Shown here: positions 1-64,000 of the stretch, piece by piece
Numbering within the stretch: the first letter of the stretch is position 1
How the letters are laid out: each line of letters starts with the position of its first letter
IMG/VR virus record: IMGVR_UViG_3300028592_000009
Origin: an uncultured virus (IMG/VR IMGVR_UViG_3300028592_000009)
Lineage: Duplodnaviria > Heunggongvirae > Uroviricota > Caudoviricetes
DNA length: 64,000 bases
Strand: one strand, 5' to 3'
Notes under the pieces: model-generated
Seen by the model: the letters and a program-made list of their open reading frames with translations, nothing else
Told to the model about the DNA's origin: nothing
Database searches by the model: none
Program-made: the position numbers and the translations under genes

Positions 1-106
1 GAGGAGGGGTTTGGGAGTTGGAGTGCGGTGAAGGGGTGGGTTGGGGCGATGTGGAATGGAGGTTAAAAGCGCGGTGGGGTAGAATTGTGGAAGCGCGCTT
101 TAATCA

Positions 107-631
107 ATGGCGCATATGGATTGGAGCAAGTGGATGGTTGCCAAGCCGACGGGGCGGGGCGGCGGCAGGAGGTACGACCTCTCGCCGACAACCAAGACGA
201 TCGTTGCTGAGCGTGGAGCTCGGCTGAGGGTCATGGGCAACAACTGGAGGGAGACCACCGAGCAGTTGAGGGTGGAGTTCCCCGAGGTGGACATCGCCGA
301 GACCACCGTGATCGCGTGGGTCAATGCCCACATCAAGCCCGCTGCCGAGCAGACCGTGGAGGATTACAGGCAGCAGCAGCTCGCCGAGATCGAGTTCGCC
401 AAGAAGGCGATCATGAAGCGGGTGGAGAAGGGCGACGACAAGGCGCTGGCTTCTCTCGACAGGCTCATGGCTCGACAGGCCAAGCTGCTCGGCATGGATG
501 CACCCGTGTCGGTGCAGATCGAAGCCAAGGTCGTCAATGACGAGCTCGAGGTTCAGAGGATGCTTTCCGCGATGGACGCCACGGGACAGATCATCAAGGG
601 CGAGGTTGTGCAGCGAGAGCTTGAGGGATAA
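107..631 (+). CDS. probable terminase small subunit / HTH protein
   Basis: Helical 174-aa protein with the 'RQAKLLGMDAP' motif typical of actinophage small terminases; upstream of the large terminase. Confidence 0.6.
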   Translation: MAHMDWSKWMVAKPTGRGGGRRYDLSPTTKTIVAERGARLRVMGNNWRETTEQLRVEFPEVDIAETTVIAWVNAHIKPAAEQTVEDYRQQQLAEIEFAKKAIMKRVEKGDDKALASLDRLMARQAKLLGMDAPVSVQIEAKVVNDELEVQRMLSAMDATGQIIKGEVVQRELEG

Positions 632-821
632 GACCGGTTCGCCCGATTCGTTCACGCGAAGCCGTAGGTGGGCGCGTAACAAGATCGTTTAGGTGGGGTG
701 GGCCCGGGGCCCGGAGACGGGGCGCGGGCTCGGCTATGACCCCAAAGAATCGGTTTACGGGGCTGTTTCGGGGCGTGGGTCGGGTCGGGGTTCGGACGGG
801 GCGCAGCGAGAGGGGTTGAGA

Positions 822-1175
822 ATGGCGGATGTGGACAGAGGCGAGTGTGTCCGGTGCTACCGCCACGTATGCCTCAAGTGTGGATGGTACAAGGTGGCGC
901 TTCGTGGGGAAGGGGCGATGCCGTGCTTCAGATGTGAGAGCCTTGAGGCTGTGGTGGCTCGGGTTACATCACATCGGTCGGGGAAGTGTCCGGCCAAGCC
1001 GACGCCACGGAGAGAGCGATGCATGTTCTGTGAACACGAGATGGACACGCAGTACATGACTGAGGTGGAAGGGGAGGGGTGGGAGTGCAATGGACAATAC
1101 CGATGCTTCAAGCGACAGGTCGAGCTCGGTACGATCGAGGCACTCGGGGACGATCCCGAGCTTGATGCCGCCTGA
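822..1175 (+). CDS. Cys-rich (zinc-ribbon) hypothetical protein
   Basis: ATG after GAGAGGGG; several CxxC pairs. Confidence 0.6.
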   Translation: MADVDRGECVRCYRHVCLKCGWYKVALRGEGAMPCFRCESLEAVVARVTSHRSGKCPAKPTPRRERCMFCEHEMDTQYMTEVEGEGWECNGQYRCFKRQVELGTIEALGDDPELDAA

Positions 1176-1280
1176 GTGGTGCGCAGCATGGGACGAGTAC
1201 TTCGATGCACATCCCGAGATTGCGGCGTCGTGGAATCACCAGAATGGCCACTGGCCTCCGGGCCACGGAGAGGAGAGCGC

Positions 1281-1502
1281 GTGATCAAGTGTGGATACTG
1301 CGCCATATTCAAGTGTGGTGCCTGCGAGCATGAGACAAGGCGTCGGATCGACGCCACGCCGTTCTGTAACAAGTGCGGCTTCTCGCTGATGCACAAGCAC
1401 CCCGGATTCCACAGGGCCAAGGAGGGATGTCGGTACAACCGGCCTGCTCGGCCACGTAAGAAGGACAGGACGCCGGGTGTGGACTGGAGGCGGAAGAAGT
1501 GA
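1281..1502 (+). CDS. small zinc-ribbon hypothetical protein
   Basis: GTG after GAGGAG; three CxxC pairs. Confidence 0.55.
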   Translation: MIKCGYCAIFKCGACEHETRRRIDATPFCNKCGFSLMHKHPGFHRAKEGCRYNRPARPRKKDRTPGVDWRRKK

Positions 1503-1598
1503 TTCACATGTTGGCTGAGCAGCTCGCTCGTGTGCGGGCCCGTATCCTCGAAAGGGCCAAGGGGCTGGTGCCCCTCGGGTTCAGAAGGGAGGTCGAGT

Positions 1599-1754
1599 AT
1601 GCCCGTCGAGAGGGTGTACAAGCAGGGGAAGCCGATCGGCTGGAGGTGGGGCAAGACCGGCAAGGTGTACCCCACGCAGAAGCAGGCGCAGGATCAGGGG
1701 CGCGCGATCGAGGCTCAGACGTACCGGCCCAAGTGGCCGAAGAGCTGGGGCTGA
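1599..1754 (+). CDS. small phage hypothetical protein (MPVERV...WRWGKTGKVY)
   Basis: GGAGG RBS; resembles a small basic protein seen near phage terminase genes. Confidence 0.55.
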   Translation: MPVERVYKQGKPIGWRWGKTGKVYPTQKQAQDQGRAIEAQTYRPKWPKSWG

Positions 1755-1911
1755 GCCGGGAGCTCGCACGAGGCGGGGTCTACACGGGCCAGCTGTTCCA
1801 CGGCGACGAGCCCCGCCTCTGTGAGGGGTGCTGGCGAGGCGAGCACTGGATGACCGGCGAAGTCTGGTGTGTGTGCTGCGCCGACGAGCATCGGATGGCG
1901 AGGGGCATACG

Positions 1912-2286
1912 ATGACGTGCACCTCGTGTTGGTTCGACAGTCATGGTGGGTGCGTGGTTGGCTGCGCAACCTGCCACGGAGAAGGGGAAGTTGTGGAGCT
2001 GTTCAAGCCTGAGATGAGCGAGACGGCCGAGTGGTGGAACGGGCGCAGGGGCGAGATGTGCACTTGGCTCCGCCTGAACGACATCGAGCCGCGCCTGGTC
2101 TCGATCAACGCGCCCCTGTACATCGAGGACGGCCACATCTGCTTCCTGGGGTATGTGTCCGACGAGGAGCAGCCCAGCCAGCGCATCTGGCACGGGTCGG
2201 ACGGGCCGCTCATGGAGGACAAGCGAATCCCGATCAAGGTCGAGTGGCCGGGCTGGAACGACGAGAAGGAGAACACCGATGGCTGA
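1912..2286 (+). CDS. hypothetical protein
   Basis: GC3-biased ORF, N-terminal CxxC, coupled to next gene. Confidence 0.55.
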   Translation: MTCTSCWFDSHGGCVVGCATCHGEGEVVELFKPEMSETAEWWNGRRGEMCTWLRLNDIEPRLVSINAPLYIEDGHICFLGYVSDEEQPSQRIWHGSDGPLMEDKRIPIKVEWPGWNDEKENTDG

Positions 2287-2605
2287 GCTGTCCGTAACCG
2301 TGGGCGTCCGACTGGAGCCCGACAAGGAGACGGCCGCATGGCTGGTCTCGCTGGGCTGGACGCCTCCTCAGGAGGAGGGCGACGAGTCGGATGAGCCCTG
2401 TGTCTGCCCCGAGCCGCGTGTGGCCCTGACGGGTGCTGAGGCGTGCCGAGAGGCGGAGGCGGCAGAGGCCAAGCGGATGCGCAGCCAGAGTCTGTACTAC
2501 AGCGTGGCGCGCAAGGCGGGGTTCGAGGCGCTGGACTCGCTCCTGGAGTCCCTGGGTGTGGACCTGTTCTGGCTCAAGCGACCGGGCGCGGACAGTGTCA
2601 TCTGA
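2279..2605 (+). CDS. hypothetical protein
   Basis: AAGGAG RBS, overlaps upstream stop. Confidence 0.6.
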   Translation: MAELSVTVGVRLEPDKETAAWLVSLGWTPPQEEGDESDEPCVCPEPRVALTGAEACREAEAAEAKRMRSQSLYYSVARKAGFEALDSLLESLGVDLFWLKRPGADSVI

Positions 2606-2879
2606 GCCTGTCGGCAGAGAGGCCGAACTCAAGGCTGCCGACGAGGAACTGGCCAAGGCCATCGAGAAGCACGCCAGGATCACCGGCCTGGAGGGCGTGA
2701 TGACCGAGTGGGTCGTGGTCGTGGGCTCCCAGGGATACGACGACGACAGCCACTTCAGCCAGGTGGGCACGTTCACACCCGACGCCATGCCCTACTACCG
2801 AGTCATGGGGCTGCTGGACTACGCGCTGACCAGGTGTCGAAGCAAGATCGGAAAGTGGATCAACGATGCAGACGATTGA
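2595..2879 (+). CDS. hypothetical protein
   Basis: GC3-biased ORF overlapping terminase start; start uncertain. Confidence 0.55.
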   Translation: MSSEPVGREAELKAADEELAKAIEKHARITGLEGVMTEWVVVVGSQGYDDDSHFSQVGTFTPDAMPYYRVMGLLDYALTRCRSKIGKWINDADD

Positions 2880-4449
2880 GGGCTACCTGCAGGAGGTGGC
2901 CGACACGTACACCGAGGGCCACCTCCCTAAGATGCACTCGCTACTGGGAACAGAGAGCGGGCGTCGGTACCTGACCAAGGACGAGCCTCTCCTGTTCGCC
3001 CTGACGTACCTGTCCAACTCTCTGAAGATGCCCGCCCCCATCGAGGATGCAGAGGGGGCGGGCTCCGAAGAGGGCGTCATCTCGATGTGCGAGTTCCACT
3101 GGGACCTCTGCGAGAAGGCGCGCGAGTGGAGCGAGAAGCCCGCTGGTCAGTTCGGCCCGGCTGAGGCCCGCGACGCGTTCCTCGCTCCGCGTGACGCGGG
3201 CAAGTCCACATGGCTGTTCAAGATCCTGCCTCTGTGGGCGGCTGCACACAAGCACGTCAAGTTCGTCGCGGCCTTCGCCGACTCGGGGCCCCAGGCCAAG
3301 AAGCATCTGTCCTCGTTCAAGCGAGAGTTGGAGAAGAATGTGCTTCTCCAGCTGGACTACCCCGAGCTGTGCCAGCCCCTCAAGAGGCGCGGCAACGTGA
3401 CGGTGTCCGACACGCAGGAGATGTACCAGGCGCAGTCGGGGTTCGTGTTCGCCGCCACAGGAGCAGACACCTCCGTGCTCGGCATGAAGGTCGAGGACCA
3501 GCGGCCCGACCTCATCATCCTCGACGACCTGGAGCCTGACGAGGCGTCGTACTCGGACTACCAGGCGAACCAGCGACTGGGCACCCTGACCGACGCCATC
3601 CTGCCGCTCAACATCCGGGCGCGCGTTGTCCTGTCGGGCACCGTGACCATGCCCGGCTCCATCACGCACCAGCTTGTCAAGACCAAGCTCAACCCCGAGG
3701 AGGAGGTGGCTGAGTGGATCATCAACGAGAAGTTCAAGGTACACCACTACAAGCCGATCCTCACGAACGACGACGGGACCGAGCGGAGCCTGTGGCCTGA
3801 GAAGTGGCCCATGTCCTGGCTCAACACGGTGCGCCACACACGGTCGTTCGCCAAGAACTACAACAACGATCCTCTGGCGATGGACGGCCAGTACTGGACG
3901 CGCGACGACTTCACCTATGGGTCGCTGCCCTGCGTGAAGACGGTCCTGTCGGTGGACGGCGCGGTGACCAAGAAGAAGAAGTCCGACTTCACCGCGATGG
4001 CCGTCGTTGGCGCCACGGGACACCAGCCTGGAGACCCCAACAGGAAGTGCGAGGTCAAGTTCGCTGCGGCCTACAAGCTGACCGGGGCGGACCTGCGGAA
4101 CAAGGCTCTGGATATCCTTCAGATGTACCCCGAGATCAGCCTGATTCTCGTGGAGGGTAACCAGGGCGGCGAGCTCTGGCGCGAGGTGTTCCACAACATG
4201 CCTGTGCGCATCGTCATCTTCAACAACAGCGAGCCCAAGGAGGTTCGGGCCGGTCGGGTTCATGCTTTGTATCAGCGTGTGCCTACGCGGGTTGTGCATA
4301 CGCAGCGCCTTCAGCAGGCCGAAGAGCAGATGATCGGCTTTCCGAAATTGCCCCATGACGACATTGTGGACGCTATCGGCTCGCCCATCCTCAAGTTCCT
4401 GAAGCCGGTTCAGCGGCAGTCTCGCGGAGGACGCTCGCTGTCCTATTGA
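2866..4449 (+). CDS. terL: terminase large subunit
   Basis: Walker A-like APRDAGKST, Walker B DLIILDDLE, C-terminal nuclease with SVDGA and HDDIVDA. Confidence 0.93.
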   Translation: MQTIEGYLQEVADTYTEGHLPKMHSLLGTESGRRYLTKDEPLLFALTYLSNSLKMPAPIEDAEGAGSEEGVISMCEFHWDLCEKAREWSEKPAGQFGPAEARDAFLAPRDAGKSTWLFKILPLWAAAHKHVKFVAAFADSGPQAKKHLSSFKRELEKNVLLQLDYPELCQPLKRRGNVTVSDTQEMYQAQSGFVFAATGADTSVLGMKVEDQRPDLIILDDLEPDEASYSDYQANQRLGTLTDAILPLNIRARVVLSGTVTMPGSITHQLVKTKLNPEEEVAEWIINEKFKVHHYKPILTNDDGTERSLWPEKWPMSWLNTVRHTRSFAKNYNNDPLAMDGQYWTRDDFTYGSLPCVKTVLSVDGAVTKKKKSDFTAMAVVGATGHQPGDPNRKCEVKFAAAYKLTGADLRNKALDILQMYPEISLILVEGNQGGELWREVFHNMPVRIVIFNNSEPKEVRAGRVHALYQRVPTRVVHTQRLQQAEEQMIGFPKLPHDDIVDAIGSPILKFLKPVQRQSRGGRSLSY

Positions 4450-4511
4450 GGTAGGATTCATGGCGCAGCCATGGGGCTGAGAATGCCTATCCAATTGAGA
4501 GCCGAGGGAGT

Positions 4512-6080
4512 ATGCCGAACACCGCGCTTCTGCGCAAGAGCCTGAAGGCGCTGGACGCGGCCCGTCCGGCGTACGTCAAGGCGCACAAGTTCTACGAGGG
4601 CACGTTCGCTGAGCCGTTCGCCTCGCTGCTTATGCAGCGTGTGCTGATGCACCAGCAGCCCGACTACAAGATGGTCCTGTCGGCGGTGCCCGTCGATGCG
4701 GTCGTCGAGAAGCTGGAGATCGTCGACGTCCGGACCTCGGACCCGGACGCGACGACCTTCCTGCAGGACAACGTCTGGAACGCCAACAACATGGACCTCG
4801 AGCACCTCGTGGCGATCCTCGCCGCTGAGAAGTTCGGGGACGCGTACCTGTTCATGTGGCCTGAGACTGCACAGGCGGAGGTCTACGACCAGGAGTCCTC
4901 CACCGGCGGCGAGGACATCGACGAGGAGATGGCCGAGGAAGAGGGCGATGTTGAGGAAGGCGACGAGGTCATGACCATGACCTACCAGTCGCCCCTCAAG
5001 GTGCGCGTCTTCTACGACGAGGCCAACCCGCGCGTCATGACCCACGCCGTCAAGCGGCTCAAGACCGGCAAGGGCGAGCAGGAGTGCGCCTGGCTCTACT
5101 ACGCCGACGGCCGGATCGAGAAGTACGAGACGCCGGAGAAGACCAGCGGCATCGACACCTTCCGGTTTGTCGAGGAGATCGACAACCCGCTGGACGAGAT
5201 CCCGTTCGTCCACCTGCGCAACGGCTTCCCCTACGGAACGCCGCTCCACAAGAAGGCGTACGGCCCGCAGAACGCTCTGACCAAGCTGGTCGTCAACCAG
5301 CTGAGCGGCTCGGACTTCGACGCCTTCCCGCAGCGCTGGGCTCTGGCCAAGACCCGGGGCACGACGGGCGGCGACGACATCGAGTGGGCTGGCGACGACG
5401 GCACCGTTCCGGACAAGGACGAGGGCTCTGTCTCCAAGCTGACCTCGGGACCGGGCCGCATCTGGGACCTGACCGGCTTCGACTCGGTCGGCCAGTTCAG
5501 CACGGGCGACGTGGGGCAGTTCCTCCAGCCGATCGAGAAGTACATCGAGATGATGGCCGTGGCCACGGGTACCCCGGCCTACTACTTCAGTGCGGAGTCG
5601 GTTGGAGGCGGCACCCCTTCGGGCGAGGCTGTCCGCCAGCGTGACGCGCGCCTCAACACCAAGACCGAGCGCCACCAGAAGATCCTGGACAACGGGTTCG
5701 AGCGAGCGCTGCAGATGTCGCTCAACTACTTCGGTTGGGAGGACGTCTCGGTCAACATCAAGTGGAAGCCGATCGAGTACGTCACCGAGCAGGAGAAGCT
5801 GGAGCTCGTCAAGCAGAAGACCGACCTGGGCATCCCGCTCGCCGTCGCTCTGACGGAAGCCGGGTACGACGAGGACACGGTCCGCAACTGGACGACCGGC
5901 CAGCCCACGGAGTCCGAGCTGGAGCGCCGCGTCAACATCCTCAACGGGATGGCCGACGTCCTCCAGAAGCTGGGCACCGCCGCCACCCTCGGCATCGACC
6001 TGACGGACGTCAACGAGATCGTCAAGCAGATGCTGTCCGGCATCTCCGGCCTCGACGAGGAGAAGGAGGAAGAGGCATGA
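4512..6080 (+). CDS. portal protein (SPP1 gp6-like)
   Basis: 522 aa after terL; FYEG, IPFVHL, 'AFPQRW', 'PSGEA' motifs. Confidence 0.88.
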   Translation: MPNTALLRKSLKALDAARPAYVKAHKFYEGTFAEPFASLLMQRVLMHQQPDYKMVLSAVPVDAVVEKLEIVDVRTSDPDATTFLQDNVWNANNMDLEHLVAILAAEKFGDAYLFMWPETAQAEVYDQESSTGGEDIDEEMAEEEGDVEEGDEVMTMTYQSPLKVRVFYDEANPRVMTHAVKRLKTGKGEQECAWLYYADGRIEKYETPEKTSGIDTFRFVEEIDNPLDEIPFVHLRNGFPYGTPLHKKAYGPQNALTKLVVNQLSGSDFDAFPQRWALAKTRGTTGGDDIEWAGDDGTVPDKDEGSVSKLTSGPGRIWDLTGFDSVGQFSTGDVGQFLQPIEKYIEMMAVATGTPAYYFSAESVGGGTPSGEAVRQRDARLNTKTERHQKILDNGFERALQMSLNYFGWEDVSVNIKWKPIEYVTEQEKLELVKQKTDLGIPLAVALTEAGYDEDTVRNWTTGQPTESELERRVNILNGMADVLQKLGTAATLGIDLTDVNEIVKQMLSGISGLDEEKEEEA

Positions 6081-6298
6081 CCGAGGAGCTGCTCAAGAAG
6101 GCTGCCAGAGAGATGGACAGCCTTGGCCGAATTCACTGGAGCGTCTTCCTGAACAAGGAGCGAGAGCTCCTGATCTCGACCGGATGGTTCAAGTCCGGAA
6201 GGCTCGATGGCGAGGATGGCATCGAGCGGAAGGTCTTCTGGCGAGGATCGCGCGAGACGATGGACGCCTTCAAGGCTGAGTACGGATCGGAGGTCTAG
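6077..6298 (+). CDS. hypothetical protein
   Basis: ATGA overlap with portal stop, RBS present. Confidence 0.55.
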   Translation: MTEELLKKAAREMDSLGRIHWSVFLNKERELLISTGWFKSGRLDGEDGIERKVFWRGSRETMDAFKAEYGSEV

Positions 6299-6301
6299 CA
6301 G

Positions 6302-7360
6302 ATGGCGAAGGTCGATGTCGACGAGCTGCTCTCGCTCGTCCAGGGCAAGCAGATCGAGGCGTTGACCACGATCGAGAACGGGGCCGTGCGAGCCGCAACG
6401 CTCGCCGGATTCACGGAGATCGACGACGCCGTCAAGGCTGCGACGACCGGTTGGGTGCAGGCGTTCGGGTCCGCCTCTGCGGAGGGAGAGGCGGGCTCGG
6501 CGCTCAACGCGCTGCTGAGGGCTGCACAGGGCTCGGTCGTCCGAGGACTCGCAGGCCTGCACGAGGGCGCGGTCAAGGCGATGGATGGCGCGATGGACGA
6601 GGCCATGAAGCTCGCCCTGGGCCAGACCGCTACGCTGGTCGAGGGAGCCTCCGGGGCGGACGCCCCAAAGGTTCCCCCTCCCGACCCGCCGGAGGCTGCT
6701 ACGGACGACGCTAAGGCCCTCCGTGGGGCCATCGACGACGCGCGCAAGGCGGCTACCAAGCAGCTGAGCCCGACGGCCGTCCTTCGACTGGGGCTGCGAG
6801 GCCTGCTCGCACCACTGGCCACGGTACGCAGGGTGTTGGACTCTGCCAAGCGGATGATCTCCACCAACGTGAACCGGGCTGTGGACAATGTTCAGCAGGC
6901 GGCTGCAGAGGCGCTCCCGGACAAGGGCGGTCCGAAGCTGGAAGTCTGGATCATCAACAGGGATGCCTGTGTGCGGTGCGCTGCATATGCGGGCGAGATA
7001 GTCGCGAGTGGAGAGAAGTTCCCCGGCGGATTGTCGTGGGATCCCAAGTCAAGGGAGAAGAACGCGCCTGCAGTTCGACCCCCTCTCCATCCCAACTGCC
7101 GTTGCCGACTCGTTCCCTGGAAGGAATCCTGGAAGGAACCCGGCAAGGTATCCTTGCCCGAGGCAGCACGTCGAGAAGCCGAGAGGTCGATCGCGAGAGG
7201 GTTCTCGCTTCCGTCCGAAAGCAACGCATCTCGAGTTCGGGCTCTCAAGGAATTGCTTAAGACGGATCCCAAGCTGCCGAAGACTGTTCTGGCCAATGCC
7301 CGCAAGGCGGCGGCCAAGGGGGAATTCCCCAAGGGTCGGAGCGTTCCGACCGGCGAATGA
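6302..7360 (+). CDS. MuF-like head morphogenesis / minor capsid protein
   Basis: DACVRC and PPLHPNCRCRL motifs; follows portal. Confidence 0.8.
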   Translation: MAKVDVDELLSLVQGKQIEALTTIENGAVRAATLAGFTEIDDAVKAATTGWVQAFGSASAEGEAGSALNALLRAAQGSVVRGLAGLHEGAVKAMDGAMDEAMKLALGQTATLVEGASGADAPKVPPPDPPEAATDDAKALRGAIDDARKAATKQLSPTAVLRLGLRGLLAPLATVRRVLDSAKRMISTNVNRAVDNVQQAAAEALPDKGGPKLEVWIINRDACVRCAAYAGEIVASGEKFPGGLSWDPKSREKNAPAVRPPLHPNCRCRLVPWKESWKEPGKVSLPEAARREAERSIARGFSLPSESNASRVRALKELLKTDPKLPKTVLANARKAAAKGEFPKGRSVPTGE

Positions 7361-7371
7361 GGAGAAACTGC

Positions 7372-8181
7372 ATGCGTATGAACACGGTTCGTCCTGGTAT
7401 GTCGGCGCTGGACTTCGGCGACGAGTACACCCCGGGATGGGCGCACCCCTACGCCACGGAGCCCTTCAGCCCGTTCTGGTACGCCGACGGCGGCGAGGAC
7501 GAGGACGAAGGTGAGGACGAGGACGTCGACAAGGACGGCGACTCGGACGACGGTGGTGAAGAGGACGACGAGGACGAGGGCAAGACGGCCGCCGAGCTGG
7601 CCGACGAGCTCAAGCGTCTCCGCACCGCGCACATCAAGAAGATCCGGCAGGGCAAGAACCGGTCCGTCCGCATCCAGGAGCTCGAGACCGCCAACGCCAC
7701 CTACGACCAGAAGATCGCCGAGCTGGAGACCGCCCTTCAGACCCTGAAGGAAGAGTCCGGCAAGACGAGCCAGACGGACGAGGCGGCGCAGCGGCGGATC
7801 GCCGAGCTCATCGAGAAGGCCAAGGAGGAGGGCAAGAACTCCTTCAAGCCGACCGTCATCCGCATGGCTGCCAAGTCCGAGCTGATGGCGGTCGGCGCTC
7901 GTGCCAACGCCGTGGACCGCCTGGTCCGGATGATCGACGTCAACGACGCCGACATCGACGAGGAGACCGGCGAGATCGACGTGAGCGACCAGGTGGCCGC
8001 TCTCAAGAAGGACCTGCCCGAGCTCTTCGGCGAGCGTCGCGCCGCGCGCACCGCCAAGAAGACGTCGAGCACCAAGGCCAAGGACGCGGGTGGCGCCTCC
8101 GGCGACGACGACAAGGTCGACGACGTGGTCAAGTCCGCGACCCAGCGCGCGGCCGACCGGCTTCGCGGCATCAAGTCGTAA
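7372..8181 (+). CDS. capsid scaffolding protein
   Basis: Acidic N-terminus, coiled coil, 'LKKDLPELF' near C-terminus; upstream of capsid; start uncertain (7357-7399). Confidence 0.8.
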   Translation: MRMNTVRPGMSALDFGDEYTPGWAHPYATEPFSPFWYADGGEDEDEGEDEDVDKDGDSDDGGEEDDEDEGKTAAELADELKRLRTAHIKKIRQGKNRSVRIQELETANATYDQKIAELETALQTLKEESGKTSQTDEAAQRRIAELIEKAKEEGKNSFKPTVIRMAAKSELMAVGARANAVDRLVRMIDVNDADIDEETGEIDVSDQVAALKKDLPELFGERRAARTAKKTSSTKAKDAGGASGDDDKVDDVVKSATQRAADRLRGIKS

Positions 8182-8196
8182 CGGAGGTAACTGGAC

Positions 8197-8457
8197 ATGG
8201 CGATCGGCGAGGTTGAGGCGAAGTTCCTGGAGGACATGGCCAAGCACCATGCCGCCGGAGCCAAGCTGGCTGAGGGCTACCTCAGCAAGAGCGACACGGC
8301 CAGCCGCCCGGCGTCCGTCGTGTCCATGGCGGCCGGAATGATCTCCGATCACGCGTACCAGGTCGAGCGCTTGGAGCACATGAAGGAGTACCTGGAGAAG
8401 CCGCCGAATGCTTCCAAGGAAGCGGCGGCCCGCCTCATGGGTGGCTACGAATACTAG
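8197..8457 (+). CDS. DUF305-like small helical (HH motif) protein
   Basis: FLEDMAKHHAAGAKLAEGYL...MAAGMI...QVERLEHM resembles a DUF305 half-repeat; GGAGG RBS. Confidence 0.55.
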   Translation: MAIGEVEAKFLEDMAKHHAAGAKLAEGYLSKSDTASRPASVVSMAAGMISDHAYQVERLEHMKEYLEKPPNASKEAAARLMGGYEY

Positions 8458-8591
8458 ATTCCCCGTGCATGGGGTATCATTCCCGTAGCGTCGGTCGCTT
8501 GGCCGAGCAGAATGGCTCTGGTGGTTACCGGAAAAGGTCCACTGGGGCCATTTGCATTCCCCCTGAAAGCGAATCGAGAAGGAGCTAGAGG

Positions 8592-9668
8592 ATGTCCGAA
8601 TTCCTCACCGAGCTCGCGGCCAAGCGCGCCCAGCGTGACGCCGAGCTCTCCCTGAACAAGGTCTGGACCGAGTTCGAGCCCGGCGACATCGTCGGCTACC
8701 GCGCCGACGGCCGCGCGATCTACCACGTCGTGGGTGGCGCCGCCGACAACTTCGACGACTGGATCCCGGAGGAGACCGACTCCGCCGTCATCCAGCGGGT
8801 CAACCAGGTCTCAGCCGTCGAGAACCAGGGCCGTCACACGCCCATGTCCACGGCGACCAAGAAGGTCCCGCGCTCCAGCGGCATGGCCGTCAAGACGCTC
8901 AACAAGTCGGGCGCCTACACCTCGTCCGACGACGAGAACGACGACGTGCTGCTCACCGCGCGCAAGCACACCGGCCTCCTGACCGTCGCGGAGGAGGACC
9001 TGAACGACTCCGCCGCCGACATCATCGAGACCAAGAAGATCGACTGGGCGACGTCGTACGCGAAGTACTTCGACAACGCGTGCCTCGCGACCTCCGCCGC
9101 CGAGTCGTCCCCGACGGTCCCGTACACCTCGGTGTACTACAGCCTCACCCAGGCGCAGGCGGCCCTCGGCTACGCGGCCAACCAGAACATCGTCGGCTCC
9201 GTCGTCGCGGGCCAGGTGTCCTACGACGAGCTGTCCGACACGTTCGGCGCGTACGAGGACGGCGACTACTTCGACGAGTCGATGACCATCGTCATCGCGC
9301 ACCCGACGTTCCGCAAGCAGCTCCGCAACGTCAAGGACGACCAGGGCATGCCCATCTTCGTCCGTGGCCAGGGCGGCGACGCCGGTACGCCGGACATGCT
9401 CTTCGACACGCCGATCTTCTGGAGCAACGGCTGCCGCCTGTCGGCCACGGCTTCCGCCACCCCGGCCGGTTCGCCGATCATGGTCGTCGCCAACAAGGAG
9501 TACCTGGTCGTCGGCGACCGCTCGCAGGTCGAGACCCAGCCGATCCCGGCCGCGATCTCCACCACCGACGAGGCCAACATCAAGACCCGTGTCCGGAAGG
9601 GCTTCGCGGTGGGCCACCCCCGCGCCTTCGCGGTCCTGGTCGACGACGGCTCCGGCCTCAACAGCTGA
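8592..9668 (+). CDS. major capsid protein (HK97 fold)
   Basis: Very high GC3 bias, 'LRNVKDDQGMPIF', C-terminal 'RKGFAVGHPRAFAVL'; followed by a terminator. Confidence 0.9.
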   Translation: MSEFLTELAAKRAQRDAELSLNKVWTEFEPGDIVGYRADGRAIYHVVGGAADNFDDWIPEETDSAVIQRVNQVSAVENQGRHTPMSTATKKVPRSSGMAVKTLNKSGAYTSSDDENDDVLLTARKHTGLLTVAEEDLNDSAADIIETKKIDWATSYAKYFDNACLATSAAESSPTVPYTSVYYSLTQAQAALGYAANQNIVGSVVAGQVSYDELSDTFGAYEDGDYFDESMTIVIAHPTFRKQLRNVKDDQGMPIFVRGQGGDAGTPDMLFDTPIFWSNGCRLSATASATPAGSPIMVVANKEYLVVGDRSQVETQPIPAAISTTDEANIKTRVRKGFAVGHPRAFAVLVDDGSGLNS

Positions 9669-9702
9669 CCGAAGCCCTACGTGGGCGCCTAACGGCCTAG
9701 CG

Positions 9703-9747
9703 GCGAAGCCCCGGCCCCTTTCACCGGGGACCGGGGCTTCGTTCGTT
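9703..9747 (+). terminator. intrinsic terminator after capsid gene
   Basis: CGAAGCCCCGG...CCGGGGCTTCG hairpin followed by TTCGTT. Confidence 0.7.
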
Positions 9748-9788
9748 ACGCGGCCAGCTAGGCCCCTTTACGGCCCCGAGGAGGGCGC

Positions 9789-10274
9789 ATGGCAACCTGG
9801 GCGACGCCCGCCGAGGCGTCTACGATCACCGGCAAGACCATCTACCAGTCGGACCTGGACGCGGCTCAGTCCATGATCGACCTGTTCACCGACATCCACG
9901 TCGGAATCGCTTCCGAGCTGCAGCCTCGCACGCTGCGCATCCTGAAGCAGGCCGTGAGCTGGCAGGCTCTGTGGCAGCGCGAGCAGGGCGGCACGGGCGA
10001 CGACAACACGTTCGGCATCGACACCGTCGAGAAGGCGAGCGAGACGCTCGGCGACTACAGCTACAGCTCGGGTTCCCCGGGCTCCGGCTCTGGCGGGTCG
10101 ACCGAGGACCAGGCGATGCTCTCGCCCATCGCACAGCGATGGATCACGAAGCTCAACTGGAAGCGTTCGCGGACCATCGACCCGCTCAGCGCCACGGAGC
10201 GTGTGCTCCTGGAGGACGGCGACCTGGACGGGATGTTCCCGTGGTACCCGATCGGCCAGGACGGAAGGGGCTGA
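9789..10274 (+). CDS. head-to-tail adaptor
   Basis: 'WATPAEA', 'SETLGDYSYS'; position after capsid. Confidence 0.7.
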   Translation: MATWATPAEASTITGKTIYQSDLDAAQSMIDLFTDIHVGIASELQPRTLRILKQAVSWQALWQREQGGTGDDNTFGIDTVEKASETLGDYSYSSGSPGSGSGGSTEDQAMLSPIAQRWITKLNWKRSRTIDPLSATERVLLEDGDLDGMFPWYPIGQDGRG

Positions 10275-10275
10275 C

Positions 10276-10623
10276 ATGGCTGGCATGACGGCCCACCTCC
10301 TCAAGCAGAAGTGCGACATCTACAGGCGAGCTCAGGTCTCGGACGGACAGGGCGGGTACACCTACTCGTACGCGCTCGTCAAGGGACAGGTCCGCTGCAA
10401 GATCGACCAGGCCTCTGGGTCGGAGCGGATCGAGGCTCAGCAGGCTGGCGGCTCGATGACGCACAAGATCTACCTCGACCCGGACCAGAACATCCGGCGG
10501 GGCGACGAGATCCGCCAGGGTGACAAGTCCTGGCGGGTCGACCTCGTGTACGAGCCGAGCACTCCGAACGTCTACAGGCGTGCGGACTCCGAGCTGATCC
10601 AGTCGGAAGGGAACGATGTCTGA
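10276..10623 (+). CDS. head-to-tail stopper (SPP1 gp16-like)
   Basis: 'DGQGG', 'IRRGDEI' motifs and synteny. Confidence 0.75.
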   Translation: MAGMTAHLLKQKCDIYRRAQVSDGQGGYTYSYALVKGQVRCKIDQASGSERIEAQQAGGSMTHKIYLDPDQNIRRGDEIRQGDKSWRVDLVYEPSTPNVYRRADSELIQSEGNDV

Positions 10624-10970
10624 TGGGGATCAACGCACGCGGTCTCGGAGGCGCTCGTCGTCGCCTGAACCAGCTCGCTGACCGGATCGCCGGGGCGACG
10701 GAGCGGGCGATCGACGAGTTCGCCGACGAGGTCGTGGATCACATGCAGGGGCTTGTGCCCGTCGATACGGGCAAGCTCCGACGCTCCATCGAGAAGCAGA
10801 AGCAGGGCGACAAGGTAACCGTCGGACCGCGCGGCGTGGACTACGCCGAGTTCGTCGAGAACGGAACCAGCCGGACCCCGGCTCAGCCGTATGTCGCCCC
10901 CACGCTCCAGTGGGCACGTAGCGTCGGACCTCGACGGATCGCCAACAAGATCGAAGGGATCATCGAGTGA
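10623..10970 (+). CDS. HK97 gp10-like neck/tail completion protein
   Basis: 'PVDTGKLRRSI', 'YAEFVENGTSRTPAQPY'. Confidence 0.85.
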   Translation: MGINARGLGGARRRLNQLADRIAGATERAIDEFADEVVDHMQGLVPVDTGKLRRSIEKQKQGDKVTVGPRGVDYAEFVENGTSRTPAQPYVAPTLQWARSVGPRRIANKIEGIIE

Positions 10971-11374
10971 CGAACGCGCTCCTGCCCTTCAACGAGCTCC
11001 AGAGGGCGCTGTACGAAGCGCTGAACGGGAACATCTCGGCGGCTGTGTACGACGAGCCGCCCGAGAACATCAACAAGCCCTACGTCACCATCGGCGAGGC
11101 GACCGGAATTCCGGACAACTGGCACGGTGGATTCGGCTGGGACATCCTCACGACGCTCCATGTGTGGACGAAATCCAAGGGCTTCAAGAGCGCGCTCGTC
11201 GTCGCTCACGAGATCGTCGAGCTTCTCGATCATCAGATTGGATCGCTCGATATTTCCGGTTCGTGGTATGTGGTGTCGATAAGGCTCGAACAGGTTCAGA
11301 CCCTGCGCGACCCGGACCCCGAGATCCGCCACGTACCGGTACAATTCCGGATAGTCATTCACCAGGAGGTGTAA
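10967..11374 (+). CDS. tail terminator (DUF3168-like)
   Basis: 'VYDEPP...PYVTIGE', 'LHVW'; synteny. Confidence 0.8.
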   Translation: MTNALLPFNELQRALYEALNGNISAAVYDEPPENINKPYVTIGEATGIPDNWHGGFGWDILTTLHVWTKSKGFKSALVVAHEIVELLDHQIGSLDISGSWYVVSIRLEQVQTLRDPDPEIRHVPVQFRIVIHQEV

Positions 11375-11379
11375 GCACC

Positions 11380-11817
11380 ATGGCAGGACAGGACGCATGG
11401 GGTACCGCGTTCCGGCGGGACACCACGGGCCTCGGCGTGTTCGAGACCGTGGCGAACTGCACGGACATCTCGGGCCCGAGCCGGGAGCGCGAGGCCATCG
11501 AGGTCACCGCGCACGACTCGCCGGACCAGTACCGCGAGTTCGTCAAGGGTCTGAAGGACGGCGGCGAGGTCGAGCTCACGCTCAACTACGACCCGAACGT
11601 GCTGACCCACCAGCACCTCGACGACGACTTCGAGGAGCGGGACCTCCGCACCTACCAGGTCGTCATCTTCCCCGGCGAGCCGGAGGAGTGGACCTGGGAG
11701 TTCTCGGGGCTCATCACGAACCTCGGCGAGGAGTTCCCGCACGACGACAAGATGGAGCGGACCTGCACGGTCAAGATCTCCGGCAAGCCCACCTTCACCC
11801 ACACCGCTGGCAGCTGA
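11380..11817 (+). CDS. major tail tube protein
   Basis: 'IEVTAHDSPDQYREFVKGLKDGGEV', 'KISGKP' lambda-like tube motifs; AGGAGG RBS. Confidence 0.88.
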   Translation: MAGQDAWGTAFRRDTTGLGVFETVANCTDISGPSREREAIEVTAHDSPDQYREFVKGLKDGGEVELTLNYDPNVLTHQHLDDDFEERDLRTYQVVIFPGEPEEWTWEFSGLITNLGEEFPHDDKMERTCTVKISGKPTFTHTAGS

Positions 11818-11830
11818 GGAAGTACGCATC

Positions 11831-12244
11831 ATGGCTCTGATCACCACCAAGGCGCAGGTCGCCGCCGTCGTCGACCGCAAGTGGGAGGACGTCCCCGTTC
11901 CCGAGTGGAACGGCGAGGTCCGTCTCATGGAGCTGTCGTCCGCCGATCGCGGATACATCGAGGCCGGTTCGGTCGTCGCCCAGGGGCAGGGCCCGCAGTT
12001 CCGCGTCGACTCGCTGAAGACGTACCGCGAGAAGCTCGTCGGCATGGCGATGGTCGACGAGAACTTCCAGCGGATCTACTCCAACAAGGACATCGCCGCC
12101 GGTGAGCTCGGCAGCAAGTCGGGCGCGGTCATCGAGCGCCTGGCCGCCAAGGTCCAGGAGCTCTCGGGCATGGGCAAGTTCGCCGTTAAGGAAGCGGAGG
12201 GAAACTCCGACGCCGCCCCGAGCGACGATTCCGCTTCCGCCTAG
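11831..12244 (+). CDS. tail assembly chaperone (G)
   Basis: Between tube and tape measure; ends just after slippery GGGAAAC. Confidence 0.85.
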   Translation: MALITTKAQVAAVVDRKWEDVPVPEWNGEVRLMELSSADRGYIEAGSVVAQGQGPQFRVDSLKTYREKLVGMAMVDENFQRIYSNKDIAAGELGSKSGAVIERLAAKVQELSGMGKFAVKEAEGNSDAAPSDDSASA

Positions 12245-12549
12245 CAGAGCACCTCGGGATGACCGTGGCCGACCTGGATTCCCGGTTGGGTTCGGCCGAG
12301 CTTACCGAGTGGATGGCATATGAGAATATGACCGGTCCACTCGGTAGGCGTCGGCAGGACATCCAGGCGGCCACAATTGCGGCGACCATCGCAAACGCCA
12401 ACCGGGGCAAGAAGGGCAAGAAGGCGAAGATCGCAGACTTTCTCGTTCCATATGGAAAGCAGGCGAGCACGCCGCAGCAGATGTTCGAGAAGATCCGGGC
12501 CATCAACAAAGCAATGGGAGGTGTAGAGCATGGCGGACGTGACGATTGA
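11831..12549 (+). CDS. tail assembly chaperone G-T fusion via -1 programmed frameshift
   Basis: G GGA AAC at 12199-12205; the -1 frame is open and continues GKLRRRPERRFRFRLAEHLGMTVADL...ELTEWMAYE to the stop at 12549. Confidence 0.85.
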
Positions 12550-14602
12550 GATCGATGCCGACCTCGGTGCCACGTCGTCCACCATCGACCAGGCGACTGA
12601 GAGCCTCGACGATCTCGGCAACGCGGCTACTACCGCCGGTTCCGATCTGGACGCGGCAGGACAGGACGCTCAGAACAGCGGCGATCGAATGGCCGCGATG
12701 GGCGTCGCCGCCGTCGGAGCGTCTGCTGCGCTGGCTGACGTGGGCGCCATCGCACAGCAGGCGTCCGACATCTGGAACATGGCCGAGGTCCGAGCCGACG
12801 CGCTCGCCCAGGCACAGCTCAATGTCGACCAGGCTTCTGCCGATATGGCTCAGTCTCAGATCGACGCCAAGCAGGCGACGGTCGACCTGGAGCAGTCTCA
12901 GATCGATGCAGAGCAGGCGACTGCTGACCTGTCGCAGTCCTCTCTCGACCTTAAGCAGGCCGTGCTCGACGTCAACCAGGCTCAGCGAGACGGGACGCAG
13001 GCCGCCCTCGACGTTGAGCAGGCGATGCTCGACCAGGAGAAGGCGCAGAAGGCGTACAACGAGGCGGTCGCCAAGTTCGGCGCCAACTCGCTGGAGGCCA
13101 AGCAGGCGACCCTCGACCTGAAGCAGGCCGATCAGGACATCGTCCAGGCGAAGGCTGACGCAGAGCAGGCGACACTCGATCTCGCCCAGGCCGAGCAGGA
13201 CTCCAAGCAGGCGACGATCGACGGCAAGCAGGCGACCCTCGACGGGACGCAGGCCCGGCTCGATGGCGAGCAGGCGACTGCCGACCTGACCCAGGCGAAC
13301 CTGGACGGCAAGCAGGCTCAGCTGGACTACAACGAAGCCCAGCGCAACATGGTCGGCCCCGAGGTGATGAACAGCTGGGTCGGCATGGCGTCGTCGGTGG
13401 CGTCTGCCATCTTCGGCCTCGTCGGCACGTTCGCGATCCTCGGTGGCGGCATGCTCACCACCGCTACGACCGCTATCACCACCGCCGCCACCACCGTAGG
13501 CGCCTGGGTGACGGCGGCAGCCACCTGGGTCACAACGGTCGTTACGTCGGCGGCTACGGCCGTTACGAGCTGGGTCACGGGCATGATCACGATGGCGACC
13601 TCGGCCGTCACCAGCGCGACGACCGCCGTGACCTCCTGGCTCACGGCCGCTGGAACCTGGCTCGCCTCCATGGCGGGCATCGCAGCCGGTGCCGTCGCGA
13701 GCGCTGCCACCACCGTCGCCACGTGGGTTGCCGCTGCTGCAACCTGGGTTGCTTCGATGGCTGCTGCAGCCGTCTCAGCCGTCGCCTCTGCAACTGCCAC
13801 TGCAGCCGCATGGGTTGCCGCCTGGATCACGATGGCTGCACAGGCGACGATGAACGCGCTCCGAATGGCCGCCGCCTGGATCATCGCTATGGGTCCGATC
13901 GCGCTCGTGATTGCGGCCGTCGTCGGCCTGGTCGTGCTCATCATCAAGAACTGGGACACGATCAAGAACTACACGATCAAGGCATTCCAGGCTGCATGGG
14001 ACTTCCTCAAGAAGATGTGGGAGGGCGTCAAGTGGCTGATCGGCAAGGCGATCGACGGCATCAAGTACATCTTCCTCAACTTCACCCCGCTCGGTCTCAT
14101 CATCAAGAACTGGGGCGGCATCACCAAGTGGATTACTGACCTCTGGAACAACGTCGTCGACAAGATCTCCGGTGCGATCAATCGCATCAAGGGATTCTTC
14201 AAGGGCATGTGGGACGGCATCGTCAACGGGCTGAAGAGCGCGCTGAACGGAATCATCGACACGCTCAATGGCGGCATTTATGGAATCAACGTGCTCATCA
14301 GCGGCGCGAATTCCATTCCGGGCGTCAACATCCCGCAGATCCCCTACATCCCCTTCCTGGCGAGCGGTGGTATCACCACCGGTCCCACGATGGCGATGAT
14401 CGGTGAGGGCGCCGAGCAGGAGGCCGTCCTTCCGCTCAGCAAGCTCCAGGGTCTGATTGACATGAACCGGGGCGGAGGCTCCGGCATGCAGGTCTCGTTC
14501 GCTCCTGGTGGCGGAGACCTGTTCATGGAATGGCTGATGGAAACCATCCGCATCAAGTTCGGTGGAGACGTGAACCGACTCGGAACGGAGAGCGCGCGAT
14601 GA
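12530..14602 (+). CDS. tape measure protein
   Basis: 690 aa, Ala-rich, Trp-spaced repeats, C-terminal 'LASGG...GPTMAMIGEG...EAVLPL'. Confidence 0.9.
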   Translation: MADVTIEIDADLGATSSTIDQATESLDDLGNAATTAGSDLDAAGQDAQNSGDRMAAMGVAAVGASAALADVGAIAQQASDIWNMAEVRADALAQAQLNVDQASADMAQSQIDAKQATVDLEQSQIDAEQATADLSQSSLDLKQAVLDVNQAQRDGTQAALDVEQAMLDQEKAQKAYNEAVAKFGANSLEAKQATLDLKQADQDIVQAKADAEQATLDLAQAEQDSKQATIDGKQATLDGTQARLDGEQATADLTQANLDGKQAQLDYNEAQRNMVGPEVMNSWVGMASSVASAIFGLVGTFAILGGGMLTTATTAITTAATTVGAWVTAAATWVTTVVTSAATAVTSWVTGMITMATSAVTSATTAVTSWLTAAGTWLASMAGIAAGAVASAATTVATWVAAAATWVASMAAAAVSAVASATATAAAWVAAWITMAAQATMNALRMAAAWIIAMGPIALVIAAVVGLVVLIIKNWDTIKNYTIKAFQAAWDFLKKMWEGVKWLIGKAIDGIKYIFLNFTPLGLIIKNWGGITKWITDLWNNVVDKISGAINRIKGFFKGMWDGIVNGLKSALNGIIDTLNGGIYGINVLISGANSIPGVNIPQIPYIPFLASGGITTGPTMAMIGEGAEQEAVLPLSKLQGLIDMNRGGGSGMQVSFAPGGGDLFMEWLMETIRIKFGGDVNRLGTESAR

Positions 14603-17600
14603 GCCTGCCTCCCCAGCGCAAGACAGAGCTGTTCTACAACGGCGTGTGGAACGACATCACGGGCGACATGCGCGACACGTCCGCCCTGACCATCACGCGC
14701 GGGCGCAACTCGGAGAGCACCAGGGCCGATCCGAGCGCTGCTTCCGCCGTGGTGGACAACCGAAACGGCACGTACAGCCCGCGCGACCCGCTCAGCCCGC
14801 TGTACGGCCTCATCGGGCGGAACACCCCGATCCGCCACTCCGTGTTCGCCGGGGGCGCCTGGCTCAAGCTCGCAGGCGGCACGGAGGCGTTCACGACGCC
14901 TGACAACGCCGCGCAGGACATCACCACCGACATCGACGTTCGAGTCGAGCTCGCGCCGACCGACTGGGTGCACGCCTACGAGATCGCTGGCAAGTACGCC
15001 ATCTCGGGCAACAACAGGTCCTGGGGCCTTCTCCTCACGGCCGAAGGCAAGATCCTGTTCATGTGGTCGCCGGATGGAACCCTAGCGGCACGCATCGCCA
15101 CGGCCTCCACGATTCCGGTCCCCGCCTACAACGGTCAGCGCGTCGCGATCCGTGCGACGCTCGACGTGAACAACGGTGCTGGTGGTAACACCTCCACGTT
15201 CTACTACTCGAACTCGATCGACGGCGTCTGGCGACAGCTGGGTGAGCCGACCGTACTGACCGGCACGACCTCTGTGTTCAACGGCAACGCTCAGCTGGAG
15301 GTCGGCTCGCTCACCGACCTGTCTGACTCATCCCTGGTCGGTAACATCTACAAGTTCCAGCTCTGGAACGGGATCGACGGCGTCAACACGGTCGACCTGG
15401 ACTTCTCCGTGGCCGATCCGGGCGACACCACTGTCACCGACAACACGGGCTTCCTCTGGACCGCTCGCAGCACGGCTGAGCTCTCCAACGAGCACGTTCG
15501 TCTGGAGGGCGAGGTGCCCGCTTGGCCGCCGGAGCGCGACCTGTCAGGCAACGACCGGTTCTCCTCGATCTCGCCGACTGGCATCATGCGTCGGCTGGAC
15601 GCGGGCGTGAAGCCGATCGACAGCGCCCTGCTTCGTTTCATCAAGGCCAACAACCCGACCGAGTGCTGGCCGATGACCGATGGCGTCTCCTCTGTCGGTG
15701 CGACCTCCATCGTGCCTGGTGGTCGCACCATGACGCAGGTCCTCAGCTTCGGCAGCAACAGGATCCAGTGGACCAAGGGGGAGATCGCCGACTGGATCGA
15801 GCCGGTCGCCCTGGCGCCCACGAACTCGGACGGCGTGCTGATCAGCAACCGAGTCGCCACATCCGGAGTCGTAGACGACACATACATCGACATCGTTCGG
15901 AACGGCGTCGGAGACGGCGACTACATCATCCTGACCGACACGGGCGCTGGGCAGGCAGGTTCTCCGCGAGTCAGTCTGCGGATGGACTTCGTCCCTGGGT
16001 CCGACCAGGTCACGGTCACGGTCACGTACAGGGAGATGGAGACTAGCAGCGTATCCCTCCTGCTCAGCGTGACCAGCGCCGGTATTTTCGACGACCAGCC
16101 GCACCACATCCGCCTTCAGACCGGTCGAAGGGCGGTCGATCTCCCGACCTATCTCTACATCGACGGAGTTCTCCGCGACAGCGACCCGATCGGTTCCGGG
16201 GGCGGACCCATCGGCAACATCAAGGAGGTCCGATACGGCTGGGACATGGACGGAGTCACAAGCAATCCCCAGTCGTTCGGATACCTGACGCTGTGGGAGC
16301 ACCCCGACCTTCTGGACCCGGGTCCTCCGACCGCAGACGAGATGTACCAGGCCATGATGGGGTTCCCCGGAGAGCGTGCCGGAGAGCGTGCCCTGCGAGT
16401 CGCCACGGAAGCCGGTGCCACTCTGTCGGTTGCAGGCATCAGCGAGATCGAGACTCGTATGGGCTCGCAGGGTCGCGAGAAGCTGATGGACGCCCTGGAC
16501 TCCTGCGCCAAGTCGGACGTCGGCTTCCTCGGAGAGCGGCGGGACGCGCGTGAGCTGATCTTCCAGAGCCATGGCGTCATCTACAATCAGGCTCCGATCC
16601 TCACGCTGGACTTCTCTGCTGGCGTGATCAGCGCGCCGTTCAAGCCGATCGATGACGACCGCTACACCGAGAACGACGTCACGGTCCAGCGCGAGCGCGG
16701 CGGCTTCGGCGTCGGCATCCTCGAAGAGGGTGCAATGTCGATCCAGGAGTTCCCGAACGGAGTTGGTCGATACGACTCCAGCTACACTCGCAACCTTGAG
16801 GACGACGAGCAGCCCGAGCAGTTGGCCAACTGGCTGATGGCGCTGGGCACGTTCAACGGTCTGCGCTACAAGCAGATCACTCTGGACCTCGGCAATCCTC
16901 GGGTCTACGAGATGGTGGACGACATCCTTCGCCTGGACGTCGGAGACCTGATCCGCATCACCAACCTGCCCGACGCATACGGCCCGGACGACGTCGACCT
17001 CCTGATCCAGGGGTACACCGAGGAGATCGGACCGAGCGCCTGGAAGATCACCTTCACCTGCTCGCCTGGAGAGCCCTGGGCAACCGGCTTCCTCGACGGC
17101 GGCTTCAAGCTCGGCAGCACCGTGTCGAAGCTCGCTGGTGCAGTCACGGACACGGCCACCAACATGGACGTCGAGGTGCCCGTCAACGCCGCCCGCTGGG
17201 CCGACTCGGCCACGTATCCAAACGACTTCCCGTCGTTGTTCAAGGTCGGTGGTGAGACTGTCCAGGCGACTGCCTGCATCTCCTTCCTGAAGGACGCCTT
17301 CGGTCGCACCGTGGCGAACGGATGGGGAACCTCCGACTCGAACAAGGTCTGGTCCACTGGCGGCGGTGTCGCGGGTGACTACGCTGTCGGGTCCGGATAC
17401 GGTTCGCACACGCTGTCCTCTGTGGCGGTCTCGCGACGAACCTTCGTGGACTACGTCGCGACTGACTTCGATGCGACGGTCGGGATCGCCGTGTCGGCCA
17501 CCGCAACCGGGGCCGCTCTGACCGGAGGACTCACCGCCCGGTACAGCAGCGGCGACAACCTGTATCACGCCCGGCTGATCTTCAACACTTCGGGATCGCT

Positions 17601-17997
17601 GCAGCTTGACATCCGCAAGCGAGTGGCGGCAGTCGAGTCGGCTGTTGGGTCGACCTTCACGCCGGGCATCACGTATGTAGCCGGTACGTTCTACAACCTT
17701 CGATTCCAGGTCGAGGGAACGAGCCTCCGGGCGAAGGTTTGGCGGACCACCGTGGCTGAGCCCGGCGCCTGGCACATCGACGCCACCGACAGCAGCCTGA
17801 CCACCTCTCCGCTCGCCGGTGTCCGATCCATCTCGGTCACGGGCAACACCAACGTCAATCCTCAGGTTCGATATGACAACTTGGACCTGAACAACGTCCA
17901 GAGCTTCACCGTCGTTCGTAGCGTGAACGGTATCGTGAAGGCTCATGCAGACGACGAGCCGATCGATCTCGTCAAGCCGATCTACGTCTCTCTGTAA
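14599..17997 (+). CDS. large minor tail protein (baseplate/hub with lectin-like domains)
   Basis: ~1130 aa after TMP; 'WNDITGD...ITRGR', 'NRNGTYSPRDPLSPLYG', beta-rich domains. Confidence 0.85.
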   Translation: MSLPPQRKTELFYNGVWNDITGDMRDTSALTITRGRNSESTRADPSAASAVVDNRNGTYSPRDPLSPLYGLIGRNTPIRHSVFAGGAWLKLAGGTEAFTTPDNAAQDITTDIDVRVELAPTDWVHAYEIAGKYAISGNNRSWGLLLTAEGKILFMWSPDGTLAARIATASTIPVPAYNGQRVAIRATLDVNNGAGGNTSTFYYSNSIDGVWRQLGEPTVLTGTTSVFNGNAQLEVGSLTDLSDSSLVGNIYKFQLWNGIDGVNTVDLDFSVADPGDTTVTDNTGFLWTARSTAELSNEHVRLEGEVPAWPPERDLSGNDRFSSISPTGIMRRLDAGVKPIDSALLRFIKANNPTECWPMTDGVSSVGATSIVPGGRTMTQVLSFGSNRIQWTKGEIADWIEPVALAPTNSDGVLISNRVATSGVVDDTYIDIVRNGVGDGDYIILTDTGAGQAGSPRVSLRMDFVPGSDQVTVTVTYREMETSSVSLLLSVTSAGIFDDQPHHIRLQTGRRAVDLPTYLYIDGVLRDSDPIGSGGGPIGNIKEVRYGWDMDGVTSNPQSFGYLTLWEHPDLLDPGPPTADEMYQAMMGFPGERAGERALRVATEAGATLSVAGISEIETRMGSQGREKLMDALDSCAKSDVGFLGERRDARELIFQSHGVIYNQAPILTLDFSAGVISAPFKPIDDDRYTENDVTVQRERGGFGVGILEEGAMSIQEFPNGVGRYDSSYTRNLEDDEQPEQLANWLMALGTFNGLRYKQITLDLGNPRVYEMVDDILRLDVGDLIRITNLPDAYGPDDVDLLIQGYTEEIGPSAWKITFTCSPGEPWATGFLDGGFKLGSTVSKLAGAVTDTATNMDVEVPVNAARWADSATYPNDFPSLFKVGGETVQATACISFLKDAFGRTVANGWGTSDSNKVWSTGGGVAGDYAVGSGYGSHTLSSVAVSRRTFVDYVATDFDATVGIAVSATATGAALTGGLTARYSSGDNLYHARLIFNTSGSLQLDIRKRVAAVESAVGSTFTPGITYVAGTFYNLRFQVEGTSLRAKVWRTTVAEPGAWHIDATDSSLTTSPLAGVRSISVTGNTNVNPQVRYDNLDLNNVQSFTVVRSVNGIVKAHADDEPIDLVKPIYVSL

Positions 17998-18006
17998 GGA
18001 GCTGTC

Positions 18007-18450
18007 GTGCCCTACGTTCCGTTTCTGGCCGGTCGGGAACTCACCGCCGACCTGCTCAATACGCGCCTGATCGAGGAGGTCATGGGCTGGACTCCGATCG
18101 ACGACATCGGCAACTACGCGGCGGGATTCTCTGCTGGTGGTGACACGCCTCGCATGCGCAAGGTGAAGATCCTCGGTGTCGAGCGATGGGAGTATGCCGG
18201 TCGCATCAACTGTGTTGCTGGCACGATCGTCGCCAACGTCAACACGACGGTGTTCACGTTCGACGTTGGCTTCCGGCCGACCACCGAGCGCGGCTGGCCT
18301 CTGATCGGCTCCAACACCTTGTTCTACAACCTGCGCAACACGATCAGCAGCGCGGGCGTCTGGCAGGCCGGTCTTCCGACCGCTGCCGGAAACAACTGCA
18401 CCGGCATCTACCTTGAGGGTGCCTACATCGAGAATCCGCTCGGCGTGTAA
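18007..18450 (+). CDS. minor tail protein
   Basis: 'FLAGRELTADLLN' N-terminus; C-terminal 'GFRP' receptor-binding-like domain. Confidence 0.7.
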   Translation: MPYVPFLAGRELTADLLNTRLIEEVMGWTPIDDIGNYAAGFSAGGDTPRMRKVKILGVERWEYAGRINCVAGTIVANVNTTVFTFDVGFRPTTERGWPLIGSNTLFYNLRNTISSAGVWQAGLPTAAGNNCTGIYLEGAYIENPLGV

Positions 18451-18557
18451 CAAGATCTAGCGCACGTAGTCCTGCCCACGCGTAGCCACGGAAAGGGGTA
18501 AAATCAGTGAACGGGGATTTCCGAACGCTGATGGCGCATACCAACACGGAGGCTGGA

Positions 18558-18767
18558 GTGTCTATTCCCGACCCGGAGGGCGGGCCTCTCGAGAGGCTGG
18601 CTCGTATCGAAACGAAGGTGGACATGCTCCTGGAGCGAGCCCAGGAGGATCGCAACGACTTCCGAGGCAGACTGCGCGCGCTGGAGCGCTGGAGGTACGG
18701 GACCGGGGCTGCCGTTCTGATGGCTCTGGCTCCGATCCTCTCAAGCTCCCTCCCCAAGGGGTCGTAA
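18558..18767 (+). CDS. small coiled-coil + TM protein (lysis-associated)
   Basis: 'LARIETKVD...RLRALERWRY' plus hydrophobic tail just before the endolysin; start uncertain. Confidence 0.55.
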   Translation: MSIPDPEGGPLERLARIETKVDMLLERAQEDRNDFRGRLRALERWRYGTGAAVLMALAPILSSSLPKGS

Positions 18768-18903
18768 GAGGCCCTACGTGGCCGCGTAACGGCCTGCGCC
18801 GACAGCCTGAGGCCCGCGTACCGACCCGCCTTCCCGGGGCCGTTACGCGGGCCTCTACGGCTTTTCACGTAAGATAGACCTCAACCAGAGGAGGAACTCA
18901 CCC

Positions 18904-19830
18904 ATGGCAACACCGATCGCACCCGACAGGCTCGTCGAGATCCTGCGGGCGGAGGGCCTGAAGGTCGTCGAGACCAAGGGCTGGAAGACGCACGAGCGAG
19001 ACGACGAGACCGGCAAGGCGTTCGGTCCGGTCCACGGCATCATGATCCACCACACCGTGACCAAGGGCACCGCCAACACGGTCCGCATCTGCAAGGACGG
19101 GTACGCGTCTCTGCCAGGACCGCTGTGCCACGGCGTCATCGCGAAGAACGGCACCATCCACCTGATCTCCGCCGGTCGAGCCAACCACGCGGGCACGGGC
19201 GACCCGGACGTCCTCGCCGCCGTCAAGGCCGAGTCCTACGGCGACAAGCCGCCCACCACCGACGTGCACGACGGCGAGTCCGGGGTCGACGGCAACGACG
19301 CCTTCTACGGCTTCGAGTGCGAGAACCTCGGCGACGGCGAGGACCCCTGGCCCGCTGAGCAGCTCGACGCGATCGAGAAGGCTTCGGCCGCGATCTGCCG
19401 CGAGCTCGACTGGAAGGCCAAGTCCGTGATCGGCCACCTGGAGTGGTCGGACTGGAAGAGCGACCCCAAGGGCTTCTCCATGGTCACCATGCGAGCCCGC
19501 ATCGACAAGCGACTCGAAGGCGACAAGCCCGAGGCTCCCAAGCCGCCGGTCGAGCAGCCCAAGCCTCCGGCCAAGCCGAAGTACCAGCCGTTCCCCGGGG
19601 CTGCGTTCTTCAAGAGCCAGCCCAACAGCCCCATCATCACGGAGATGGGCAAGCGTCTGGTCGCGATGGGCTGCGGTCGGTACAACGTCGGCCCCGGTCC
19701 CCGCTGGTCCGAGGCCGACCGCCGCTCCTACCAGAAGTGGCAGCGCAAGTGCGGATGGCTCGGACAGGCCGCCGACGGCTGGCCGGGCAAGGACTCGTGG
19801 GACCGCCTGAAGGTCCCGTTCGTCAAGTAA
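18904..19830 (+). CDS. endolysin, N-acetylmuramoyl-L-alanine amidase with C-terminal peptidoglycan-binding domain
   Basis: IHHT, GRANHAG, GFECEN, IGHLEW..KSDP; Pro/Lys linker; 'ADGWPGKDSWDRL'. Confidence 0.92.
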   Translation: MATPIAPDRLVEILRAEGLKVVETKGWKTHERDDETGKAFGPVHGIMIHHTVTKGTANTVRICKDGYASLPGPLCHGVIAKNGTIHLISAGRANHAGTGDPDVLAAVKAESYGDKPPTTDVHDGESGVDGNDAFYGFECENLGDGEDPWPAEQLDAIEKASAAICRELDWKAKSVIGHLEWSDWKSDPKGFSMVTMRARIDKRLEGDKPEAPKPPVEQPKPPAKPKYQPFPGAAFFKSQPNSPIITEMGKRLVAMGCGRYNVGPGPRWSEADRRSYQKWQRKCGWLGQAADGWPGKDSWDRLKVPFVK

Positions 19831-19840
19831 GGAGAGCTGC

Positions 19841-20068
19841 ATGACGCTCAGCAAGGCCAACAAGCAGACGATCAGAACGGTCGTCCAGGCCGCCATCGGC
19901 ATCGCCGTCGCCCTGCCCGGGATCGTCGACGCGACCGGCCTGGACGAGACGACCCCCTGGGTCGCGGCCGGACTGGCGGCCTCGGCCACGGTCACTCGCC
20001 TCATGGCGATCCCGCAGGTCCAGAAGTTCCTCTGGTTCCTCAACACCGAGGACGACGCACAGAAGTAG
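19841..20068 (+). CDS. holin
   Basis: 75 aa with two hydrophobic segments, directly after the endolysin. Confidence 0.75.
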   Translation: MTLSKANKQTIRTVVQAAIGIAVALPGIVDATGLDETTPWVAAGLAASATVTRLMAIPQVQKFLWFLNTEDDAQK

Positions 20069-20078
20069 GAGTTCCAGC

Positions 20079-21815
20079 ATGCCCATCCCTCCGGGAGTGG
20101 AGACTGTCACGGTGTCGAGCGGCGAGCCGCTCACGACACCGGACGGAAGCCTCATGCGGGGCCACATCAGGTTCGTGGCCCCCGACCTCGCGGTCGCTCC
20201 GTCCGACAACTACACTCTCGGAGGAGAGGCAGTTGCGGAGCTGGTCGACGGCGAGTTCAGCATCACACTGGTGGCTCCGGACGCGACCGGGATCAACCCG
20301 ACCGGCTGGACCTACACGATCATCGGCGAGTTCACCAACGCGCCCAACTGGGAGACGTTCGCCGTCCTCACCAAGGACGAGCCGAGCGTCGTACTCTCGG
20401 ACGTGATCGAGGCGGAGGCCATCAGCCCGGCCTTCTCGACGATCTACCTCCGGCGCGACGGCGGCACCATGACCGGCGACCTGGTCCTCGCTGGCGATCC
20501 CGACCAGCCTCTGGAAGCGACCACCAAGCAGTACACCGACGAGCTCGTTGACACCCTCACCAACACCGTCACAGCGCTGGACGGCCAGAACGTCAAACTC
20601 ACCCAGGACCAGACGGTCGGCGGCATCAAGACGTTCACGTCCATTCCTGTTGGGCCTTCGTCCGATCCGATAACTGGCAACCAGCTCACGCGCAAGACCT
20701 ATGTCGACGCGGGCGATTCTGCCGTCCAGTCCAACGTAGAGGTCGTCGCCGACAACCTGGCCACCCTCGACGGCGAGGTCGCCACGCTCGATGCGCAGAA
20801 CGTCAAGCTCACGGGGACGCAGGTCATCACCGGAGCCAAGACCCTCACCGACAACGCCGACGTCACGATGCCCAACATCACTGAGTTGCTTGGTGCGTTG
20901 GTCTCGACCGGCATCATCCGTGGCGGAGCTGTCGACCCGAACCTGTCGAACCCGATCGCGATCGACATCGCCCCGTTCGTCGGCTACATCGTCGATCACA
21001 CCGCCAACGAGAACGTTCCGTCGGTCGTTCGAGTGGAGAAGTCGACCACAAGCACGATCATCAACGCGAACCCGTCGTCGCCGATCACGTGGTACTACCT
21101 CAACAAGGACGGCACCTTCGGCCAGCAGACGACCGAGCCCACGGCAGCCGACCGTGTCGCTCGTCTCCAGCTCGGCTTCAGCCTGCAGTCGGGCGGGCTG
21201 ATCATCGAGGTGCAGACTACCCACGAGCGGATCACGCAGAAGACCGGCGACTGGTCTCGCTTTCTGGAGAGCCTGGGCTCCTTCTCGGTGCGAGGCGAGG
21301 AGATGTTCGTCTTCGCCAACGGCGCGAACCTGAGCATCAACACCTCGGCTGGTCGCATCTTCAACCGAGCCATCGGACTGTACAACGGACCGACGCTCAA
21401 CTACGACCGGAACGTGACGACGCAGGACGCGGTCGTCCAGCCCTCGTTCCGTATCGGAACTCGCGACCCCAACTCGCTCACCGGCTCTCCGACCAACGTC
21501 ATCCTGCCGGGGAACTACGACGTGAACGGAGTCGTCACGCCGGTTCCCAACCCCACGGGAAGCGTGACGATCCAGCGCGTCTACTACTCGCCGCTCTCCG
21601 CCCCCGACAACAGGTTCTTCATCCAGTACGGCCAGTCGGTCTACGCCAGCTTGACAGAGGGCGTCAACGCCATCGGCACGACCAACTACCAGGTCAATCC
21701 CCTGCTCAAGTTCACGCTGCTCATCGGCTACATCGTCGTCGTCAAGACGGCCACCGCCCTCAACAACCCTGCTCAGGCGATCATCCTGCCGTCTGAGCGC
21801 TTCCGCATCCGGTAA
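20079..21815 (+). CDS. tail fibre / minor tail protein
   Basis: N-terminal anchor-like domain, 'GGTMTGDL', repeated 'NVKLTxxQxxxGxKTxT' fibre motif, beta-rich C-terminus. Confidence 0.7.
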   Translation: MPIPPGVETVTVSSGEPLTTPDGSLMRGHIRFVAPDLAVAPSDNYTLGGEAVAELVDGEFSITLVAPDATGINPTGWTYTIIGEFTNAPNWETFAVLTKDEPSVVLSDVIEAEAISPAFSTIYLRRDGGTMTGDLVLAGDPDQPLEATTKQYTDELVDTLTNTVTALDGQNVKLTQDQTVGGIKTFTSIPVGPSSDPITGNQLTRKTYVDAGDSAVQSNVEVVADNLATLDGEVATLDAQNVKLTGTQVITGAKTLTDNADVTMPNITELLGALVSTGIIRGGAVDPNLSNPIAIDIAPFVGYIVDHTANENVPSVVRVEKSTTSTIINANPSSPITWYYLNKDGTFGQQTTEPTAADRVARLQLGFSLQSGGLIIEVQTTHERITQKTGDWSRFLESLGSFSVRGEEMFVFANGANLSINTSAGRIFNRAIGLYNGPTLNYDRNVTTQDAVVQPSFRIGTRDPNSLTGSPTNVILPGNYDVNGVVTPVPNPTGSVTIQRVYYSPLSAPDNRFFIQYGQSVYASLTEGVNAIGTTNYQVNPLLKFTLLIGYIVVVKTATALNNPAQAIILPSERFRIR

Positions 21816-21828
21816 GGAGCAACAGCTC

Positions 21829-22758
21829 ATGCGAGTAGTCCTGTTGGGAGCCCCGCGCCCGATCGGTGACAACCGATGGAAGGACGACATAGCCGAGTCC
21901 GGCGAGTCCATGGGATGGGACTTCGTCCATCTCGAGGCGCGAGGCTCTCAGCCGGACGACGTCGTCGATCTCTGTCGCGGTGCAGACCTGTTCATCTGGG
22001 CTCGCACACACCATCACGACCCGTTCGGCGACGGACGCGAGATGATGCGACGGATCGAGGACCTTGGAGTTCCGACCGTCGGCATCCACATGGACCTGTA
22101 CTGGGGCATCGCGAACCGCGAGCCCCGCATCAACGCCACGGACCAGCCATGGTGGAGCGCTCAGCACGTCTTCACGGCCGACGGCGGGAACCAGGAGCGC
22201 TTCAAGGAGCGCGGGGTCAACCACCACTGGATGCCTCCTGCGATGGGCGTCCGGTTCTTCGGTCGTCGCGATCCTGACCCCAAGTACCAGAAGAGGTACT
22301 ACGTGTTCGTGGGGTCCAACGTACCCACCATCCATGGTGAGCACCGGACACGTCTGCTCGACTCTGCACGCAAGCGGAATCCGCAGCGCTTCCGACACTT
22401 CGGCCGCGCTGTGAAGGTCTACGGCGGCGAGCTCAACAAGGTGTACGCCTCTGCTCGCGTGGTGCTCGGCGACTCGGCACCGGCGGACTACTACTGGTCC
22501 GACCGAGTCCCCAACACCCTTGGCAGGGGTGGTGTGTTGGCCTATCCCCGCACCCTCGGTCTGGAGGAGCAGGGCTTCGACGACAGCAACATGATCCTGT
22601 ACGACCGGTTCGACTTCGCACCCATGTGGGAGCGGATCTACTCGATGTCCGAGCAGGACCTTCGGGAGATGTCGGACAACGCGCTTCAGGCCATCCGTGA
22701 CAAGCACATGTGGACGCATCGACTGATGCAGATCGCAGAGACGGTAGGTCTGGCATGA
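21829..22758 (+). CDS. glycosyltransferase (GT-B, CgeB/Glyco_trans_1_2-like)
   Basis: 'FVGS', 'YGGELNKVYASARVVLGDS', 'YWSDRVPNTLGRGG'. Confidence 0.8.
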   Translation: MRVVLLGAPRPIGDNRWKDDIAESGESMGWDFVHLEARGSQPDDVVDLCRGADLFIWARTHHHDPFGDGREMMRRIEDLGVPTVGIHMDLYWGIANREPRINATDQPWWSAQHVFTADGGNQERFKERGVNHHWMPPAMGVRFFGRRDPDPKYQKRYYVFVGSNVPTIHGEHRTRLLDSARKRNPQRFRHFGRAVKVYGGELNKVYASARVVLGDSAPADYYWSDRVPNTLGRGGVLAYPRTLGLEEQGFDDSNMILYDRFDFAPMWERIYSMSEQDLREMSDNALQAIRDKHMWTHRLMQIAETVGLA

Positions 22759-23411
22759 GGGCGATCATCGCAGCTGCAGGTGGCCAGTCGAAGTGGAACG
22801 AGCACCTGGGTGTGCCGTCGCATCTGTGCCCGCTGACGCGCCACGGTAACCAGCCTCTCGTGCACAGGACCATCGAGCAGGTTCGTGGGTACACGCCGGA
22901 CGTCACGATCACGACGCCGGACGACGATCGATACAACTCCGTGGCGCCGATGTGCGTTCGCAGCGTTGTGACCGGCGAGCATCCGAGCGAGTACGCTGCA
23001 ACTCGCCATCTCTGGAACGAGGATGGTCGCACCGTCCTGCTCCTGGGTGACGTGTTCTTCAGCGAACAGGCCATGCTGCAGATTATGTTCGACACTCGGC
23101 GCCAGTACATGGTCTACGGCCGGTACAGGAAGAGCGCCATCACCGGAACGCCGTATGGCGAGATCTTCGCGGCGAGCTGGTGGCCTGAAGAGCACGAGCG
23201 CCTCGACCGAACGATCAAGATGGTCCACGACGTCCGTGCGTCCGGCGCTGTCACGAGGCCGCCCGGCTGGATGATCCTCCGCGCCTACCAGGGGACGCCT
23301 CTCAACCGACACCTGGTCCTGTCTGACTGGTTCACCGAGATCGACGACGAGACCGACGACATCGACTTCCCTGCCGACTACGACCGCCACCCCGCAACGA
23401 GGAGCGCCTGA
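22755..23411 (+). CDS. nucleotidyltransferase-like (NTP_transferase/GT-A fold)
   Basis: N-terminal 'AIIAAAG...GVPSHLCP...QPLVHRTI', 'LLLGDVFFS', C-terminal 'DIDFPADY'. Confidence 0.7.
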   Translation: MRAIIAAAGGQSKWNEHLGVPSHLCPLTRHGNQPLVHRTIEQVRGYTPDVTITTPDDDRYNSVAPMCVRSVVTGEHPSEYAATRHLWNEDGRTVLLLGDVFFSEQAMLQIMFDTRRQYMVYGRYRKSAITGTPYGEIFAASWWPEEHERLDRTIKMVHDVRASGAVTRPPGWMILRAYQGTPLNRHLVLSDWFTEIDDETDDIDFPADYDRHPATRSA

Positions 23412-24055
23412 TGGGCACCGTGTTCACCGACTTCCCCCGACTCATGGTCGACCTCGCGATCGAGCCCCTGCACATCGTGCACGTGGGAGCCCACAAGGGC
23501 GAGGAGATGCCGTACTACATCAAGGCGGGCATCCCTGAGATCACGCTCGTCGAGCCGATCCCCGACCTCGCCGTCGCGCTCGAGAACAAGTACCCCTTCG
23601 CCAACGTTGTGCAGGCGGCATGCGGCCTGGAGCGCGGGACGGCGACGCTCAGCGTCATGCGCAAGACGAACCTCTCCACGCTCAACACTCCGGCCAAGCG
23701 CGACCAGGTTGCCGGCAAGATCGAGGTCGCCGTCCTCCCTCTCAGCGAGGTCCAGGGGGACGCCAACATCGCCGTCATCGACGCCCAGGGGCTCGAGATC
23801 GAGGTTCTGCGGAGCGCCAACCTCGACGACCTGGACCTCGTCATCGTCGAGACCTGCACCGTCCACGATCCGACCATCGCGGCCGGGCACGACGACGTCG
23901 TGCGGTACATGGACGAGCAGGGCTGGGAGGTGGCCAACGTCTGGAGTCGAGACTACAACTTCGTCGCCAACTGGGCGCGAGGCCGGGGAGCCAAGTACCC
24001 CGAGGGGCTCGTCAACGATGTCGCGTTCGTGCCTAAGGAGGAGTCCAATGGCTGA
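23411..24055 (+). CDS. FkbM-family methyltransferase
   Basis: 'HVGAHKG', 'VEP', 'IDAQGLEIEVLR'. Confidence 0.85.
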   Translation: MGTVFTDFPRLMVDLAIEPLHIVHVGAHKGEEMPYYIKAGIPEITLVEPIPDLAVALENKYPFANVVQAACGLERGTATLSVMRKTNLSTLNTPAKRDQVAGKIEVAVLPLSEVQGDANIAVIDAQGLEIEVLRSANLDDLDLVIVETCTVHDPTIAAGHDDVVRYMDEQGWEVANVWSRDYNFVANWARGRGAKYPEGLVNDVAFVPKEESNG

Positions 24056-24260
24056 GCCGGATCCGGACATGGTCTGGGGCCTGCTGCTGGCCACGGGCTT
24101 CGCATACGAGGTGTACGCCCTGCTCAACAAGACGCCCGGGGACACGCTGTCCGAGCGGACGCGGGCATGGTTCCGCACCCACAAGCAGCCGGGTCGAGCG
24201 GTTTTCGCGGCGGCCTGGCTCGGCTTCGCTACCTGGTTCTTTGTACATATTCTCTGGTAG
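24048..24260 (+). CDS. small membrane protein
   Basis: Two hydrophobic segments, GGAGGAG RBS. Confidence 0.65.
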   Translation: MAEPDPDMVWGLLLATGFAYEVYALLNKTPGDTLSERTRAWFRTHKQPGRAVFAAAWLGFATWFFVHILW

Positions 24261-24263
24261 GGG

Positions 24264-24326
24264 TTTACGTCGGACTGGAGTTGGGGTAAAGTTCTACTCG
24301 TAAGCAAGAGAACAACGACAAGGGAG
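24264..24326 (+). promoter_or_regulatory. early-type promoter with AACAAC leader
   Basis: TTTACG-17bp-TAAAGT, then TCTACTCGTAAGC...AACAAC...GGGAG, matching the right-arm promoter family. Confidence 0.75.
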
Positions 24327-24332
24327 CCCACC

Positions 24333-24896
24333 ATGAGCAAGATCGTCTGCAACCTCGCCCTCCGCTTCGACCTCGTTCGCAAGTCCAACAACAAGTTCGC
24401 CGTCCGCGAGATCGAGACCGGCAACGAGGTCAGCAACGAGATGGAGCTCACCAAGGCGATCTCCCTGGTCCGAGGCTTCGAGAACGCCGACCGCGCCGGT
24501 TCCTCCTGGATCGGCCAGGGCGACGAGGGCATGTCCGAGCTGACCCGGGTCCTGCTGGAGACGCCCAAGATGAAGACCCGCAAGATCCGGGGCTTCGAGA
24601 TCTGCGTCGACGTCATGGACGAGTCCGACATCGCGGTCGTCTCCACCTGGACCGACTCGGCTCTCAAGTCCCTGCAGGTCCGCAAGATCCGCGAGGGTGG
24701 CAAGGTCTACAAGATGGCCCCCGGCCTGATCGCCACGGTCAAGGCGACCCTGTCCGCCTCCGCCACTGCTCGACGTGCCTACGACGCTCCGGCCGCCGCC
24801 GCTCTCGGTCGCCAGGCCCGCGAGGCGATCATGATCGACCTGGGGATCGACGCCCCGACCGCCTCCAACATCATGCGGAAGATGCGCAACATGTAG
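24333..24896 (+). CDS. hypothetical protein (own promoter and terminator)
   Basis: Strong GC3 bias, RBS. Confidence 0.75.
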   Translation: MSKIVCNLALRFDLVRKSNNKFAVREIETGNEVSNEMELTKAISLVRGFENADRAGSSWIGQGDEGMSELTRVLLETPKMKTRKIRGFEICVDVMDESDIAVVSTWTDSALKSLQVRKIREGGKVYKMAPGLIATVKATLSASATARRAYDAPAAAALGRQAREAIMIDLGIDAPTASNIMRKMRNM

Positions 24897-24907
24897 CCAC
24901 CAACACG

Positions 24908-24943
24908 AAGAGCCCCGATCCCACCCAGGGACCGGGGCTCTTC
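24908..24943. terminator. terminator at the convergence of the two arms
   Basis: AAGAGCCCCG...CGGGGCTCTT hairpin. Confidence 0.7.
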
Positions 24944-25082
24944 TGCGTGCGGGGCGGAGGGCTTCTCCGAGGCAGCCCCGGCATGGGGCCTAGGCGCCCG
25001 CGTAACGGCCGAACGGGGCTGGGTGAGTACCTTGGCCCATCGGCTCCGAGATCGCTCGTTACGTGGGCGCCTACGGCTTCGG

Positions 25083-26903
25083 TCAGTCGTTCCGGAAGAC
25101 GTCGGGCAGGTGGCTGGACATCTTGGGGAAGACGTTCCGACGCATGATCCGGTGGAACCGGCCGTCGCAGACCACGACGACCCCCTTGTCGCTCTGGGAG
25201 CGGAGGAGGCGACCGATGCCCTGAATCAGCCGGGTGTGCATGCACTCGATGCTGAAGTTGATCTGCTGCTCCCTGGTCTTGCCTCCGATCGCCTTGTGCA
25301 GGAGCGTGGGCACCTCGTAGGGCAGCTTCCAGATCGCGACGAGCGAGAGGGCCGGACCCTGGATGTCGACTCCCTTCCAGAAGGACTCGACGCCGATGAG
25401 GATCGCGTTCCCGTCTCGCCGGAACCTCTCGATCAGGACCGGGTTCATGGCGGTGTTGCCCGGCTCCTGCAGAAGGACCTGTCGCCCCGGGAAGCGCTTC
25501 CGAGCCAGAGAGGCCAGGCGGTCGGCGTCAGCGTTCGACGTGGCCAGGATGAGGGAGCCGCCCTTGGCCGAGTCGATGAGGCCAGAGAGGTCGTTCCAGC
25601 GCTCCTGCCACCACCCCTTCCCCTGCCAGTCGCTCGGGTCGTACTGCTCCGGGAACGCGATCCCCTTGCAGTTGTTGCTCCAGTCGAACATCTGCGGGAT
25701 GTAGTCAAGCGTCGAGTTGGCATAGTAGCCGGTTCGCCGGGGCAGCGATCCGGGCACCGTGGCCGAGACCATCTTGGGCTTCCAACCTCGACACGCCTTG
25801 AAGACCTCGGGGCCCGCGTTGAGCACGTCCCAGTGGATGCCGTCCTTGTCGATCCAGGTGAGGCAGAAGCCGTCCTCCTTCTCCTCGGCCACCGTCGTGG
25901 TCATGGCCGCGATCCGGCGCATCAAGAACTGCTGCGGAGTCTCGACCTCGTCCATGTCGTCTTCGGAGAGCTTCTCCTTGTTGATGCGCTTGGCGAAGTC
26001 CTCCAGCTTCTCCTTGATCGCCTTGCGCTCGACGTCCTTGAGCACGCGGTCCTGGAAGCGCTTGGCCGGGCTCGGGGCGTCTGCGCTGCGCCCCTCGGCC
26101 TCCTCCTCGGCCACGTACTCCTCTATGATGAGCTTGACCATGTCGCGGAACTCAGGGGCGAGGTTCTTGCCCAGCTGGCCTCCGGACATCTCGGTCATCT
26201 GCCAACCCAGGCTGTCCATCACCGTGTTGGGGAGCAGCTGGGCCTCGTCGACGTACGGCTGCCCGAACGGCAGAAGCTGAACCAGGCCGTCGGTCTCGTC
26301 GTGCAGCGACGAGTTGACGAGCCACATGCTCGTGTTGGTCAGGATCACGTCGGCCTCGAAGGCGAGGCGACGGGCTCGCTTGCTCCAGCAGATGCCGTCC
26401 TCGTGCAGGCACTCGTCGTTGGTGCACGCTCCCGGACCGGCACAGGCGATGCACTTGTTCCCGCCGTTGCAGGGGCGGATGTCCTCGCTGGGGACGGCGA
26501 GCTCCGAGCCACGGAACAGCGGAGCTTCCAGGGCTCGCTCCAGCATGCGCTTGTATTCGGGGCTGTCCTCGTTGTTCGCAGAGGCACAGGCGTAGTGGCG
26601 ACGCCCCTTGACAACTGCATACTCGAACTCGTTGTCAGCCTGGATCGTCGGAAGGTCCTTGCTGGCATACTGGGCGAGCAGCGTGTTGTCCGCCGCGATG
26701 ATGATGCTGTGGTCACCCGTGGCCATCGCTCGGGCAACCGCGTGGGCGATCACGGCGAACGACTTGCCGACGCCGGTCGGCGCCTGCACATAGCGAGGGT
26801 TCTCGCCGCTGAGCATGTTGAGCAGGTCGACCTGTGCCGGACGCGGGTTGATCCCGGCGTTGGTCATGATCTCGATGGCGTCGTCCGCCAGCGGGTGATT
26901 CAC
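25083..26903 (-). CDS. DinG/XPD-family SF2 helicase
   Basis: Q motif RPAQ, QAPTGVGKS, VKGRRHYAC, DEAQ, SAT, FWKGVD, KLPY, QGIGRLLRSQSDKG; GTG after AACAACACGGAG. Confidence 0.9.
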   Translation of the reverse strand: MNHPLADDAIEIMTNAGINPRPAQVDLLNMLSGENPRYVQAPTGVGKSFAVIAHAVARAMATGDHSIIIAADNTLLAQYASKDLPTIQADNEFEYAVVKGRRHYACASANNEDSPEYKRMLERALEAPLFRGSELAVPSEDIRPCNGGNKCIACAGPGACTNDECLHEDGICWSKRARRLAFEADVILTNTSMWLVNSSLHDETDGLVQLLPFGQPYVDEAQLLPNTVMDSLGWQMTEMSGGQLGKNLAPEFRDMVKLIIEEYVAEEEAEGRSADAPSPAKRFQDRVLKDVERKAIKEKLEDFAKRINKEKLSEDDMDEVETPQQFLMRRIAAMTTTVAEEKEDGFCLTWIDKDGIHWDVLNAGPEVFKACRGWKPKMVSATVPGSLPRRTGYYANSTLDYIPQMFDWSNNCKGIAFPEQYDPSDWQGKGWWQERWNDLSGLIDSAKGGSLILATSNADADRLASLARKRFPGRQVLLQEPGNTAMNPVLIERFRRDGNAILIGVESFWKGVDIQGPALSLVAIWKLPYEVPTLLHKAIGGKTREQQINFSIECMHTRLIQGIGRLLRSQSDKGVVVVCDGRFHRIMRRNVFPKMSSHLPDVFRND

Positions 26904-26963
26904 TTGGACTCCGTGTTGTTCTCGAGGCCCGGGGCGGGTGGTCGCCCCGGGCATGGGTTGTTG

Positions 26964-27569
26964 TCAGTCGTTGCTGTTGATGATCTTCATGCGCTGCCTA
27001 CGCAGCCAGAGGATCGCGTGCCGAGTGGCGTCCCTGGCGTGGTCCGGACCCGGGGTGTACATGGCGTACTGCTTGAGGCGGTTGTCGTTCACGACGTTCT
27101 TCGCGTCGTTGGCCGACTGCCAGGTCGGCTTGAACACGCGCTTGTCCCCGGCTGCGACGCGGATGCCGCGCCAGAACTGGTAGTCGAGCTTGTGTCCGAT
27201 ACGGACGGGCGACAGCAACTCTCGCCCCTTGATGGCGGATTGGAGAATGAAGTCCTCGATGGTGGTGTCCATCCCGGCGGTCGTACGCTCCGAGATCCAT
27301 CGCAGGGCGGCCAGCGTCTGCTCGTTCTCCTCGCCGTAGAGGCACGAGGCCTCCCATGCCATCATGCATCGCTGCACCGGAACGGAGGGGCTGAGCAGTC
27401 CCTCCTTCCAGTACCAGAGGGTGCAGATGCCGGTGACGCCGCCCGGGTCGATGGCGGTGACGGCGTCGAACTCCTTGAGGCTCTCCGGCTGATCCTCTTC
27501 GATCCGGAGCCTCTGGATCCCGTTGGAGGATCCGCGTCCAGGCGGGCTCTCAGCCCATTCCCAATCCAC
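26964..27569 (-). CDS. RuvC-like Holliday junction resolvase
   Basis: 'AIDPGGVTG', 'IEDF', 'HARDATRHA'. Confidence 0.8.
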   Translation of the reverse strand: MDWEWAESPPGRGSSNGIQRLRIEEDQPESLKEFDAVTAIDPGGVTGICTLWYWKEGLLSPSVPVQRCMMAWEASCLYGEENEQTLAALRWISERTTAGMDTTIEDFILQSAIKGRELLSPVRIGHKLDYQFWRGIRVAAGDKRVFKPTWQSANDAKNVVNDNRLKQYAMYTPGPDHARDATRHAILWLRRQRMKIINSND

Positions 27570-27830
27570 CTACAGCCCGCCCCTCCAGCCGGTCCGCCAG
27601 CGGATGAACTGCCAGCGGAAGGTCTTGCCCATGATGTTGCACTTCTTGTCACGATGGACGATCTCGGTCGCGTGCCCGGTGCCACCCAGCATGACAGCGA
27701 TGGCCTTCAGCTCGATCGCCAGGAGACGCCACTCGCCGGGCTCGAAGTCCTCGCCCTCAGCGAAGTCCCACTGCCCGCCGTCCCAGATCTGGACGGGCTC
27801 GTTGCTGCCCACGGCCAGCCCCCTAGGCAT
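27570..27830 (-). CDS. hypothetical protein
   Basis: ORF tiling the operon. Confidence 0.5.
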   Translation of the reverse strand: MPRGLAVGSNEPVQIWDGGQWDFAEGEDFEPGEWRLLAIELKAIAVMLGGTGHATEIVHRDKKCNIMGKTFRWQFIRWRTGWRGGL

Positions 27831-28029
27831 TGGTGCGAGCGCGGCTCGCGAGGGCCGCCCACATCTTGGTCTCGGCCATGGAGGCCGGACGAGTGTTGCC
27901 CTCCGTCGGACTGGTGCCCGCCGCGTCGGCCACGGTCACGTTGATCAGCTGTCCACCCCGGGAGCCGTGGCGCACAACGAACCCGAGCTCGATGCCCAGC
28001 TTGCGCTCGGCGTCGTTCATCCACCTCAT
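27823..28029 (-). CDS. hypothetical protein
   Basis: AAGGAG RBS, tiling. Confidence 0.55.
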   Translation of the reverse strand: MRWMNDAERKLGIELGFVVRHGSRGGQLINVTVADAAGTSPTEGNTRPASMAETKMWAALASRARTNA

Positions 28030-28151
28030 GTGTTGCTCCTTGCTAGAAGTTCTGAAATCAGTACGCGCCCCGTAGGGCGGAGAACGCGGGTCGGTCGGAC
28101 GGTTTCACCGACCCGCTCCCGTTCTCTCGCGTACGCCCCCGTAGCGCCCCG

Positions 28152-28424
28152 TTACGAGGCCGCCTCGTCGTCCTGTTCGTCTACGACTCGGACCGGCCGA
28201 CCGTTGCGACGCCGGAACCAGTCCATGAGCTCCTGCGAGGCCTGCCCGCTCCGGAACCGCGCCACGGTCTTGATGGCGGATCCAGTCTGGATCGAGAGAT
28301 ACTTGCCCTTCCGCCCCGGGATCGACGTGATTACCAGAGCGGACTCAGGCTCGTGTTCAGAGGGGTCGTGGTCTCCGGTTGCACACAAGACGCAGTACTC
28401 GTTCCCGTTCCAGCCAGAGCTCAC
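28152..28424 (-). CDS. hypothetical protein
   Basis: Tiling ORF with 4-bp overlap. Confidence 0.55.
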   Translation of the reverse strand: MSSGWNGNEYCVLCATGDHDPSEHEPESALVITSIPGRKGKYLSIQTGSAIKTVARFRSGQASQELMDWFRRRNGRPVRVVDEQDDEAAS

Positions 28425-28612
28425 AGCCCCTCCGAGTGTTCCTCGTGCTCGAAGCCGCCCTCGCCGTCGCCGTCAGCCCGGATCATGTCTCCCGGCTCGA
28501 TGCGGTCTCCGCATACCGAGCAGCTGGATCCGTACCGAGCCTCGAAGATCGGCCCCTTGCCCGACGGCCGGTCCTCGTCGCTGACGCCGAAGCTAGTTGT
28601 CCTCGTCGCCAC
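28421..28612 (-). CDS. small zinc-finger-like protein
   Basis: 'ARYGSSCSVCGDRIEPGDMI...HEEH'. Confidence 0.6.
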   Translation of the reverse strand: MATRTTSFGVSDEDRPSGKGPIFEARYGSSCSVCGDRIEPGDMIRADGDGEGGFEHEEHSEGL

Positions 28613-29165
28613 TGGTCTCCTCCTTCACGACCAGGCGACGCCGACGTTTGATCAGGCCGACGTGGTTCTTGGCGAGCTCCGCGATCGAGATGGCTCCCTG
28701 TCCGACAGAGGGCTGCCAGTTGTCGATCTGCACCTCCAGGTCTCGGATCGCTCGGTCGAGGTGCTCGACCGTCAGGAGGTCCATGCGCTCCATGACTCCG
28801 AGAAGCTCCATGTCGTCGCCGACGCGGACCATGCTGAAGTCGGTCCAACCGGCGGACATGTAGGAGGCGATGGCCGAGCGGTACATCTCCCGCCTGCCCT
28901 CGTCGCTGCCGACCGTCGCCTGGATGCCACGGAGATGGATGTTGATCGCGGACGTGGTCTCGTTGTGGGGCACGGCCTGGTCCTCCTCGTTGTTGTGAGC
29001 GAGCCTGTTCAAGATGGACAGGATGATGGCCCGCGCAGACGAGCTGTACGGCTCCATCCTGGTGTTGTCCGGACCAGGGACCCAGTTGTCCCGCAGGACC
29101 GCCTCGACGTAGTCGACGATCTCGTGGAACGAACCGGGTCCCTGTGCAGCGAGGATGTGCTGCAT
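28593..29165 (-). CDS. hypothetical protein
   Basis: Tiling ORF, GC3 bias. Confidence 0.6.
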   Translation of the reverse strand: MQHILAAQGPGSFHEIVDYVEAVLRDNWVPGPDNTRMEPYSSSARAIILSILNRLAHNNEEDQAVPHNETTSAINIHLRGIQATVGSDEGRREMYRSAIASYMSAGWTDFSMVRVGDDMELLGVMERMDLLTVEHLDRAIRDLEVQIDNWQPSVGQGAISIAELAKNHVGLIKRRRRLVVKEETSGDEDN

Positions 29166-29611
29166 CAGAAGTTGCCCGTGGCGAGCAGCTCGCCGCTCTC
29201 GCTGTGGACGGTGACGAGCCCGTTCTCGGACTTGAAGCAGTCGGCGAACGCGGAGGCGATCAGCTTGGCCTTGCCGCCGTTCGGACCGAACATGTCGCCC
29301 TTCAGGTCGGTGAAGACGTCGGCCGTGTCGAGGACGTTGTTCATCTTGTCAGCGACCTTGACCTTGGTCACGTGCTTGGTGGCCGCCTTCTCGGTGGCAA
29401 GCCCGCCCTTGGCGACGCAGTCGCGGAAGAGCTGCGCCTTGGTGGACTTGTTCTCCTCCGTCGTCGGCTGCGGCGCGTAGGAGGTGGCCGTGCCGATCTG
29501 CGGCTGGACCGCGACCTTGTCCGACGCACCCTCGCCCGCCGCCACGGACCCGAGGATGATCACGGTCGCGGCTCCGACGAGCCCCGCGAAGATCTTCTGC
29601 TTGGTGTTCAC
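29165..29611 (-). CDS. secreted/membrane-anchored protein
   Basis: N-terminal signal/TM segment, two Cys; GTG overlapping the ThyX stop. Confidence 0.65.
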   Translation of the reverse strand: MNTKQKIFAGLVGAATVIILGSVAAGEGASDKVAVQPQIGTATSYAPQPTTEENKSTKAQLFRDCVAKGGLATEKAATKHVTKVKVADKMNNVLDTADVFTDLKGDMFGPNGGKAKLIASAFADCFKSENGLVTVHSESGELLATGNF

Positions 29612-30666
29612 TTCTTGTCCATCCCCGGCCGACGGCCGATCGTGTGGAACAGCGGCTTGAAGGAGCGCTGCTCGTCCTTGGCCCACGGCTTGTCACACTG
29701 GCCCTCCGGCGACTCCCAGCCCTGGAAGGTGCACTTGGCGCCGATGCGCCCCTGGCCGAAGCAGGTGTGGCAGGTGATGGTCTCGTACTTGTCGTACGCG
29801 ACCTTGCCTTCGACCTCGCCCTTGCCGTTGCAGTCCTGGCAGACGGAGCCGGTCTTCTCGCAGGAGATCTTGACGTACGGGGCGAGCCAGTGGTTCTCGC
29901 CCTCGGAGCCGACGAGCTCGGCGCGCATGAGGCGCATGACCTCGACCATCTCCCACATGAACATGGAGCAGGCCCGATAGGCGTAGACGTTGATGAACTC
30001 GCGCACGGTGTAGGTGCACTGGATGAAGTTCACCGTGCCCTCGACGAGGACGAACCGAGCGTCCTGGTACGAGATGTCCTCCTCGCACGCGATGCGGTAC
30101 GCGTCCCACGTCGCCGCCACGGCCTTCTCGAACGCGGCCCGAGCCCGAGGGTTCTTGTACACCGACAGCGGCATGCGGACGTCCGGCCGGTCGCCGTAGA
30201 ACGTCGCGCGCTGGGACTGCTGGTTGAACGCCGCGTTGCGCGTCCGGACGAGCTGATGGGTGAGCGCCCGGCTCGCGTTGTAGATCCGGAAGACGATGGT
30301 GTCGGACTCCAGGGCTCCCTGCAGGCCGCCCTTCATCATCTCCTCCCAGTCCCGCTCGTCACCCGGGGCGTGCGGGTCGATGCCGACCGTGGCCCGCGTC
30401 GCGGACGACAGCACCGACTTGAACACCTCGAAGTTCGGCGCCTTGACGAGTTCGACCCGGAGACCGGCCGTGCCGACATGCAGGGTGTTCTGATCGTACG
30501 GGCTGACGTGCTCGCCGTCGTTGACCGAGTGCTTGTTGAACACGAGGTCGGTGAGCTTGGCGTCGGAGAGGTCCTGCGGATTGGTGTTGTAGTACGCGTT
30601 GCTGGTTCCGTCGTAGACGTTGCCTTCGCGGTGCTCGACGAGCCAGGACGGGATGCTGTTGCTCAT
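29608..30666 (-). CDS. thyX: ThyX-like flavin-dependent thymidylate synthase (divergent, with CxxCxGxG insertion)
   Basis: 'ASRALTHQLVRTRNAAFNQQSQR', 'QDARFVL', 'RAC...WE'. Confidence 0.8.
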   Translation of the reverse strand: MSNSIPSWLVEHREGNVYDGTSNAYYNTNPQDLSDAKLTDLVFNKHSVNDGEHVSPYDQNTLHVGTAGLRVELVKAPNFEVFKSVLSSATRATVGIDPHAPGDERDWEEMMKGGLQGALESDTIVFRIYNASRALTHQLVRTRNAAFNQQSQRATFYGDRPDVRMPLSVYKNPRARAAFEKAVAATWDAYRIACEEDISYQDARFVLVEGTVNFIQCTYTVREFINVYAYRACSMFMWEMVEVMRLMRAELVGSEGENHWLAPYVKISCEKTGSVCQDCNGKGEVEGKVAYDKYETITCHTCFGQGRIGAKCTFQGWESPEGQCDKPWAKDEQRSFKPLFHTIGRRPGMDKK

Positions 30667-30736
30667 GCTGTGGTGTTCCTCTGCAGGAGGGGCGCCCCGA
30701 CCAACTTGTGGTCGAGGCGCCCGAGTTGGGTTGTTG

Positions 30737-31060
30737 TTACTTGGTCTTGTGGGCGTAGGCCGGGAACTCGACGAGCTCGTCGTCCGAGTTCAGCATCCGC
30801 TTGACGTTGGCGGCCGGACGCCAGGAGGCGCGGACGGACGGCGCGATCTCGACGGGCTCGCCGGTCTGCGGGTTGCGGCCGGTGCGACCCGGGACCTCCT
30901 TGACGGAGAACTTGCCGAAGCCGAAGAGGTCGATCTCGTCCTCCTCGACCATCGCCCGCAGCAGGCCGTCCAGGACGATGTCCAGGGCCTCCTCGGCCTC
31001 CTTCTTGTCGCCGTCGAAACGGGTGTCGGCGATCTGGGCGACGAGGTCCTTCTTCTTCAC
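30737..31060 (-). CDS. HU/IHF family DNA-binding protein
   Basis: 'MKKKDLVAQIA', 'LFGFGKFSV', 'RTGRNPQTGEPVEI'. Confidence 0.93.
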   Translation of the reverse strand: MKKKDLVAQIADTRFDGDKKEAEEALDIVLDGLLRAMVEEDEIDLFGFGKFSVKEVPGRTGRNPQTGEPVEIAPSVRASWRPAANVKRMLNSDDELVEFPAYAHKTK

Positions 31061-31295
31061 GGGGTGTTCCTCTCCTGGTTGATGCGGATGGCGTGTACCA
31101 GCGCACCATGGGCCACGGCTCCGACGGGCGTCGAACCGAAGTCGATAGGGCCGTTGTCGATCATCTTGATCAGATCAACGACGTGATGATGATACCTGAG
31201 CCAAAGCCCAGGGTTTCGGCGGGCGTACGATACGGCGGCGATGGATAGCACTTGGGGGTCAACCTCGTGACTGCTGAGGAATACCTTGACTTCCC

Positions 31296-31541
31296 TTAGT
31301 GCATCTTCGAGCAGTCCGAGTTCCAGATCGCGTTCCAGACCTCGACCTGCGCCTCTCGCCTCCGCCATGTTTCGCCTTTCAGAATTACGTGGACGCCGTC
31401 TTCGAACTTGCCGACGACTGTCCAGTGGTACTTGTGAAGCAGCCCGCGACGACTGATGATCGTCCGGACCCCCGAGAGGCCAGGCACCCACCGAGAACCG
31501 GGGAGCCGGGGGAACGTGGCCTCTCGTCGGTACGATCTCAT
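31296..31541 (-). CDS. hypothetical protein (weakly DUF1508-like)
   Basis: 'KYHWTVV...ILKGETW'; ATGA overlap. Confidence 0.45.
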   Translation of the reverse strand: MRSYRREATFPRLPGSRWVPGLSGVRTIISRRGLLHKYHWTVVGKFEDGVHVILKGETWRRREAQVEVWNAIWNSDCSKMH

Positions 31542-31900
31542 CCGCTCGTCTCGGCCATGCGCTTGAGCTGGCGACGCAGGAGGTCCTCCAGCCAGGCCGT
31601 GAACACGGCCGCGTTCTGTGCGACCTCGATGATGAGCAGGTCCTCGTCGGTCTCGGCCAGAGCCTCCAGGAACTCCTCGGCGGCGATCGTCGCCCAGTCG
31701 TCCTTGCTCGCCTCGTGGTTGGCGTCGCAGACGGTCTTCCACTGCTCAGCGAAGATCTCCGCCACCACAGAGCCGGTGCCGTCGGGGTGATTCTGCTCGC
31801 CCCACTTGACCATCTGGCGGCGACGCTCGTCCCTGATCATCGACATCGCCTTGTGATGGGCGGGGTCGCGCATCAACTGGACCTCGGGGTCCATCTCCAT
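31538..31900 (-). CDS. MazG-like nucleotide pyrophosphohydrolase
   Basis: 'ERRRQMVKWGEQNHPDGTG', 'IAAEEFLEA', 'EVAQNAAVFTAW'. Confidence 0.7.
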   Translation of the reverse strand: MEMDPEVQLMRDPAHHKAMSMIRDERRRQMVKWGEQNHPDGTGSVVAEIFAEQWKTVCDANHEASKDDWATIAAEEFLEALAETDEDLLIIEVAQNAAVFTAWLEDLLRRQLKRMAETSG

Positions 31901-31946
31901 CTCGGTTCCTTTCTCGGAATCAGTACGTTGGCGCGTAAGCGCCGAT

Positions 31947-32471
31947 CTAGCGGGGGTCGGTCCCCTTGCCCATCCCGCCGCTGTTCGCTCGGCTACGGGG
32001 CGCGTAGGCCCCTTCCCGGGGCTCTCCGGCGGCGGGCTCCTTCGAGGCGAGCGCATCGGCGAGCGGGACGACGTAGATCTCCTGCGTCTTCTCGCTGTCG
32101 GAGACGTGCACGTGCTGGGTCGGCACAGGGATGTTGTAGGTCTTGTCGGAGCGCAGCGGGAAGCCGGTCGGGCTGGCGTCGGCCACGGGCTCGGCGAACT
32201 CCTGCAAGGTCTCCTCGTACACCGGCTGCTCGATCGGAGCGACGGTGCCCAGCACCTTCACGAGGATCGTCTCGACGTTCCGCGCCATGATGACCTGCGC
32301 GTCGCCCCGGTCGTTGGTGAACTCGATCGGGTACGAGTCCATGGTCAGCTGGTACTTGACCTTGCCATGGAGGTCCTGGAGCTCCGTGCCCTCCGAGACC
32401 GTGAACGGCATCGTGTTGTACACACGGCCGCTGTTCATGACGTAGGCGAGCTGAACCTGCATGGTGTTCAC
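31947..32471 (-). CDS. hypothetical protein
   Basis: GC3 bias, RBS. Confidence 0.6.
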   Translation of the reverse strand: MNTMQVQLAYVMNSGRVYNTMPFTVSEGTELQDLHGKVKYQLTMDSYPIEFTNDRGDAQVIMARNVETILVKVLGTVAPIEQPVYEETLQEFAEPVADASPTGFPLRSDKTYNIPVPTQHVHVSDSEKTQEIYVVPLADALASKEPAAGEPREGAYAPRSRANSGGMGKGTDPR

Positions 32472-32607
32472 TTGTCGTCCTTCTTCCTGTTGCGAGCCCG
32501 GCGAGGGCCGGACACGAGGGGCTTGACGCTGGTGGCCTGGAACTTGATCCGATGGTTCCTGCCGATCGTGGCGGCCTGGTAGCCACGGATACGGCGCATG
32601 GTGTTGG

Positions 32608-32808
32608 TCACTTCGGACTCTCGAACTGGTAGACGGGGGCGGGCAGGATGCCGTGGTCGGCCATGGCGGGGAACACGAAGTGGAAGATCACGAACGCCAT
32701 CCCGATGAACCCCGCCGCCATGGAGAGGTTCCTCGTCAGGGTGTACTGGACTCGCTGCTTGAGCCCCATGTCCTCTTCGTCGTCCCACAAGGGCTCTCGG
32801 TTCGCCAT
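32608..32808 (-). CDS. small membrane protein
   Basis: One TM segment, RBS. Confidence 0.6.
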   Translation of the reverse strand: MANREPLWDDEEDMGLKQRVQYTLTRNLSMAAGFIGMAFVIFHFVFPAMADHGILPAPVYQFESPK

Positions 32809-32817
32809 GGCCTTCTC

Positions 32818-35800
32818 CTAGTCTGGGTCGATCACCCACATCCGGGTGCAGTGAACAGTCTTGCCGTAGAACGGCTTCTTCTCGACTCGCATGAGAACGA
32901 AGTCGTGGTTGAGCGTGATGTCCCAGAGCGCATCCTTGAGCTTCGGGTACATCCACCGGTTGACCTTGACCGTCATCAGTCCGGACTTGTCCTCCATGTA
33001 CAGCGTCATGCTGTCCTTGAGGTCGGGGTCCTTGACCGTGGCCGGGTCGAGCTCGTCGCCGGTTCGCGATCGATGGTTCTCGTAGAGGTCCTGGAGGTTA
33101 CGAGCCCTGACCGTCCCCATAATCACGTGCGAGGACTTCTTGGCCTCGTAGGGGATGTCATCAGCCAGCGTGTCCGGGATCGGCATGCTGCCCAGCCGAC
33201 CCGCCTTGATCTCCTTGACGATGGATGCCGCGCCGTTCTCCAGCTTGTCCAGCTCGAAGGGGTCGTCCTTCGTGCAGAACTCCATGATCATTTCCATCTT
33301 GGCCGGTCCGATGCCCCGAACTTTAATCAGGTCTTCCCAGTTTTGGAAACCCCCAACCTCTTCTCGCTGCTCGACAATTGCCTCGGCGAACTTCTCACCG
33401 ATGCCCTTGATCTGCAAGAACCCGGCCTGAACGCCGTCGCCCTGAGGGGCGATCTCCCAGGTCTCGGAGGATCCCTCCAGCTGCGGCGGATAGATCTTGA
33501 AGCTCCGCCCGAACCTCGCGTCGCCCGCGTCTCGCATCAGTGCGATGTCGTTCCGCTTCTTCGGGTCGGGCTTGGTCTTGCGGAGCTGGGCCGCGTAGAA
33601 CGCCAACGGATGGTGCTGCTTGAGCCACATGCACCAGAAGGCCAGCATGGAGTAGGACACGCAGTGCGCCATGTTGAACGCGTACGTTCCAGAGGTGACG
33701 AGCTTCTTCCAGATCTTGTCGGCGAGGTCGTCGCTGATGTCCTGCGACCGAGCCCCCTCCAGGAACTGCCCGTACAGCCGGTTGAAGGCGGCCTCGCCCT
33801 TCTTCTGCGAGATGACCTTCCGGATCTCCGAGGCGTGGACCCAGGGGAACTTGCCGACGTTCCGGCACAGCGCGAGGATCTGCTCCTGGTAGATGATCTG
33901 GTACTGGCTGTAGTGCGTGAGTTCGTCTACCAGCGGATGGAGATGCTCGACTTGCTGACGACCGTGCTTGACGGCGATGTAGTCACCAGTCGAACCCGAG
34001 TGAAGCGGACCAGGCCGAGACAGCGCATTGATGTCGCAGAGCTCCAGGAACGTGGTGGGCGCGACCTCCTGACACACCATCCGAGTTGTACGGCCCTCGA
34101 ACTGGAAGATGCCAACAACGTCAGCCCGCCGGAAGGCGTCGAGAGTCTTCTCGTCCTCCATGCTGATGGCGTACAGGTCTTCAAGCGTCATCCCGATCAG
34201 TTCGAGGGCGATGCGGATCATGCCCATGGTCTGGAGCCCCAGGGCATCCAACTTGAGGAGGCCGAGGTACTCGCCGTCATACTTGTCCACGGAGAGAACG
34301 GACAGCGTCTTCTTCTCCTTGCCCACGTTGTGCTTCGTGTACGTGGCCACGTACTCCGTGAGCGGCTGCGCTCCAACGACCACACCAGCGGCGTGGACTC
34401 CGAAGCCCTTGAGGTTGCCTTCCAGCTCGATCGCCTTGTGGAGGATTGGGTATCGCTCGAAGACCGCCTTGGCCTGGGGGAACGCCTCGACCGTGTCAGC
34501 GAGCGACGCGTCGAACCGGCTGTCACCGCCCGACCGCTCGACGATCACCTCCTTGACCTGGTCGGCCTCGAAGGCGGGCACCTCGTAGACTCGCGCCACA
34601 TCGTCAATGGAGTTCTTACCTCGATATCGGGTGTAGGTTCCGATGTTGCCGACGCGGTCAACTCCGTATCGCCGGATCATGTGTTGGCGAACGTAGTCTC
34701 GATTCTCGTCATCGAAGTCGAGGTCGACATCCGGCAGGTCATGTCGGTTCGGGTCGATGAACCGCTCGAACATCATCTGCGGATACAGCATCGGGTCGAT
34801 CTCGGTGATGCGCAGGAGATAGCAGACGAGCGAAGCGGCGGCCGATCCTCGCGCCGGTCCGACCGGGATGCCTGCGTCCTTGGTGTGGCGGACGGCGTCG
34901 GACAGCATGAGGAAGTAGTCGACGAAGTCCTTGCTCACGATCAGGCCGAGCTCGTACTCCACACGCTGCACATAGTCGCGCTGACGAGCCTTGGGCATGC
35001 GGTTGAACTTGCGATACTTCCAGCCGTCGTTGAGCCAGACCCGGATCATGTCGACATTGGTCATGCCCTCCTTGAAGGAGTCCTCGACCTCCAGCGGGTA
35101 ACGAACCCGGTCCATCTTCGGAAGTCGAACGTTGCAACGCTCAGCGATCTCAGCCGTGTTGGCGATGGCCTGCTCGGCTCCGGACTTGCTCAGGCCAGTG
35201 CCACGGAGCCGCTCGTAGATGGTCTCGTCCGACGTGGGGAACGTCAGCCGGATGTCGTACTCCCAGCCCGCCTCAGCGGCGGCCACGGTTCCGATGTTAC
35301 GACCGGCGGCGTGGAGGATCTTCTGGATCTCGTTCTCTTCCGGGAACGGGTAGTGGCAGTCGGACGTGGCGGCCAGCTTGATGCCCGTCCGCTTGCTCTG
35401 TTCCTCGAACCAGGTGTTGAGGAGGCCGGACCTCTGCAGCTCGGGGAACTGCTGCGTCTCCAGGTAGTACCTATCTCCGAACAGACGCTGGAAGCTCTCC
35501 ATGACCTTGCGAGCCTGACGCTCGTCTCCGGTCTGGATCCACTTGCCTCCGAGCAGCGCGTTGGACAGCATCGAGTCCGCGCAGCCCGACAGGCAGATGA
35601 GCCCCTCGTGGTGGTCCTTGAGGATGTTGCCGGTGACCGTCGGCCACCGATAGAAGCCCTCTGCCCAGGATCGCGTCACGATCTGGTTCAGGTTGTGCAG
35701 GCCGGTCTCGTCCATCGCCAGCAGAGTGAGGTGCGCCTTCTGCGACATGCCGACGCGGAGCTTGCCAGACTTGTCGATCCACTCCATCTCGCGCATGTTG

Positions 35801-36015
35801 CCCGGAGCGGTGTACGCCTCCAGACCGAACAGCGGCTTGATCCCGTACTTGTCACACGACAGCATGTGCTTGACGTGCGACGAGATGTTGCCGTGCTCGG
35901 TCAACGCCAGGGCCGACATGCCGAGTTCGGCGGCACGCGCGGCGTGCTTGTCAGGCGAGCCGAATCCGTCCATGTACGAGTATGTAGTGTGGTGATGCAG
36001 AGAGACGTACTTCAC
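32818..36015 (-). CDS. dnaE: DNA polymerase III alpha subunit (DnaE-like)
   Basis: PHP 'SLHHHTTYSYMDG/TEHGN', 'GPARGSAAASLVCYLLRIT', catalytic 'PDVDLDFD', 'HAAGVV', 'KLDALGL', 'YAFNMAH'. Confidence 0.96.
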   Translation of the reverse strand: MKYVSLHHHTTYSYMDGFGSPDKHAARAAELGMSALALTEHGNISSHVKHMLSCDKYGIKPLFGLEAYTAPGNMREMEWIDKSGKLRVGMSQKAHLTLLAMDETGLHNLNQIVTRSWAEGFYRWPTVTGNILKDHHEGLICLSGCADSMLSNALLGGKWIQTGDERQARKVMESFQRLFGDRYYLETQQFPELQRSGLLNTWFEEQSKRTGIKLAATSDCHYPFPEENEIQKILHAAGRNIGTVAAAEAGWEYDIRLTFPTSDETIYERLRGTGLSKSGAEQAIANTAEIAERCNVRLPKMDRVRYPLEVEDSFKEGMTNVDMIRVWLNDGWKYRKFNRMPKARQRDYVQRVEYELGLIVSKDFVDYFLMLSDAVRHTKDAGIPVGPARGSAAASLVCYLLRITEIDPMLYPQMMFERFIDPNRHDLPDVDLDFDDENRDYVRQHMIRRYGVDRVGNIGTYTRYRGKNSIDDVARVYEVPAFEADQVKEVIVERSGGDSRFDASLADTVEAFPQAKAVFERYPILHKAIELEGNLKGFGVHAAGVVVGAQPLTEYVATYTKHNVGKEKKTLSVLSVDKYDGEYLGLLKLDALGLQTMGMIRIALELIGMTLEDLYAISMEDEKTLDAFRRADVVGIFQFEGRTTRMVCQEVAPTTFLELCDINALSRPGPLHSGSTGDYIAVKHGRQQVEHLHPLVDELTHYSQYQIIYQEQILALCRNVGKFPWVHASEIRKVISQKKGEAAFNRLYGQFLEGARSQDISDDLADKIWKKLVTSGTYAFNMAHCVSYSMLAFWCMWLKQHHPLAFYAAQLRKTKPDPKKRNDIALMRDAGDARFGRSFKIYPPQLEGSSETWEIAPQGDGVQAGFLQIKGIGEKFAEAIVEQREEVGGFQNWEDLIKVRGIGPAKMEMIMEFCTKDDPFELDKLENGAASIVKEIKAGRLGSMPIPDTLADDIPYEAKKSSHVIMGTVRARNLQDLYENHRSRTGDELDPATVKDPDLKDSMTLYMEDKSGLMTVKVNRWMYPKLKDALWDITLNHDFVLMRVEKKPFYGKTVHCTRMWVIDPD

Positions 36016-36281
36016 TTGGTCTTCCTCGTCCAGGAGCCGGGCTCCTCAAGTTCCCCAACTCGCTTGCCGTTGCTGACCACTTGCTCGTAGACCCAGTCCA
36101 TGTAGTCCTCGAACCGAGCGGCCTCAACTCGCAGCAACCTTACTGCGGCCGTGGCCAGTCCGGACCGGCGTCCTTCGGTGAACCTGTTGGCGCCCGTCTC
36201 GGACTTGATGTGCCTGTCGTGCTTGAGGATCTCGTTGACCAGCCAGAGGACCTCGCCTCTGCTCAGGAATCCAGCCGCCAT
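36012..36281 (-). CDS. hypothetical protein
   Basis: AAGGAGG RBS, overlaps dnaE start. Confidence 0.6.
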   Translation of the reverse strand: MAAGFLSRGEVLWLVNEILKHDRHIKSETGANRFTEGRRSGLATAAVRLLRVEAARFEDYMDWVYEQVVSNGKRVGELEEPGSWTRKTK

Positions 36282-36347
36282 GAAACCTCCTTGGTGCAAA
36301 GGAGCCGCCCCGCACTGGCCACGGGGCGGCTCCAGTCTGTGTGCGGC

Positions 36348-37199
36348 CTAGAGGCCGTGCTGCTCGGCGTCCGACTCGCCGAAGGCGGGCGAGCTGAACC
36401 CGCGCGCCTGGTCGACGAGGTGCTGGTAGGCGGCGGCCTGGTTGTTGGAGACCTCGTCGGCCACCTTCATCCAGTGCTCGCGCTCGCCCTTGTCGAGATC
36501 GATCCAGCGGCACGTCGGCCCGGAGTTGAAGCGCTCGTACAGCCGCTGAGCCATCGTGGTGGCGACGGGGTGCAGCGTGAGCTTCATCTCGCCACCGAAC
36601 TTGAAGCGGTCTTCGTCGCCGACCTTCAGACCGGCGACGGTGTACTCGCCGACGCCCTCGGGGCCGGTGACGGTCAGTCGGTCGCCCTTCTCGACGATCG
36701 GCACGTCCATCACGAAGCTCGGCTTGATGCGCATGCCGCACCGGGCCACCAGCCGGTTGGCGAGGTCCGTGCCGAGGACGTTGGAGATGCTCATGGCCTT
36801 CTCCGGACCGCCGTACTCGTCGATGAGCCTGTCGAGGAACTCATCCGTCGACATCGTCGAGTAGGCGTGCTCGCGCTCGACCTCGTTGGCCATACGCTTC
36901 ATGTACAGCGTGAGGAAGAGGTGGCCGATGAGGTCCTGGATGATCTCCTCCTCGTCCTCGAAGCCGAGCTCCTCGCCGTCCCACATCGACCGCTTGAGCT
37001 TGATCATCTTGCGGTGGATGTCGGAGTACTGGCCTCGGATGCCGAGCTCGAAGGCGGAGCCCGACCCGTAGTCGGCGTTCTTCGCGGAGAAGAGCGCCAG
37101 CCAGTCGGGCATGATCTCCAGCGCGATGGCGCGGAGCTCCTTGCTGTCGCTCTCCTCGGCGAGAAGAGTCACGGCGTTGATGGCGGCTTCCTGCTTCAT
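36348..37199 (-). CDS. DUF1599 / nucleotide-modification-associated domain protein
   Basis: 'KNADYG', 'DIHRKMIKL', 'IQDLIGH' pattern plus C-terminal extension. Confidence 0.65.
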   Translation of the reverse strand: MKQEAAINAVTLLAEESDSKELRAIALEIMPDWLALFSAKNADYGSGSAFELGIRGQYSDIHRKMIKLKRSMWDGEELGFEDEEEIIQDLIGHLFLTLYMKRMANEVEREHAYSTMSTDEFLDRLIDEYGGPEKAMSISNVLGTDLANRLVARCGMRIKPSFVMDVPIVEKGDRLTVTGPEGVGEYTVAGLKVGDEDRFKFGGEMKLTLHPVATTMAQRLYERFNSGPTCRWIDLDKGEREHWMKVADEVSNNQAAAYQHLVDQARGFSSPAFGESDAEQHGL

Positions 37200-37828
37200 G
37201 CGTTGTTCCTGTTCTTGTGCATCTCGATGTAGGCGAGGATGCTCTCCTGCGCCTCGTTCAGGTCCATGACGACGGACTGGTCGTAGTCCGTCTGGTAGGA
37301 CCGGTTGGCCTCGTTGCGACGCATGATGGTCTGGATGCCCAGACTCCGCGCCACCTTGATCTGGCTGAGGTCGTCGTCGATCGCGCACACGACGCGCTCC
37401 CGGCCGACCGACTTGACGAGGTCTCTGTACTTGTGCTCGCCGTACAGGATGTAGTCGACCTGCAGACCGTTGCGCTTCATCCAGTGCTGCGTGTCGAGGT
37501 CGATCGTCGACATGTGCAGGTACGGACGTGTCGTGCACGCGATCACGCGCACACCCTCGCCACGGATCGCCTTGGTCAGGTCGCGGGCTCCGTCGAACAC
37601 CGGCATGGACCGCTTCATGCCGCCCATCCGATACGCCAACTTGCATGCCCGATATGTGGCCTTGCTCATGCCGAGCTGCTTGTAGAACGAGCCGTCGATG
37701 CTCGGGTCCCAGCGGATGTCGCGCCCGGTCCACATCTGAGCGAATCGCTCGAAGTGGCGATGGTAGTCCCCCATCGTTCCGTCGAGGTCCAGCGCGACGA
37801 CGGGCGAGTCAGGCGTCGGTCGGGGCAT
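37196..37828 (-). CDS. HAD-superfamily phosphatase / 5'-nucleotidase-like
   Basis: 'ALDLDGT', 'CTTRP', 'AIDDD'. Confidence 0.8.
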   Translation of the reverse strand: MPRPTPDSPVVALDLDGTMGDYHRHFERFAQMWTGRDIRWDPSIDGSFYKQLGMSKATYRACKLAYRMGGMKRSMPVFDGARDLTKAIRGEGVRVIACTTRPYLHMSTIDLDTQHWMKRNGLQVDYILYGEHKYRDLVKSVGRERVVCAIDDDLSQIKVARSLGIQTIMRRNEANRSYQTDYDQSVVMDLNEAQESILAYIEMHKNRNNA

Positions 37829-38615
37829 CGGTCTTACCTTCCAGTCGGTCGATCAGCTTCATGGTGTCGTCCCAGGCCTCGTGGCTCAGGACGCCCTTCT
37901 TCCACTGACCGTACCTTCCCATGCGGACGACGTCGGGGAGGCAGCGACACGTCGTGGTCGTCGGCTTCTCGACAAGCCACAGCCCGTGGCCCTTGCGCAC
38001 GCCGCCGTTCCTGTCCGGGTGCTGGCTCAGGGGCCACTCGGTATTCTCGTGCCCCTGGATCTTGCTCGCCCGGTACCAGGGGAATCCGGGCTCGCCCTGA
38101 CACAGCACGGTGTTGTCGGAGAGCTCAACCTCGCTGTAGTCCGAGGACCACACCTTCGTCGATCCGAACCAGTGCTCCTGGGTGCAGAGCAGCTTGGCCG
38201 GGATCGTCGAGATCGTCGCGTCCGGCTCGACGAAGTGGACGAGGCGGGCGATGCTGTCTCCGATCCCGGCCTCGAAGCCGGTCACCGTGTGGCCGTACCG
38301 GTCCCAGAGCCAGTCGTAGGCCTCGCGGATGTCCCAGGCGAGGTGGCGGCCGACCAGCGTCTCCGGCGACACCTGCACGGCCGAGCCCGCGCCGTACACC
38401 TTGTCGCGATAGCCGTCGATCGAGCCGCTCATCTCGTAACTGATGAGGAACGGCTCGGACTTGCTGGCGTCCGGGATCGGCGCGTGGAGGTACTGCGCAC
38501 CGTTCATGAACGACTTGCGCGGCTTGCTGTAGATGTGCGGGACGTGCCCGCGACTGGCCACGGCATGCGCAGCGATCAGACCGGCGGGTCCGCACCCGAG
38601 GATGAGGATCTTCAC
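37809..38615 (-). CDS. FAD/NAD(P)-dependent oxidoreductase
   Basis: Rossmann 'ILGCGPAGLIAA', 'GAQYLH', 'ISTIP', C-terminal 'GRYGQW'. Confidence 0.8.
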   Translation of the reverse strand: MKILILGCGPAGLIAAHAVASRGHVPHIYSKPRKSFMNGAQYLHAPIPDASKSEPFLISYEMSGSIDGYRDKVYGAGSAVQVSPETLVGRHLAWDIREAYDWLWDRYGHTVTGFEAGIGDSIARLVHFVEPDATISTIPAKLLCTQEHWFGSTKVWSSDYSEVELSDNTVLCQGEPGFPWYRASKIQGHENTEWPLSQHPDRNGGVRKGHGLWLVEKPTTTTCRCLPDVVRMGRYGQWKKGVLSHEAWDDTMKLIDRLEGKTDAPTDA

Positions 38616-38793
38616 AGTTGGTCGTTCCTTACGTTCTCGACCGGCCTCCAGCCGGTCTCATGGATGCGAGCCTCGTACTGCTCGCTGTTGCCGAAGTGGG
38701 TCGGGCATCCGGCGGACATCACATGGACTCCGCCACAGGGCTTCACCCTCTCGCACGTGCACGCATCGTCTGGCACAACACAGCATACCAGAC

Positions 38794-38997
38794 TCATGAG
38801 TTGGCCGCCTTGTCCATCATCCTGCGCTCGGCGAGCATCCAGGTGTCGGGGTTGAAGCCCCATCGCTCGGCGTCCCACTCCGTGGCCCGGTCTCGGTAGT
38901 CCAGCCAGATGTCGAGCAGTTCGTCCTGCGCCTGTCGACTGGTGGCGTTCGAGATCCTGTTGGCCAGATGCCACTTGGCCGCCTCGCCCATGGGCAT
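38794..38997 (-). CDS. hypothetical protein
   Basis: MPMGEAAKW...; coupled to upstream stop. Confidence 0.5.
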   Translation of the reverse strand: MPMGEAAKWHLANRISNATSRQAQDELLDIWLDYRDRATEWDAERWGFNPDTWMLAERRMMDKAANS

Positions 38998-39551
38998 CAG
39001 ATGTTCGCCACCCTCTTGATGACGTCGTCCGGCAGCCACAGGTCGTCGCATGCCATCGCCGTCCGATCCCGCTTGTTGACCATGAGCTTGTACCCTCCAG
39101 CCGGATCGGCGACCGGCCAGAGCATCGGCCAGTACTCGTCAACTCCCTGGTACGGGATGGCGTAGTCCGGGATGATCGCCTTGGTCCGGACGCCGGTGGA
39201 CCAATGGGACTTGATCAGGTCCTCGTCTTCGTACCAGGGCGGCTGCTCGAACAGCGTGCCCTCCTCGGCGATCTTCTTGCCCTGGTTGGCGAACACCCAG
39301 AACTTGCCGAGGTCGTCGCACCTGTTGACCCGCATCTCCACGCAAGCCAGCGATGCGTAGGTGTACAGGGCCAACAGGTTCCCGCGCCAACCGAGCTCCG
39401 CCGGTGCGAGCTTGGTGTCGGCGTCGGACAGGAGCAGTCGGTCCGTCGCCTCCTCCATGTACATGATCATGTCGGAGATCGCCTCGTCGTAGAGGACCTC
39501 CAAGGTATCGGTCGGCGTCCTATACAGCCACCACAGGATGTTGGTGCTCAC
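38997..39551 (-). CDS. divergent MSMEG_6728 / pyrimidine-dimer glycosylase-like protein
   Basis: 'PAELGWRG..LALYTY..AC.EM', 'PPWYEDEDLIKSH', terminal 'WP'. Confidence 0.55.
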   Translation of the reverse strand: MSTNILWWLYRTPTDTLEVLYDEAISDMIMYMEEATDRLLLSDADTKLAPAELGWRGNLLALYTYASLACVEMRVNRCDDLGKFWVFANQGKKIAEEGTLFEQPPWYEDEDLIKSHWSTGVRTKAIIPDYAIPYQGVDEYWPMLWPVADPAGGYKLMVNKRDRTAMACDDLWLPDDVIKRVANI

Positions 39552-39727
39552 TCGTACTCCTCAAGGTTCACCTGGAAGCCGGGCTTGCCTTCGACGATGT
39601 CGAGGATCTCGACGCCGTTGTCCTCCATCTCGTCAGCCCGGTCGTTGGCGAGATCCTCTGTGTACGACACGACCGTGGCGCGCGGACGGCCGTCCTCGCC
39701 ACGGTACACCACTCGATAGTCCCTCAT
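39548..39727 (-). CDS. hypothetical protein (59 aa, MRDYRVVY...)
   Basis: Read by hand; overlaps both neighbours by 4 bp. Confidence 0.6.
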   Translation of the reverse strand: MRDYRVVYRGEDGRPRATVVSYTEDLANDRADEMEDNGVEILDIVEGKPGFQVNLEEYE

Positions 39728-40056
39728 CGCTCCATCTTCAGTTCGAGGCAGTTGGACGAGGTGGGCTTGATCGAAGGAGCGGACTCGCAGTAGATCTTCA
39801 ACACCTCACCTTCGATGTGGACTTCGAAGAAGCGACCGAACCTCTTCTCGCTCGCCGTCTTGAAGACGATGCGCGCCTCGTTGGGCAACGCCTCATCCTC
39901 GATGGGATAGCTCGCCTTGAGGAAGGTGTTCGTGTTTGTCACGTCCTGCTCAAGCGCGCGCTGCATGGCGAGGATCGAGTGGCGCAGCGAGGCGATGTGG
40001 TCCTGAGCCCACTTGGGCAGTCGGTCCTCACGAGGGTCGATCTTGTAGTAAACCAT
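39724..40056 (-). CDS. hypothetical protein
   Basis: 'LPKWAQDHI' phage motif; tiling. Confidence 0.6.
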   Translation of the reverse strand: MVYYKIDPREDRLPKWAQDHIASLRHSILAMQRALEQDVTNTNTFLKASYPIEDEALPNEARIVFKTASEKRFGRFFEVHIEGEVLKIYCESAPSIKPTSSNCLELKMER

Positions 40057-40319
40057 CAGGGCCTCCAGCCCAAGCGCCAGGCCACCTCGGCCTCCTCCGG
40101 CGACAGGTTGAGCATGCGGTCGGAGAGCTCGACGTGTTCCTTCCAGGGCTGCTTGGATCCGATGAGGATGATGTCATCCTTGCAGGCGATGCCCTTGCCC
40201 CGCCAGGACCCTCCGCACTCCGGAGCGCAGAGGTGGCGCCCGTCGCACTTGCTCTCGGGGATCATGCACACGCAACTACCCACGAACCGGCCGCAGTTGC
40301 GCTCTTTGTTGTTCGACAA
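40056..40319 (-). CDS. Cys-rich hypothetical protein
   Basis: AGGAGG RBS before TTG; multiple Cys. Confidence 0.5.
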   Translation of the reverse strand: MSNNKERNCGRFVGSCVCMIPESKCDGRHLCAPECGGSWRGKGIACKDDIILIGSKQPWKEHVELSDRMLNLSPEEAEVAWRLGWRP

Positions 40320-40375
40320 GGTTCCTCCTGGAGCCGCGCCCCGTCACAGCGGACGGAGCGCGGCAGTACGGGGTT

Positions 40376-41074
40376 CTACTGAGCCTGCTGCATCAGCTGG
40401 GCGGTGCGGATGAGGAAGTCGTCCCGGTTTCCCTGCGTGACGTCGACGGAGCGGTCCAGGACCTTCAGCTGCCAGGCGCCCGGGACGATCGCGCCGGAGT
40501 CGTCCCGCTTGCGCCGGAGCACCGCGACGCCGATGGTGTTCTTCGGGTTCAGGAGCGACGGCTCGATCCACGCCACGGGCTCCTTGGTCCCGCCGGTCGA
40601 GTCGTACAGCGTCACCTTGATGTTCTTGGCACGCCGCATGGACGATCCGTGCTTGAAGGCGGTGGCGTTGAGCATGATGCTCGTGATGCGAACCGGGATG
40701 TTGCCGAGGGCGAGCCGGATGGTCTCGTCGTCGCCCCCGCCCTCGCCGGTCTGGTTGTCGCCCGTGTGGACGGCGGATCCCGCCGCGTTGCCCTCGTCGG
40801 CGAAGGTGTCGAGCTCGTCCCAGCCGAGGTACTTGACCGGCCGGTCTCCGACGTAGAACGTGGCGACTCCGTCGAGGTCCGAGCCCGCCTTCTTGTTGAC
40901 CCAGCCGAGGAGCCCGCCGGATCCACCGGTGGACTTGTCCCAGCCGAGGCCCATCTCGAGGACCTGTCCGGGGGCGAGCTCGTTCCAGCCGTCGGCCTCC
41001 GTGAGGTTGGCCAGGGTGGCGTAGTCGACAGCGACGGTCGGCGTGATGTAGGGCTGCTTGCTGAGGCTGGCCAT
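40376..41074 (-). CDS. TerD-family protein
   Basis: 'MGLGWD', 'DLDG', 'VHTGDNQTGEGGGDDETI'. Confidence 0.88.
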   Translation of the reverse strand: MASLSKQPYITPTVAVDYATLANLTEADGWNELAPGQVLEMGLGWDKSTGGSGGLLGWVNKKAGSDLDGVATFYVGDRPVKYLGWDELDTFADEGNAAGSAVHTGDNQTGEGGGDDETIRLALGNIPVRITSIMLNATAFKHGSSMRRAKNIKVTLYDSTGGTKEPVAWIEPSLLNPKNTIGVAVLRRKRDDSGAIVPGAWQLKVLDRSVDVTQGNRDDFLIRTAQLMQQAQ

Positions 41075-41124
41075 GTTGGCTCTCCTGTTTGATGTGGACA
41101 CGACGGGAAACCCCGAGGTGTTCG

Positions 41125-41203
41125 CTCCCACGGCAGGGTTCGAACCTGCACATCTACCCGGGTGCGACCCGACCAGCGCTCTGCCATACTGAGCTACGTG
41201 GGA
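41125..41203 (-). tRNA. tRNA-like RNA with extended, non-canonical anticodon arm (nominal anticodon CGC)
   Basis: TCCCACG/CGTGGGA acceptor, TA, GCTC-AGTATGGCA-GAGC D arm, GCAGG-TTCGAAC-CCTGC T arm; 27 nt between D and T arms instead of ~22; no encoded CCA. Confidence 0.75.
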
Positions 41204-41338
41204 AAAGCCGTAGGCGCCCGTTTAAGGACCTATCGGCGCGGGGTCGGCCCCTTTGCCCAGGACCGACCCCGCAGGCTGCGAGAGACCCCAAAGAATCGCT
41301 TCTCGGGGCCTCTCAGAGGGTTGTGCCGACCGCGCCGG

Positions 41339-42184
41339 TTAGAACGGCGGCTCGTCGTCGGACGCCGGGTCGCTCACGACCTCGTCCTCGACCAGCTGGG
41401 CCAGGAGGGCCTTCTTGCCCTTCGGACCCTTGTACTCCTCCAGGTCGGAGTCGTCGTACTCGTACTCCTTGGCGAGCTTCTTCAGCTCGACGAGGGACAT
41501 CTTGGCGGCCTTGTCGTAGTCGACGAGCTCGTCCTCCTCGTCGCCGTCCTCGGCCTCGTCGTCCTCGTCCGATCCGGTCTCGCCGTCCTCGTCGTCGCCG
41601 TCGTCCTCCGGCTCCTCGACGTCCTCCTCGTCGTCCTCGATCTCGTCGTCGATGTCGTCGGACTCGTCCTCCTCGGCGTCCTCCTCCTCGACCTTGGACT
41701 TCGGCTTCCAGCCCGGGTACAGGTCCTGGGGCTCGGCCTTCCAGGGGGCCTCCTCGCCCTCGGGGACGCCGTAGGTGTCGCGGACCCGGGAGAAGGTCAT
41801 GCCCGCGCGGACACCCTCCACCTTCTTGCCGCCGATGGTCTTGATCTTGCCGCCGTCCGCGATCTCCTCGTGGACGATGTCCGCGCTGTTCTTGCCCGCG
41901 ACGGACTGCATGTACTGGGCGACACGGGTCTTCTGGATCTCGGCGTCACCGGGGACGACGCGGTGGAAGGCGGAGTAGCCCTTGCACTCGCCCTCGGTGA
42001 TCTCCCAGACGGAGTTGATGTACGGGGAGCCGGGGTTCTTGGAGTTCTCGCCCGTCAGCCGCATCGACGCCGTCTTCTGCACGACGGGGTAGACGACGTT
42101 GGGCTTCGGGAGCGGGCCCTCGTAGACGCCGAACCCGGAGTCCGTCGAGACGTTGTCCGCGACGCCGAACTTGGTCTTCGCCAT
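41339..42184 (-). CDS. ssDNA-binding protein (DUF669-like) with acidic tail
   Basis: OB-like N-terminus, long Asp/Glu tract, C-terminal DDEPPF; next to the recombinase. Confidence 0.7.
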   Translation of the reverse strand: MAKTKFGVADNVSTDSGFGVYEGPLPKPNVVYPVVQKTASMRLTGENSKNPGSPYINSVWEITEGECKGYSAFHRVVPGDAEIQKTRVAQYMQSVAGKNSADIVHEEIADGGKIKTIGGKKVEGVRAGMTFSRVRDTYGVPEGEEAPWKAEPQDLYPGWKPKSKVEEEDAEEDESDDIDDEIEDDEEDVEEPEDDGDDEDGETGSDEDDEAEDGDEEDELVDYDKAAKMSLVELKKLAKEYEYDDSDLEEYKGPKGKKALLAQLVEDEVVSDPASDDEPPF

Positions 42185-42201
42185 GTGTGTGGTTCTCCTT
42201 G

Positions 42202-42990
42202 TTACTTCGCAGTCGCCGTGCGGCGAGCTGCAGTCTTCTTGGCGGCGGTCTTCTTGGCTGCGGTTCCGGTCGTAGCCGTCATCTTAGCCATGATCTTGGG
42301 AACGGTCGGTTCGTCCATGTACCGACCCAGCTTGTGGAAGCGATCCTTGCCTCGGAAGGGGCCCGTGTGGACGAAGTACATCCGCCGGATCTCCTTGCCG
42401 TCCGAGCCCTCGACCGTCGTCCCGTACCCGGCCACGTTCATGTGTCCGAGCGTCTGCTGGGCGATCTCGCCACGGCCACCGTGGACATAGGGCAGGATGA
42501 ACTCCTCACCCTCGCCGTCCTCCAGCTGCATGGGATGTGCCGTGTAGATCATGTTGATGGGCAGATCGTTGAACTGCATGACGAACTTGATCGTCTGGAT
42601 CTGCGCCTTCTGATGGACCGCGATCGACGGGACGTCGGGGTCCTGCTTGGCCGGATTGGCCTTGTACGAGGCGTCGAGCGCGGACCTCTGAAGGATCCGC
42701 TGCGCGCCGCCGATCGTGTCGACGATGCACCACTCGTACTCCTCGCACCCCTCGTCCCTCAGCCACTTGTACGCGGCCTCCAGGTCCGAGAAGTTCTTGA
42801 TGTCCCACTTGTCCGCGTCCGAGTTGAACGCGGCAGCGGAGATGGTGCCCTCGGGGTCGCACACGAGGAACAGCGCGTTGGGTGCAGTGCCGCTGAACAC
42901 GGTCTTGCCCCAACCGGCGTCCGCCACCACCACCATCCGGATGCGGGCTCGCTGCCCCTTGACCGGGCCGATCGCCTTAGGTCGAGCCAT
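42202..42990 (-). CDS. AAA_24 / Sak4-like RecA-fold recombinase
   Basis: Walker A ADAGWGKT, 'CDPEG', 'CIVDT', 'YTAH', 'GKDR'. Confidence 0.82.
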   Translation of the reverse strand: MARPKAIGPVKGQRARIRMVVVADAGWGKTVFSGTAPNALFLVCDPEGTISAAAFNSDADKWDIKNFSDLEAAYKWLRDEGCEEYEWCIVDTIGGAQRILQRSALDASYKANPAKQDPDVPSIAVHQKAQIQTIKFVMQFNDLPINMIYTAHPMQLEDGEGEEFILPYVHGGRGEIAQQTLGHMNVAGYGTTVEGSDGKEIRRMYFVHTGPFRGKDRFHKLGRYMDEPTVPKIMAKMTATTGTAAKKTAAKKTAARRTATAK

Positions 42991-43162
42991 TGGCTCGCTC
43001 CTCCTTCTCTTCCGTCTCCTGGATGCGGGCCTCGATCTCGTCGATGCGCTCCCGCATGAAGTCGTGATCCTCCTTGGAGATGACCTCCGTTCCGAGCGCA
43101 CGAGCTATGCGGTTACGCAGTCGCTTGCACTCGAACGTCCCGGCCTCCTGGAAGCTCTTCAC
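42977..43162 (-). CDS. hypothetical protein
   Basis: Tiling ORF. Confidence 0.55.
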   Translation of the reverse strand: MKSFQEAGTFECKRLRNRIARALGTEVISKEDHDFMRERIDEIEARIQETEEKEERANGST

Positions 43163-44157
43163 GCGCTCTTCCTGTTCTCTCTGTGGTCCCCATAAGGGTC
43201 CCGTCGCTTAAACATCGAGTCCTTGAATTCCTCCACATCTGCGCCTGCCTCGTCGAGCATGCACATCTTATGGAATTCGCAGCGCCACTCACAGTCCATG
43301 GTGGGCCGCTTGTACATCGGAAGGAGCCCCTTGCGGAACGCCTCCATGTGGATGGCTTCGTTCTGGATCCGGCGCTCCATAGTAGCGCGTTCACCCGACG
43401 ACCGCCACACAACCTCACGCTGGAAGTTGGGGGCGGGCTGTCGCTTGGAGACTGAGCCATCCTTGTTCAGCGCCTGACCCTTGGAGTCCCGTGGCCGGTC
43501 GTCCGGCAGAGCCTTGCGCATGAAGTTGTAGGTGATCCCGGTGATGGACTCGCGCGGACCGATGAGACCCTGCTTGCGCAGCACGCTCGTCGCCACGTAC
43601 CAGTAGGAGCCCGCCTGGTCGTCCAGGGGAAGATGCCCTAGCCGGATGCCCGCTGCGGTCTTGTGCTCCATGAGGAAGATCTCGCCCGTGCCCAGGTCCC
43701 TGTACACCCCGTCGAACGTGCCGACGTACCTGACCAGAGCCTTGCGCTTGCCGCTGGGGAGCCTGGCGACTCGGGGGTCGGCGATGAGGAGGCGGAACGT
43801 CTGCTCCGTGGCGATAACGTCCCACGTCGGGTCGTCGCCGTACAGGTTGACGTACTGCTCCATCATCGACACGCCCAGCTCCCGGGCGTTGACGTACTTG
43901 AGCTCGTCCTCTTCGAACTCCAGCGGGATGAAGCGCTCCTCATCGTCGCAGAAGTCCTCCCAGGTGTCAGCCGGGTGCGGACCGCGCTCCAGCCCCTTCT
44001 GATACCACTCGGCGAGGGCGAGATGGATGCCCTGACCGAACCAGAGGGGGTTGCTGTCGCGCCTCGCGGCCAGGCCCTCGTTCGTGGACCACTGCCACTT
44101 CTGGGGGCACTCCTTGAACGTCCCGCGCTCGGAGGTGCGCAGCATCTGGATGCTCAT
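43159..44157 (-). CDS. Cas4/RecB-like PD-(D/E)xK exonuclease
   Basis: N-terminal 'FKECP', 'FGQGIH', 'GTFDG', 'EHKT', C-terminal 'CEWRCEFHKMC'. Confidence 0.85.
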   Translation of the reverse strand: MSIQMLRTSERGTFKECPQKWQWSTNEGLAARRDSNPLWFGQGIHLALAEWYQKGLERGPHPADTWEDFCDDEERFIPLEFEEDELKYVNARELGVSMMEQYVNLYGDDPTWDVIATEQTFRLLIADPRVARLPSGKRKALVRYVGTFDGVYRDLGTGEIFLMEHKTAAGIRLGHLPLDDQAGSYWYVATSVLRKQGLIGPRESITGITYNFMRKALPDDRPRDSKGQALNKDGSVSKRQPAPNFQREVVWRSSGERATMERRIQNEAIHMEAFRKGLLPMYKRPTMDCEWRCEFHKMCMLDEAGADVEEFKDSMFKRRDPYGDHRENRKSA

Positions 44158-44378
44158 GTCAGGCGGAGCTCCTCGTTGGCGTGGATGAGCCGGATCTCGT
44201 GGTAGCTGATCAGGCTGCCCTCGTTGACCATGAGGGCGCCCTGCACGGGTCCCGAGGTCCAGCCAGTGCGGAGCTCGGGGTCGTGGTTCTTCGCCTTGTC
44301 CCGCGTCGTGAAGACGCCACGGACAACCGGCTGCTGGTCCTTGGGCTTGAGGATGAGTGCAAACAGAGGAAGCGACAT
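44154..44378 (-). CDS. hypothetical protein
   Basis: Tiling ORF. Confidence 0.5.
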   Translation of the reverse strand: MSLPLFALILKPKDQQPVVRGVFTTRDKAKNHDPELRTGWTSGPVQGALMVNEGSLISYHEIRLIHANEELRLT

Positions 44379-44467
44379 GGCTAGCTACTTTCGTGCAAGG
44401 AGCCCTGCCCCGGGGGAGGTTGGGGCAGGGCTCCAGTCTTGCGGGTTGTGCGCGGCTCTCGCGCCGA

Positions 44468-45010
44468 TCAGAGCTCGTCGTCCTCGTCGAACGCGGCGAC
44501 CGGCGCGGCCTTGGCGGCACCCCGGCGACGGCGGCCCACGGAGCGGGCGGCGGGCTTCTCCTCGGCCGGGGGAGCGGCCTTGGGCGCCGGGGCGCCCCGG
44601 CGGCGACGGGTGGTCGGCTTGGGGGCCTCCTCCTCGTCCTCGTCGTCCTCCTCGGCGGCGGCGGTCTCCGCCTTCTTGGCCTTGGCGGCAGCGGCGGCGG
44701 CCTTCTTGGTCTCCGCCTCCTCCTTGGCCTTGCGACGGGCCTCGGCGCGCTCCGCCTTCTCCTCCTCGGCCTTCTCGGCGGCCTCGCGCTTGGCGGCGAG
44801 GACGGCCTGGTTCTCGGGGGACTGCTGGAAGGGGATGCGCAGGGAGCACGCGAGCTGGACCGTGCGGACGTCGATCTCGTCCTCGTCCAGGCCGGTGTTC
44901 TCGCTCAGCCAGACCGCGAAGCGCTGGTGGAGGTCGGTCGGGTCCTTCTCGAGCAGATGGGCGTACTGCGGCTCTTCGACGGGTGCCTGCTTGGCCTTGG
45001 CGTTCGCCAT
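44468..45010 (-). CDS. PTDLH-family protein paralog 1 with Lys/Ala/Glu-rich tail
   Basis: Shares the PTDLH...TVQL...FQxSPENQA domain with 51442-51927 and 56925-57485. Confidence 0.75.
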   Translation of the reverse strand: MANAKAKQAPVEEPQYAHLLEKDPTDLHQRFAVWLSENTGLDEDEIDVRTVQLACSLRIPFQQSPENQAVLAAKREAAEKAEEEKAERAEARRKAKEEAETKKAAAAAAKAKKAETAAAEEDDEDEEEAPKPTTRRRRGAPAPKAAPPAEEKPAARSVGRRRRGAAKAAPVAAFDEDDEL

Positions 45011-45075
45011 GGGATTCTCTCCAGGTGTGTGTGGCTTGCGAGGGGAACCTTACCCCAATTTGTGACGACGTGTTG

Positions 45076-45246
45076 TTAGCTCTCCGAGTCTTCGGAGCTC
45101 CCTCGATGTCCATATCGACGGATGATGATGGAGCGGAGGACGAACCCCTGCTGACCATCCCGAAGCCCCTTCTTGTATGCCCTGTTGGCCGCCATGATCG
45201 GTCCAAGAACAGCGATCACCGCGACTGCCCAGTACACAAAGTTCAT
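45076..45246 (-). CDS. small membrane protein (56 aa)
   Basis: Read by hand: MNFVYWAVAVIAVLG...; ATGA overlap with helicase stop. Confidence 0.5.
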   Translation of the reverse strand: MNFVYWAVAVIAVLGPIMAANRAYKKGLRDGQQGFVLRSIIIRRYGHRGSSEDSES

Positions 45247-47132
45247 GCCTTCTCCTTCAGCAGCCTCCTGCCAAAAGCGACCCCGCGCCGAGCATCCAGG
45301 ATTTCCTTCTGGATGACGTCCTTACCCACGTTCAATTCGGCGATTCGTTCGTCGATGGAGCCACGGGCGTAGAGGTAATGGATAGTGACCTTGTGGATGC
45401 GAGAGACCCGGTGGATGCGGTCCTCAACCTGCTCCTGATCGTCAGGGACCCAAGTCTCGTCCATGAAGAACAGCTCGTCGCAGTGCTTGTCGAGGTCGAT
45501 GGCGACCCCGCCTGCGGACGTGTTCAGCAGCATGATGCGAGGTCCGCCCTTGGACTGGAACGACTGCTGAGCCGTCAGCCTCTGCTTGGTCGAGACCTTG
45601 CCGGTGATGCGGAGCGTCGGTACGCCGATGTTGTGGAACTCGTCGGCCATCGCGTCGATCACCTGGGTGAACTGGGAGGCGATGACGAACTTGTTGCCGT
45701 CGTCGTACCGACTGCCCCCGATCACGCCACGTTGCTCCAACAGCTCAAGCAGATATGTCCACTTGCAGCTGTCCTTGAGGATCGGAACTCCGTCCGTCCC
45801 TCGGAACGCCGTCGCGATCTGCTTGAGGTAGGTGAGCTCGGCCAGAGCCGACGTGGCCGTGATCGCGTCGTCACCGAACATGACCTCGCCCTCGTCCTGC
45901 ATCTCCTCATACTGACGAAGCTGCTTGGGACTGGGCTCGCACCAGTGCTCGATGGTCTGCTTGGGCGGGAGGTCGGGTGCGACCTCGGCCTTGGTCCGGC
46001 GCAGCATGATCGTGTCGAGCGACTTGTAGAACGCCTTCTCACGAGCCGGGTTGATGCCCAGCATCTTCTGCCCGAACGGCCCCTTCTGAACATCCATGTA
46101 CTGCTCTGCCCACGCCCACTTGGCTCCGTAGGACTCGCGGTCCAGCCAGTACAGGACGCCCCAGAAGTTCTCCGGGTTGCCCTTGATCGGGGTGCCAGAC
46201 AGCGCGATGAGCGAGCCGTCCTCGTCAACCTTGAGCCTGCACAGCCCCTCGGCGACGAGCGTCTTCTTGTTGGCACCCTTGATGCCTCCGAGGAAGCGGT
46301 GCGACTCGTCGAGCGTGACCGTGTTCCAGGTCTTGGTGAACAGCTCGGGGAACTGCACGTGATACGGACGAGGCGCCGTGCCGTGCTGCTCCTCGCGATG
46401 GTCGACATCCTGCTGAGGATCGTTGAAGTCCTCGACGAACGACTTGCACTTGGAGCACCAGCGACCCAGCTTGATGCGCGCGGTCTCGGGGTTGGTGATG
46501 AGGAACACTGTGTCCGCCTCACTGGCGAGCGCGGCCTCCATCCCCTTGCGCTTCTGCTTCTCGCTGCCGGTCATCACGTGCACATCGAAGTTGGTCCACT
46601 TGCGAACCTCCTTCTCCCATGTGATCCGGACGGCGGTGCTGGGGCAGAGCACGAGATGGTGCCCCTTGTGCACCCCACGCTCAACGATCCCGGCCAGAGT
46701 CTGGATAGTCTTGCCGAGCCCTGGCTGGTCGGCGAGCAGGACGCCCCGGGTTGCGTTGGCGACGAACGCCGCGCCCACCCTCTGGTACGTCCTCGTCTTC
46801 ATTGCCTCGCTCACCTCAGGAAGGATCTCCCTGACGCGCTCCAGGCGGAAGTTCTTGTGCTTGCCGATCCGGCGCATCGTCCCCTCCTGTGCCACGGCCT
46901 CACGAGCCCACTGTTCGAGCCGTGGCCCGATCACGAGCATATCCGTGAAGACGTGACGCAGGAGCCTGCAGGTCTGCATGTTGAGCGGGTACGTCCACCA
47001 TCGGTTGGGCCTGGAGAAGTTCCAGCCCGGCACCGCCTTGCACATCTCCTCAAGGCCGTGAAAGTAGTCGCACCGCAGGATGATGCGGTCGCCCTTGTCG
47101 CTGAGTTCGATCCTGATCTTGACCTCGGGCAT
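45243..47132 (-). CDS. SNF2-family helicase
   Basis: 'YQRVG', 'LADQPGLGKT', 'DESH', 'LSGTP', 'MLRRTK', 'QVEDRIHR'. Confidence 0.92.
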   Translation of the reverse strand: MPEVKIRIELSDKGDRIILRCDYFHGLEEMCKAVPGWNFSRPNRWWTYPLNMQTCRLLRHVFTDMLVIGPRLEQWAREAVAQEGTMRRIGKHKNFRLERVREILPEVSEAMKTRTYQRVGAAFVANATRGVLLADQPGLGKTIQTLAGIVERGVHKGHHLVLCPSTAVRITWEKEVRKWTNFDVHVMTGSEKQKRKGMEAALASEADTVFLITNPETARIKLGRWCSKCKSFVEDFNDPQQDVDHREEQHGTAPRPYHVQFPELFTKTWNTVTLDESHRFLGGIKGANKKTLVAEGLCRLKVDEDGSLIALSGTPIKGNPENFWGVLYWLDRESYGAKWAWAEQYMDVQKGPFGQKMLGINPAREKAFYKSLDTIMLRRTKAEVAPDLPPKQTIEHWCEPSPKQLRQYEEMQDEGEVMFGDDAITATSALAELTYLKQIATAFRGTDGVPILKDSCKWTYLLELLEQRGVIGGSRYDDGNKFVIASQFTQVIDAMADEFHNIGVPTLRITGKVSTKQRLTAQQSFQSKGGPRIMLLNTSAGGVAIDLDKHCDELFFMDETWVPDDQEQVEDRIHRVSRIHKVTIHYLYARGSIDERIAELNVGKDVIQKEILDARRGVAFGRRLLKEKA

Positions 47133-47539
47133 CAGCCCTCCCAGACGATCTGGCTGCGTCGGAGTCCTGCGTTCAGCAGGACCTCCCAACACTTGTGGCA
47201 GGGCTCACGAGTTGTGTACAGCACACACGCCCTCGTGATCGGGTTGCCACGCTTGAAGAACTTGTTGATCGCGTTGATCTCCGCGTGGACGGCGGTGCAC
47301 CGGCCAACCCCGTCGAACCGAGCGCCGTGGGGAAGCTGATCGGTCGACATCTGGCCGCGCGGGCAGCCGCCGTCCTCGCAGTTGGTCTCGCCGGAGCGAG
47401 GACCGTTGTAGCCGACGAAGACCTCCTGGTTGTCCACCACGAGGACTGCACCGACTTGATCACGGAGGCAGGAGCTCCGGGTCGCCACCGAAGCAGCAAC
47501 CCCGAGCCACACCTCTGGCCAACTGGCCCTTCTAGACAT
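47132..47539 (-). CDS. dCMP deaminase
   Basis: 'RSSC...VGAVLV', 'GYNG', HAE and PCxxC zinc motifs. Confidence 0.9.
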   Translation of the reverse strand: MSRRASWPEVWLGVAASVATRSSCLRDQVGAVLVVDNQEVFVGYNGPRSGETNCEDGGCPRGQMSTDQLPHGARFDGVGRCTAVHAEINAINKFFKRGNPITRACVLYTTREPCHKCWEVLLNAGLRRSQIVWEG

Positions 47540-47732
47540 GAGCGATCGCCACCGACAGGTACATGATGCCGACGCCGAACGCGGCCATGCCCGGCAGCAC
47601 GAACGACTGGTCCTCGTCCGGGTGCAGGAACCAGCGACGCTGCACAGCGAGCACGATCCCACCCGTAACGGTGATGGCCGTCATGTAGCCCAGCATCCAG
47701 ATGAGCATGCTGACGGTGATGGCGATGTTCAA
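47532..47732 (-). CDS. small membrane protein
   Basis: Two hydrophobic segments. Confidence 0.5.
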   Translation of the reverse strand: MNIAITVSMLIWMLGYMTAITVTGGIVLAVQRRWFLHPDEDQSFVLPGMAAFGVGIMYLSVAIAHV

Positions 47733-47749
47733 GTCCCTGTCCTGTCTTG

Positions 47750-47971
47750 CTAGTTGCGAGGCGCCGTCGCGGACGGCGTCGGCTTCACGTTACCGTCCTT
47801 CGGAGCGGCGTCGTCCATCTCGCACCCCTGGAGGATCAGGAGTCCGATCGCGCCGACCGCCACGCCCTTGAGGAACGCGCTGGTGGTGTTGCCGTGTATC
47901 TTCTCGACGCTCTCCTTGGAGAGCGACATGGGAGTCCCCTTCGGGATCTTCTCCCAGGTCATCTTCGCCAT
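47750..47971 (-). CDS. small membrane/lipoprotein-like protein
   Basis: Hydrophobic stretch ending in LQGC. Confidence 0.55.
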   Translation of the reverse strand: MAKMTWEKIPKGTPMSLSKESVEKIHGNTTSAFLKGVAVGAIGLLILQGCEMDDAAPKDGNVKPTPSATAPRN

Positions 47972-48109
47972 GGCCCGTCCTTCCCACGGGTCAGGGAGGG
48001 TCCGGCGCGGCCCGCTACGGGGTCGTAGGCGGCCTGCCGGGCCCTCCCGAGTACCTTTGCCCGACCGGTCCGAGATCGGCCCTTACGCGGCCGTCTAAGG
48101 CTTCCGGAC

Positions 48110-48772
48110 CTACGACCCGCCGGTCAGCTTGTCGTAGCAGATGTCGCCGATGCCCCGTTCGCGAGTCCGCTCGTTGGTGAGCGGGCTGCTGCAGACTCCG
48201 CACTGTCCGACCTTCTGGCCGAAGAGGGCGAACGCCTCCGTGGGGTTCTCGTGGATGGCGCTGAGGATCTTGTACACCCGCAGCAAGCGGCGCCGACGGA
48301 AGTCGCCCGGAGCTCCGGTGAGCTCGCTGACGTCCATCCGTCGATTGCCTCGTCCGTCGTCCATGAGGCGGTGAACCTGGTAGAACCGGATCGTCTCGTC
48401 CTCGGACTGGAGCGCGTACTTGCCGGGCTTGATGGACAGGAACTTGTCGTCCCAGCCCGCGTACCCGGCCTGTGCGCCACGGACGTACGGCTGCTTGAGC
48501 ATCCTGGAGATGAAGGAGCTCGCGTCGGCGAACCCGAGCGAGTTGATCATCTCCTCGTACTCGGCCTTCTCCAGCTCCTTGTACTCAGCCAGCCGCTCCC
48601 GCTCCCGACCCAGCGCGTGCGCCAGGGACAGCTGCTTGTGAGTGGACTTGGCCTGGAGACCGTGGCTGTGACGGAGGACACGGTCGTGGGCGGTCTCCCG
48701 GGGCCGAAGCCCCGAGCAGGTCCTTACATCGTCGACCGTGTCGTGCTCGCCCTTGCAGTTACCGCACCTCAT
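48110..48772 (-). CDS. DUF6011-like zinc-finger protein
   Basis: N-terminal CGNC..H..C; C-terminal 'CGVCSSPLTNERTRERGIGDIC'. Confidence 0.7.
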   Translation of the reverse strand: MRCGNCKGEHDTVDDVRTCSGLRPRETAHDRVLRHSHGLQAKSTHKQLSLAHALGRERERLAEYKELEKAEYEEMINSLGFADASSFISRMLKQPYVRGAQAGYAGWDDKFLSIKPGKYALQSEDETIRFYQVHRLMDDGRGNRRMDVSELTGAPGDFRRRRLLRVYKILSAIHENPTEAFALFGQKVGQCGVCSSPLTNERTRERGIGDICYDKLTGGS

Positions 48773-49734
48773 CGGATCTCCTTCCGCGTGTCGCCGACAC
48801 GGGTCTGGCCGAGGTCGGCGTTCCGGCCGTCGTTGCGACCCCGGGAGTAGGACTCGCCGATGATCCGCTGCTGGTAGCTGCGACCCTCCTTGATGTTGTT
48901 GTCCTCCTTGTACTTGTCGTACGCGTCCTGGACGAGCGCCCCCTTGTCGCGGAGGGCGAGCTCGGCGCCGGTCGTCGCCTTGACCTGAGCGTCGCGGTGC
49001 TCCTGGAGCTTGTACAGACGGATCGAGACTTCGGTGCGGAAGCCCTCGGCGTAGGACCGCTGGAAGGTGACCGGCGTCTGGACCGCGCGGTACTCCAGAC
49101 CCATGAGCTTGCACCAGCGCTTGCAGGCGCGGATGAGGCGGCCGCCGTCCTTCTTCTTCTCGTGCCACTCGACCCACGGCCACGGCTCACCGATGGAGTC
49201 CTTGGGGTCGAGGTTGTGCTCCTCCATCCAGTGCATCCGGGCGATGTTCATCTGCGAGCAGGTCCGCTCCCAGTTGATCCCCGCCTCGTGCAGGATGTAG
49301 ACGTTCTCGTCGTACGAGCGCTGCATGTCGACCTTCGGGTCGATCTTGCGCAGCAGCTGGAGACGGAGGCTCGTGTAGACCATCTCGGCGAACTTGATGT
49401 CCGAGGGCAGACCGATGAAGTCGCCGAAGCCGTTGCTGTACCCGTGGAAGGCGCAGTCGTAGTGCTGCGCGACGCGGATGCAGAGGTTGTACAGGCTCGT
49501 CGCGATCGGGCTGTCCATACCGGCGAACTGGAAGCGAACGCGCTCCGGCATCTCGACCGGCTTGGCCTTGTCCTTGTTCGCGGCGGCGAGGATGGCCGCG
49601 TCGATCTGGTACTTGGCCATCAGCTCGTCGGCCTTGGCCATGAAGTTGTTGGCGGCCTCCTCCTGCCCGCTCTCGCGGTGGGACTCGGCGGAGTTGAGCA
49701 GCGCCTGGATCTTGTTGATCATGGCGTCAGACAT
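48769..49734 (-). CDS. DUF2786-domain protein
   Basis: 'KIQALL..AES...EAANNFMAKADELMAKYQID'. Confidence 0.75.
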   Translation of the reverse strand: MSDAMINKIQALLNSAESHRESGQEEAANNFMAKADELMAKYQIDAAILAAANKDKAKPVEMPERVRFQFAGMDSPIATSLYNLCIRVAQHYDCAFHGYSNGFGDFIGLPSDIKFAEMVYTSLRLQLLRKIDPKVDMQRSYDENVYILHEAGINWERTCSQMNIARMHWMEEHNLDPKDSIGEPWPWVEWHEKKKDGGRLIRACKRWCKLMGLEYRAVQTPVTFQRSYAEGFRTEVSIRLYKLQEHRDAQVKATTGAELALRDKGALVQDAYDKYKEDNNIKEGRSYQQRIIGESYSRGRNDGRNADLGQTRVGDTRKEIR

Positions 49735-49746
49735 GGGGTGCTCCCT

Positions 49747-49803
49747 GGTCTCCTCAGCATGGGTACCTTACCCATGGACGTGACTGGCTGTCACGTTTCG
49801 ACC
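49747..49803 (-). ncRNA. type II hammerhead ribozyme HH10
   Basis: GGUC-GAAAC-GUGAC AGCCA GUCAC-GUC^CAUGGG UAAGGUA CCCAUG-CUGAGGA-GACC; predicted cut 49777/49776. Confidence 0.93.
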
Positions 49804-49812
49804 TGGACGGGA

Positions 49813-50037
49813 TCAGTCGGTGCCGAGCACGATGTGCTCGTTGTTCGGGACGTCGCGGAGGGCGGCCTCGCGGATCGCCTCGTCCGACTTGTGCTTGTGC
49901 AGCATGTGCGCCAGCTTCTCGAGCTGCTCGGCGGAGATGTTGATCGCGTCCTGTCCGTCGTCGAGGAGGACGCCCTCCCATCCCTCGGACACGGTCGCCC
50001 AGAGGTAGTCGTCGAGCTGGACTCGTTCGTTCGCCAT
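49813..50037 (-). CDS. hypothetical protein
   Basis: AGGAG RBS, MANERVQL... Confidence 0.6.
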   Translation of the reverse strand: MANERVQLDDYLWATVSEGWEGVLLDDGQDAINISAEQLEKLAHMLHKHKSDEAIREAALRDVPNNEHIVLGTD

Positions 50038-50045
50038 GGTCGCTC

Positions 50046-50174
50046 CTAGCAGCCCTGGTTGAGGATGAAGATGATGCCGAGCAGGACGATGATCAGGAGC
50101 ACGATGCATCCGAACATCAGCTCGATGGCCATCTTGAGCATGTCGCCGTAGGACATGTTGGTGAAGCGCTTCAC
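50046..50174 (-). CDS. small single-TM protein
   Basis: GTGA overlap; hydrophobic C-terminus. Confidence 0.5.
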   Translation of the reverse strand: MKRFTNMSYGDMLKMAIELMFGCIVLLIIVLLGIIFILNQGC

Positions 50175-50461
50175 GAGATCGCCTCCCACAGCGGACGGGG
50201 CGCGTAGGGGCTGATCCTGCCATAGCCGTTCACCTGGTCCGTGGCCAGCCACACGGCCTTGCGCGCCTCGTCGGCGAGCTCTCCGTCGATGTAGTCGGCG
50301 AGCTCCTCACCCGAGATGACGCCGAGCACGACCCCGGTGAGCGGGTAGGTCGGCTGCATCCCGACGAGCACCTCGACCTCGGAGACGTCGACACCGGCGT
50401 CCTCCAGGTCCAGCCGGATCTCTCCGAGCTTCTCGATGAGCTCCGTGAGCTTCAGCTTCAT
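50171..50461 (-). CDS. hypothetical protein
   Basis: GGAGG RBS directly after a hammerhead. Confidence 0.7.
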   Translation of the reverse strand: MKLKLTELIEKLGEIRLDLEDAGVDVSEVEVLVGMQPTYPLTGVVLGVISGEELADYIDGELADEARKAVWLATDQVNGYGRISPYAPRPLWEAIS

Positions 50462-50472
50462 GTTCCCTCCAC

Positions 50473-50535
50473 GATCTCGTCAGCACCCGTGCCATACGGG
50501 CGGACGCCACGGCTGGATGTCGCAGCGTTTCGATC
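50473..50535 (-). ncRNA. type II hammerhead ribozyme HH9
   Basis: GAUC-GAAAC-GCUGCG..CGUGGC-GUC^CGCCCG UAUGGCA CGGGUG-CUGACGA-GAUC; cut 50503/50502. Confidence 0.92.
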
Positions 50536-50547
50536 TGGCTGTGGTGG

Positions 50548-50673
50548 TTACCAGTGGAGCCCGAAGGCTCGCAGGACCAGCCCGATGCCGACCCCGAGCA
50601 GGACCCCGAGGATGGCGCAGGTGGCGATGTTCCACGGCGTGTCCGTGAAGAACGAGTTGAGCTTGCGAAGCAT
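50548..50673 (-). CDS. small single-TM protein
   Basis: GGAGG RBS, hydrophobic segment. Confidence 0.55.
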   Translation of the reverse strand: MLRKLNSFFTDTPWNIATCAILGVLLGVGIGLVLRAFGLHW

Positions 50674-50770
50674 GAGCCCTCCCGAGGCCCTAGGCGGCCG
50701 TCTACGGGCCGCGCGTTGCCGGGTGAGCCCCTTCGCCCACCCGGCTTGCGTTCGGCGCTTACGTTGGCGC

Positions 50771-51313
50771 CTACGGCGTCTCGATGAACCCGGCCTCGTC
50801 GGCGTCACCATTCTCGACCGCCGCGAGCTGCGCCTCGGAGACGGCCGGATAGAGGCCAGCCGGGTGCTCGGTGAAGTTGCTGGCGCTGGAGCAGCCGATG
50901 TACTGGAGCTCGCACTCGATCACGCGGAGCTCGCGGTTGCGGATCTCCGTGAGGACGTTGTACCGAGCCTTGAGCTGCGCCTGGAGCCAGCTCGGGTCGA
51001 TCCAGGCCGAGGCCCGCATCTTCTCGTTCGCCTTGAGCTCCAGGTACGCGAGCCGAACGAACTCGTCGACGTTGCCGAACTGCTCCAGGGTCGGCTCCAG
51101 ACCGATCTCCATGTCGGTCCGGTTGCCGAAGGACTCCTTGAGGAGGTACTCGACCTCGTCGTTCTGCTCCTGCGCCCGGAGGCGGTCGATGACCTCGTTG
51201 GCCCGCTTCTCAGCGTTGAAGCCGAGGATGTCGACGAAGACCTCGATCGTCTCCGCCGTGTCGAACTCCAGGTTGGTCTTCTCGATGAGAAGGATCCGGA
51301 TACCCATAACCAC
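50771..51313 (-). CDS. hypothetical protein
   Basis: AAGGAG RBS after a hammerhead; GTG 51313 or ATG 51307. Confidence 0.7.
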   Translation of the reverse strand: MVMGIRILLIEKTNLEFDTAETIEVFVDILGFNAEKRANEVIDRLRAQEQNDEVEYLLKESFGNRTDMEIGLEPTLEQFGNVDEFVRLAYLELKANEKMRASAWIDPSWLQAQLKARYNVLTEIRNRELRVIECELQYIGCSSASNFTEHPAGLYPAVSEAQLAAVENGDADEAGFIETP

Positions 51314-51325
51314 GCTCACTCCTTG

Positions 51326-51378
51326 AGAGCTCCTCAGCACCGGCTCTTACCGGCGGACGCCCGAAGGCGTTTCGCTCT
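51326..51378 (-). ncRNA. type II hammerhead ribozyme HH8
   Basis: AGAGC-GAAAC-GCC UUCG GGC-GUC^CGCCGG UAAGAG CCGGUG-CUGAGGA-GCUCU; cut 51356/51355. Confidence 0.95.
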
Positions 51379-51441
51379 TGCCTGGCGCCCGGTGCAGGGG
51401 TTTGGGTGGTCGCCACCCTGCACCGGGGCCGTCATGGGGTG

Positions 51442-51927
51442 TTACTCAGCGGCCTTGGCGGCCGTGCGGCGGGTGCGCCGGACTCGCGGCTTGGCCACGG
51501 GCGCCTCCTCCTTGGCCTCCTCGACCGGAGCGGTCTCGGCCACGGCCTCCTCGACCTTCTCCGCGTCGTCCGACAGCGCCTGGTCGGCCTCGCTGTCGTA
51601 CTCCTCGGGCTTGGTCTCCTCGGCGACCGGCGCGGCCTCCTCGCCCTTGAGCTTGGCGAGCTCGGCCTCCAGCTTGGCGAGCTTGCGGGCCTTGGCCTCC
51701 TCGGCCTTCTTGGCCGCCGCGACCTTGCGGTCGGCGAGGTTCGCCTGGTTCTCCGGGCTGGCCTGGAAGTCCAGGCGGAAGGACACCGCGAGCTGGACGG
51801 TCTTGAGGTCGGGCTTGACCCCCGTCTTCTCCTCGATCCAGGCGGCGAACGCCTTGTGGAGGTCGGTGGGCTCGGCCTTGGCGCGCTCGGCGAAGGTCTT
51901 CTTCTTGGAGGCGGTGTTCTCGGTCAT
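51442..51927 (-). CDS. PTDLH-family protein paralog 2
   Basis: FAERA..PTDLHKAFAAWI.EKTGV..DLKTVQL; RBS after a hammerhead. Confidence 0.8.
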   Translation of the reverse strand: MTENTASKKKTFAERAKAEPTDLHKAFAAWIEEKTGVKPDLKTVQLAVSFRLDFQASPENQANLADRKVAAAKKAEEAKARKLAKLEAELAKLKGEEAAPVAEETKPEEYDSEADQALSDDAEKVEEAVAETAPVEEAKEEAPVAKPRVRRTRRTAAKAAE

Positions 51928-51939
51928 GGTAACTCCTAG

Positions 51940-52010
51940 GGACTCCTCAGCACCGGCACTCTACCGGCGGACCATCGGGGCGGCCTCTCGACCGCCCCTA
52001 GGTTTCGTCC
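51940..52010 (-). ncRNA. type II hammerhead ribozyme HH7
   Basis: GGAC-GAAAC-long stem III-GUC^CGCCGG UAGAGUG CCGGUG-CUGAGGA-GUCC; cut 51970/51969. Confidence 0.92.
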
Positions 52011-52258
52011 TGTGTACTGCTTCTCTCGCACCCGCCGGGACCTACCGGCTGCTTGTGCGAGGCGCGTCGACCAGTCGATTAGCCGAGCTACGGGTTTTGT
52101 GGAGGTCCCGTTCCTGTCAGAAGTCAGCGGCCCTTGCGGGGCGCGATCTCAGCCGTCTTCCTGGGCTGTCCTACTCGGGCTCGCGGTCTTCGGGCTGCGT
52201 CTCGACCGTCGGCTGGATGCGCCGTCCCGGGAGTTCCTCGCTTGCCCTGCTCGCTTAC
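52011..52258 (-). ncRNA. structured non-coding leader RNA A (unknown family)
   Basis: No credible CDS between promoter and HH7; shares covarying motifs with 55735-56148. Confidence 0.6.
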
Positions 52259-52265
52259 GAGTAGA

Positions 52266-52294
52266 ACTATGCGCCATTCCTCCGGGGAAGGCAA
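52266..52294 (-). promoter_or_regulatory. promoter driving ribozyme operon A
   Basis: TTGCCT-17bp-CATAGT, same hexamers as 56156-56184. Confidence 0.75.
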
Positions 52295-52451
52295 ACACCC
52301 ATCTACCTGCGCATTCATCGCGTTTGCCCTGGTAGGGGGCTTGCGAAGATTCTATAATTTCTTTCAAGAAATTACATATGCGCAGGTAGACATGAGTGTC
52401 GACCATCTACGGCGATTCACCGCGCCTCAGCGCGAATCGGGCGAAACCGCC

Positions 52452-52880
52452 CTACAGCGCCGTGAGCTTCCACAGCGAGCTGTCCTCCAGGCGCACAATC
52501 TGGGAGCCGTCCGAGGCCTTGCCGACGGGCTCGTACAGCTCCCAGGTGCCCGGCTTCTCCCAGGGGGCGCGCGGCTTGGCACGGGGCGGCACGGAGGCCG
52601 GGGTGCCGTCGCTGTGCGTGATGGGCTCATTCAGGTCCGCCAGGGGCACACCGGCCACGGCGGGCTGAGCCTTGGGCGCCGCACTGTTGACGCGCCAGAC
52701 GTGTCCCTTGGAGATCACGTCGATGTCCATCTTGTTCTGAGCGATGATGCGGCGCATGACAGCGCGGACCTGCTCGTCGCGGAGGCCGGTCTCCTTGCAG
52801 GCCTCGTTGATGATGATGGTCTGGCCGATGCGCGCGACCAGGTACTTGGTCATGGTCGACTGCACGTTCATGTTACCCAT
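52452..52880 (-). CDS. hypothetical protein (possible winged helix)
   Basis: AGGAGG after a hammerhead; 'NEACKETGLRDEQVRAVM...GHVWR'. Confidence 0.65.
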   Translation of the reverse strand: MGNMNVQSTMTKYLVARIGQTIIINEACKETGLRDEQVRAVMRRIIAQNKMDIDVISKGHVWRVNSAAPKAQPAVAGVPLADLNEPITHSDGTPASVPPRAKPRAPWEKPGTWELYEPVGKASDGSQIVRLEDSSLWKLTAL

Positions 52881-52896
52881 GTTGCAGAGCCCTCCT

Positions 52897-52958
52897 AGAC
52901 TCGTCAGCGGCCGTCTACGGCCGGACCGCACCCCGGTGACCCGGGGCCGGTTTCGTCC
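52897..52958 (-). ncRNA. type II hammerhead ribozyme HH6
   Basis: GGAC-GAAAC-stem III-GUC^CGGCCG UAGA CGGCCG-CUGACGA-GUCU; cut 52924/52923. Confidence 0.92.
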
Positions 52959-52967
52959 TGTGGAGGA

Positions 52968-53600
52968 TCAGACGTAGGACCAGGAGCGCACGACCGACAT
53001 GGTGCCATGGCTGGCGACCCGCTGCCTGGCCGCCTTGAGCAGCTCGTCCTGGTCGGGCTCTCCGAGCACCTTGACGCGCTGCTGGCTGATCTTGGCCGGA
53101 TACTTGAGCCCGTGCTGCTTGTCCATCTGCACGACGGCGAGCCTGTCGTAGCGGTTGAACTCGCTGTCCTCGAACCGGAGAATCACGCCCTCCATGCCCA
53201 CGTACCGGCCACGGGTGGTGAGCGACTTCACGCGCTTGCCGATGCCGGGGGTGGACCAGTTGTCCGTGGCCGACTTCACGAGCATGCGGATCGTCCACTC
53301 GTCGGCCGCCCTGAGCACGTCGATCGTGGCGTCGGCGGAGGCGTTGTGGTGGTACGTCCAGCCACGGGTCGTCGCGTACTGGATCGTCTTGACGCGCTCC
53401 TCCTCGGCGTCCCACACGACCGCGTAGAAGTCGCTGTCGTCGTGCATGTTGCGCTCGTAGATGCCGATCACGGCTCCGAGATAGGTCGTCTCGTGGGCCT
53501 CAAGGTGCAGTTTGTTGAGCGCCTCGTCGGAGCTGTACTGGTTGGGGTCGTACCCCTGCTCCTTGCCGTGCCAGGGGTTGGTGCAAGTGATGATGGGCAT
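52968..53600 (-). CDS. hypothetical protein
   Basis: GAGGAGG RBS after a hammerhead; 'HDDSDFYAVVWD...YATTR'. Confidence 0.75.
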   Translation of the reverse strand: MPIITCTNPWHGKEQGYDPNQYSSDEALNKLHLEAHETTYLGAVIGIYERNMHDDSDFYAVVWDAEEERVKTIQYATTRGWTYHHNASADATIDVLRAADEWTIRMLVKSATDNWSTPGIGKRVKSLTTRGRYVGMEGVILRFEDSEFNRYDRLAVVQMDKQHGLKYPAKISQQRVKVLGEPDQDELLKAARQRVASHGTMSVVRSWSYV

Positions 53601-53613
53601 GATTCCTCCTCGG

Positions 53614-53666
53614 GAGCTCTTCAGCAGGACCGTGCAGCCCTGGACGCTCACATGAGCGTTTCGCTC
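53614..53666 (-). ncRNA. type II hammerhead ribozyme HH5
   Basis: GAGC-GAAAC-GCUC AUGU GAGC-GUC^CAGGGC UGCACG GUCCUG-CUGAAGA-GCUC; cut 53643/53642. Confidence 0.93.
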
Positions 53667-53848
53667 TGGGTGGCGACCTCCGCACCCCTCCATATGAGTG
53701 CAGAGGCCGCCTGCGGGCCATTTCGAACAAGGCTCGTGCCCGGGCACAACCCGGTCGGACGATCGTGCTCCTAGGAGTGCACTAGCGAAAGCCGTGCTGC
53801 ACGAGCCAGGTCTTACGGATCCCCGCGTTCCGGCCGTCGCCGGAAGTC

Positions 53849-53998
53849 TTATGCCAGCTCCAGGCCTCTGTCGAAGCCGCACTGGGCATGGGCGACGATG
53901 CTGATGGCGCCCGAACGATCGGCCGTCCTGAACTCAGCCATCTCGTCGTCCGGCCCCTCGTCGCAGAGCTCGCAGTCGTCGTTGAACTCGGGCAGCAT
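53849..53998 (-). CDS. small Cys/His protein (49 aa)
   Basis: Read by hand: MLPEFNDDCELCDEG...HAQCG; TGATG coupling. Confidence 0.55.
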   Translation of the reverse strand: MLPEFNDDCELCDEGPDDEMAEFRTADRSGAISIVAHAQCGFDRGLELA

Positions 53999-54255
53999 CA
54001 GAGGGCCTTCCGAACGTTGATGGAGAGGACGACCGGGTTGGTCCAGATGTAGTTGCCGGAGCCGTCGGTGTTGCTCTGGTGGACGGTCGTCCTCCGGTCG
54101 ATGCGGTATGCCATCACGAACCGCGCGGCCATCGTTATGTCCGGGAGCTCGATGTCGAGCGTGCCGGTTCGATCCATGCCGTGGACCGTGGCCTTGAAGG
54201 CGGCCACGTTGCTCGTCAGCAGACCCTGCAGAACGGTGTCGATCTCGATGGTCAT
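53998..54255 (-). CDS. hypothetical protein
   Basis: GGAGG RBS after a hammerhead. Confidence 0.7.
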   Translation of the reverse strand: MTIEIDTVLQGLLTSNVAAFKATVHGMDRTGTLDIELPDITMAARFVMAYRIDRRTTVHQSNTDGSGNYIWTNPVVLSINVRKAL

Positions 54256-54264
54256 GATTCCTCC

Positions 54265-54321
54265 GGTCTCTTCAGCAGGCGCACCTTACGCCTGGACGTC
54301 GCTGGCTGCGACGTTTCGACC
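54265..54321 (-). ncRNA. type II hammerhead ribozyme HH4
   Basis: GGUC-GAAAC-GUCGC AGCCA GCGAC-GUC^CAGGCG UAAGGUG CGCCUG-CUGAAGA-GACC; cut 54295/54294. Confidence 0.94.
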
Positions 54322-54385
54322 TGGTTGGAGAAGTGGTCTTGCCGGCATGCCCATAAGCAGGCTAGCCAGACGGATAGGGCGGCCA

Positions 54386-54481
54386 TCAGGCCGCGCCCCA
54401 GAAGATCGCCAGGCTGACGGCGACAACGCCGATCACGAACAGGATGCACCCGAGGGCCATCTGGTCTCCGCTAACACCCAT
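54386..54481 (-). CDS. 31-aa single-TM peptide
   Basis: MGVSGDQMALGCILFVIGVVAVSLAIFWGAA; TGATG coupling. Confidence 0.5.
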   Translation of the reverse strand: MGVSGDQMALGCILFVIGVVAVSLAIFWGAA

Positions 54482-54600
54482 CAGAAGAACTCCACCTTCG
54501 AAACGATGAACATGAGCACGGACATGAGGACCATCCCGACCGCCATCAGCGCGAGCAGGAACAGGAAGCAGCCGCGCGCTTCCTCGTAGCCGTCGGCCAT
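54481..54600 (-). CDS. 39-aa single-TM peptide
   Basis: MADGYEEARGCFLFLLALMAVGMVLMSVLMFIVSKVEFF; TGATG coupling. Confidence 0.55.
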   Translation of the reverse strand: MADGYEEARGCFLFLLALMAVGMVLMSVLMFIVSKVEFF

Positions 54601-54719
54601 CAGAACACCAGCCCCATCAGGATGGTGAAGCCGACACCCAAGGCGAACCCCAGTCCGCCGAGACCGACAAGTATCTTGAACAGGTCGCTCCTGTCGCGAT
54701 CGCTGGAACCCATCAGCAT
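54600..54719 (-). CDS. 39-aa single-TM peptide
   Basis: MLMGSSDRDRSDLFKILVGLGGLGFALGVGFTILMGLVF; TGATG coupling. Confidence 0.55.
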   Translation of the reverse strand: MLMGSSDRDRSDLFKILVGLGGLGFALGVGFTILMGLVF

Positions 54720-54847
54720 CAGTGCTTCCTGCCCTTCTTGTCCTTGCCGGTGTTCTTGATGAGGACGTAGACGATCCAGCAGATCACGGCGATGAAGCCG
54801 AAGAACAGCAGGGTGTCCACGATGAGGATGAACAGTTCAGCGGGCAT
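54719..54847 (-). CDS. 42-aa single-TM peptide
   Basis: MPAELFILIVDTLLFFGFIAVICWIVYVLIKNTGKDKKGRKH; AAGGAG after a hammerhead. Confidence 0.65.
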   Translation of the reverse strand: MPAELFILIVDTLLFFGFIAVICWIVYVLIKNTGKDKKGRKH

Positions 54848-54858
54848 GCACTCTCCTT

Positions 54859-54941
54859 GAGCTCGTCAGCACGGCCACCTAGCCGTGGACGAGCCCCGGG
54901 CGAAGGGGTGTTGGGGAGTCCGCCCGGGGCTCGTTTCGCTC
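54859..54941 (-). ncRNA. type II hammerhead ribozyme HH3
   Basis: GAGC-GAAAC-long stem III-GUC^CACGGC UAGGUG GCCGUG-CUGACGA-GCUC; cut 54888/54887. Confidence 0.93.
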
Positions 54942-54945
54942 TGTC

Positions 54946-55254
54946 CTACTTGTCCGTCGGGACGTTGACGACCGCGTCGTCCGAGCCCCAGCCCGCGTTC
55001 GGGTCCGAGCCCTGGTCCTGCGGGATGTTGACGACCTCGCTGTCGTTGCCGAGGTACTGGTTCTCGTCGCCCATGTTGGCGATCTCCTTCTTGATCTGGT
55101 TCCAGATCGTCTCGTCGTCGAGGTGCGGGAACGTCTTCTTGGCGATGACGAAGACCGACTGAATCTCGATGTCTCCCTCAGCCCAGCAGGGCATGCTGCC
55201 CGGGCCCGGCACCTTCTGCTTGGTCAGCTCCTGGATGTCGAGCTCGACCTTCAT
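54946..55254 (-). CDS. hypothetical protein
   Basis: AGGAGG RBS after a hammerhead. Confidence 0.7.
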   Translation of the reverse strand: MKVELDIQELTKQKVPGPGSMPCWAEGDIEIQSVFVIAKKTFPHLDDETIWNQIKKEIANMGDENQYLGNDSEVVNIPQDQGSDPNAGWGSDDAVVNVPTDK

Positions 55255-55264
55255 GCTTCCTCCT

Positions 55265-55323
55265 AGGACTCATCAGCACGGCTTCCTTAGCCGTGGACCC
55301 GGCTGGCTACCGGGTTTCGTCCT
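55265..55323 (-). ncRNA. type II hammerhead ribozyme HH2
   Basis: AGGAC-GAAAC-CCGG UAGCCAG CCGG-GUC^CACGGC UAAGGAA GCCGUG-CUGAUGA-GUCCU; cut 55296/55295. Confidence 0.95.
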
Positions 55324-55649
55324 CAGTTGAACTGCGCCTCGACCAGCGTCCTGTGTCGGCGGATGGCCTGGCGTACCGCGTCGTACTTCGCCCCGTGCCG
55401 GAACGCCACGGCCTGCATGGCGCCTCTGACGCATCCGAGCTTGACCCAGTCCTCGTACAGCCTGGCGTCCGACACCCTGAGCGGAATGTACTCGCGCTGG
55501 ACGATGTCGTACCGAGCCTTGAGCCGCCTGCGGATGCAGGTTTCGGTCACTCCGTACTGGAGCGCCGTCTGCGAGACGTTCCGACCGAGCAGCTCCCACA
55601 TCGTGTGGATGCGCTCGTTGTCCTGGGGCAGCTGGCTGGTTGCCGGCAT
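55323..55649 (-). CDS. HTH-like DNA-binding protein
   Basis: 'GRNVSQTALQYGVTETCIRRRL'; GGAGG RBS after a hammerhead. Confidence 0.65.
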   Translation of the reverse strand: MPATSQLPQDNERIHTMWELLGRNVSQTALQYGVTETCIRRRLKARYDIVQREYIPLRVSDARLYEDWVKLGCVRGAMQAVAFRHGAKYDAVRQAIRRHRTLVEAQFN

Positions 55650-55660
55650 GCTCACCTCCG

Positions 55661-55734
55661 AGACTCTTCAGCAGCGCCGTTCAGCGCCGGACAGCCCGCC
55701 CCCGGGTCATGGCCAAGGGCGGACTGTTTCGTCT
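55661..55734 (-). ncRNA. type II hammerhead ribozyme HH1
   Basis: AGAC-GAAAC-long stem III-GUC^CGGCGC UGAACG GCGCUG-CUGAAGA-GUCU; cut 55690/55689. Confidence 0.92.
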
Positions 55735-56148
55735 TGTTGTGTTGCCTGCACCCCTGTGGGACCTACCACAGCGCTTGTGCAGTTCGCAGCTAGCTTTGCA
55801 CCTTGCCTACCAACCTGATGTGTCCACGTAGAAGCGGGTTCCGTGTCTCCCTCGCTTGTACGTGGCCGTCCCAGGCCAGTCGCGTGCTGTCAGCCTCTCG
55901 GCTGTCGCCTGCCACTACCGGTTGTGTGGGGGTCCGGTTCCCGTCTCGAGTCAGCCGCCTGCTGGACACCTTCTCCAGAGGGGGCGATTAAGGCCGTCTC
56001 CCTTGGCCCGCCCGGGTTGTCGTCACCGGGCTCCGAGTTCGACCGCGAGGGCCAGCTTGGGGGATGGGTTCCCGGTTCACCCGTAGGTCGCTTCCGGTCC
56101 GCTCTCCCCGCCTCAGAGGGGGTCGGACCCTCTGCGACTCGGTGTTAC
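55735..56148 (-). ncRNA. structured non-coding leader RNA B (unknown family)
   Basis: ~410 nt with no credible CDS between promoter and HH1; homologous to leader A. Confidence 0.6.
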
Positions 56149-56155
56149 GAGGAGA

Positions 56156-56184
56156 ACTATGCCCCAGTCGGGCTGAGAAGGCAA
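56156..56184 (-). promoter_or_regulatory. promoter driving ribozyme operon B
   Basis: TTGCCT-17bp-CATAGT. Confidence 0.75.
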
Positions 56185-56212
56185 ACAGCCTCCTACCTGG
56201 TCATTCATCGGA

Positions 56213-56288
56213 AAAGCCCTGGTAGGAGGCTTGCGAACAATCTTGAAGTTTTTTGAAGAAATCATGAAAGCCCTGGTAGGAGGCTTGC
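56213..56288. repeat. 22-bp direct repeat AAAGCCCTGGTAGGAGGCTTGC x2 (candidate operator)
   Basis: Exact copies at 56213-56234 and 56267-56288; related copy at ~52326-52344. Confidence 0.75.
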
Positions 56289-56457
56289 CGGCATGCCGAA
56301 GCCGTAGGCGCCCCGTAGGCGGCTCGCGAGCGCTCGCGAGGGCGCGGGTATCCGGGCGCGCCCGTTCGCCCCGTAGGCGGCCACGTAGCGGCTCTGCCGG
56401 GGCCGGAACGCAGAACAGCCCCGCTCCCTCTCGGGGCGGGGCTGCTGGGGCTGGATG

Positions 56458-56829
56458 CTAGTCGACGAACTCGCTCAGGATCGCGTAGACCTCGACCTTG
56501 GCCTTGCGGGTCGTGGCCGCCTCGGCGTTGACCCAGGGGCTCGTCGACTGGACGCCGTAGTCCTCGATCAGCTCGTCGCGCATCCGGCGGACCCGGTAGA
56601 CCAGCTGCTTGGACTGCTCGACCGCGTCGGCCTTGTACTTCTCGGCGACCAGGTACAGGCGGGTCCAGGCGTCCAGGACAGCCTCGGCCTTGGCCACGTC
56701 CTCCATCCGGCTGACCGGGACCCTGGTCGGCTCGGCGATCGCCTTGGTCAGCGCGTCGTACGCCTTGTTGAGGTTGGTGTTGGCCTTGGCGGCCTCAGCG
56801 ATCACGGCGGCGGCGAGGGACTGGTACAC
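56458..56829 (-). CDS. hypothetical protein (single-gene cassette)
   Basis: Own promoter (56872-56900), AACAAC leader, downstream hairpin. Confidence 0.75.
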   Translation of the reverse strand: MYQSLAAAVIAEAAKANTNLNKAYDALTKAIAEPTRVPVSRMEDVAKAEAVLDAWTRLYLVAEKYKADAVEQSKQLVYRVRRMRDELIEDYGVQSTSPWVNAEAATTRKAKVEVYAILSEFVD

Positions 56830-56924
56830 GGCGTTCTCCTTGTTGTTGTTCCGGTTGGCCTTACAGTAAGAACCATACCCCAGTCAGGGTGGAGGCGCTA
56901 CCCTCCACCCCGGGCTTTCCTGGA

Positions 56925-57485
56925 CTAGTTGTCGAGCTTGGGGCAGCAGGGCTTGGCGTCGTAGGCCATGTAGTTGTCCTCCAGGCTCGACTCACCCGAG
57001 TCGATCATGTCGGCGTAGATGATGTGGGTGACCTCGGTGTGGCTGCTGACCGTGACCGTCTCCTGGCTGTCGCCCTTGCGGCGGCTGCGCTTAATGTCGG
57101 CGCAACCCGCCTTGTGGACCTCCGGCTCGCCGTTGCCCTTGTACAGGATGGTGAGCTTGACCTTCTCGGCGGGCTCGACCGGGGCGGCCTCCTCGACCTT
57201 GGGCGACTCCTCCTTGCCGGCACGCAGCTTGGCCAGCTCGGCCTCCAGGCGCGCCTTCTTGCGCTCGGCCGCACCCTTGCGCTTCGCCTCGGCCTTGGCC
57301 TTGCGCTCGGCCAGGGAGGCCTGGTTCTCGGGGGAGGCCTGGAAGTCCATGCGGAGGGTGGTGACCAGCTGGACGGTCTTCAGGTCGACCTCGACCCCGG
57401 TCTTCTCGGTGATCCAGGCGGCGAACGCCTTGTGGAGGTCGGTGGGGGCGGCGGCGGCGCGCTCGGCGAAGGACTGCTTGGCCAT
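56925..57485 (-). CDS. PTDLH-family protein paralog 3
   Basis: N-terminal domain nearly identical to 51442-51927; different C-terminal Cys/His domain. Confidence 0.8.
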   Translation of the reverse strand: MAKQSFAERAAAAPTDLHKAFAAWITEKTGVEVDLKTVQLVTTLRMDFQASPENQASLAERKAKAEAKRKGAAERKKARLEAELAKLRAGKEESPKVEEAAPVEPAEKVKLTILYKGNGEPEVHKAGCADIKRSRRKGDSQETVTVSSHTEVTHIIYADMIDSGESSLEDNYMAYDAKPCCPKLDN

Positions 57486-57701
57486 TGTGGCTCCTCGTGT
57501 TAGGCTCGGGCTTCCTGCCCTCGCTCATGAGTAGAACTTTACCCCAGTGGACTGGAGGTGGCTACCTCCATTTGCAACTTTCTTGAAGATTCTTTCGGGA
57601 GGCCGTAGGCGGCTGTCTGCCGGCATGCCGGCATGAGCGGGGCGCCGGGCATGGGCGAGGCCCCCTCCTGGTGCGGAGGAGGCCTCTACGAGGCGGGGCG
57701 G

Positions 57702-57971
57702 TCAGAGCTTGGGGAAGTAGTGCGCCAGGTCGAGGTCCATCTGGTCGGGGTTGTCGCTGGGGTGCTCGACCACGTCGTACCCCTTGGCGCTGAGGTTGTT
57801 GTGTCGGACCCAGTAGACCCAGCAGTCCTCGTCGCCGGTCTCCATGATCTCCAGCCAGGGCCCCTTGTGGCGGTAGGTGGTGGAGACGTCGAATCCAGTC
57901 TCGGCCGACGCCTGAACCATCGCCACGAGCTCCTCGATGCGGATCATGCCGTCCTCCTCGTTGTTGTCCAT
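57702..57971 (-). CDS. hypothetical protein, possibly leaderless
   Basis: ATG 6 nt after -10 TAGACT; alternative ATG after GAGGAGG. Confidence 0.65.
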   Translation of the reverse strand: MDNNEEDGMIRIEELVAMVQASAETGFDVSTTYRHKGPWLEIMETGDEDCWVYWVRHNNLSAKGYDVVEHPSDNPDQMDLDLAHYFPKL

Positions 57972-58078
57972 GGGTAGAGTCTACGCCACTGCACATGTGC
58001 TGGCTACCTCCATGTGCGATTTGCTTTCGCAAACAGCAAAGCTCCGGCTGGCTGCCGGGGCTCGGGGTGTGGCTCGGT

Positions 58079-58426
58079 CTAGCTCTCAATCGCGGGCCGC
58101 GCCCGGAGGCGCTCCTGCGCCGCGATGATCATCGCCCGCAGCGCGGGGACATCGGGCTCGTCCGCGCTCGTTACGTCGTCGTACAGCTCACGCGCCGTCG
58201 CCTCCAGGTCCTCGACCAGCTCCATGTTCTCGGGCGTCATCTCGTCGTACATCGCGCAGTTGCAGTACGACCGGCTCCCGCACCCGCACCCCGTCGCCTT
58301 GAGCACGTACAGCTCGCTCGTGTCGTCCTTGACCGCCAGCATCGCCACGCCCGCCAGGTCGTACCGCTCCTGCGTGATGTCGACGTCGCCCAGGACCGCG
58401 TAGCCGGGGATCTTGTACTCGCTCAT
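58079..58426 (-). CDS. hypothetical protein with GCGC motif
   Basis: Own promoter, AACAACAACAAGGAG leader. Confidence 0.7.
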   Translation of the reverse strand: MSEYKIPGYAVLGDVDITQERYDLAGVAMLAVKDDTSELYVLKATGCGCGSRSYCNCAMYDEMTPENMELVEDLEATARELYDDVTSADEPDVPALRAMIIAAQERLRARPAIES

Positions 58427-58505
58427 CGTCTGCTCCTTGTTGTTGTTGATGGAACTATACTTCATGCCGGCTGGAGGCGCTACCCTCCAGCCGGAGAAGT
58501 TTCCG

Positions 58506-58751
58506 CTAGGACACCAGGGCCATGCGGACCGCCTGGATGATCTCCGAGGTGGTGAGGTCCGACTCCTCGGGCAGGGCGTCCATCAGGTCGAAGGACGCGG
58601 CCTTGAGGTGCAGCGGCATCGCCTTGCCCGCCGCGAAGTTCTCGGCGACAACGTCCAGCTCGCGGGCGGCGGTGAGGAGGCGCTGGGAGCGGAGGCGGTC
58701 GGCCTCGAAGAGGGCGGTGGCGATCACGGTGGTGAGGTTGATCATGTCCAT
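58506..58751 (-). CDS. hypothetical protein
   Basis: Own promoter and AACAAC leader. Confidence 0.7.
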   Translation of the reverse strand: MDMINLTTVIATALFEADRLRSQRLLTAARELDVVAENFAAGKAMPLHLKAASFDLMDALPEESDLTTSEIIQAVRMALVS

Positions 58752-58958
58752 GGGTCGGTCCTCCTGGTTGTTGTTCTCGCTTACAGTAAGAACTATACCC
58801 CAGCTGCAGTTGTGCGACTACCCCTTTGTGCAAACTTTCTTGAGATTCTTTTAGAGGCGCTACGTGGCCGTGTAAGGGCCTGCCGGCAAGCAAGGGTGCG
58901 CGGGTACGCAGAAGGCGCCCGCCTCCTGTGAGACGGGCGCCTACGGGCTCTTACGGGG

Positions 58959-59351
58959 TCAGAACGCCCGGCTGTGGACCAGTACCACCGAGAGCAGCTC
59001 GGCGGCCTCAACGTGCGCCCGGGTCCACTCCTGGATCACCCGGATCATCGCCTGGTGCTCGGTCTTGTCTGCCGGCATGGTCAGGCGGCGGGTGGGCTTG
59101 CGGGTCTTGCCCTGGTACGTGTACGTGAGCTCGAAGCTCCACTCAATCGTCTTCGGCTCGGGCAGCCACTCCGGGTTGGCGTTGGGGGCAACGGTCTCCA
59201 GCAGCGCCCGGCAGGTCGAGCACACGCGGCGCTGCCAGCTGGTCGCCATCCCGTGGTAGGTCTTGCCCTCGCGGATGACCGGCTCGGTGACGATCTCGGT
59301 GTCGGCCAGCGCCTTGGGCTGCTTGCAGTCGTAGCAGGTGGTCTCGGTCAT
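58959..59351 (-). CDS. hypothetical protein with two CxxC motifs
   Basis: Own promoter and AACAAC leader. Confidence 0.7.
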   Translation of the reverse strand: MTETTCYDCKQPKALADTEIVTEPVIREGKTYHGMATSWQRRVCSTCRALLETVAPNANPEWLPEPKTIEWSFELTYTYQGKTRKPTRRLTMPADKTEHQAMIRVIQEWTRAHVEAAELLSVVLVHSRAF

Positions 59352-59450
59352 GGCTGCTCCTCGTTGTTGTTCCTGAGAGAACTCTACCCCAGTGGACTGG
59401 AGTTGACTACCCCTTGCGGGGCCCGGTTCTGGACCGGGCCCCGGGGTCGG

Positions 59451-59576
59451 CTACTCGGACTCGGCCTCCGCCCGCATCGCCTCGGCGGCCTGCGCCTCGT
59501 GTCCGGCGTCGGTGCCGTCGCAGCCGGGGTGGCTGAAGCAGGCGGTCCGGCGGTCCTCGGTGGGCTGCTCGCTCAT
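59451..59576 (-). CDS. 41-aa hypothetical protein
   Basis: Read by hand: MSEQPTEDRRTACFSHPGC...; own promoter. Confidence 0.6.
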   Translation of the reverse strand: MSEQPTEDRRTACFSHPGCDGTDAGHEAQAAEAMRAEAESE

Positions 59577-59694
59577 GGTGTTCCCTCTCGTTGTTCTCTT
59601 GCTTACGAGTTCAGTATACTCCACTGCACATTGGTTGGCTACCCCTTTGTGCAGATTGATCGGGGCGGGTCCGCCGGGACCCGCCCCGGTTCTA

Positions 59695-59937
59695 CTAGTA
59701 GCTCAGGCCGACCCAGTAGGTCGCGGACACCGCGCCCCAACCGACACCCGGGGCGCCCATCTCCTTGGCCTTGGCGGTGACCTTGGTCAGGACGTCCTTG
59801 GAGCCACGGATCTTGTAGGTCTCGATGACCGGGGTGGTGGACTCGAAGCCCTCCTTGATGGTCACCGTGCACCAGCCGTTGCGGCCGATGCGGACCTCGA
59901 AGCGCGTGTCCTTCGGGAGGGTCTTGTTCTCGTCCAT
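59695..59937 (-). CDS. hypothetical protein
   Basis: Own promoter, AACAAC...AAGGAG. Confidence 0.7.
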   Translation of the reverse strand: MDENKTLPKDTRFEVRIGRNGWCTVTIKEGFESTTPVIETYKIRGSKDVLTKVTAKAKEMGAPGVGWGAVSATYWVGLSY

Positions 59938-60163
59938 GTCCTGCTCCTTCTTGTTGTTCGAGGCTCCTTGCCTCATGAGTAGAACTTTACTCCAGTCCAC
60001 TGCAGCTGGCTACCTGCAATCGCAACTTTCTTCAAGATTCTTTCAGACTCATGCCGGCTTGGATTCCAGGCATCAAACCAAGTCTACTCCATGCCGGCTT
60101 GTATGGCTACTCTCCAGGCGCAACAAAAAGCGGCCCACCCCGAAGGGCAGGCCGCCGGGCCGG

Positions 60164-60508
60164 TTAGGCGCGATAGCCACATCCGGCGCAGTTGAAGCCG
60201 AACCCGACAACCGGGGCGCAGTCGGCACCGCAGCCGACGCCCGGGGACCAGGGGGACACCGTAGAGGCCGCGACCGGACCGGTGCACACCAGGCGCCACG
60301 TAAGGTCGTACCAGGAGCAGCCGTAGGAGAGGACGCGACCGGAGCGCACATCGCGCTGGACCGAGGACACGATACCCACCAGGCCGCGCATACCAGACAG
60401 GGCCGTAACGGAGCGGCGCAGAGCCGGGTCGGAGGACGAGCCCGGGACGAAGACCAGCGAGCCGACGGGAAGGGCGGGGACGTAGGCGGGAAGGACGCGA
60501 CCGGACAT
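60164..60508 (-). CDS. hypothetical protein
   Basis: Own promoter and RBS; atypical codon usage. Confidence 0.5.
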   Translation of the reverse strand: MSGRVLPAYVPALPVGSLVFVPGSSSDPALRRSVTALSGMRGLVGIVSSVQRDVRSGRVLSYGCSWYDLTWRLVCTGPVAASTVSPWSPGVGCGADCAPVVGFGFNCAGCGYRA

Positions 60509-60626
60509 TTTTACTCCTCGTTGTTGTCGATAGTAGAACTCTACGCCAGTGCACTCCACCTGGCTACCCTCCAGTCCAAACAAAAGCGGCCCGCCCCGGG
60601 AAGGGACGGGCCGCGAGGGGCGCCGG

Positions 60627-60881
60627 TTAGAGGCCGAGCTCCGACCGGTCGGCGGCCAGGGCCGCGTCCAGGTAGGCCGCCGTCGGCTCCGACCCGTCCA
60701 TGGGCTCACAAGCGTCCAGGACGTCGTAGGAGTCGCCCTCGGGCTTGGCCCAGAAGGAGAAGCCGCACTCCGGGACGGAGGCGTCGAACTCGACCCAGTC
60801 CCCAGCGGTCCGGCCGGTGGCCGTAACGGGGAAGCGCGGGTCGGACTCGGACTCGGCGATGACGCGGGCGATGAAGTCCAT
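60627..60881 (-). CDS. hypothetical protein
   Basis: Own promoter and downstream terminator (60583-60615). Confidence 0.7.
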   Translation of the reverse strand: MDFIARVIAESESDPRFPVTATGRTAGDWVEFDASVPECGFSFWAKPEGDSYDVLDACEPMDGSEPTAAYLDAALAADRSELGL

Positions 60882-61039
60882 TGTGGTTCTCCCTCTTGTT
60901 GTTCGGGGCTCCTTGCCCCTTGTAGTTTAAGTATACTCCAGTTGGACACCTCTGATTACCTCCAACTGGGAATTTCACAAGATTGTTTTGGACATACCGG
61001 CAGGCCGCGCCCCGGAGAGAGGCGCGGCCCAACGGGCGA

Positions 61040-61231
61040 CTAGGCGCAACCGGCGCCGTGGGGGTGGGCCATACGACCGCAGTCCAGGCAGACGTGGGAC
61101 AAGCAGTAGCGGTCGAAGGGCAGCGCCGAGCAGTCGGAGCACGCGGCCACACGGGCGGCCACGGCGGCGAAGAGCCGGACGTAGAGGGCGGTAACGGGCA
61201 CGAGCACGAGGTGGTCCTTGTTGTTGTCCAT
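61040..61231 (-). CDS. small zinc-finger protein, possibly leaderless
   Basis: ATG 6 nt after TAGACT; CxxC...CxxH..CxxC. Confidence 0.6.
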   Translation of the reverse strand: MDNNKDHLVLVPVTALYVRLFAAVAARVAACSDCSALPFDRYCLSHVCLDCGRMAHPHGAGCA

Positions 61232-61322
61232 AGGTACAGTCTACCCCAACTCCAGCTGTTTGGCTACCTGCACATGCAGAGGCGCCCACCCCTGGTGCGG
61301 GGCAGGCGCCTCGTGTCCGGAC

Positions 61323-61553
61323 CTAGCTGTCGTACTTGTACACCAGCTGGTCCTGCGTCCGCTCGCCACGGACGTACTCGACCTGGGTCAGCAGCTCGTG
61401 CTTGGTCATGTGCTGGATGTACCAGCCGACCGACCAGTCACGCGACTCGCCAGACGGCGGCGTCCAGGCCGCGTCCGGGGCCAGCCACAGCGGACGGTGG
61501 TCCGCCAGCGCCTCGGCCAGCTGCTGCTTGGTCATCTCAGACGTCTTGGTCAT
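61323..61553 (-). CDS. hypothetical protein
   Basis: Own promoter, ACAACAAC leader. Confidence 0.65.
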   Translation of the reverse strand: MTKTSEMTKQQLAEALADHRPLWLAPDAAWTPPSGESRDWSVGWYIQHMTKHELLTQVEYVRGERTQDQLVYKYDS

Positions 61554-61704
61554 GAGGTACCCCTATGTTGTTGTGTCCGGCGGTCCCTTGACTGCCTGAC
61601 GACAGTCTACCCCATGTCCATGCCGGCGACAAGACCCTGGACAAATCTTTTTTAATCTGCTGGAGGGGGTAGTCGACACGTGTGCAGGAGGGTATAGTTC
61701 TCTT

Positions 61705-61857
61705 ATGGACAACAACGAGAACAACAACGAGCAGGCGATCGCCGACTACAAGGCGGCCGAGGAGATGCTGGCGGCGACCTACCGGCGCCAGGCCCAGCTG
61801 GACGAGCTGGAGATCCTCTCCCGCCACCTGGCCGATCCGGACAACAACCCCCTCTAA
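61705..61857 (+). CDS. 50-aa leaderless hypothetical protein
   Basis: Read by hand: MDNNENNNEQAIADYK...; ATG 6 nt after TATAGT. Confidence 0.65.
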   Translation: MDNNENNNEQAIADYKAAEEMLAATYRRQAQLDELEILSRHLADPDNNPL

Positions 61858-61993
61858 GGGGCGGCGCGGGGGCCCGCTGGCCGGGCCCCCGGACATGCCG
61901 GCAAGATTGGTCCTGGATAGGGGTAGCCAACCGACTCCAGTCCGCGTATACTGAACTCGTAAGCAAGGCCCGAACAACACCAAGGAGCATCTC

Positions 61994-62218
61994 ATGGACC
62001 AGTACCCCACGAACCCGGTGTTCGACCCGATCCTCCGCGCCGAGCACGACTGCCGGACGGCGCGCACGGTCTGGGACCGCGAGGGCTTCCGAGGCGACCC
62101 GGCGCGAGGCCCGGAGCGCATGGAGGCGGCGCAGGAGAAGCTGTACGCGCTGATCGATGCGCTGTCCCTTGAGGAGCTCAAGGCGTACGGCGAGTACCGC
62201 AAGATCTTCGCCAAGTAG
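61994..62218 (+). CDS. hypothetical protein
   Basis: Own promoter, AACAACACCAAGGAG leader. Confidence 0.7.
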   Translation: MDQYPTNPVFDPILRAEHDCRTARTVWDREGFRGDPARGPERMEAAQEKLYALIDALSLEELKAYGEYRKIFAK

Positions 62219-62226
62219 GCGACACG

Positions 62227-62266
62227 AGAGAGGCCCCGGACCCGGGAAGGGTTCGGGGCCTCTCTG
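62227..62266. terminator. terminator between convergent genes
   Basis: AGAGAGGCCCCGGACC...GGTTCGGGGCCTCTCT hairpin. Confidence 0.7.
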
Positions 62267-62276
62267 CGTTGGCGGG

Positions 62277-62630
62277 TCAGCCGCCGTAGCGCGCCCACCT
62301 GACGAGATCCTCAGCCTCCTGGCGCCCCATCACCGCCACGACCCTGTCGAACGGGGTGTCGTCTCGGTTGGCGATGCGGAGCTGCGCCGCGCGCTGGGCT
62401 CGGGGCGAGTTGTTCCTGTTGGTGCGCCTGGTGGCGACCAGGACCTGGTGGTACAGCTGGTGCGCCATGTCGCTGTACGAGCAGGGGTCCTCCGGGCACG
62501 GGCTGAGCATGTCCGGGTGCTCGGCGTCGATCAGCTCCTGGACGTCCAGGTGGTACTGCCTGAAGACGGGGTGGTTGATGCTCAGCTGTTCAAGCTTCTC
62601 CGTGGCCGACATGGGCGAGGTAGCATTCAT
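62277..62630 (-). CDS. hypothetical protein
   Basis: AGGAGG RBS, GC3 bias. Confidence 0.6.
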   Translation of the reverse strand: MNATSPMSATEKLEQLSINHPVFRQYHLDVQELIDAEHPDMLSPCPEDPCSYSDMAHQLYHQVLVATRRTNRNNSPRAQRAAQLRIANRDDTPFDRVVAVMGRQEAEDLVRWARYGG

Positions 62631-62843
62631 GGTGTGGTTCCCTCCTGGTAGTCCGCGATGTCGCGGATGACGTCTGTAAGGCGTCTGAGCGGCTTATAGC
62701 GGGCTCGGGGAGCCGGGGGCGTGACGGGCGCCTCCGGCTCCTGCGGGGAGCCCTGTAGAGGGCCTCCCTGGGCTTCGCCCGGTGCGCACGGCGCCACCTC
62801 TGGACTCGGACAGTCGAAGGGGCACCATGCGCACTGGGTCATC

Positions 62844-63152
62844 TCAGGCCTCGTCCATGCCGGCTTGCAGCTCCTGGGTCTTCTCCTCCTCGTTGCGGAT
62901 GAGCCGCTTGAGGTAGGCGTCCACGACGACCGGATTCATCTCGATCTCCCAGTCCTCGATGCCCTCCCAGCGCATGTGGCGCTCGATCGCTCGGACGACG
63001 CCGTCCGTTCCCATCACCAGGCCACGGGTCTCCGCGCCCACGATCAGGCCGACCATCATGATGGTGCCGTCGACGTCCTTGCCGTCCTTCTTGCGACCGG
63101 TGTACACGGCCAGGACCGGGTTGAACGCCTGGATGTCTCGTTCGGTGCTCAC
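62844..63152 (-). CDS. hypothetical protein
   Basis: AAGGAG RBS, GTGA overlap. Confidence 0.6.
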   Translation of the reverse strand: MSTERDIQAFNPVLAVYTGRKKDGKDVDGTIMMVGLIVGAETRGLVMGTDGVVRAIERHMRWEGIEDWEIEMNPVVVDAYLKRLIRNEEEKTQELQAGMDEA

Positions 63153-63469
63153 TTGCTGATCTCCTTCTCGAGCTCTTCCATGAAGCGCGCGTGGACCTCG
63201 GGGTCGAAGTTCTCGAAGCGCTCCTTGATGCGGGCCATGAGCAGCTCCGGCCATCCCATGGGGTCGTACGGCATCTTGCGCTCGTTGGTCGGACCACCCT
63301 CGTCAAGGATGCCGATCAGCAGGAGCGATGCCTCCTGAACCCGCATACGCCACAGGTCGTCATCCTTGGGCATGTTGTGCGGGTTGTTGGTCATATTCAT
63401 GTGCATGATCTGCGCGTCGAACACGACCCTCAGACCTCGGCGGGTGTTGGGGATGCGTCGCTTGGACAT
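63149..63469 (-). CDS. hypothetical protein
   Basis: AGGAGG RBS. Confidence 0.6.
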   Translation of the reverse strand: MSKRRIPNTRRGLRVVFDAQIMHMNMTNNPHNMPKDDDLWRMRVQEASLLLIGILDEGGPTNERKMPYDPMGWPELLMARIKERFENFDPEVHARFMEELEKEISK

Positions 63470-63487
63470 GTGGATTCCCTCCTGGGG

Positions 63488-64000
63488 TTACTTGACGTTG
63501 AACTTGATCTCGGCGTCTGCAGGGATACGGATTCCCAGAATCACAGCGCGCCCCTTGTACGGGTCGCGACGGTACTTCGCGACCTTGGTGTAGCCCATTT
63601 CCTCCAAGCGCTTCCCGAACGCCTGGAGCCCCGGGATGTCCCGAGCCCTCTCGGTCTTGGACCAGACCTCGAAGATCTTGTACAGCGGCGTGACCTGTGA
63701 GACGTAGTGCTCGCCCTCAGGCGTGTGCTCGCCGATCTCGATGTCGCCCTCGGACGAGGCGTGCATGACCCACTTCTGCACGATGTCCGCGTCGACTCGG
63801 TACGAGGACGAAGCCTCGACGACCTCTTCCGGCTGGATCAGGCCCTCCGCGCGGTACAGGCGGAGCCCCTCGACCATCCAGTTGAAGACGCCATCCAGCT
63901 CGCCAGCAAACCCCTCCACGCCCCTGATCTTCTGGGACAGCTGGTCGTCACGGTCGGGGTGTCCCGGCGGGAACGCCACCTTCCACGGGACGACCTGGAT
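63488..64000 (-). CDS. DNA primase/helicase (P4/D5-like), C-terminal part, truncated by window edge
   Basis: 'IQVVPW..F....RDDQL', 'GVFNWMVEGLRLY..EGL..P', 'YR..D.V..W', 'FGKRLEEMG'. Confidence 0.8.
   Translation of the reverse strand: MQVVPWKVAFPPGHPDRDDQLSQKIRGVEGFAGELDGVFNWMVEGLRLYRAEGLIQPEEVVEASSSYRVDADIVQKWVMHASSEGDIEIGEHTPEGEHYVSQVTPLYKIFEVWSKTERARDIPGLQAFGKRLEEMGYTKVAKYRRDPYKGRAVILGIRIPADAEIKFNVK

Follow-up and report, generated by a model that had tools for sequence, protein, structure and literature searches.

The locus studied here raises the question of what a self-cleaving ribozyme does when it lies directly against the ribosome-binding site of the gene behind it, and when this arrangement is repeated many times over. 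In the window (the whole 64-kb stretch of DNA that was analysed), ten type II hammerheads are found between positions 49747 and 55734, all of them on the minus strand and all with a GUC cut site. We describe here the structures of these ribozymes, how they are conserved and covary, and the constant place that they occupy relative to the ribosome-binding sites. That they cleave in vivo, how the genes are grouped into transcription units and whether the stability or translation of the messages is affected are matters of inference from the sequence.

Ten type II hammerheads and their relatives

When both strands of the window were scanned with a structure-aware motif, nine complete type II hammerheads emerged, all on the minus strand, and none on the plus strand or outside 49747-55734. 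The tenth copy (52010-51940), which has an internal loop in stem III, was found by eye and with a script. All ten contain GAAA, CUGANGA, the A15.1-U16.1 pair and the GUC triplet, together with a 4-bp open stem II and a stem I hairpin of 16-19 nt, and loops close stems I and III, as in the type II topology. The elements were tested against the hammerhead type II class (Rfam RF02276, clan CL00010) and agree with it in core, cleavage site, helices and topology. These features of their sequence identify them as genuine type II hammerheads.

A covariance model derived from the ten copies themselves gives them 43.0-72.6 bits (E 3e-13 to 3e-24), and the next match of this model in the window has 15.4 bits (filters off). 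None of the ten reaches the Rfam gathering score of 37 bits, which is the curators' cut-off and not a structural criterion; five copies score 24.1-26.6 bits with the Rfam model and five are unreported at E<=10.

The ten window copies were combined with 22 GenBank copies to a set of 32 from four phages in all. The conserved core (C3 U4 G5 A6 N7 G8 A9; G12 A13 A14) is present in all ten window copies and in 30 of the 32, the remaining two having U4C, and the residue at position 17 before the cut is never G (GUC in 30 copies, GUA in 2). The helices covary: 96.0% of the 506 pair cells are standard pairs, stems I and II are paired at 100%, and 12 of the 16 pairs have changed on both sides. The covariation score was matched by none of 500 shuffles, and slid controls pair at 31-43%. 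The energy of stem I is uniform (-7.6 to -10.9 kcal/mol) and that of stem III variable (-6.7 to -32.8).

Eight GenBank relatives have 6-8 copies each and the nearest IMG/VR record (G001) has 10, in every case on the gene strand; an Arthrobacter phage with one protein in common has no copies. In six relatives, the orthologue of hammerhead 7 bears U4C, a strongly impairing change, which means that at least this site may work without fast cleavage. In most type II hammerheads, fast cleavage is served by a loop I pseudoknot. Here we found no consistent pseudoknot that would pair loop I with the tail behind stem II on its 3' side: the longest helix between loop and tail is 2.7 bp on average and keeps no consistent register, and the most that some Dryad and Rooney copies offer is a 3-bp UGG:CCA. 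Such a pseudoknot occurs in the majority of type II hammerheads, according to the parts of PMC3088659 used here.

Table 1. Hammerheads and associated features in the window; leaders are counted from the 5'-terminal nucleotide of the 3' product up to the start codon.
Feature	Position	Strand	Score (bits)	3' product from	Leader (nt)	Start codon	Gene and remarks
Hammerhead 1, type II	55661..55734	-	57.7	55689	40	ATG 55649	108 aa; preceded by a 723-nt ORF-free stretch
Hammerhead 2	55266..55322	-	70.7	55295	41	ATG 55254	102 aa; stem II directly adjoins the upstream stop codon (0 nt)
Hammerhead 3	54859..54941	-	64.5	54887	40	ATG 54847	42 aa, with three overlapping small ORFs behind it; 16-bp stem III
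Hammerhead 4	54265..54321	-	72.6	54294	39	ATG 54255	85 aa
Hammerhead 5	53614..53666	-	59.5	53642	42	ATG 53600	210 aa, phrog_30881
Hammerhead 6	52897..52958	-	43.0	52923	43	ATG 52880	142 aa, phrog_32114
Hammerhead 7	51940..52010	-	55.9	51969	42	ATG 51927	161 aa, phrog_20596; internal loop in stem III; 441-nt ORF-free stretch ahead
Hammerhead 8	51327..51377	-	62.5	51355	42 or 48	GTG 51313 or ATG 51307	180 or 178 aa, phrog_36293; start ambiguous, the GTG 51313 position being ATG in phage Yara; stem III capped by UUCG
Hammerhead 9	50473..50535	-	61.5	50502	41	ATG 50461	96 aa, followed by two close-packed small ORFs
Hammerhead 10	49747..49803	-	71.7	49776	42	ATG 49734	321 aa, DUF2786/DUF7168, phrog_421; last before the replication genes
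Promoter-like motif TGGGGCATAGT	56156..56166	-					~420 nt upstream of hammerhead 1; putative start of the first ribozyme-cut unit
Promoter-like motif TGGCGCATAGT	52266..52276	-					~255 nt upstream of hammerhead 7; putative start of the second unit
Decayed hammerhead-like copy	50674..50775	-	7.4			ATG 50673	41-aa ORF; found by alignment to hammerhead 6, retaining its stem I-like hairpin and SD; catalytic core gone

Placement next to the ribosome-binding site

All the ribozymes fall within one block of small genes without assigned function, ahead of the replication genes. A sequence-only reading of this DNA had placed them in host takeover, a role for which the downstream proteins, being without known function, give no support. 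It had also held that every ribozyme leaves a leader of similar length, and this is the case; extended to every gene the statement would fail, since 10 of the 17 ORFs in the block are ribozyme-led by our own ORF calls. Among the other seven, five overlap the preceding stop, one starts 8 nt after it, and one lies behind the decayed copy. Hammerheads 1 and 7 each follow a long ORF-free stretch behind a promoter-like motif, and the other eight are intercistronic. The genes upstream of the block have one promoter-like motif each (10 copies, with 0.09 expected).

Re-measurement gave leaders of 42, 41, 42, 42, 43, 42, 39, 40, 41 and 40 nt in order of ascending coordinates, which are exactly the values claimed earlier, and the claimed order of stem I hairpin, CUGANGA, stem II strand and SD is likewise seen in all ten copies. 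The SD-like tetramer begins 0-2 nt past stem II in all ten, so that the proposed spacing of 0-3 nt holds in the window, but across the 32 copies it widens to 0-4 nt. From the end of the ribozyme to the start codon there are 9-17 nt in all 32 copies; between the upstream stop and the ribozyme, by contrast, there are anything from 0 to 756 nt. This narrow downstream spacing, set against the wide upstream one, indicates that the anchor of each ribozyme is the ribosome-binding site behind it, and a cut would thus leave the hairpin-plus-SD leader that had been proposed as a standard one.

The same lengths are obtained with the starts annotated in GenBank, which were called independently: 20 of the 22 copies have leaders of 41-46 nt, and in the other two an in-frame ATG gives 42 and 46 nt. 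The uniformity had been presented as a feature of its own. It follows, however, from the hammerhead geometry and the direct fusion to the SD, that is, from a fixed stem I hairpin, 11 nt of core and stem II, and an SD 0-4 nt further on.

For comparison, we considered 98 type II hammerheads in IMG/VR viral contigs. An SD and an ATG lie within 45 nt downstream in 68 of them, compared to 6 on the upstream side and 4 in the reverse complement. Type II hammerheads of viral contigs thus often have a start site shortly after them. The leaders in this sample are looser (median 52, range 39-69, sd 7.5) than those of the phage group of the window (median 42, range 39-46, sd 1.8).

Possible roles of cleavage

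We consider it rather probable that the ten hammerheads, fused to SDs, form a natural intercistronic insulator rather than a switch, most likely with constitutive self-cleavage. The last strand of each ribozyme, the 5' strand of stem II, is fused to the SD of the next gene. The ribozymes belong to two probable transcription units in the leftward arm of the phage, each starting from a promoter-like motif and a long ORF-free leader. The cut after GUC would remove this ORF-free leader and then split the polycistronic RNA before ten genes or small translationally coupled groups. The 3' product would open with a flush stem I hairpin of 6 bp that bears a 5'-OH, followed by 11 freed nucleotides (CUGANGA and four more), the SD and the start codon, which would add up to the leader of 39-43 nt. 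The stem III hairpin would form the end of the 5' product and carry a 2',3'-cyclic phosphate. Cleavage would probably detach the ribosome-binding site from the upstream RNA and provide the messages with defined, hairpin-capped ends.

The sequence-only reading had instead suggested a translational switch, in which the uncut ribozyme beside the SD blocks 30S loading and cleavage turns translation on; such cleavage might be slow or regulated. Stem II lies so close to the SD in all 32 copies that it and the 30S subunit are probably mutually exclusive, and the lack of a recognisable pseudoknot together with the natural U4C variant leaves room for slow cleavage. However, the folding calculations show almost no unmasking, the mean predicted probability of the SD being unpaired changing from 0.51 in the uncut to 0.54 in the cut form (n=32, Wilcoxon p=0.26). 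When 150 nt of upstream sequence are included, the values are 0.50 and 0.56 (p=0.028), the spread decreases from 0.16 to 0.13, and the SD opens by more than 0.2 in four of the 32 copies, most clearly in hammerhead 6 (0.14 to 0.54). In four of the 32, the SD is predicted to be masked by an upstream CCUCC; besides hammerhead 6, these include Yara 3797 and, to a lesser degree, the copy at 50535-50473. Folding of the 32 copies revealed no general base-paired mask that cleavage would release and no conserved anti-SD element, and no ligand- or protein-binding element was found. A canonical hammerhead would furthermore cut in seconds to minutes and leave little time for switching. We regard the switch as unlikely. 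Since the accessibility of the SD is little changed, the benefit predicted for insulation is also small.

As to the stability of the messages, a fully paired 5' end hinders 5' exonucleases. Cleavage had been expected to confer resistance to decay through both the 5'-OH and the terminal hairpin. In its exo mode, RNase J acts on 5'-monophosphate or 5'-hydroxyl ends, and Streptomyces coelicolor possesses such an enzyme (excerpts of PMC4652760); the 5'-OH product of glmS is degraded by RNase J1 (excerpts of PMC3328962). The first half of the expectation is thereby lost, and the flush terminal hairpin alone is left as a possible protector. As RNase J accepts a 5'-OH, cleavage could shorten the life of the mRNA rather than lengthen it. 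The ribozymes would then be timers that exchange a protective 5'-triphosphate for an end open to RNase J and make early messages short-lived, as in glmS; their restriction to the small-gene block ahead of the replication genes is consistent with this. However, the 5' end is wholly paired in a stable hairpin and offers no single-stranded entry, and RiboJ and leaders of its type are also used for expression in Streptomyces constructs. A destabilising role is accordingly improbable in our view.

The competition between stem II and an SD-bound 30S subunit could also be played out on each nascent message, as a kinetic gate. The marks of the cut, that is, the 5'-OH hairpin and the 2',3'-cyclic phosphate, could then let phage messages escape a 5'-end-dependent decay to which host transcripts would be subject during infection. 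We hold this to be distinctly unlikely; if true, it would mean that adjacent blocks use two interchangeable routes to single-gene messages, a promoter per gene and then a ribozyme per gene.

Two further options concern the origin and fate of the elements. They could be hitch-hikers that spread by duplication without benefit to the phage, and hammerheads 2, 4 and 10 indeed look paralogous, with a common length and common loop sequences, while one copy has decayed. On the other hand, compensatory changes preserve all three helices across nine phages, and the position against the ribosome-binding site is held in 32 of 32 copies, which makes this option very unlikely. The least credible option is that fragments with both a 5'-OH and a 2',3'-cyclic phosphate become circles or spliced molecules through the action of hybrid hammerheads or of a host RtcB-type ligase. 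In type II hammerheads stem II alone joins the two halves, and six of the seven Rooney copies share the same GGAC/GUCC stem II, with which neighbouring halves could pair. In the window, however, six of nine neighbour pairs have, as we read the sequences, incompatible stem II strands, and no RtcB, kinase or ligase domain was found among the 66 window proteins at the thresholds used. Perreault et al. sought such products in their own systems and, in the part of the paper used here, report none (PMC3088659).

Relation to known systems

The cluster joins the phage hammerhead clusters of Perreault et al. 2011, and the arrangement in phages has been known since then. As described in the sections of PMC3088659 drawn on here, those clusters likewise have several type II hammerheads in one orientation between single genes or short blocks; transcripts of ~2 kb from them cleave in vitro, and gene-length mRNAs were proposed as the outcome. 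The present cluster has ten copies in 6 kb, in one orientation and all on the gene strand. It differs in belonging to a lytic-type Streptomyces phage group, which in the searched literature is not mentioned together with hammerheads, in having the SD 0-4 nt past stem II, at the place of the usual loop I pseudoknot partner, and in that all window copies fall below the Rfam gathering threshold. It is thus a compact new example, with ten hammerheads directly against the ribosome-binding sites of early genes in a Streptomyces phage.

The RiboJ of Lou et al. 2012 reportedly consists of a type III hammerhead from a satellite virus, to which a downstream hairpin was added. In both cases a hammerhead lies between upstream RNA and ribosome-binding site, and its cut removes, or in the window would remove, the upstream context and leave a defined structured leader. 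The window copies are, however, of type II, retain stem I as a hairpin at the extreme 5' end without an extra hairpin after it, and lie between cistrons in eight of ten cases and not behind a promoter. The likeness to RiboJ that had been drawn may be apt for hammerheads 1 and 7, which follow promoter-like motifs and ORF-free stretches. In E. coli, RiboJ increases protein 2-10 fold and transcript about 2 fold (excerpts of PMC6206723).

The glmS ribozyme similarly self-cleaves in a 5' leader to give a 5'-OH mRNA in a Gram-positive host with RNase J, but it needs a metabolite, and the message becomes less stable once cut (excerpts of PMC3328962). In the window no ligand site was seen, and the new 5' end is predicted to be a closed hairpin.

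Finally, in the haloviruses HF1/HF2 the 'HHphage' ribozyme lies 13 nt before the start codon of the gene that comes first in an early polycistronic transcript. This variant hammerhead of archaeal viruses occurs singly, without a repeated module, and the mapped 5' end is at most 3 nt from the cut site (PMC3088659, in the sections drawn on here).

Hammerheads in the window and in related phages

The window covers most of the genome of a Streptomyces phage and contains ten type II hammerheads between 55734 and 49747, all of them on the minus strand and none elsewhere in the window. Nine complete ones were located by a structure-aware scan and the tenth by reading the sequence. The order of the elements is the same in all ten, namely a 4-nt stem II strand, GAAA, the stem III hairpin and the GUC cut site, followed by a stem I hairpin of 16–19 nt, CUGANGA and the complementary 4-nt stem II strand. 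At Rfam's gathering score none of the ten is matched, and at permissive E-values five are, with 24.1–26.6 bits against a cut-off of 37. Since these scores lie under the threshold, routine annotation misses the hammerheads; the feature tables of four relatives contain CDS features only and do not list them. An Rfam E-value scan for other ribozyme classes in the gaps of 55700–64000 gave only four weak, unrelated matches.

With a covariance model built from the ten window hammerheads themselves, these score 43.0–72.6 bits, and the next best match in the 64 kb has 15.4 bits with the filters off. The copies found with this model in other phages are included in the table. The closest GenBank relatives are Yara, Dryad, Rooney and Gibson, with roughly 79–85% identity across parts of the region, and protein searches gave PHTowN, Lizz, ShakeNBake, phiRKBJ001 and Wentworth as further ones. 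A scan of viral contigs with one protein for additional relatives returned a near-identical record only.

The covariation was evaluated for 32 copies from the window, Yara, Dryad and Rooney. Standard pairs make up 96.0% of the 506 pair cells, in an alignment that was fitted to the model and is biased towards the structure, and stems I and II are 100% paired. Changes on both sides are seen in 12 of the 16 pairs, and despite the model-fitted alignment the raw sequences clearly show compensatory changes. The observed covariation score was reached by none of 500 shuffles, and when the partner columns are slid by 1–3 positions the pairing is only 31–43%. The ten elements are real, conserved hammerheads.

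Hammerhead 7 has a canonical core in the window and in Yara. Its orthologue in Dryad, Rooney, Gibson, PHTowN, phiRKBJ001 and Wentworth has CCGANGA (U4C) and not CUGANGA; the helices are kept, with a compensatory change in stem III of phiRKBJ001. There is also a decayed hammerhead-like copy ahead of a 41-aa ORF (ATG at 50673). Its stem I hairpin and Shine–Dalgarno (SD) sequence are near-identical to those of hammerhead 6, and its core is lost, with 11 core and stem II positions replaced. This copy could act as a natural 'dead ribozyme' control.

The stem III loop (C/U)AGCCAG recurs in hammerheads 2, 4 and 10, at Rooney 3638 and at Dryad 11151, with a CACCCAG version at Rooney 4019, and the stems bearing it differ by compensatory changes. 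The stem I loops form two classes, UG(G/A)A(U/C)G and UA(A/C)GGU(A/G)-like, some of the latter resembling an SD. No partner was found for these loops, and a loop I pseudoknot with the 3′ tail or the 5′ flank shows no consistent pairing in the 32 copies. The only invariant feature of the flanks is an A directly 5′ of stem II (32/32). Most type II hammerheads, as described in PMC3088659, have the loop I pseudoknot partner at the place where the Streptomyces phage group has the SD.

Features of the window and of related phages, with the strong hammerhead copies found by the covariance model
Sequence	Feature	Position	Strand	Remark
Window	Hammerhead 1	55661–55734	minus	
Window	Hammerhead 2	55266–55322	minus	
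Window	Hammerhead 4	54265–54321	minus	
Window	Hammerhead 6	52897–52958	minus	
Window	Hammerhead 7	51940–52010	minus	
Window	Hammerhead 8	51327–51377	minus	
Window	Hammerhead 10	49747–49803	minus	
Window	Decayed hammerhead-like copy	50674–50775	minus	
Window	ORF-free stretch before hammerhead 1	55735–56457	minus	
Window	ORF-free stretch before hammerhead 7	52011–52451	minus	
Window	Ten 31-nt promoter-like motifs	56872–61268	minus	each ahead of a small gene of unknown function
Window	Looser second-half copies of the 31-nt motif	61614, 60091, 45057	minus	
Window	Looser second-half copies of the 31-nt motif	75, 24282	plus	
Window	65-codon ORF	54252–54449	minus	
Window	Long GC-rich hairpin	51385–51435	minus	
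Window	tRNA gene	41125–41203	minus	sole Rfam match at gathering score (45.4 bits)
Yara	Gene 88	3069–3320		deposited CDS start upstream of or inside hammerhead
Dryad	Gene 81	11212–11343		deposited CDS start upstream of or inside hammerhead
Dryad	U4C orthologue of hammerhead 7	9748–9811		upstream of orthologue of gene at 51927
Rooney	U4C orthologue of hammerhead 7	6969–7032		upstream of orthologue of gene at 51927
G001 (nearest IMG/VR record)	10 strong copies			
Yara	8 strong copies			two weak matches in addition, 20 and 17 bits
Dryad, Rooney, Gibson	7 strong copies apiece			
PHTowN	8 strong copies			
phiRKBJ001, Wentworth	6 strong copies apiece			
Arthrobacter phage Wollypog	0 strong copies			one protein in common

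Leader length and start codons

The leader is counted from the first nucleotide of the predicted 3′ product, after the GUC cut site, to the start codon. The lengths reported in the sequence-only reading, 42, 41, 42, 42, 43, 42, 39, 40, 41 and 40 nt in ascending coordinates, are borne out. The start codons behind the window hammerheads are credible, because a strong SD lies 5–11 nt ahead of each, the competing in-frame GTGs either overlap the SD itself or open 4-codon frames, and the orthologues have the same start position (the MPIITC N-terminus, for example, starts with ATG in the window and with GTG in Yara). In three annotated relatives, the deposited starts give leaders of 41–46 nt for 20 of the 22 copies. 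The two exceptions are Yara gene 88 and Dryad gene 81. Each has an ATG that is in frame and preceded by an SD, 13 and 16 nt past the ribozyme, respectively; these ATGs would give leaders of 42 and 46 nt and are the more likely starts.

Over all 32 copies, the leader is 39–46 nt long (median 42, sd 1.8). This uniformity arises since the leader is a sum of parts, that is, the stem I hairpin (18 nt in 20 copies, 19 nt in 11 and 16 nt in 1), seven core nucleotides, four of stem II, and a tail of 9–17 nt. What is not trivial is therefore that the ribozyme is fused directly to the ribosome-binding site, with an SD-like tetramer beginning 0–4 nt past stem II in 32/32. On the other side, anything from 0 to 756 nt separates the ribozyme from the preceding stop codon, which means that the ribozyme belongs to the downstream gene.

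The placement of a ribozyme before a start codon is not special to this phage. We have also scanned IMG/VR with a generic type II pattern, which matched at least 128 stretches and gave at least 98 structurally valid copies in at least 80 loci. Among the matches listed, an SD and an ATG follow within 45 nt downstream in 68 of 98, the corresponding numbers being 6 upstream and 4 on the reverse complement. The leaders among these listed matches are 39–69 nt (median 52, sd 7.5), and with a slightly wider SD pattern the SD begins at most 6 nt from the ribozyme in 20 of the 98. Compared to these looser leaders, the Streptomyces phage group shows a general arrangement in compact form.

Possible consequences of cleavage for translation and mRNA stability

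One option to consider is a translational switch, in which the uncut ribozyme blocks the 30S subunit. Hindrance of the SD before cleavage had indeed been proposed, and as a general base-paired mask it does not hold up. The partition function, calculated with 40 nt of upstream context, leaves the SD unpaired with a probability of 0.51 in the precursor, which compares to 0.54 in the 3′ product (Wilcoxon p=0.26, n=32). Extending the context to 150 nt on the upstream side and 60 nt on the downstream side gives 0.50 before and 0.56 after cleavage (p=0.028); here the probability increases by more than 0.2 in four copies and decreases in one, and its spread narrows from 0.16 to 0.13. The predicted accessibility is thus nearly unchanged, and cleavage frees no general base-paired mask. 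A small insulating effect would be compatible with these calculated figures. It is plausible that stem II and a bound 30S subunit exclude each other sterically; we consider a translational switch unlikely.

As to stability, RNase E is stimulated by a 5′-monophosphate, and bacterial mRNAs are stabilised by flush 5′ hairpins. Here, the 3′ product starts with a fully paired hairpin of −7.6 to −10.9 kcal/mol, and the stem III hairpin, of −6.7 to −32.8 kcal/mol, closes the 5′ product at its 3′ end. Any protection of the mRNA would come from the hairpin. The further suggestion that the 5′-OH resists RNase J is contradicted by passages in PMC4652760 and PMC3328962. RNase J prefers its exo mode on 5′-monophosphate or 5′-hydroxyl ends, the S. 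coelicolor enzyme has 5′-end-dependent exo activity (both PMC4652760), and RNase J1 degrades the glmS 5′-OH product (PMC3328962). These properties would suit a timer, in which cleavage exposes a 5′-OH to RNase J and yields a short-lived mRNA. With the paired hairpin at the 5′ end of the 3′ product standing against it, this destabilising role appears improbable.

The best reading, which we favour with moderate confidence, is constitutive processing into hairpin-capped messages led by a ribosome-binding site. With RiboJ in E. coli, protein is increased 2–10 fold and transcript about 2 fold (PMC6206723). Streptomyces constructs make use of RiboJ as well.

Phage hammerhead clusters have been known since Perreault et al. 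2011 (PMC3088659), and a passage of a 2019 review (PMC6765202) calls their purpose still to be defined. Literature searches gave no paper on hammerheads in Streptomyces phages or actinobacteriophages; the supplementary alignments of PMC3088659 may list actinophage matches. For defining this role, the present phage group offers a clean test bed. The Streptomyces phages are isolated and culturable, they carry 6–10 copies apiece with a fixed ribosome-binding-site geometry, one orthologous site offers a natural U4C variant and a second one a decayed copy, and RNase E as well as RNase J is present in the host, for which mutants exist.

Gene layout and promoter-like motifs

Third-position GC (GC3) places the structural genes, which extend to about 23 kb, on the plus strand; the remainder, from 64 kb down to 23 kb, forms a single long arm on the minus strand. 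Because GC3 also assigns the genes of 56 to 64 kb to the minus strand, the idea of a divergent promoter at about 55.8 kb was ruled out. By our own ORF calls, which are tentative for the ORFs of 31–49 aa in the ribozyme block, 10 of the 17 ORFs between 55649 and 48769 are led by a ribozyme. Five of the other seven overlap the preceding stop codon (ATGA or GTGA), one begins 8 nt past it, and one is the ORF behind the decayed copy. None of the 12 proteins downstream of ribozymes has a function assigned. Five of them correspond to PHROGs of unknown function, another gives weak helix-turn-helix matches under Pfam's cut-off, and a further one is a DUF2786/DUF7168 protein.

Hammerheads 1 and 7 do not lie between cistrons, as each is found at the end of an ORF-free stretch, of 723 and 441 nt, respectively. 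Both stretches contain related promoter-like motifs, TGGGGCATAGT at 56166 and TGGCGCATAGT at 52276, have AT-rich boxes in common, and end with a common 3′ element, GCACAAGC...GGTAGGTCCC, which recurs ahead of the orthologues in Yara and Rooney. The stretches could be released as leader RNAs of about 250–420 nt. There are only two exact copies of GGTAGGTCCC, located 22–27 nt upstream of these two hammerheads. It was considered as a promoter, but this was dropped because no −10 element follows it, and it is now read as part of the long leaders. A scan of 48500–56500 with the sigma-70 consensus gave 0 sites.

The block of 56.8–61.3 kb has ten copies of a promoter-like motif with a fixed length of 31 nt, consisting of GGTA(G/A)NC, 13 nt and TGGNGTANANT, compared to 0.09 expected by chance. 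Hairpin-plus-T-run sequences are found after several of the small genes with this motif, and the covariance model detects no ribozymes in this block. The phage seems to produce short messages in two ways, with a separate promoter for each gene in one block and a ribozyme for each gene in the adjoining block; the transcription units are those that we infer.

A long GC-rich hairpin lacking a U tract lies in the gap that separates hammerhead 8 from the stop codon at 51442, and Yara, Dryad and Rooney have a similar gap (61–65 nt). The 65-codon ORF, which is probably spurious, spans hammerhead 4, and its end coincides with the start codon of the following gene. Were the ORF real, its message would be truncated by the cleavage of hammerhead 4.

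Follow-up and report, generated by a model that had tools for sequence, protein, structure and literature searches.

Ten type II hammerhead motifs, predicted to self-cleave, punctuate a gene block of a Streptomyces phage

The locus lies in a 64,000-nt stretch of DNA from an uncultured virus (IMGVR_UViG_3300028592_000009), which was analyzed at its full length and is referred to here as the window. Inspection of the minus strand, which is the coding strand of the region, reveals ten hammerhead motifs within 6 kb, together with two promoter-like units and two long non-coding leaders (Table 1). Every match falls on the coding strand, and all ten elements lie where the initial annotation had placed them. 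The matches of our own model are 1 nt shorter at each end for HH2 and HH8, where only the trimming of stem II differs. One further site is a possible decayed hammerhead: a stem-I-like hairpin and a Shine-Dalgarno region are kept, both similar to their HH6 counterparts, the CUGANGA core is missing, and model R1 scores positions 50706-50738 at only 7.2 bits.

Table 1. Features of the hammerhead-bearing block, in window coordinates.
Feature	Position	Strand	Predicted cut	Rfam score (bits)	Genes and remarks
Promoter-like unit P1	56149..56300	-			AT-rich repeat, inverted repeat, TTGCCT-N18-CATAGT; putative function
Leader 1, ~414 nt	55735..56148	-			Non-coding by sequence reading; abuts HH1
HH1	55661..55734	-	55690/55689		Predicted to remove leader 1; precedes gene 55323-55649
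HH2	55266..55322	-	55296/55295		Immediately 3' of preceding stop codon; gene served 54946-55254
HH3	54859..54941	-	54888/54887	25.6	Long stem III; four tiny overlapping frames 54386-54847
HH4	54265..54321	-	54295/54294	26.6	Genes 53998-54255, 53849-53998
HH5	53614..53666	-	53643/53642	24.1	Gene 52968-53600
HH6	52897..52958	-	52924/52923	18.0	Gene 52452-52880
Promoter-like unit P2	52259..52420	-			TTGCCT-N18-CATAGT; homologous to P1; putative function
Leader 2, ~248 nt	52011..52258	-			Non-coding by sequence reading; abuts HH7
HH7	51940..52010	-	51970/51969		Predicted to remove leader 2; gene 51442-51927; orthologous copies exist
HH8	51327..51377	-	51356/51355	26.2	Gene 50771-51307
Possible decayed hammerhead	50700..50745	-			Precedes 41-codon frame 50548-50673
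HH9	50473..50535	-	50503/50502	26.6	Genes 50171-50461, 50046-50174, 49813-50037
HH10	49747..49803	-	49777/49776		Gene 48769-49734 (DUF2786, DUF7168) and genes beyond; orthologous copies exist

Each motif fills the interval from a stop codon to the Shine-Dalgarno sequence that follows. All ten copies are intergenic and gene-adjacent, as first proposed, the 3' end lying 5-17 nt ahead of a start codon, and a reading of the sequence places one at eight of the nine non-overlapping gene junctions in the block. Genes that have no ribozyme of their own overlap by 1-4 nt. The same spacing is observed across four phages, where all 32 copies end 5-17 nt before the start of a frame of 35-331 codons. The initial annotation described the array as gene-by-gene, which holds in so far as gene blocks are punctuated. 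It does not hold at the level of single genes, since ten ribozymes stand against ~19 frames, of which several overlap and are coupled, and the first ribozyme of each unit would cut off a non-coding leader rather than a cistron.

The proposal of two long transcripts is consistent with the two homologous promoter-like units (~56150-56300 and 52259-52420), each with a long leader, although "transcript" is a prediction here. Homology between P1 and P2 spans ~150 nt. A scan for consensus sigma-70 promoters called none, P1 included. Leader 1 matches phage Yara at 79% over 409 nt, is partly conserved in Dryad and Gibson, and gave no match in Rfam; leader 2 matches Yara at 80% over 408 nt. The four cluster BN-type phages under comparison each have two leaders of this kind per genome, and each leader contains a conserved hairpin whose pyrimidine-rich loop resembles an anti-Shine-Dalgarno sequence.

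All ten copies present the type II order, namely the 5' strand of stem II, GAAA, the stem III hairpin, GUC, the stem I hairpin, CUGANGA and the 3' strand of stem II, with stem II open and loops closing stems I and III. The core (C3 U4 G5 A6 N7 G8 A9, G12 A13 A14, the A15.1-U16.1 pair and C17) is complete in every copy, and the pairs flanking it (G10.1-C11.1, C1.1-G2.1 and A15.1-U16.1) are standard throughout. For acceptance as a hammerhead, Perreault et al. (2011; PMC3088659) give as rules three core helices and standard pairs at 10.1-11.1, 1.1-2.1 and 15.1-16.1. Stem II is 4 bp long, in the combinations GGAC/GUCC, GAGC/GCUC, GGUC/GACC, GAUC/GAUC and AGAC/GUCU, with HH6 carrying GGAC/GUCU and hence a G-U pair, and loop I is kept at 6-7 nt. 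The invariant core and the stem II pairs claimed at the outset were recovered as given, and the ten cut sites are identical to those predicted here. When the 64-kb window was searched with the pattern GAAAC-N8-38-GTC-N12-30-CTGANGA, nine matches were obtained against 0.30 expected, all on the minus strand and all at claimed sites; none of 100 shuffles reached nine, the maximum being two. The copy outside these nine has a longer stem III.

Covariation analysis likewise bears out the compensatory helix changes claimed for the array. Among the ten window copies, 97.0% of cells are paired compared with 69.5% in shuffles, none of 500 shuffles being that high, and 28-44% in slid controls; double-sided changes occur in 13 of 17 pairs. 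For the 32 copies of four phages, in an alignment fitted to the model, 94.6% of cells are paired compared with 67.7%, and stems I and II reach 100%. Orthologous copies that precede the same gene in the four phages keep their pairs through double-sided changes in stems I, II and III. Folded alone, each of the ten copies adopts the hammerhead three-way junction as its minimum-energy structure, with weak fold z-scores in four of them (-0.34 to -1.66). The stem I hairpin contributes -7.6 to -10.9 kcal/mol and the stem III hairpin -6.7 to -32.8 kcal/mol.

Hairpins as stable as stems III and I could also belong to non-catalytic modules that serve protein binding, the pausing or ending of transcription, or the enhancement of translation, and terminators of high-GC actinobacteria can be without a U tract. 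Such a role is highly improbable for the array. Within the block, the minus strand showed no terminator-like site, and hairpin functions do not account for an unpaired GAAA and CUGANGA that never vary, for a fixed C17 or for a closing stem II. Core, topology and covariation identify the Streptomyces phage array as type II hammerheads, for which self-cleavage is predicted.

The search of related phages proposed in the initial annotation returned the trait in all nine named phages of the lytic Streptomyces cluster BN, with 6-8 copies each. None of five more distant actinophages with similar genomes carries any copy; a genome of this type therefore does not need the device. Across four phages the core is intact in 30 of 32 copies, the other two being U4C variants in orthologous copies of Dryad and Gibson. 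An unrelated IMG/VR viral contig of 58% GC contains nine copies in the same succession of stop codon, ribozyme, ribosome site and start codon, and a similar loop I motif recurs there. Stem II is GGAC/GUCC in most Dryad and Gibson copies; between neighboring copies of the window, the strands of stem II are often mismatched. In Gibson, the third ribozyme precedes the gene that HH1 precedes in the window, and Yara has no match for the HH3 or the HH4 cassette.

Variation of content among relatives, with ribozymes at the borders (the HH1 gene in Gibson, HH3 and HH4 compared with Yara), would be expected if cassettes of ribozyme plus ribosome site marked the borders of exchangeable genes, as selfish or recombination-promoting linkers for which cleavage is incidental. 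We consider this very unlikely: copies have only ~20 core bases in common while their helices differ, which is too little for homologous exchange, the motifs occur on one strand only at a distance to the start codon that is fixed within 5-17 nt, and the compensatory changes indicate selection on the RNA fold.

A check against the Rfam Hammerhead_II model, also proposed in the initial annotation, gave a divided result. RF02276 (clan CL00010) is the best-matching Rfam family for the window copies, and six of ten were reported at E up to 10 (18.0-26.6 bits, E 0.043-8), but the other four were unreported and none of the ten attained the gathering score of 37 bits (best 26.6), which is a curated score threshold and not a structural feature. 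The window copies resemble RF02276 in core, open stem II, closed stems I and III and vicinity to phage-like genes. In contrast to that family, they score 18-26.6 bits and thus below 37, their stem II has 4 bp where the Rfam consensus line has 2 pairs, and their 3' tail is a Shine-Dalgarno sequence rather than a pseudoknot partner. In the majority of type II hammerheads, as described in PMC3088659, loop I pairs with bases right after stem II to form a pseudoknot. A crude test for such a pairing of loop I with the 3' tail, in which the loops were trimmed too far, gave 1.4-1.5 complementary bases compared with 1.5 in the control.

At cellular Mg2+, minimal hammerheads cleave slowly if they have no tertiary contact. 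The absence of a pseudoknot signal with over-trimmed loops, the Rfam scores below the gathering cut-off, the U4C variants of Dryad and Gibson and the decayed copy at ~50700-50745 are each consistent with true hammerheads that are slow or conditional, whose cleavage would be regulated or partial, for timing or tuning, instead of constitutive, with some copies possibly relics; that cleavage of phage hammerheads might be regulated is a possibility brought up by Perreault et al. (PMC3088659). We nevertheless regard slow or conditional activity as unlikely, given an unpaired core that is the same in all ten window copies and in nearly all copies across the four phages, the complete pairing of stems I and II, and a loop I whose length is kept and whose motif has a counterpart in the unrelated contig. 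The constancy and recurrence of loop I suggest that a conserved contact exists.

The layout of the array has been known since 2011, and the present case is a large, regular example of it. The initial annotation had taken the clustered arrangement to be new, a claim that does not stand: Perreault et al. (2011; PMC3088659) had reported clustered phage hammerheads and put forward the same idea, and the unrelated contig has its nine copies. In prophages, they describe multiple hammerheads that border individual genes or small blocks of genes, with tandem arrangements in Clostridium scindens, Azorhizobium caulinodans and Agrobacterium tumefaciens; tandem phage hammerheads cleaved in vitro, and a triple arrangement cleaved in E. 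coli (PMC3088659). Similarly, three type II hammerheads lie near phage-like genes in Desulfovibrio vulgaris, where cleavage occurs in vivo (PMC8782182). The clusters described by Perreault et al. share with the window same-strand hammerheads, type II included, that flank phage genes or blocks, as well as the proposed role of cutting long transcripts into gene-length mRNAs. They differ in scale, as fragments of ~2 kb were tested there, one a triple arrangement, whereas the window has ten copies in 6 kb. They also come from prophages, whereas the array belongs to a cultured lytic phage family, and two window copies, unlike those clusters, would remove long conserved leaders.

Two further systems provide points of comparison. 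With RiboJ, a ribozyme whose terminal hairpin remains ahead of the ribosome-binding site, transcript rises ~2-fold and protein 2- to 10-fold (PMC6206723). HH1 and HH7 appear to resemble it, in that a ribozyme between leader and ribosome-binding site would remove the upstream RNA and leave a 5' hairpin; RiboJ is, in contrast, an engineered part that adds a hairpin to a ribozyme of plant satellite RNA origin, while the phage copies would use their own stem I and are repeated along the operon. In phage T7, the long early transcript is cut between cistrons by host RNase III at double-stranded hairpins. As a functional analogue only, the array would likewise convert a long phage transcript into separate mRNAs with hairpin ends; in contrast to T7, the catalyst would reside in the RNA itself, and the predicted ends are 5'-OH and 2',3'-cyclic phosphate.

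Taken together, the ribozymes probably self-cleave within the 5' untranslated regions of phage middle genes and cut two long transcripts up into individual messages. The two homologous promoter-like units would start two long minus-strand transcripts, and stems III and I would form while each ribozyme emerges. The core would close, and the RNA would be cut after C17, once the transcript extends to the 3' strand of the 4-bp stem II, which sits just ahead of the Shine-Dalgarno sequence. The products would then be held by the 4-bp stem II alone and would therefore separate. The downstream RNA would start at stem I, whose first paired base would bear the 5'-OH, followed by ~11-15 unpaired nt and then the site of ribosome binding; the upstream RNA would end in the stem III hairpin, one base from the 2',3'-cyclic phosphate. 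Two transcripts would in this way yield about ten translational units, severed from upstream RNA that includes the 248- and 414-nt leaders, and with a hairpin at both ends of a unit, stability and translation could therefore be set unit by unit. Cleavage may also destabilize the downstream RNA, as the mRNA cut by the glmS ribozyme is degraded by cellular RNases according to a review.

The predicted 5'-OH and 2',3'-cyclic phosphate would also suit RtcB, an RNA repair ligase per a reference cited in PMC8782182, and excised units might be rejoined into circular or spliced RNAs by a host RtcB-type ligase or by the reverse hammerhead reaction. Stem II is alike in most Dryad and Gibson copies, and the two ends of one unit could therefore rebuild a hammerhead. 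Rejoining is nonetheless extremely improbable: circular or spliced products were sought and not found in the experiments that Perreault et al. describe (PMC3088659), and neighboring window copies, with their often mismatched stem II strands, would have only 4 bp at their disposal. Processing into separate messages is the best-supported reading, yet one that we infer from what is directly established, namely motif, fold, covariation, placement and conservation.

We see an outside chance of a function beyond the separation of cistrons, with the free leader serving as a phage riboregulator, or the ten units forming a class of decay-escaping messages or circles. The first ribozyme of each unit would free a conserved leader of 248 or 414 nt with a cyclic-phosphate end, and this leader may act as a riboregulator. 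Ten hairpin-capped units with unusual end chemistry may, in turn, escape host decay that depends on the 5' end, or be rejoined into circles. If true, either reading, that of a riboregulator or that of decay-escaping or circular messages, would define a physiological role for the natural hammerheads of bacteria, one that a 2019 review describes as largely elusive. The array marks a whole lab-grown phage family, in which its purpose can be tested and which thereby offers a culturable model for the role of these ribozymes.

Reading of the window sequence confirmed the ten type II hammerhead elements described in the initial annotation, HH1 (55661-55734) through HH10 (49747-49803), all on the minus strand, and for each of the ten a script run on that sequence predicted the cut site given in that annotation. 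The core pattern GAAAC, 8-38 nt, GTC, 12-30 nt, CTGANGA matched nine times in the 64-kb window where 0.30 matches are expected, every one at a claimed site on the minus strand, and its count never exceeded two in 100 shuffled windows. The tenth copy, HH3 (54859-54941), has a longer stem III and lies outside the pattern count. The full core (C3 U4 G5 A6 N7 G8 A9, G12 A13 A14, A15.1-U16.1 and C17) is present in all ten copies and is flanked in each by standard pairs. When the copies are folded singly, the lowest-energy structure is in every case the three-way junction of a hammerhead, with z-scores from -0.34 to -4.65 (four weaker than -2).

Rfam does not call the copies as members of its type II family (RF02276). 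A search at E up to 10 reported six of the ten copies at 18.0-26.6 bits, left four unreported and placed none at or above the gathering score of 37; the Rfam gathering threshold thus passes over the entire array, a point of relevance to annotation. The sole window match above Rfam gathering scores is a tRNA; the cluster BN announcement describes these phages as lacking tRNAs (PMC8852317). We also built a covariance model, R1, from the window's own ten copies, which by construction score 52.7-71.1 bits. The next best match reaches only 17 bits, which leaves no additional copy in the window on either strand. The nearest record, G001, returns the identical ten matches and scores; we regard it as representing this very phage and do not count it as independent evidence.

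Pairing within the elements was examined by alignment. With the structure written by hand, 97.0% of cells in the ten-copy alignment are paired versus 69.5% in shuffles (none of 500 as high), both-sided changes occur in 13 of 17 pairs, and a control with slid partners gives 28-44%. Extension to 32 copies from the window and from phages Yara, Dryad and Gibson yields 94.6% versus 67.7% in shuffles, with stems I and II at 100%, for an alignment fitted to the model, which favours the pairing figure. Sets of orthologous copies were defined by the protein that each copy precedes. Copies before the DUF2786 gene keep stems I, II and III in four phages through both-sided changes; helices are likewise kept in copies before the 51442-51927 gene, where those of Dryad and Gibson carry U4C in the core. 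A role simply as hairpins without catalysis leaves the invariant unpaired core unexplained, and we consider it highly improbable.

Features of the window and of related stretches (L045, Dryad; L046, Gibson)
Feature	Location	Strand	Remarks
Two homologous promoter-like units	~56149-56300 and 52259-52420	minus	AT-rich repeat, inverted repeat, TTGCCT-N18-CATAGT
Non-coding leaders of 414 and 248 nt, homologous to each other	55735-56148 and 52011-52258	minus	end exactly at HH1 and HH7
Four tiny frames behind HH3, 42/39/39/31 codons	54386-54847	minus	one-base overlap of each with the next
Non-coding stretch before HH5, 183 nt	53667-53849	minus	85% identical to Yara; imperfect palindrome
Likely decayed hammerhead	50700-50745	minus	stem-I-like hairpin and ribosome-site region near those of HH6 kept; CUGANGA core and stem III gone; R1 7.2 bits
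tRNA-Ala, anticodon CGC	41124-41203	minus	Rfam 45.4 bits and ARAGORN
U4C variant (CCGANGA), orthologous to HH7	L045 4450-4513; L046 4248-4311		Dryad, Gibson
First copy with GUA cleavage triplet, stem I starting G...C	L045 8640-8703; L046 8610-8673		Dryad, Gibson

Placement of the ribozymes follows the gene boundaries closely. In six cases the ribozyme starts 0-12 nt past the upstream stop codon, and in all cases a Shine-Dalgarno sequence lies within the 5-17 nt that separate its end from the following start codon. By reading, eight of nine non-overlapping junctions inside the block hold a ribozyme; the ninth holds the apparent decayed copy, which precedes a 41-codon frame. Genes that lack a ribozyme share 1-4 nt with the adjacent gene. 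Because non-overlapping junctions hold ribozymes and ribozyme-less genes overlap, the ten ribozymes head about ten translational units over some 19 frames. Genes behind the ribozymes belong to unnamed PHROG families, DUF2786, DUF7168 and DUF6011, with one sub-threshold helix-turn-helix match. Several observations concern individual frames. The first of the frames behind HH3 reads as a hydrophobic, membrane-like peptide, and a minus-strand frame at 54252-54386 is doubtful, as it would traverse HH4 (54265-54321). Two paralogous minus-strand genes belong to the family phrog_20596: that at 51442-51927 lies directly behind HH7, and that at 56925-57485 is an early-block gene served by a promoter-like unit of its own.

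The window comprises most of a phage genome. Its genes lie on the plus strand as far as ~24.9 kb and on the minus strand between ~25 and 63 kb, and the frames listed have high third-codon-position GC. Between 61.7 and 56.4 kb on the minus strand is a run of some eleven small genes, every one equipped with a promoter-like unit, a leader and a hairpin terminator. Their promoter-like units carry a GGTAGCC-like word followed by a TAnAnT-type -10, and their leaders are A/C-rich and AACAACAAGGAG-like ahead of the ribosome-binding site. Transcription itself appears to make these early genes monocistronic, and ribozymes appear to do so for the genes of the next block. Within that next block, the two homologous promoter-like units suggest that HH1-6 belong to one transcription unit and HH7-10 to another. 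A consensus sigma-70 scan of 47500-57500 called no promoters, and the two promoters are therefore putative, named because the units are homologous and carry a pair of hexamers below the scan threshold. The 183-nt stretch before HH5 could be a further promoter or operator within the first unit.

Each unit opens with a long leader, and the first ribozyme of each would thus cut off a leader and not a cistron. The leaders are also conserved in the genomes of Yara, Dryad and Gibson, each of which has two, and they share a block containing a hairpin with a pyrimidine-rich, CCUCC-like loop. The consensus structure of eight leaders is weak (-13.2 kcal/mol, 3 of 21 pairs compensatory), and the leaders have no match in Rfam. 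The word GGTAGGTCCC, found before both HH1 and HH7, has only these two exact copies; with two mismatches allowed it is not enriched (55 matches versus 70 expected).

The topology of the elements suggests how cleavage would act. Stem I and stem III each end in a closed loop; stem II is open and just 4 bp long, and these 4 bp are therefore all that would join the products of cleavage after C17. Downstream of the cut, the product would open with the stem I hairpin (6-8 bp, 16-19 nt, -7.6 to -10.9 kcal/mol), its first nucleotide being the first paired base of that stem; unpaired CUGANGA, four further nucleotides and the ribosome-binding site follow. The upstream product would end one base past stem III (14-46 nt, -6.7 to -32.8 kcal/mol). 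We infer that cleavage would be co-transcriptional and that the pieces would then separate, leaving each unit bounded by hairpins, with 5'-OH and 2',3'-cyclic phosphate termini. Translation would thereby be shielded from upstream RNA, and stability could be set unit by unit; the wide range in stem III strength may tune unit stability or insulation. The synthetic element RiboJ works on what would be the same logic, raising transcript ~2-fold and protein 2- to 10-fold (PMC6206723). A simple stabilising role is countered by the glmS ribozyme, whose cleavage leads to mRNA decay by cellular RNases (PMC6765202). We also considered an outer extension of stem II that would mask the Shine-Dalgarno sequence until cleavage; it fits a few window copies, but many of the 32 have no complement, and the idea was rejected.

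Two studies report that tandem phage hammerheads cleave in vitro and in E. coli (PMC3088659) and that type II copies cleave in D. vulgaris (PMC8782182). Cleavage in the present array might be slow or conditional: Rfam scores are low, some copies in relatives have variant cores, and a first test for a loop I/flank pseudoknot, which trimmed the loops too far, gave no signal. We judge this unlikely, and processing of the transcripts remains the preferred reading.

The nearest named genomes are those of Streptomyces phages Yara, Dryad, Rooney and Gibson, which with Lizz, PHTowN, ShakeNBake, Wentworth and phiRKBJ001 make up the nine named genomes of cluster BN, a lytic siphovirus cluster with ~69-kb genomes whose published description is silent on ribozymes (PMC8852317). 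A search of these relatives, as the initial annotation had proposed, found the array in all nine: eight R1 copies each in Yara, Lizz, PHTowN and ShakeNBake, seven each in Dryad, Rooney and Gibson, and six each in Wentworth and phiRKBJ001, compared with ten in the window. Two additional matches in Yara (19 and 16 bits) were dismissed as noise. All BN arrays lie on the minus strand throughout and span at most ~7.6 kb per genome; in the parts viewed of the records for Yara, Dryad and Gibson, only protein-coding genes are annotated. Shuffling of cassettes among these relatives would suit ribozymes that act as exchange linkers, but the copies share no sequence past the core, and we judge such a function very unlikely. 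No match was found in five actinophages that are more distant, with a shared helicase of 37-38% identity (Rhodococcus MacGully, Gordonia GTE5, Nocardia NC1, Corynebacterium Kimchi1738 and Microbacterium Haunter).

Outside the BN lineage, a pattern scan of IMG/VR returned at least 132 stretches, several of them on the same contig. G002, an unrelated 125.7-kb viral contig of 58% GC, bears nine type II copies, of which six sit at one end and the remaining three at the opposite end, in the same order of stop codon, ribozyme, ribosome site and start codon as in the window. Stem II is GGAC/GUCC in eight of the nine, and loop I resembles that of the window (UAAGG-like). This likeness in sequence may point to a subtype that is widespread and in which loop I makes a conserved contact other than a pseudoknot with the tail.

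Most large hammerhead arrays so far come from prophages or uncultured viral contigs. The initial annotation was aware of no described gene-by-gene array of this kind; novelty in this sense does not stand, given that both the processing idea and clustered phage hammerheads appear in Perreault et al. 2011 (PMC3088659). There, multiple hammerheads in prophages border single genes or short gene blocks, long phage transcripts are proposed to be processed into gene-length mRNAs, and three tandem arrangements are tested. Circularisation of the excised units was looked for in the same work without success (PMC3088659), and is extremely improbable here. A 2019 review describes what self-cleaving ribozymes do for bacteria as 'largely elusive', and polycistronic processing as a suggestion needing more work (PMC6765202). 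The literature searched, mostly outside subscription journals, contained nothing on hammerheads in Streptomyces phages or actinobacteriophages, and nothing from 2015 on about intergenic hammerhead ribozyme arrays in phage genomes.

Judged from sequence, processing of the transcripts by their own ribozymes is a probable interpretation, sound in kind and not new. The case extends what was known by ten copies in a very regular arrangement, by the conservation of the array in every one of the nine named members of a cultured lytic cluster, by two ribozymes predicted to remove long conserved leaders, and by a set of copies that all fall below Rfam thresholds. Since BN phages are cultured and lytic with known laboratory hosts, such as S. 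griseus ATCC 10137 for Gibson and S. viridochromogenes DSM 40736 for Dryad, the function of the array is open to phage genetics and end-specific RNA sequencing. That is to say, whether cleavage occurs in infection, how it affects message stability and translation, and what dead cores do to the phage thereby become testable questions.

Follow-up and report, generated by a model that had tools for sequence, protein, structure and literature searches.

The two leaders that head early operons in the 64,000-nt window, as we call the whole stretch of uncultured-virus DNA analysed here, are paralogues within a family of pseudoknotted leader RNAs, modular in build and not previously catalogued, that occurs in one cluster of ~69-kb Streptomyces phages and in their uncultured soil relatives. 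Both are promoter-proximal and lie on the minus strand of what is a Streptomyces phage; each appears, from its upstream sequence, to be transcribed from the +1 of an operator-flanked sigma-70-type promoter, and is followed by a canonical-core hammerhead positioned where it could free the leader. The predicted released forms are 289 nt for leader A (51970..52258, from the inferred +1 at G52258 to cleavage 3′ of C51970) and 459 nt for leader B (55690..56148, from the inferred +1 at G56148 to cleavage 3′ of C55690), in agreement with the ~290 and ~460 nt proposed in an earlier note on this DNA. The family is built from a 77-nt rod, a ~90-nt domain containing two pseudoknots, which is its universal module, an optional second module and a variable terminal hairpin.

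Aligned pairwise together with the sequence upstream of each, the two leaders showed a near-identical promoter block followed by ordered shared motifs. The degenerate 41-nt pattern GCUGACU..GAC.GGAAC.GGACC.CCACA.AACC.GUAG matched exactly twice in the 64 kb, at 52088-52128 and 55915-55955 on the minus strand, and in 0/100 shuffled sequences, so that the ordered motifs described in the earlier note were confirmed. Homology between A and B is limited to the double-pseudoknot domain and the terminal hairpin, and the 5′ halves are not homologous. The absence of a credible ORF, also claimed previously, held up as well: no sense-strand ORF was found that both begins beyond the predicted +1 and recurs in relatives, the chance ORFs in the leaders are 30-64 aa, and the indels in the alignment do not come in multiples of three.

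In 9/9 related cultured Streptomyces phages, two unannotated gaps per genome contain homologous leaders, which were also found in soil viral and metagenome contigs, with true homologues at 9/10, 11/19 and 9/12 of the IMG/VR loci in three sets and at 14/16 metagenome loci; 45 non-redundant leaders made up the family set used for comparison. The family is narrow, with 9 of 50,697 cultured phage records positive, and one 20-base pattern, searched for in 185,579 prokaryote genomes, gave no true match. One distant phage, 96% complete, has a single leader copy, which heads genes and has no working hammerhead behind it. The covariance-model search against Rfam 15 assigned neither leader to a family, and with E values up to 10 leader A had 0 matches and leader B only four at noise level, none to a riboswitch class; no description of the family was found in the literature searched. 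Conservation in relatives, structure and covariation above both shuffled and slid controls thus uphold the earlier proposal of a new ncRNA family, and two leader regions left blank in nine GenBank annotations are now marked.

The double-pseudoknot domain lies at 52090..52168 (minus strand) in leader A, where covariance model R1 scored 23.3 bits (E 4.5e-4), and at 55917..56009 (minus strand) in leader B, where R1 matched only in part (55911-55965, 13.4 bits, E 0.19). In this domain, PK1 joins the P6 loop to a strand downstream of it, and PK2 is of the H-type with an A-rich third loop. Leader A carries P6 at 52150-52168, P7 with a GCAA hairpin at 52127-52144 and PK2 at 52090-52115, and its P6 loop GAAG pairs with CUUC at 52120-52123 to form PK1; leader B carries P6 at 55992-56009, P7 with its hairpin at 55957-55985, the 3′ strand of PK1 within 55943-55950 and PK2 at 55917-55942, and its P7 (GCC/GGC) and PK2 stem 1 (GGG/CCC) covary by eye with those of leader A. 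Across the domain, 93.5% of 555 cells were paired, both sides had changed in 7/20 pairs, and the covariation score was 0.207 versus 0.094 when shuffled (0/500), with a maximum of 0.098 in the slid controls. The model that built the alignment left out PK1 and PK2 stem 1; PK1 was 100% paired, with compensatory changes in 2/4 pairs. The strand of the RNA is fixed by G·U pairs that fit only the minus strand (one P6 pair, for instance, is GU in 18 rows), and highly conserved unpaired nucleotides surround both pseudoknots.

Upstream of this domain, leader A has a rod of stacked helices P0-P4 forming a long irregular hairpin (52182..52255, minus strand; model R2, 86.3 bits, E 9.8e-23), in which pairing by P0 sets in within a few nucleotides of the 5′ end. 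The rod architecture was reproduced by single-sequence minimum free energy (MFE) folding in 17/21 distinct homologues, and the rod was 91.0% paired with a covariation score of 0.144 versus 0.070 when shuffled (0/500). The R2 search gave no match in leader B, which has in place of the rod a specific 5′ domain (56010..56148, minus strand) common only to phage Yara and one identical viral contig, with one compensatory change relative to Yara by eye (CAGAGGG/CCCUCUG versus CCGAGGG/CCCUCGG). Leader B also contains the core of module 2 (55810..55879, minus strand), where helix Ha, a long-range pairing of 55872-55879 with 55810-55817, encloses hairpin Hd (55824-55865), which bears the invariant 16-nt loop AGGGAGACACGGAACC, identical in 8/8 distinct sequences on five different stems. 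Both leaders end in a terminal hairpin with a UAGGUC loop, at 52025..52061 with outer and inner stems in A and at 55746..55782 in B (both minus strand), and the claim that its stems differ yet still pair proved correct: both stems differ between A and B with pairing kept, and 10/13 pairs showed compensatory changes (0/1000 shuffles). Family hairpins vary in length and bear UUCG or GCAA loops.

A pseudoknot between the terminal loop (A)GGUC and GACC(U), suggested in the earlier note, was not supported. Two independent variants (L025/L029, GGGUCCUCC; L054, loop UAUGUC) disrupt the pairing without compensation, and the GACC segment is already engaged in a covarying helix, PK2 stem 1, which reads AGG/CCU in A and GGG/CCC in B, and AGGG/CCCU and UGGG/CCCA in relatives; the supported pseudoknots lie elsewhere.

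Putative promoter A (52266..52335, minus strand), a block conserved upstream of every leader in relatives and called a promoter by consensus only, has a -35 element TTGCCT (52289-52294) and a -10 element CATAGT (52266-52271) spaced by 17 bp, together with operator-like inverted half-sites CTACCAGG (52328-52335) and CAGGTAG (52303-52309). Promoter B (56156..56279, minus strand) has its -35 at 56179-56184, its -10 at 56156-56161 and operator-like half-sites at 56193-56200, 56218-56225 and 56272-56279. The transcription starts given here are predicted solely from the TTGCCT-17-CATAGT promoter. Repeats and palindromes are found around the promoters (CCTACGG repeats at 56300-56420, ATGCCGGCA).

The first hammerheads behind the leaders, read directly from the sequence, lie at 51940..52010 after A and at 55661..55734 after B (both minus strand), and CUGANGA, GAAA, an NUH cleavage triplet, three stems and an open stem II, which define type II, were found after both. 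Hammerhead A has the core CUGAGGA, GAAA and GUC with stem I of 6 bp, stem II of 4 bp and stem III of 3+7 bp, and hammerhead B has the core CUGAAGA, GAAA and GUC with stems of 7, 4 and 11 bp. Against Rfam RF02276, the match at 51935-52010 scored 12.4 bits and that at 55658-55734 scored 14.0 bits, each spanning the whole model and below the gathering score of 37, compared with 18-26.6 bits for five other hammerheads in the two operons; the low scores are probably due to long stem III inserts. Among the 45 family leaders, the hammerhead behind has a canonical core in 27 and a U4-to-C variant in 12, is lacking in 4, and falls beyond the cut-off locus in 2; a CA-rich unstructured spacer precedes it in every case. 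The proposed release by the first hammerhead therefore fits both window leaders, each of which has a complete core behind it, but does not extend to the whole family.

Few large RNAs have several covarying pseudoknots, and those that do have mostly proved to be machines or switches; the location of these leaders, the first nucleotides from regulated early promoters and coupled to a ribozyme, is the most strategic in a phage genome. The reading that we favour, tentatively and at less than even probability, is that the leader is a put/conAn-like element acting co-transcriptionally on RNA polymerase. The leader RNA would fold behind the polymerase that is making it and act on this enzyme, either directly or via a phage or host protein; the polymerase would thereby resist pausing and termination along an operon cut by ribozymes into many untranslated pieces. 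The hammerhead would then detach the leader, giving a 5′-OH mRNA whose ribosome-binding site is free, along with a capped-off RNA of 289 or 459 nt that ends in a 2′,3′-cyclic phosphate. Consistent with this, the RNA always begins at the promoter +1 and heads an operon, and two copies lie behind two near-identical promoters, as putL and putR do in the account of HK022 in PMC9378689. The distant phage with one copy and no working hammerhead indicates that release is not essential to the role of the RNA, and since put is described in the same account as active without a transcript tether, the ribozyme cut is compatible with a put-like mechanism. Against antitermination, a simple scan of the minus strand within both operons found no U-tract terminator, and promoters of the same type at 24283 (+) and ~56880 (-) work with 30-40-nt leaders to their genes and without the leader RNA. 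Furthermore, the RNA is 3 to 6 times the size of put, with no likeness to it found in sequence or structure, the family is as narrow as the phage record counts indicate, MFEs were not better than those of shuffles (z = +0.42 for A and -1.50 for B), and MFE folding of leader A failed to recover the comparative model. As a separate observation, which we count on the side of co-transcriptional action, a branched hairpin with a UUGUUCG tail lies inside operon B at ~53.72-53.81 kb. If the leader does modify polymerase, RNA-only antitermination would extend from lambdoid coliphages to actinophages, and the escape of ribozyme-punctuated operons from premature termination would be explained.

Nearly as likely, and likewise possible rather than probable, is a ribozyme-matured trans-acting RNA: promoter and hammerhead would mass-produce a discrete, stable ncRNA of 289 or 459 nt, with a paired 5′-triphosphate end and a 2′,3′-cyclic phosphate 3′ end, which once freed would bind and titrate a protein or RNA of the host or the phage, serving as decoy, sponge or scaffold. 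The canonical-core hammerhead behind both window leaders and 27/45 family members argues for this, as do the defined product ends (hammerhead products bear 5′-OH and 2′,3′-cyclic phosphate, as stated in the relevant text of PMC10250234), the invariant loops on variable stems, of which the module 2 loop is the example, and recurrent GAGAC(N)GG motifs, as would suit binding sites. It is weakened by the 12 leaders with the U4-to-C core change and the 4 without a hammerhead, and by the RNA never being seen away from an operon start. In two distant members an acceptor/T-arm-like minihelix replaces the hammerhead and may offer an RNase P site, and the MFE fold of L058 has a 7-bp closing stem and a 5-bp arm with a UUCGAGC loop, both of which are suggestive only; against this, neither ARAGORN nor the Rfam tRNA model found a tRNA in the 3′ part of these leaders (L012 and L058). 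Were the leader to act in trans, it would represent a novel type of phage effector RNA, one matured by a ribozyme.

A sensor leader, riboswitch-like or protein-responsive, is unlikely. Here the double-pseudoknot module would bind a metabolite or protein and the downstream modules would signal to hammerhead folding or first-gene expression, a layout that recalls a riboswitch regulon: the core is conserved, the 3′ 'platform' varies, and each genome has several copies in front of different operons. The conserved unpaired nucleotides around both pseudoknots would also suit it. However, neither a terminator nor a helix sequestering the ribosome-binding site was found behind the core, the hammerhead breaks the link between leader and translation, no riboswitch class matched in Rfam even at the loosest threshold, and no covariation links the loop of the terminal hairpin to hammerhead stem II, which changes from GGAC/GUCC to AGAC/GUCU while UAGGUC stays unchanged. 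The more specific version, in which the module senses a host metabolite or a phage or host protein and so sets whether and when the hammerhead frees the early messages, is decidedly improbable; if true, it would be the first natural allosterically governed hammerhead and would tie actinophage early gene expression to the state of the Streptomyces host. A passive 5′ structure without a specific partner, either a bulky cap against 5′-end-dependent decay or an insulator of hammerhead folding, is improbable too: P0 pairing of the 5′ end and the constant CA-rich spacer accord with it, but a simple hairpin would suffice, the ribozyme cut would remove the protection, and a specific fold is implied by the persistence, in distant phages, of two covarying pseudoknots and of invariant loops. 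That the conservation stems from DNA-level sites (operators or an origin) or an overlooked small gene is hardly credible, since the promoter-flanking repeats and palindromes and the short chance ORFs are outweighed by compensatory changes in at least five helices, strand-specific G·U pairs, variable-length hairpins with UUCG or GCAA loops, the indel pattern and the lack of an ORF beginning past the predicted +1 and retained by relatives. Whichever reading holds, a defined, testable RNA is on offer in the cultured phages Yara, Wentworth, Gibson and others.

GOLLD and ROOL are large, ornate, multi-pseudoknotted phage or prophage RNAs and both are Rfam families; neither is known to be an operon leader or ribozyme-terminated. 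The leaders resemble them in being large, multi-pseudoknotted and phage-borne, and differ in having no Rfam match at any threshold tried and in being operon leaders followed by a hammerhead. HK022 put binds the β′ zinc-binding domain of RNA polymerase and suppresses terminators. In the portion of PMC9378689 concerned, putL and putR are two related RNA elements downstream of two early promoters, active as nascent RNA with a dispensable tether. As with put, there are exactly two paralogous leader copies, each beginning at the inferred +1 of an early promoter; unlike put (~70 nt, two stem-loops in a V shape and a short triplex), the leaders are 225-480 nt, have a rod, two pseudoknots and optional modules followed by a ribozyme, and belong to a phage of an actinobacterium. 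In the test for a put-type fold, the leaders measured 257-423 nt and their architecture was unlike that of put. The conAn system of pLS20-type conjugative plasmids, described in the part of PMC8191782 drawn on here as a 'large RNA element' antiterminator at the operon start, with conAn2 acting together with the ConAn1 protein, is likewise a case of a mobile element in which a long operon opens with a large structured RNA, and by that description is set apart by its Firmicutes plasmids and dedicated protein. Finally, in Perreault et al. 2011 (PMC3088659), several hammerheads flank single genes in prophage operons, and the HF1/HF2 'HHphage' hammerhead lies just before the first early ORF, with a mapped 5′ end at the cleavage site. 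The operons here share this arrangement, with hammerheads flanking single genes and one before the first early ORF; that paper covers the ribozymes, and what the present operons have in addition is the large conserved RNA that separates each promoter from its first ribozyme.

Leaders A (52011–52258) and B (55735–56148) lie in a region of this GC-rich Streptomyces phage where transcription runs leftward and type II hammerhead-like elements separate the genes; hammerhead arrays in phage operons are known from the account of Perreault et al. (2011; PMC3088659). Upstream of both leaders, a near-identical TTGCCT-17 bp-CATAGT block was found on the minus strand, and both blocks contain inverted CTACCWGG half-sites, the sets of which (52303–52335 and 56193–56279, minus strand) flank each leader promoter, the same block occurring in nine cultured relatives (L001–L009). 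This set looks like an operator array for a phage repressor. A third upstream CTACCWGG copy and an AT-rich stretch were also observed at the leader promoters. Two further promoters that match these in the −10 and in the sequence where transcription begins, at 24283–24335 (plus strand, …AGTTCTACTCGTAAGC…) and about 56820–56890 (minus strand, …GGTTCTTACTGTAAGG…), have unstructured leaders of merely 30–40 nt, and because these sister promoters share the GUAAG RNA start, that start is a property of this kind of promoter, not of the fold. Before promoter B, within 56300–56460, a strong terminator hairpin (CCCCGCCCC…GGGAGCGGGG) is located at 56419–56441 on the minus strand. GC-rich CCTACGG/GCCGCCTACGG repeats lie between this hairpin and promoter B, with similar repeats in the B gaps of the relatives, and the palindrome ATGCCGGCA recurs at 56300–56460 and within the relatives' leaders. 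Searches of Pfam and PHROGs placed the first gene behind leader A in PHROG 20596, a family without known function, and the first gene after leader B (55326–55649, minus strand) gave weak helix-turn-helix and Mor-activator-like Pfam hits below the cut-off.

The ordered motifs that the earlier note had described as shared by A and B were present downstream of the promoter blocks in the same order. A 41-position pattern over the last shared motif had exactly two matches in the window and no match in 100 shuffles, and both leaders terminate in a hairpin of two tiers, its loop reading UAGGUC (52025–52061 and 55746–55782). The homology of the two is partial: R2, a covariance model of the 5′ rod in leader A and its relatives, scored 86.3 bits on leader A and had no match in leader B, the first 139 nt of which form a different domain that only Yara (L001) shares. 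No third copy was detected in the window, where the next match of R1, a covariance model of the double-pseudoknot domain, reached 15.1 bits (E 0.07) within coding sequence and all extra R2 matches had E values of at least 0.6. The absence of a credible ORF, also claimed in that note, was borne out, as each sense-strand frame either opens upstream of the inferred transcription start or is a short chance frame that indels interrupt in relatives. In Yara, the annotated CDS of gene 88 (L001 3627–3878) begins within leader B and crosses the hammerhead; translation probably begins instead at the ATG that follows the ribosome-binding site of the ribozyme.

Of 22 records that match over 51.9–56.4 kb, 13 share a short coding piece only; the remaining nine, ~69-kb Streptomyces phages (Yara, phiRKBJ001, Rooney, Dryad, ShakeNBake, PHTowN, Wentworth, Lizz and Gibson), are the closest cultured relatives. 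All nine have two large unannotated gaps at matching places, each occupied by a homologous leader together with a promoter block and a hammerhead. Scanning IMG/VR with three patterns returned 9 true homologues among 10 matches, 11 among 19 and 9 among 12, the remainder being chance matches, and one further IMG/VR pattern scan gave no match. True homologues made up 14 of 16 matches in a metagenome scan, the pattern of which found a single chance match in one genome per species of 185,579 prokaryote species. In total, 45 non-redundant leaders of 211–477 nt were collected. By blastn against 50,697 cultured phage records, the RNA was found in the nine relatives only, always at sites annotated 'none', and R1 detected exactly two copies in each cluster phage. 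A distant group (contigs of L012, L015, L055 and L058) has a different promoter, and one 96%-complete 79-kb genome of this group carries only one leader copy. At Rfam gathering thresholds the whole window yielded only a tRNA (tRNA-Ala, anticodon CGC, 41124–41203, minus strand, also called by ARAGORN), and at E values up to 10 the region 50.5–57.5 kb and each leader alone gave weak hammerhead matches and noise and no other family, so the Rfam check proposed earlier left the leaders without a match in Rfam 15. Searches of openly available main texts on hammerheads and ribozymes in Streptomyces phages and actinophages and on phage hammerhead-leader layouts yielded no description of this RNA. We rate the leaders as a new and narrowly distributed class of RNA.

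The leaders are built of modules, of which module 1 is universal, the 5′ half of leader B excepted. Its first part is a single long irregular hairpin, P0–P4, an architecture recovered by single-sequence folding in 17 of 21 distinct sequences. When 41 matches (17 distinct) were aligned with Infernal, pairing was seen in 91.0% of 377 cells and 4 of 23 pairs changed on both sides, with a covariation score of 0.144 against 0.070 for shuffled alignments (0/500 reached 0.144) and at most 0.039 for slid controls. Fitting this alignment to the structure biases the result in favour of the rod, and the continued misplacement of P2 in four divergent sequences biases it the other way. By eye, P2 reads GGAAC/GUUCC, GAGC/GCUC, GCG/CGC, AGCG/CGCU, GGAAGC/GCUUCC, GAUC/GGUC and CGAG/CUCG across lineages. 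The second part, of about 90 nt, is the portion common to A and B and consists of the hairpin P6 together with PK1, P7 and PK2. The pseudoknot PK1 pairs the P6 loop with the strand just 5′ of a conserved GAC (CGAC/GUCG, CGAG/CUCG, CAAG/CUUG or AGAG/CUCU; GAAG/CUUC in leader A), P7 closes a variable-length hairpin with UUCG, GCAA or GNAAA loops, and PK2 is a pseudoknot of the H type whose third loop is rich in A. Across 46 R1 matches (31 distinct), 93.5% of 555 cells were paired and 7 of 20 pairs changed on both sides, the covariation score being 0.207 against 0.094 shuffled (0/500) and at most 0.098 in slid controls. Neither PK1 nor PK2 stem 1 entered the R1 model; PK1 was nevertheless 100% paired with two compensatory positions, and pairing in stem 1 reached 83%, with exchanges of A-U for U-A. 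Leaders A and B of the window themselves show covariation in P7 (GCG/CGC vs GCC/GGC) and in PK2 stem 1 (AGG/CCU vs GGG/CCC). One P6 pair, for example, is G·U in 18 rows; read from the opposite strand, such pairs become A·C mismatches, so the fold belongs to the minus-strand transcript. A raw MAFFT alignment gave a poor RNAalifold consensus, and the folding-energy z-scores (+0.42 for leader A, −1.50 for leader B) were no better than shuffles; in GC-rich sequence these carry no weight either way.

Module 2, which leader A lacks and which leader B shares with both leaders of most relatives, contains an 8-bp long-range helix (CUGGCCUG with CAGGUUGG in leader B, 8/8 pairs) enclosing a 10–12-bp hairpin with an invariant 16-nt loop. 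This hairpin formed in all eight distinct sequences, with five different stem sequences, in constrained folds, which were used for the Hd outer stem as an ungapped count understates pairing owing to a 1-nt asymmetry. Of the 45 leaders, 14 (10 distinct) carry the UAGGUC terminal hairpin, and the earlier observation that its stems differ yet pair was strengthened: in a count on ungapped 41-mers, 10 of 13 pairs have both partners changed, and pairing reaches 86% of cells, against 25–51% when slid (0/1000 shuffles). As other leaders have unrelated terminal hairpins, it is an interchangeable part. The proposed (A)GGUC × GACC(U) loop–loop pairing had to be abandoned, since it is broken without compensation in L025/L029 and L054 and its GACC partner sits within the covarying PK2 stem 1. 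An anti-Shine-Dalgarno mimic (CCUCC in PK2) was likewise rejected: relatives have CCACC with a compensating A-to-U change in the partner strand, so what is conserved is the internal helix and not CCUCC. The idea that the terminal loop mimics a partner of hammerhead stem II, as a decoy, was rejected because the two do not covary, and HDV-like and pistol-like topologies differ in helix order and had no Rfam match.

Three features of the leader are constant: it forms the very start of the transcript of an operon with a regulated promoter, each such operon has one copy, and the fold is specific and conserved. Position, copy number and fold are constant even where no ribozyme follows, a pattern that fits an element acting during its own transcription. 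Our best explanation, held tentatively, is a put/conAn-like element that may act co-transcriptionally in processive antitermination: the leader RNA would act during its own transcription, and an operon cut into many untranslated, 5′-OH-ended pieces would plausibly need antitermination-type protection. One terminator-like branched hairpin (GGCUCGUGC…GCACGAGCC) lies inside operon B, in a 250-nt non-coding gap (53600–53850, minus strand) where UUGUUCG and then a hammerhead follow; the gap folds with an MFE of −65.4 kcal/mol (z −1.85), and the hairpin may serve as a terminator within the operon or be a structured element of another kind. Against antitermination, a simple scan of the minus strand found no U-tract terminators inside the two operons, and the sister promoters manage without a leader.

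A trans-acting RNA matured by the ribozyme is nearly as likely. In the hammerheads after A and B every core nucleotide and three stems are readable (Rfam scores 12.4 and 14.0 bits); five inter-gene hammerheads in 50.5–57.5 kb matched RF02276 at 18–26.6 bits, under the gathering score of 37, and more are visible by eye. Cleavage would fall 3′ of C51970 and C55690 to give RNAs of 289 and 459 nt, agreeing with the ~290 and ~460 nt expected earlier for hammerhead release, but the layout is not universal: after the 45 leaders there are 27 canonical cores, 12 U4-to-C variants and four distant cases without a hammerhead, two loci being cut off too early. None of the 13 sequencing runs listed as containing this DNA was an RNA run. 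The variant has CCGAUGAG or CCGAAGAG in place of CUGANGAG with all three stems retained, and follows leader A in L002–L009 (e.g. L003 about 6870–6940, minus strand) and in four contigs, its orthologues in L040, L041 and L049 being canonical. In the distant 79-kb phage, a hammerhead above the Rfam threshold (46.5 bits; L015 1123–1189, plus strand) follows the first small gene, and the element directly after the leader has lost CUGANGA and retains only GACGAAAC. At L058:468–548 (minus strand) and L012:1048–1128 (plus strand), the place of the hammerhead is taken by an element, closed by a 7-bp stem and bearing a 5-bp arm (loop UUCGAGC or UUCGACU), that resembles a tRNA acceptor/T-arm minihelix, and neither ARAGORN nor Rfam called a tRNA in these elements. 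A sensor function is unlikely and a purely passive 5′ structure slightly less likely still. Beside pairs that change on both sides, a non-RNA explanation of the conservation is highly improbable.

Processive antitermination, the preferred reading, has parallels elsewhere: the characterised elements at operon-start positions in mobile elements are processive antiterminators. Like putL and putR of HK022, the leaders occupy the starts of promoter-driven operons, whereas their RNA is far larger than put, which also counts against antitermination. As described in PMC9378689, putL and putR are two related RNAs behind two early promoters and remain active without a transcript tether, and conAn2, called a 'large RNA element' in PMC8191782, heads plasmid conjugation operons.
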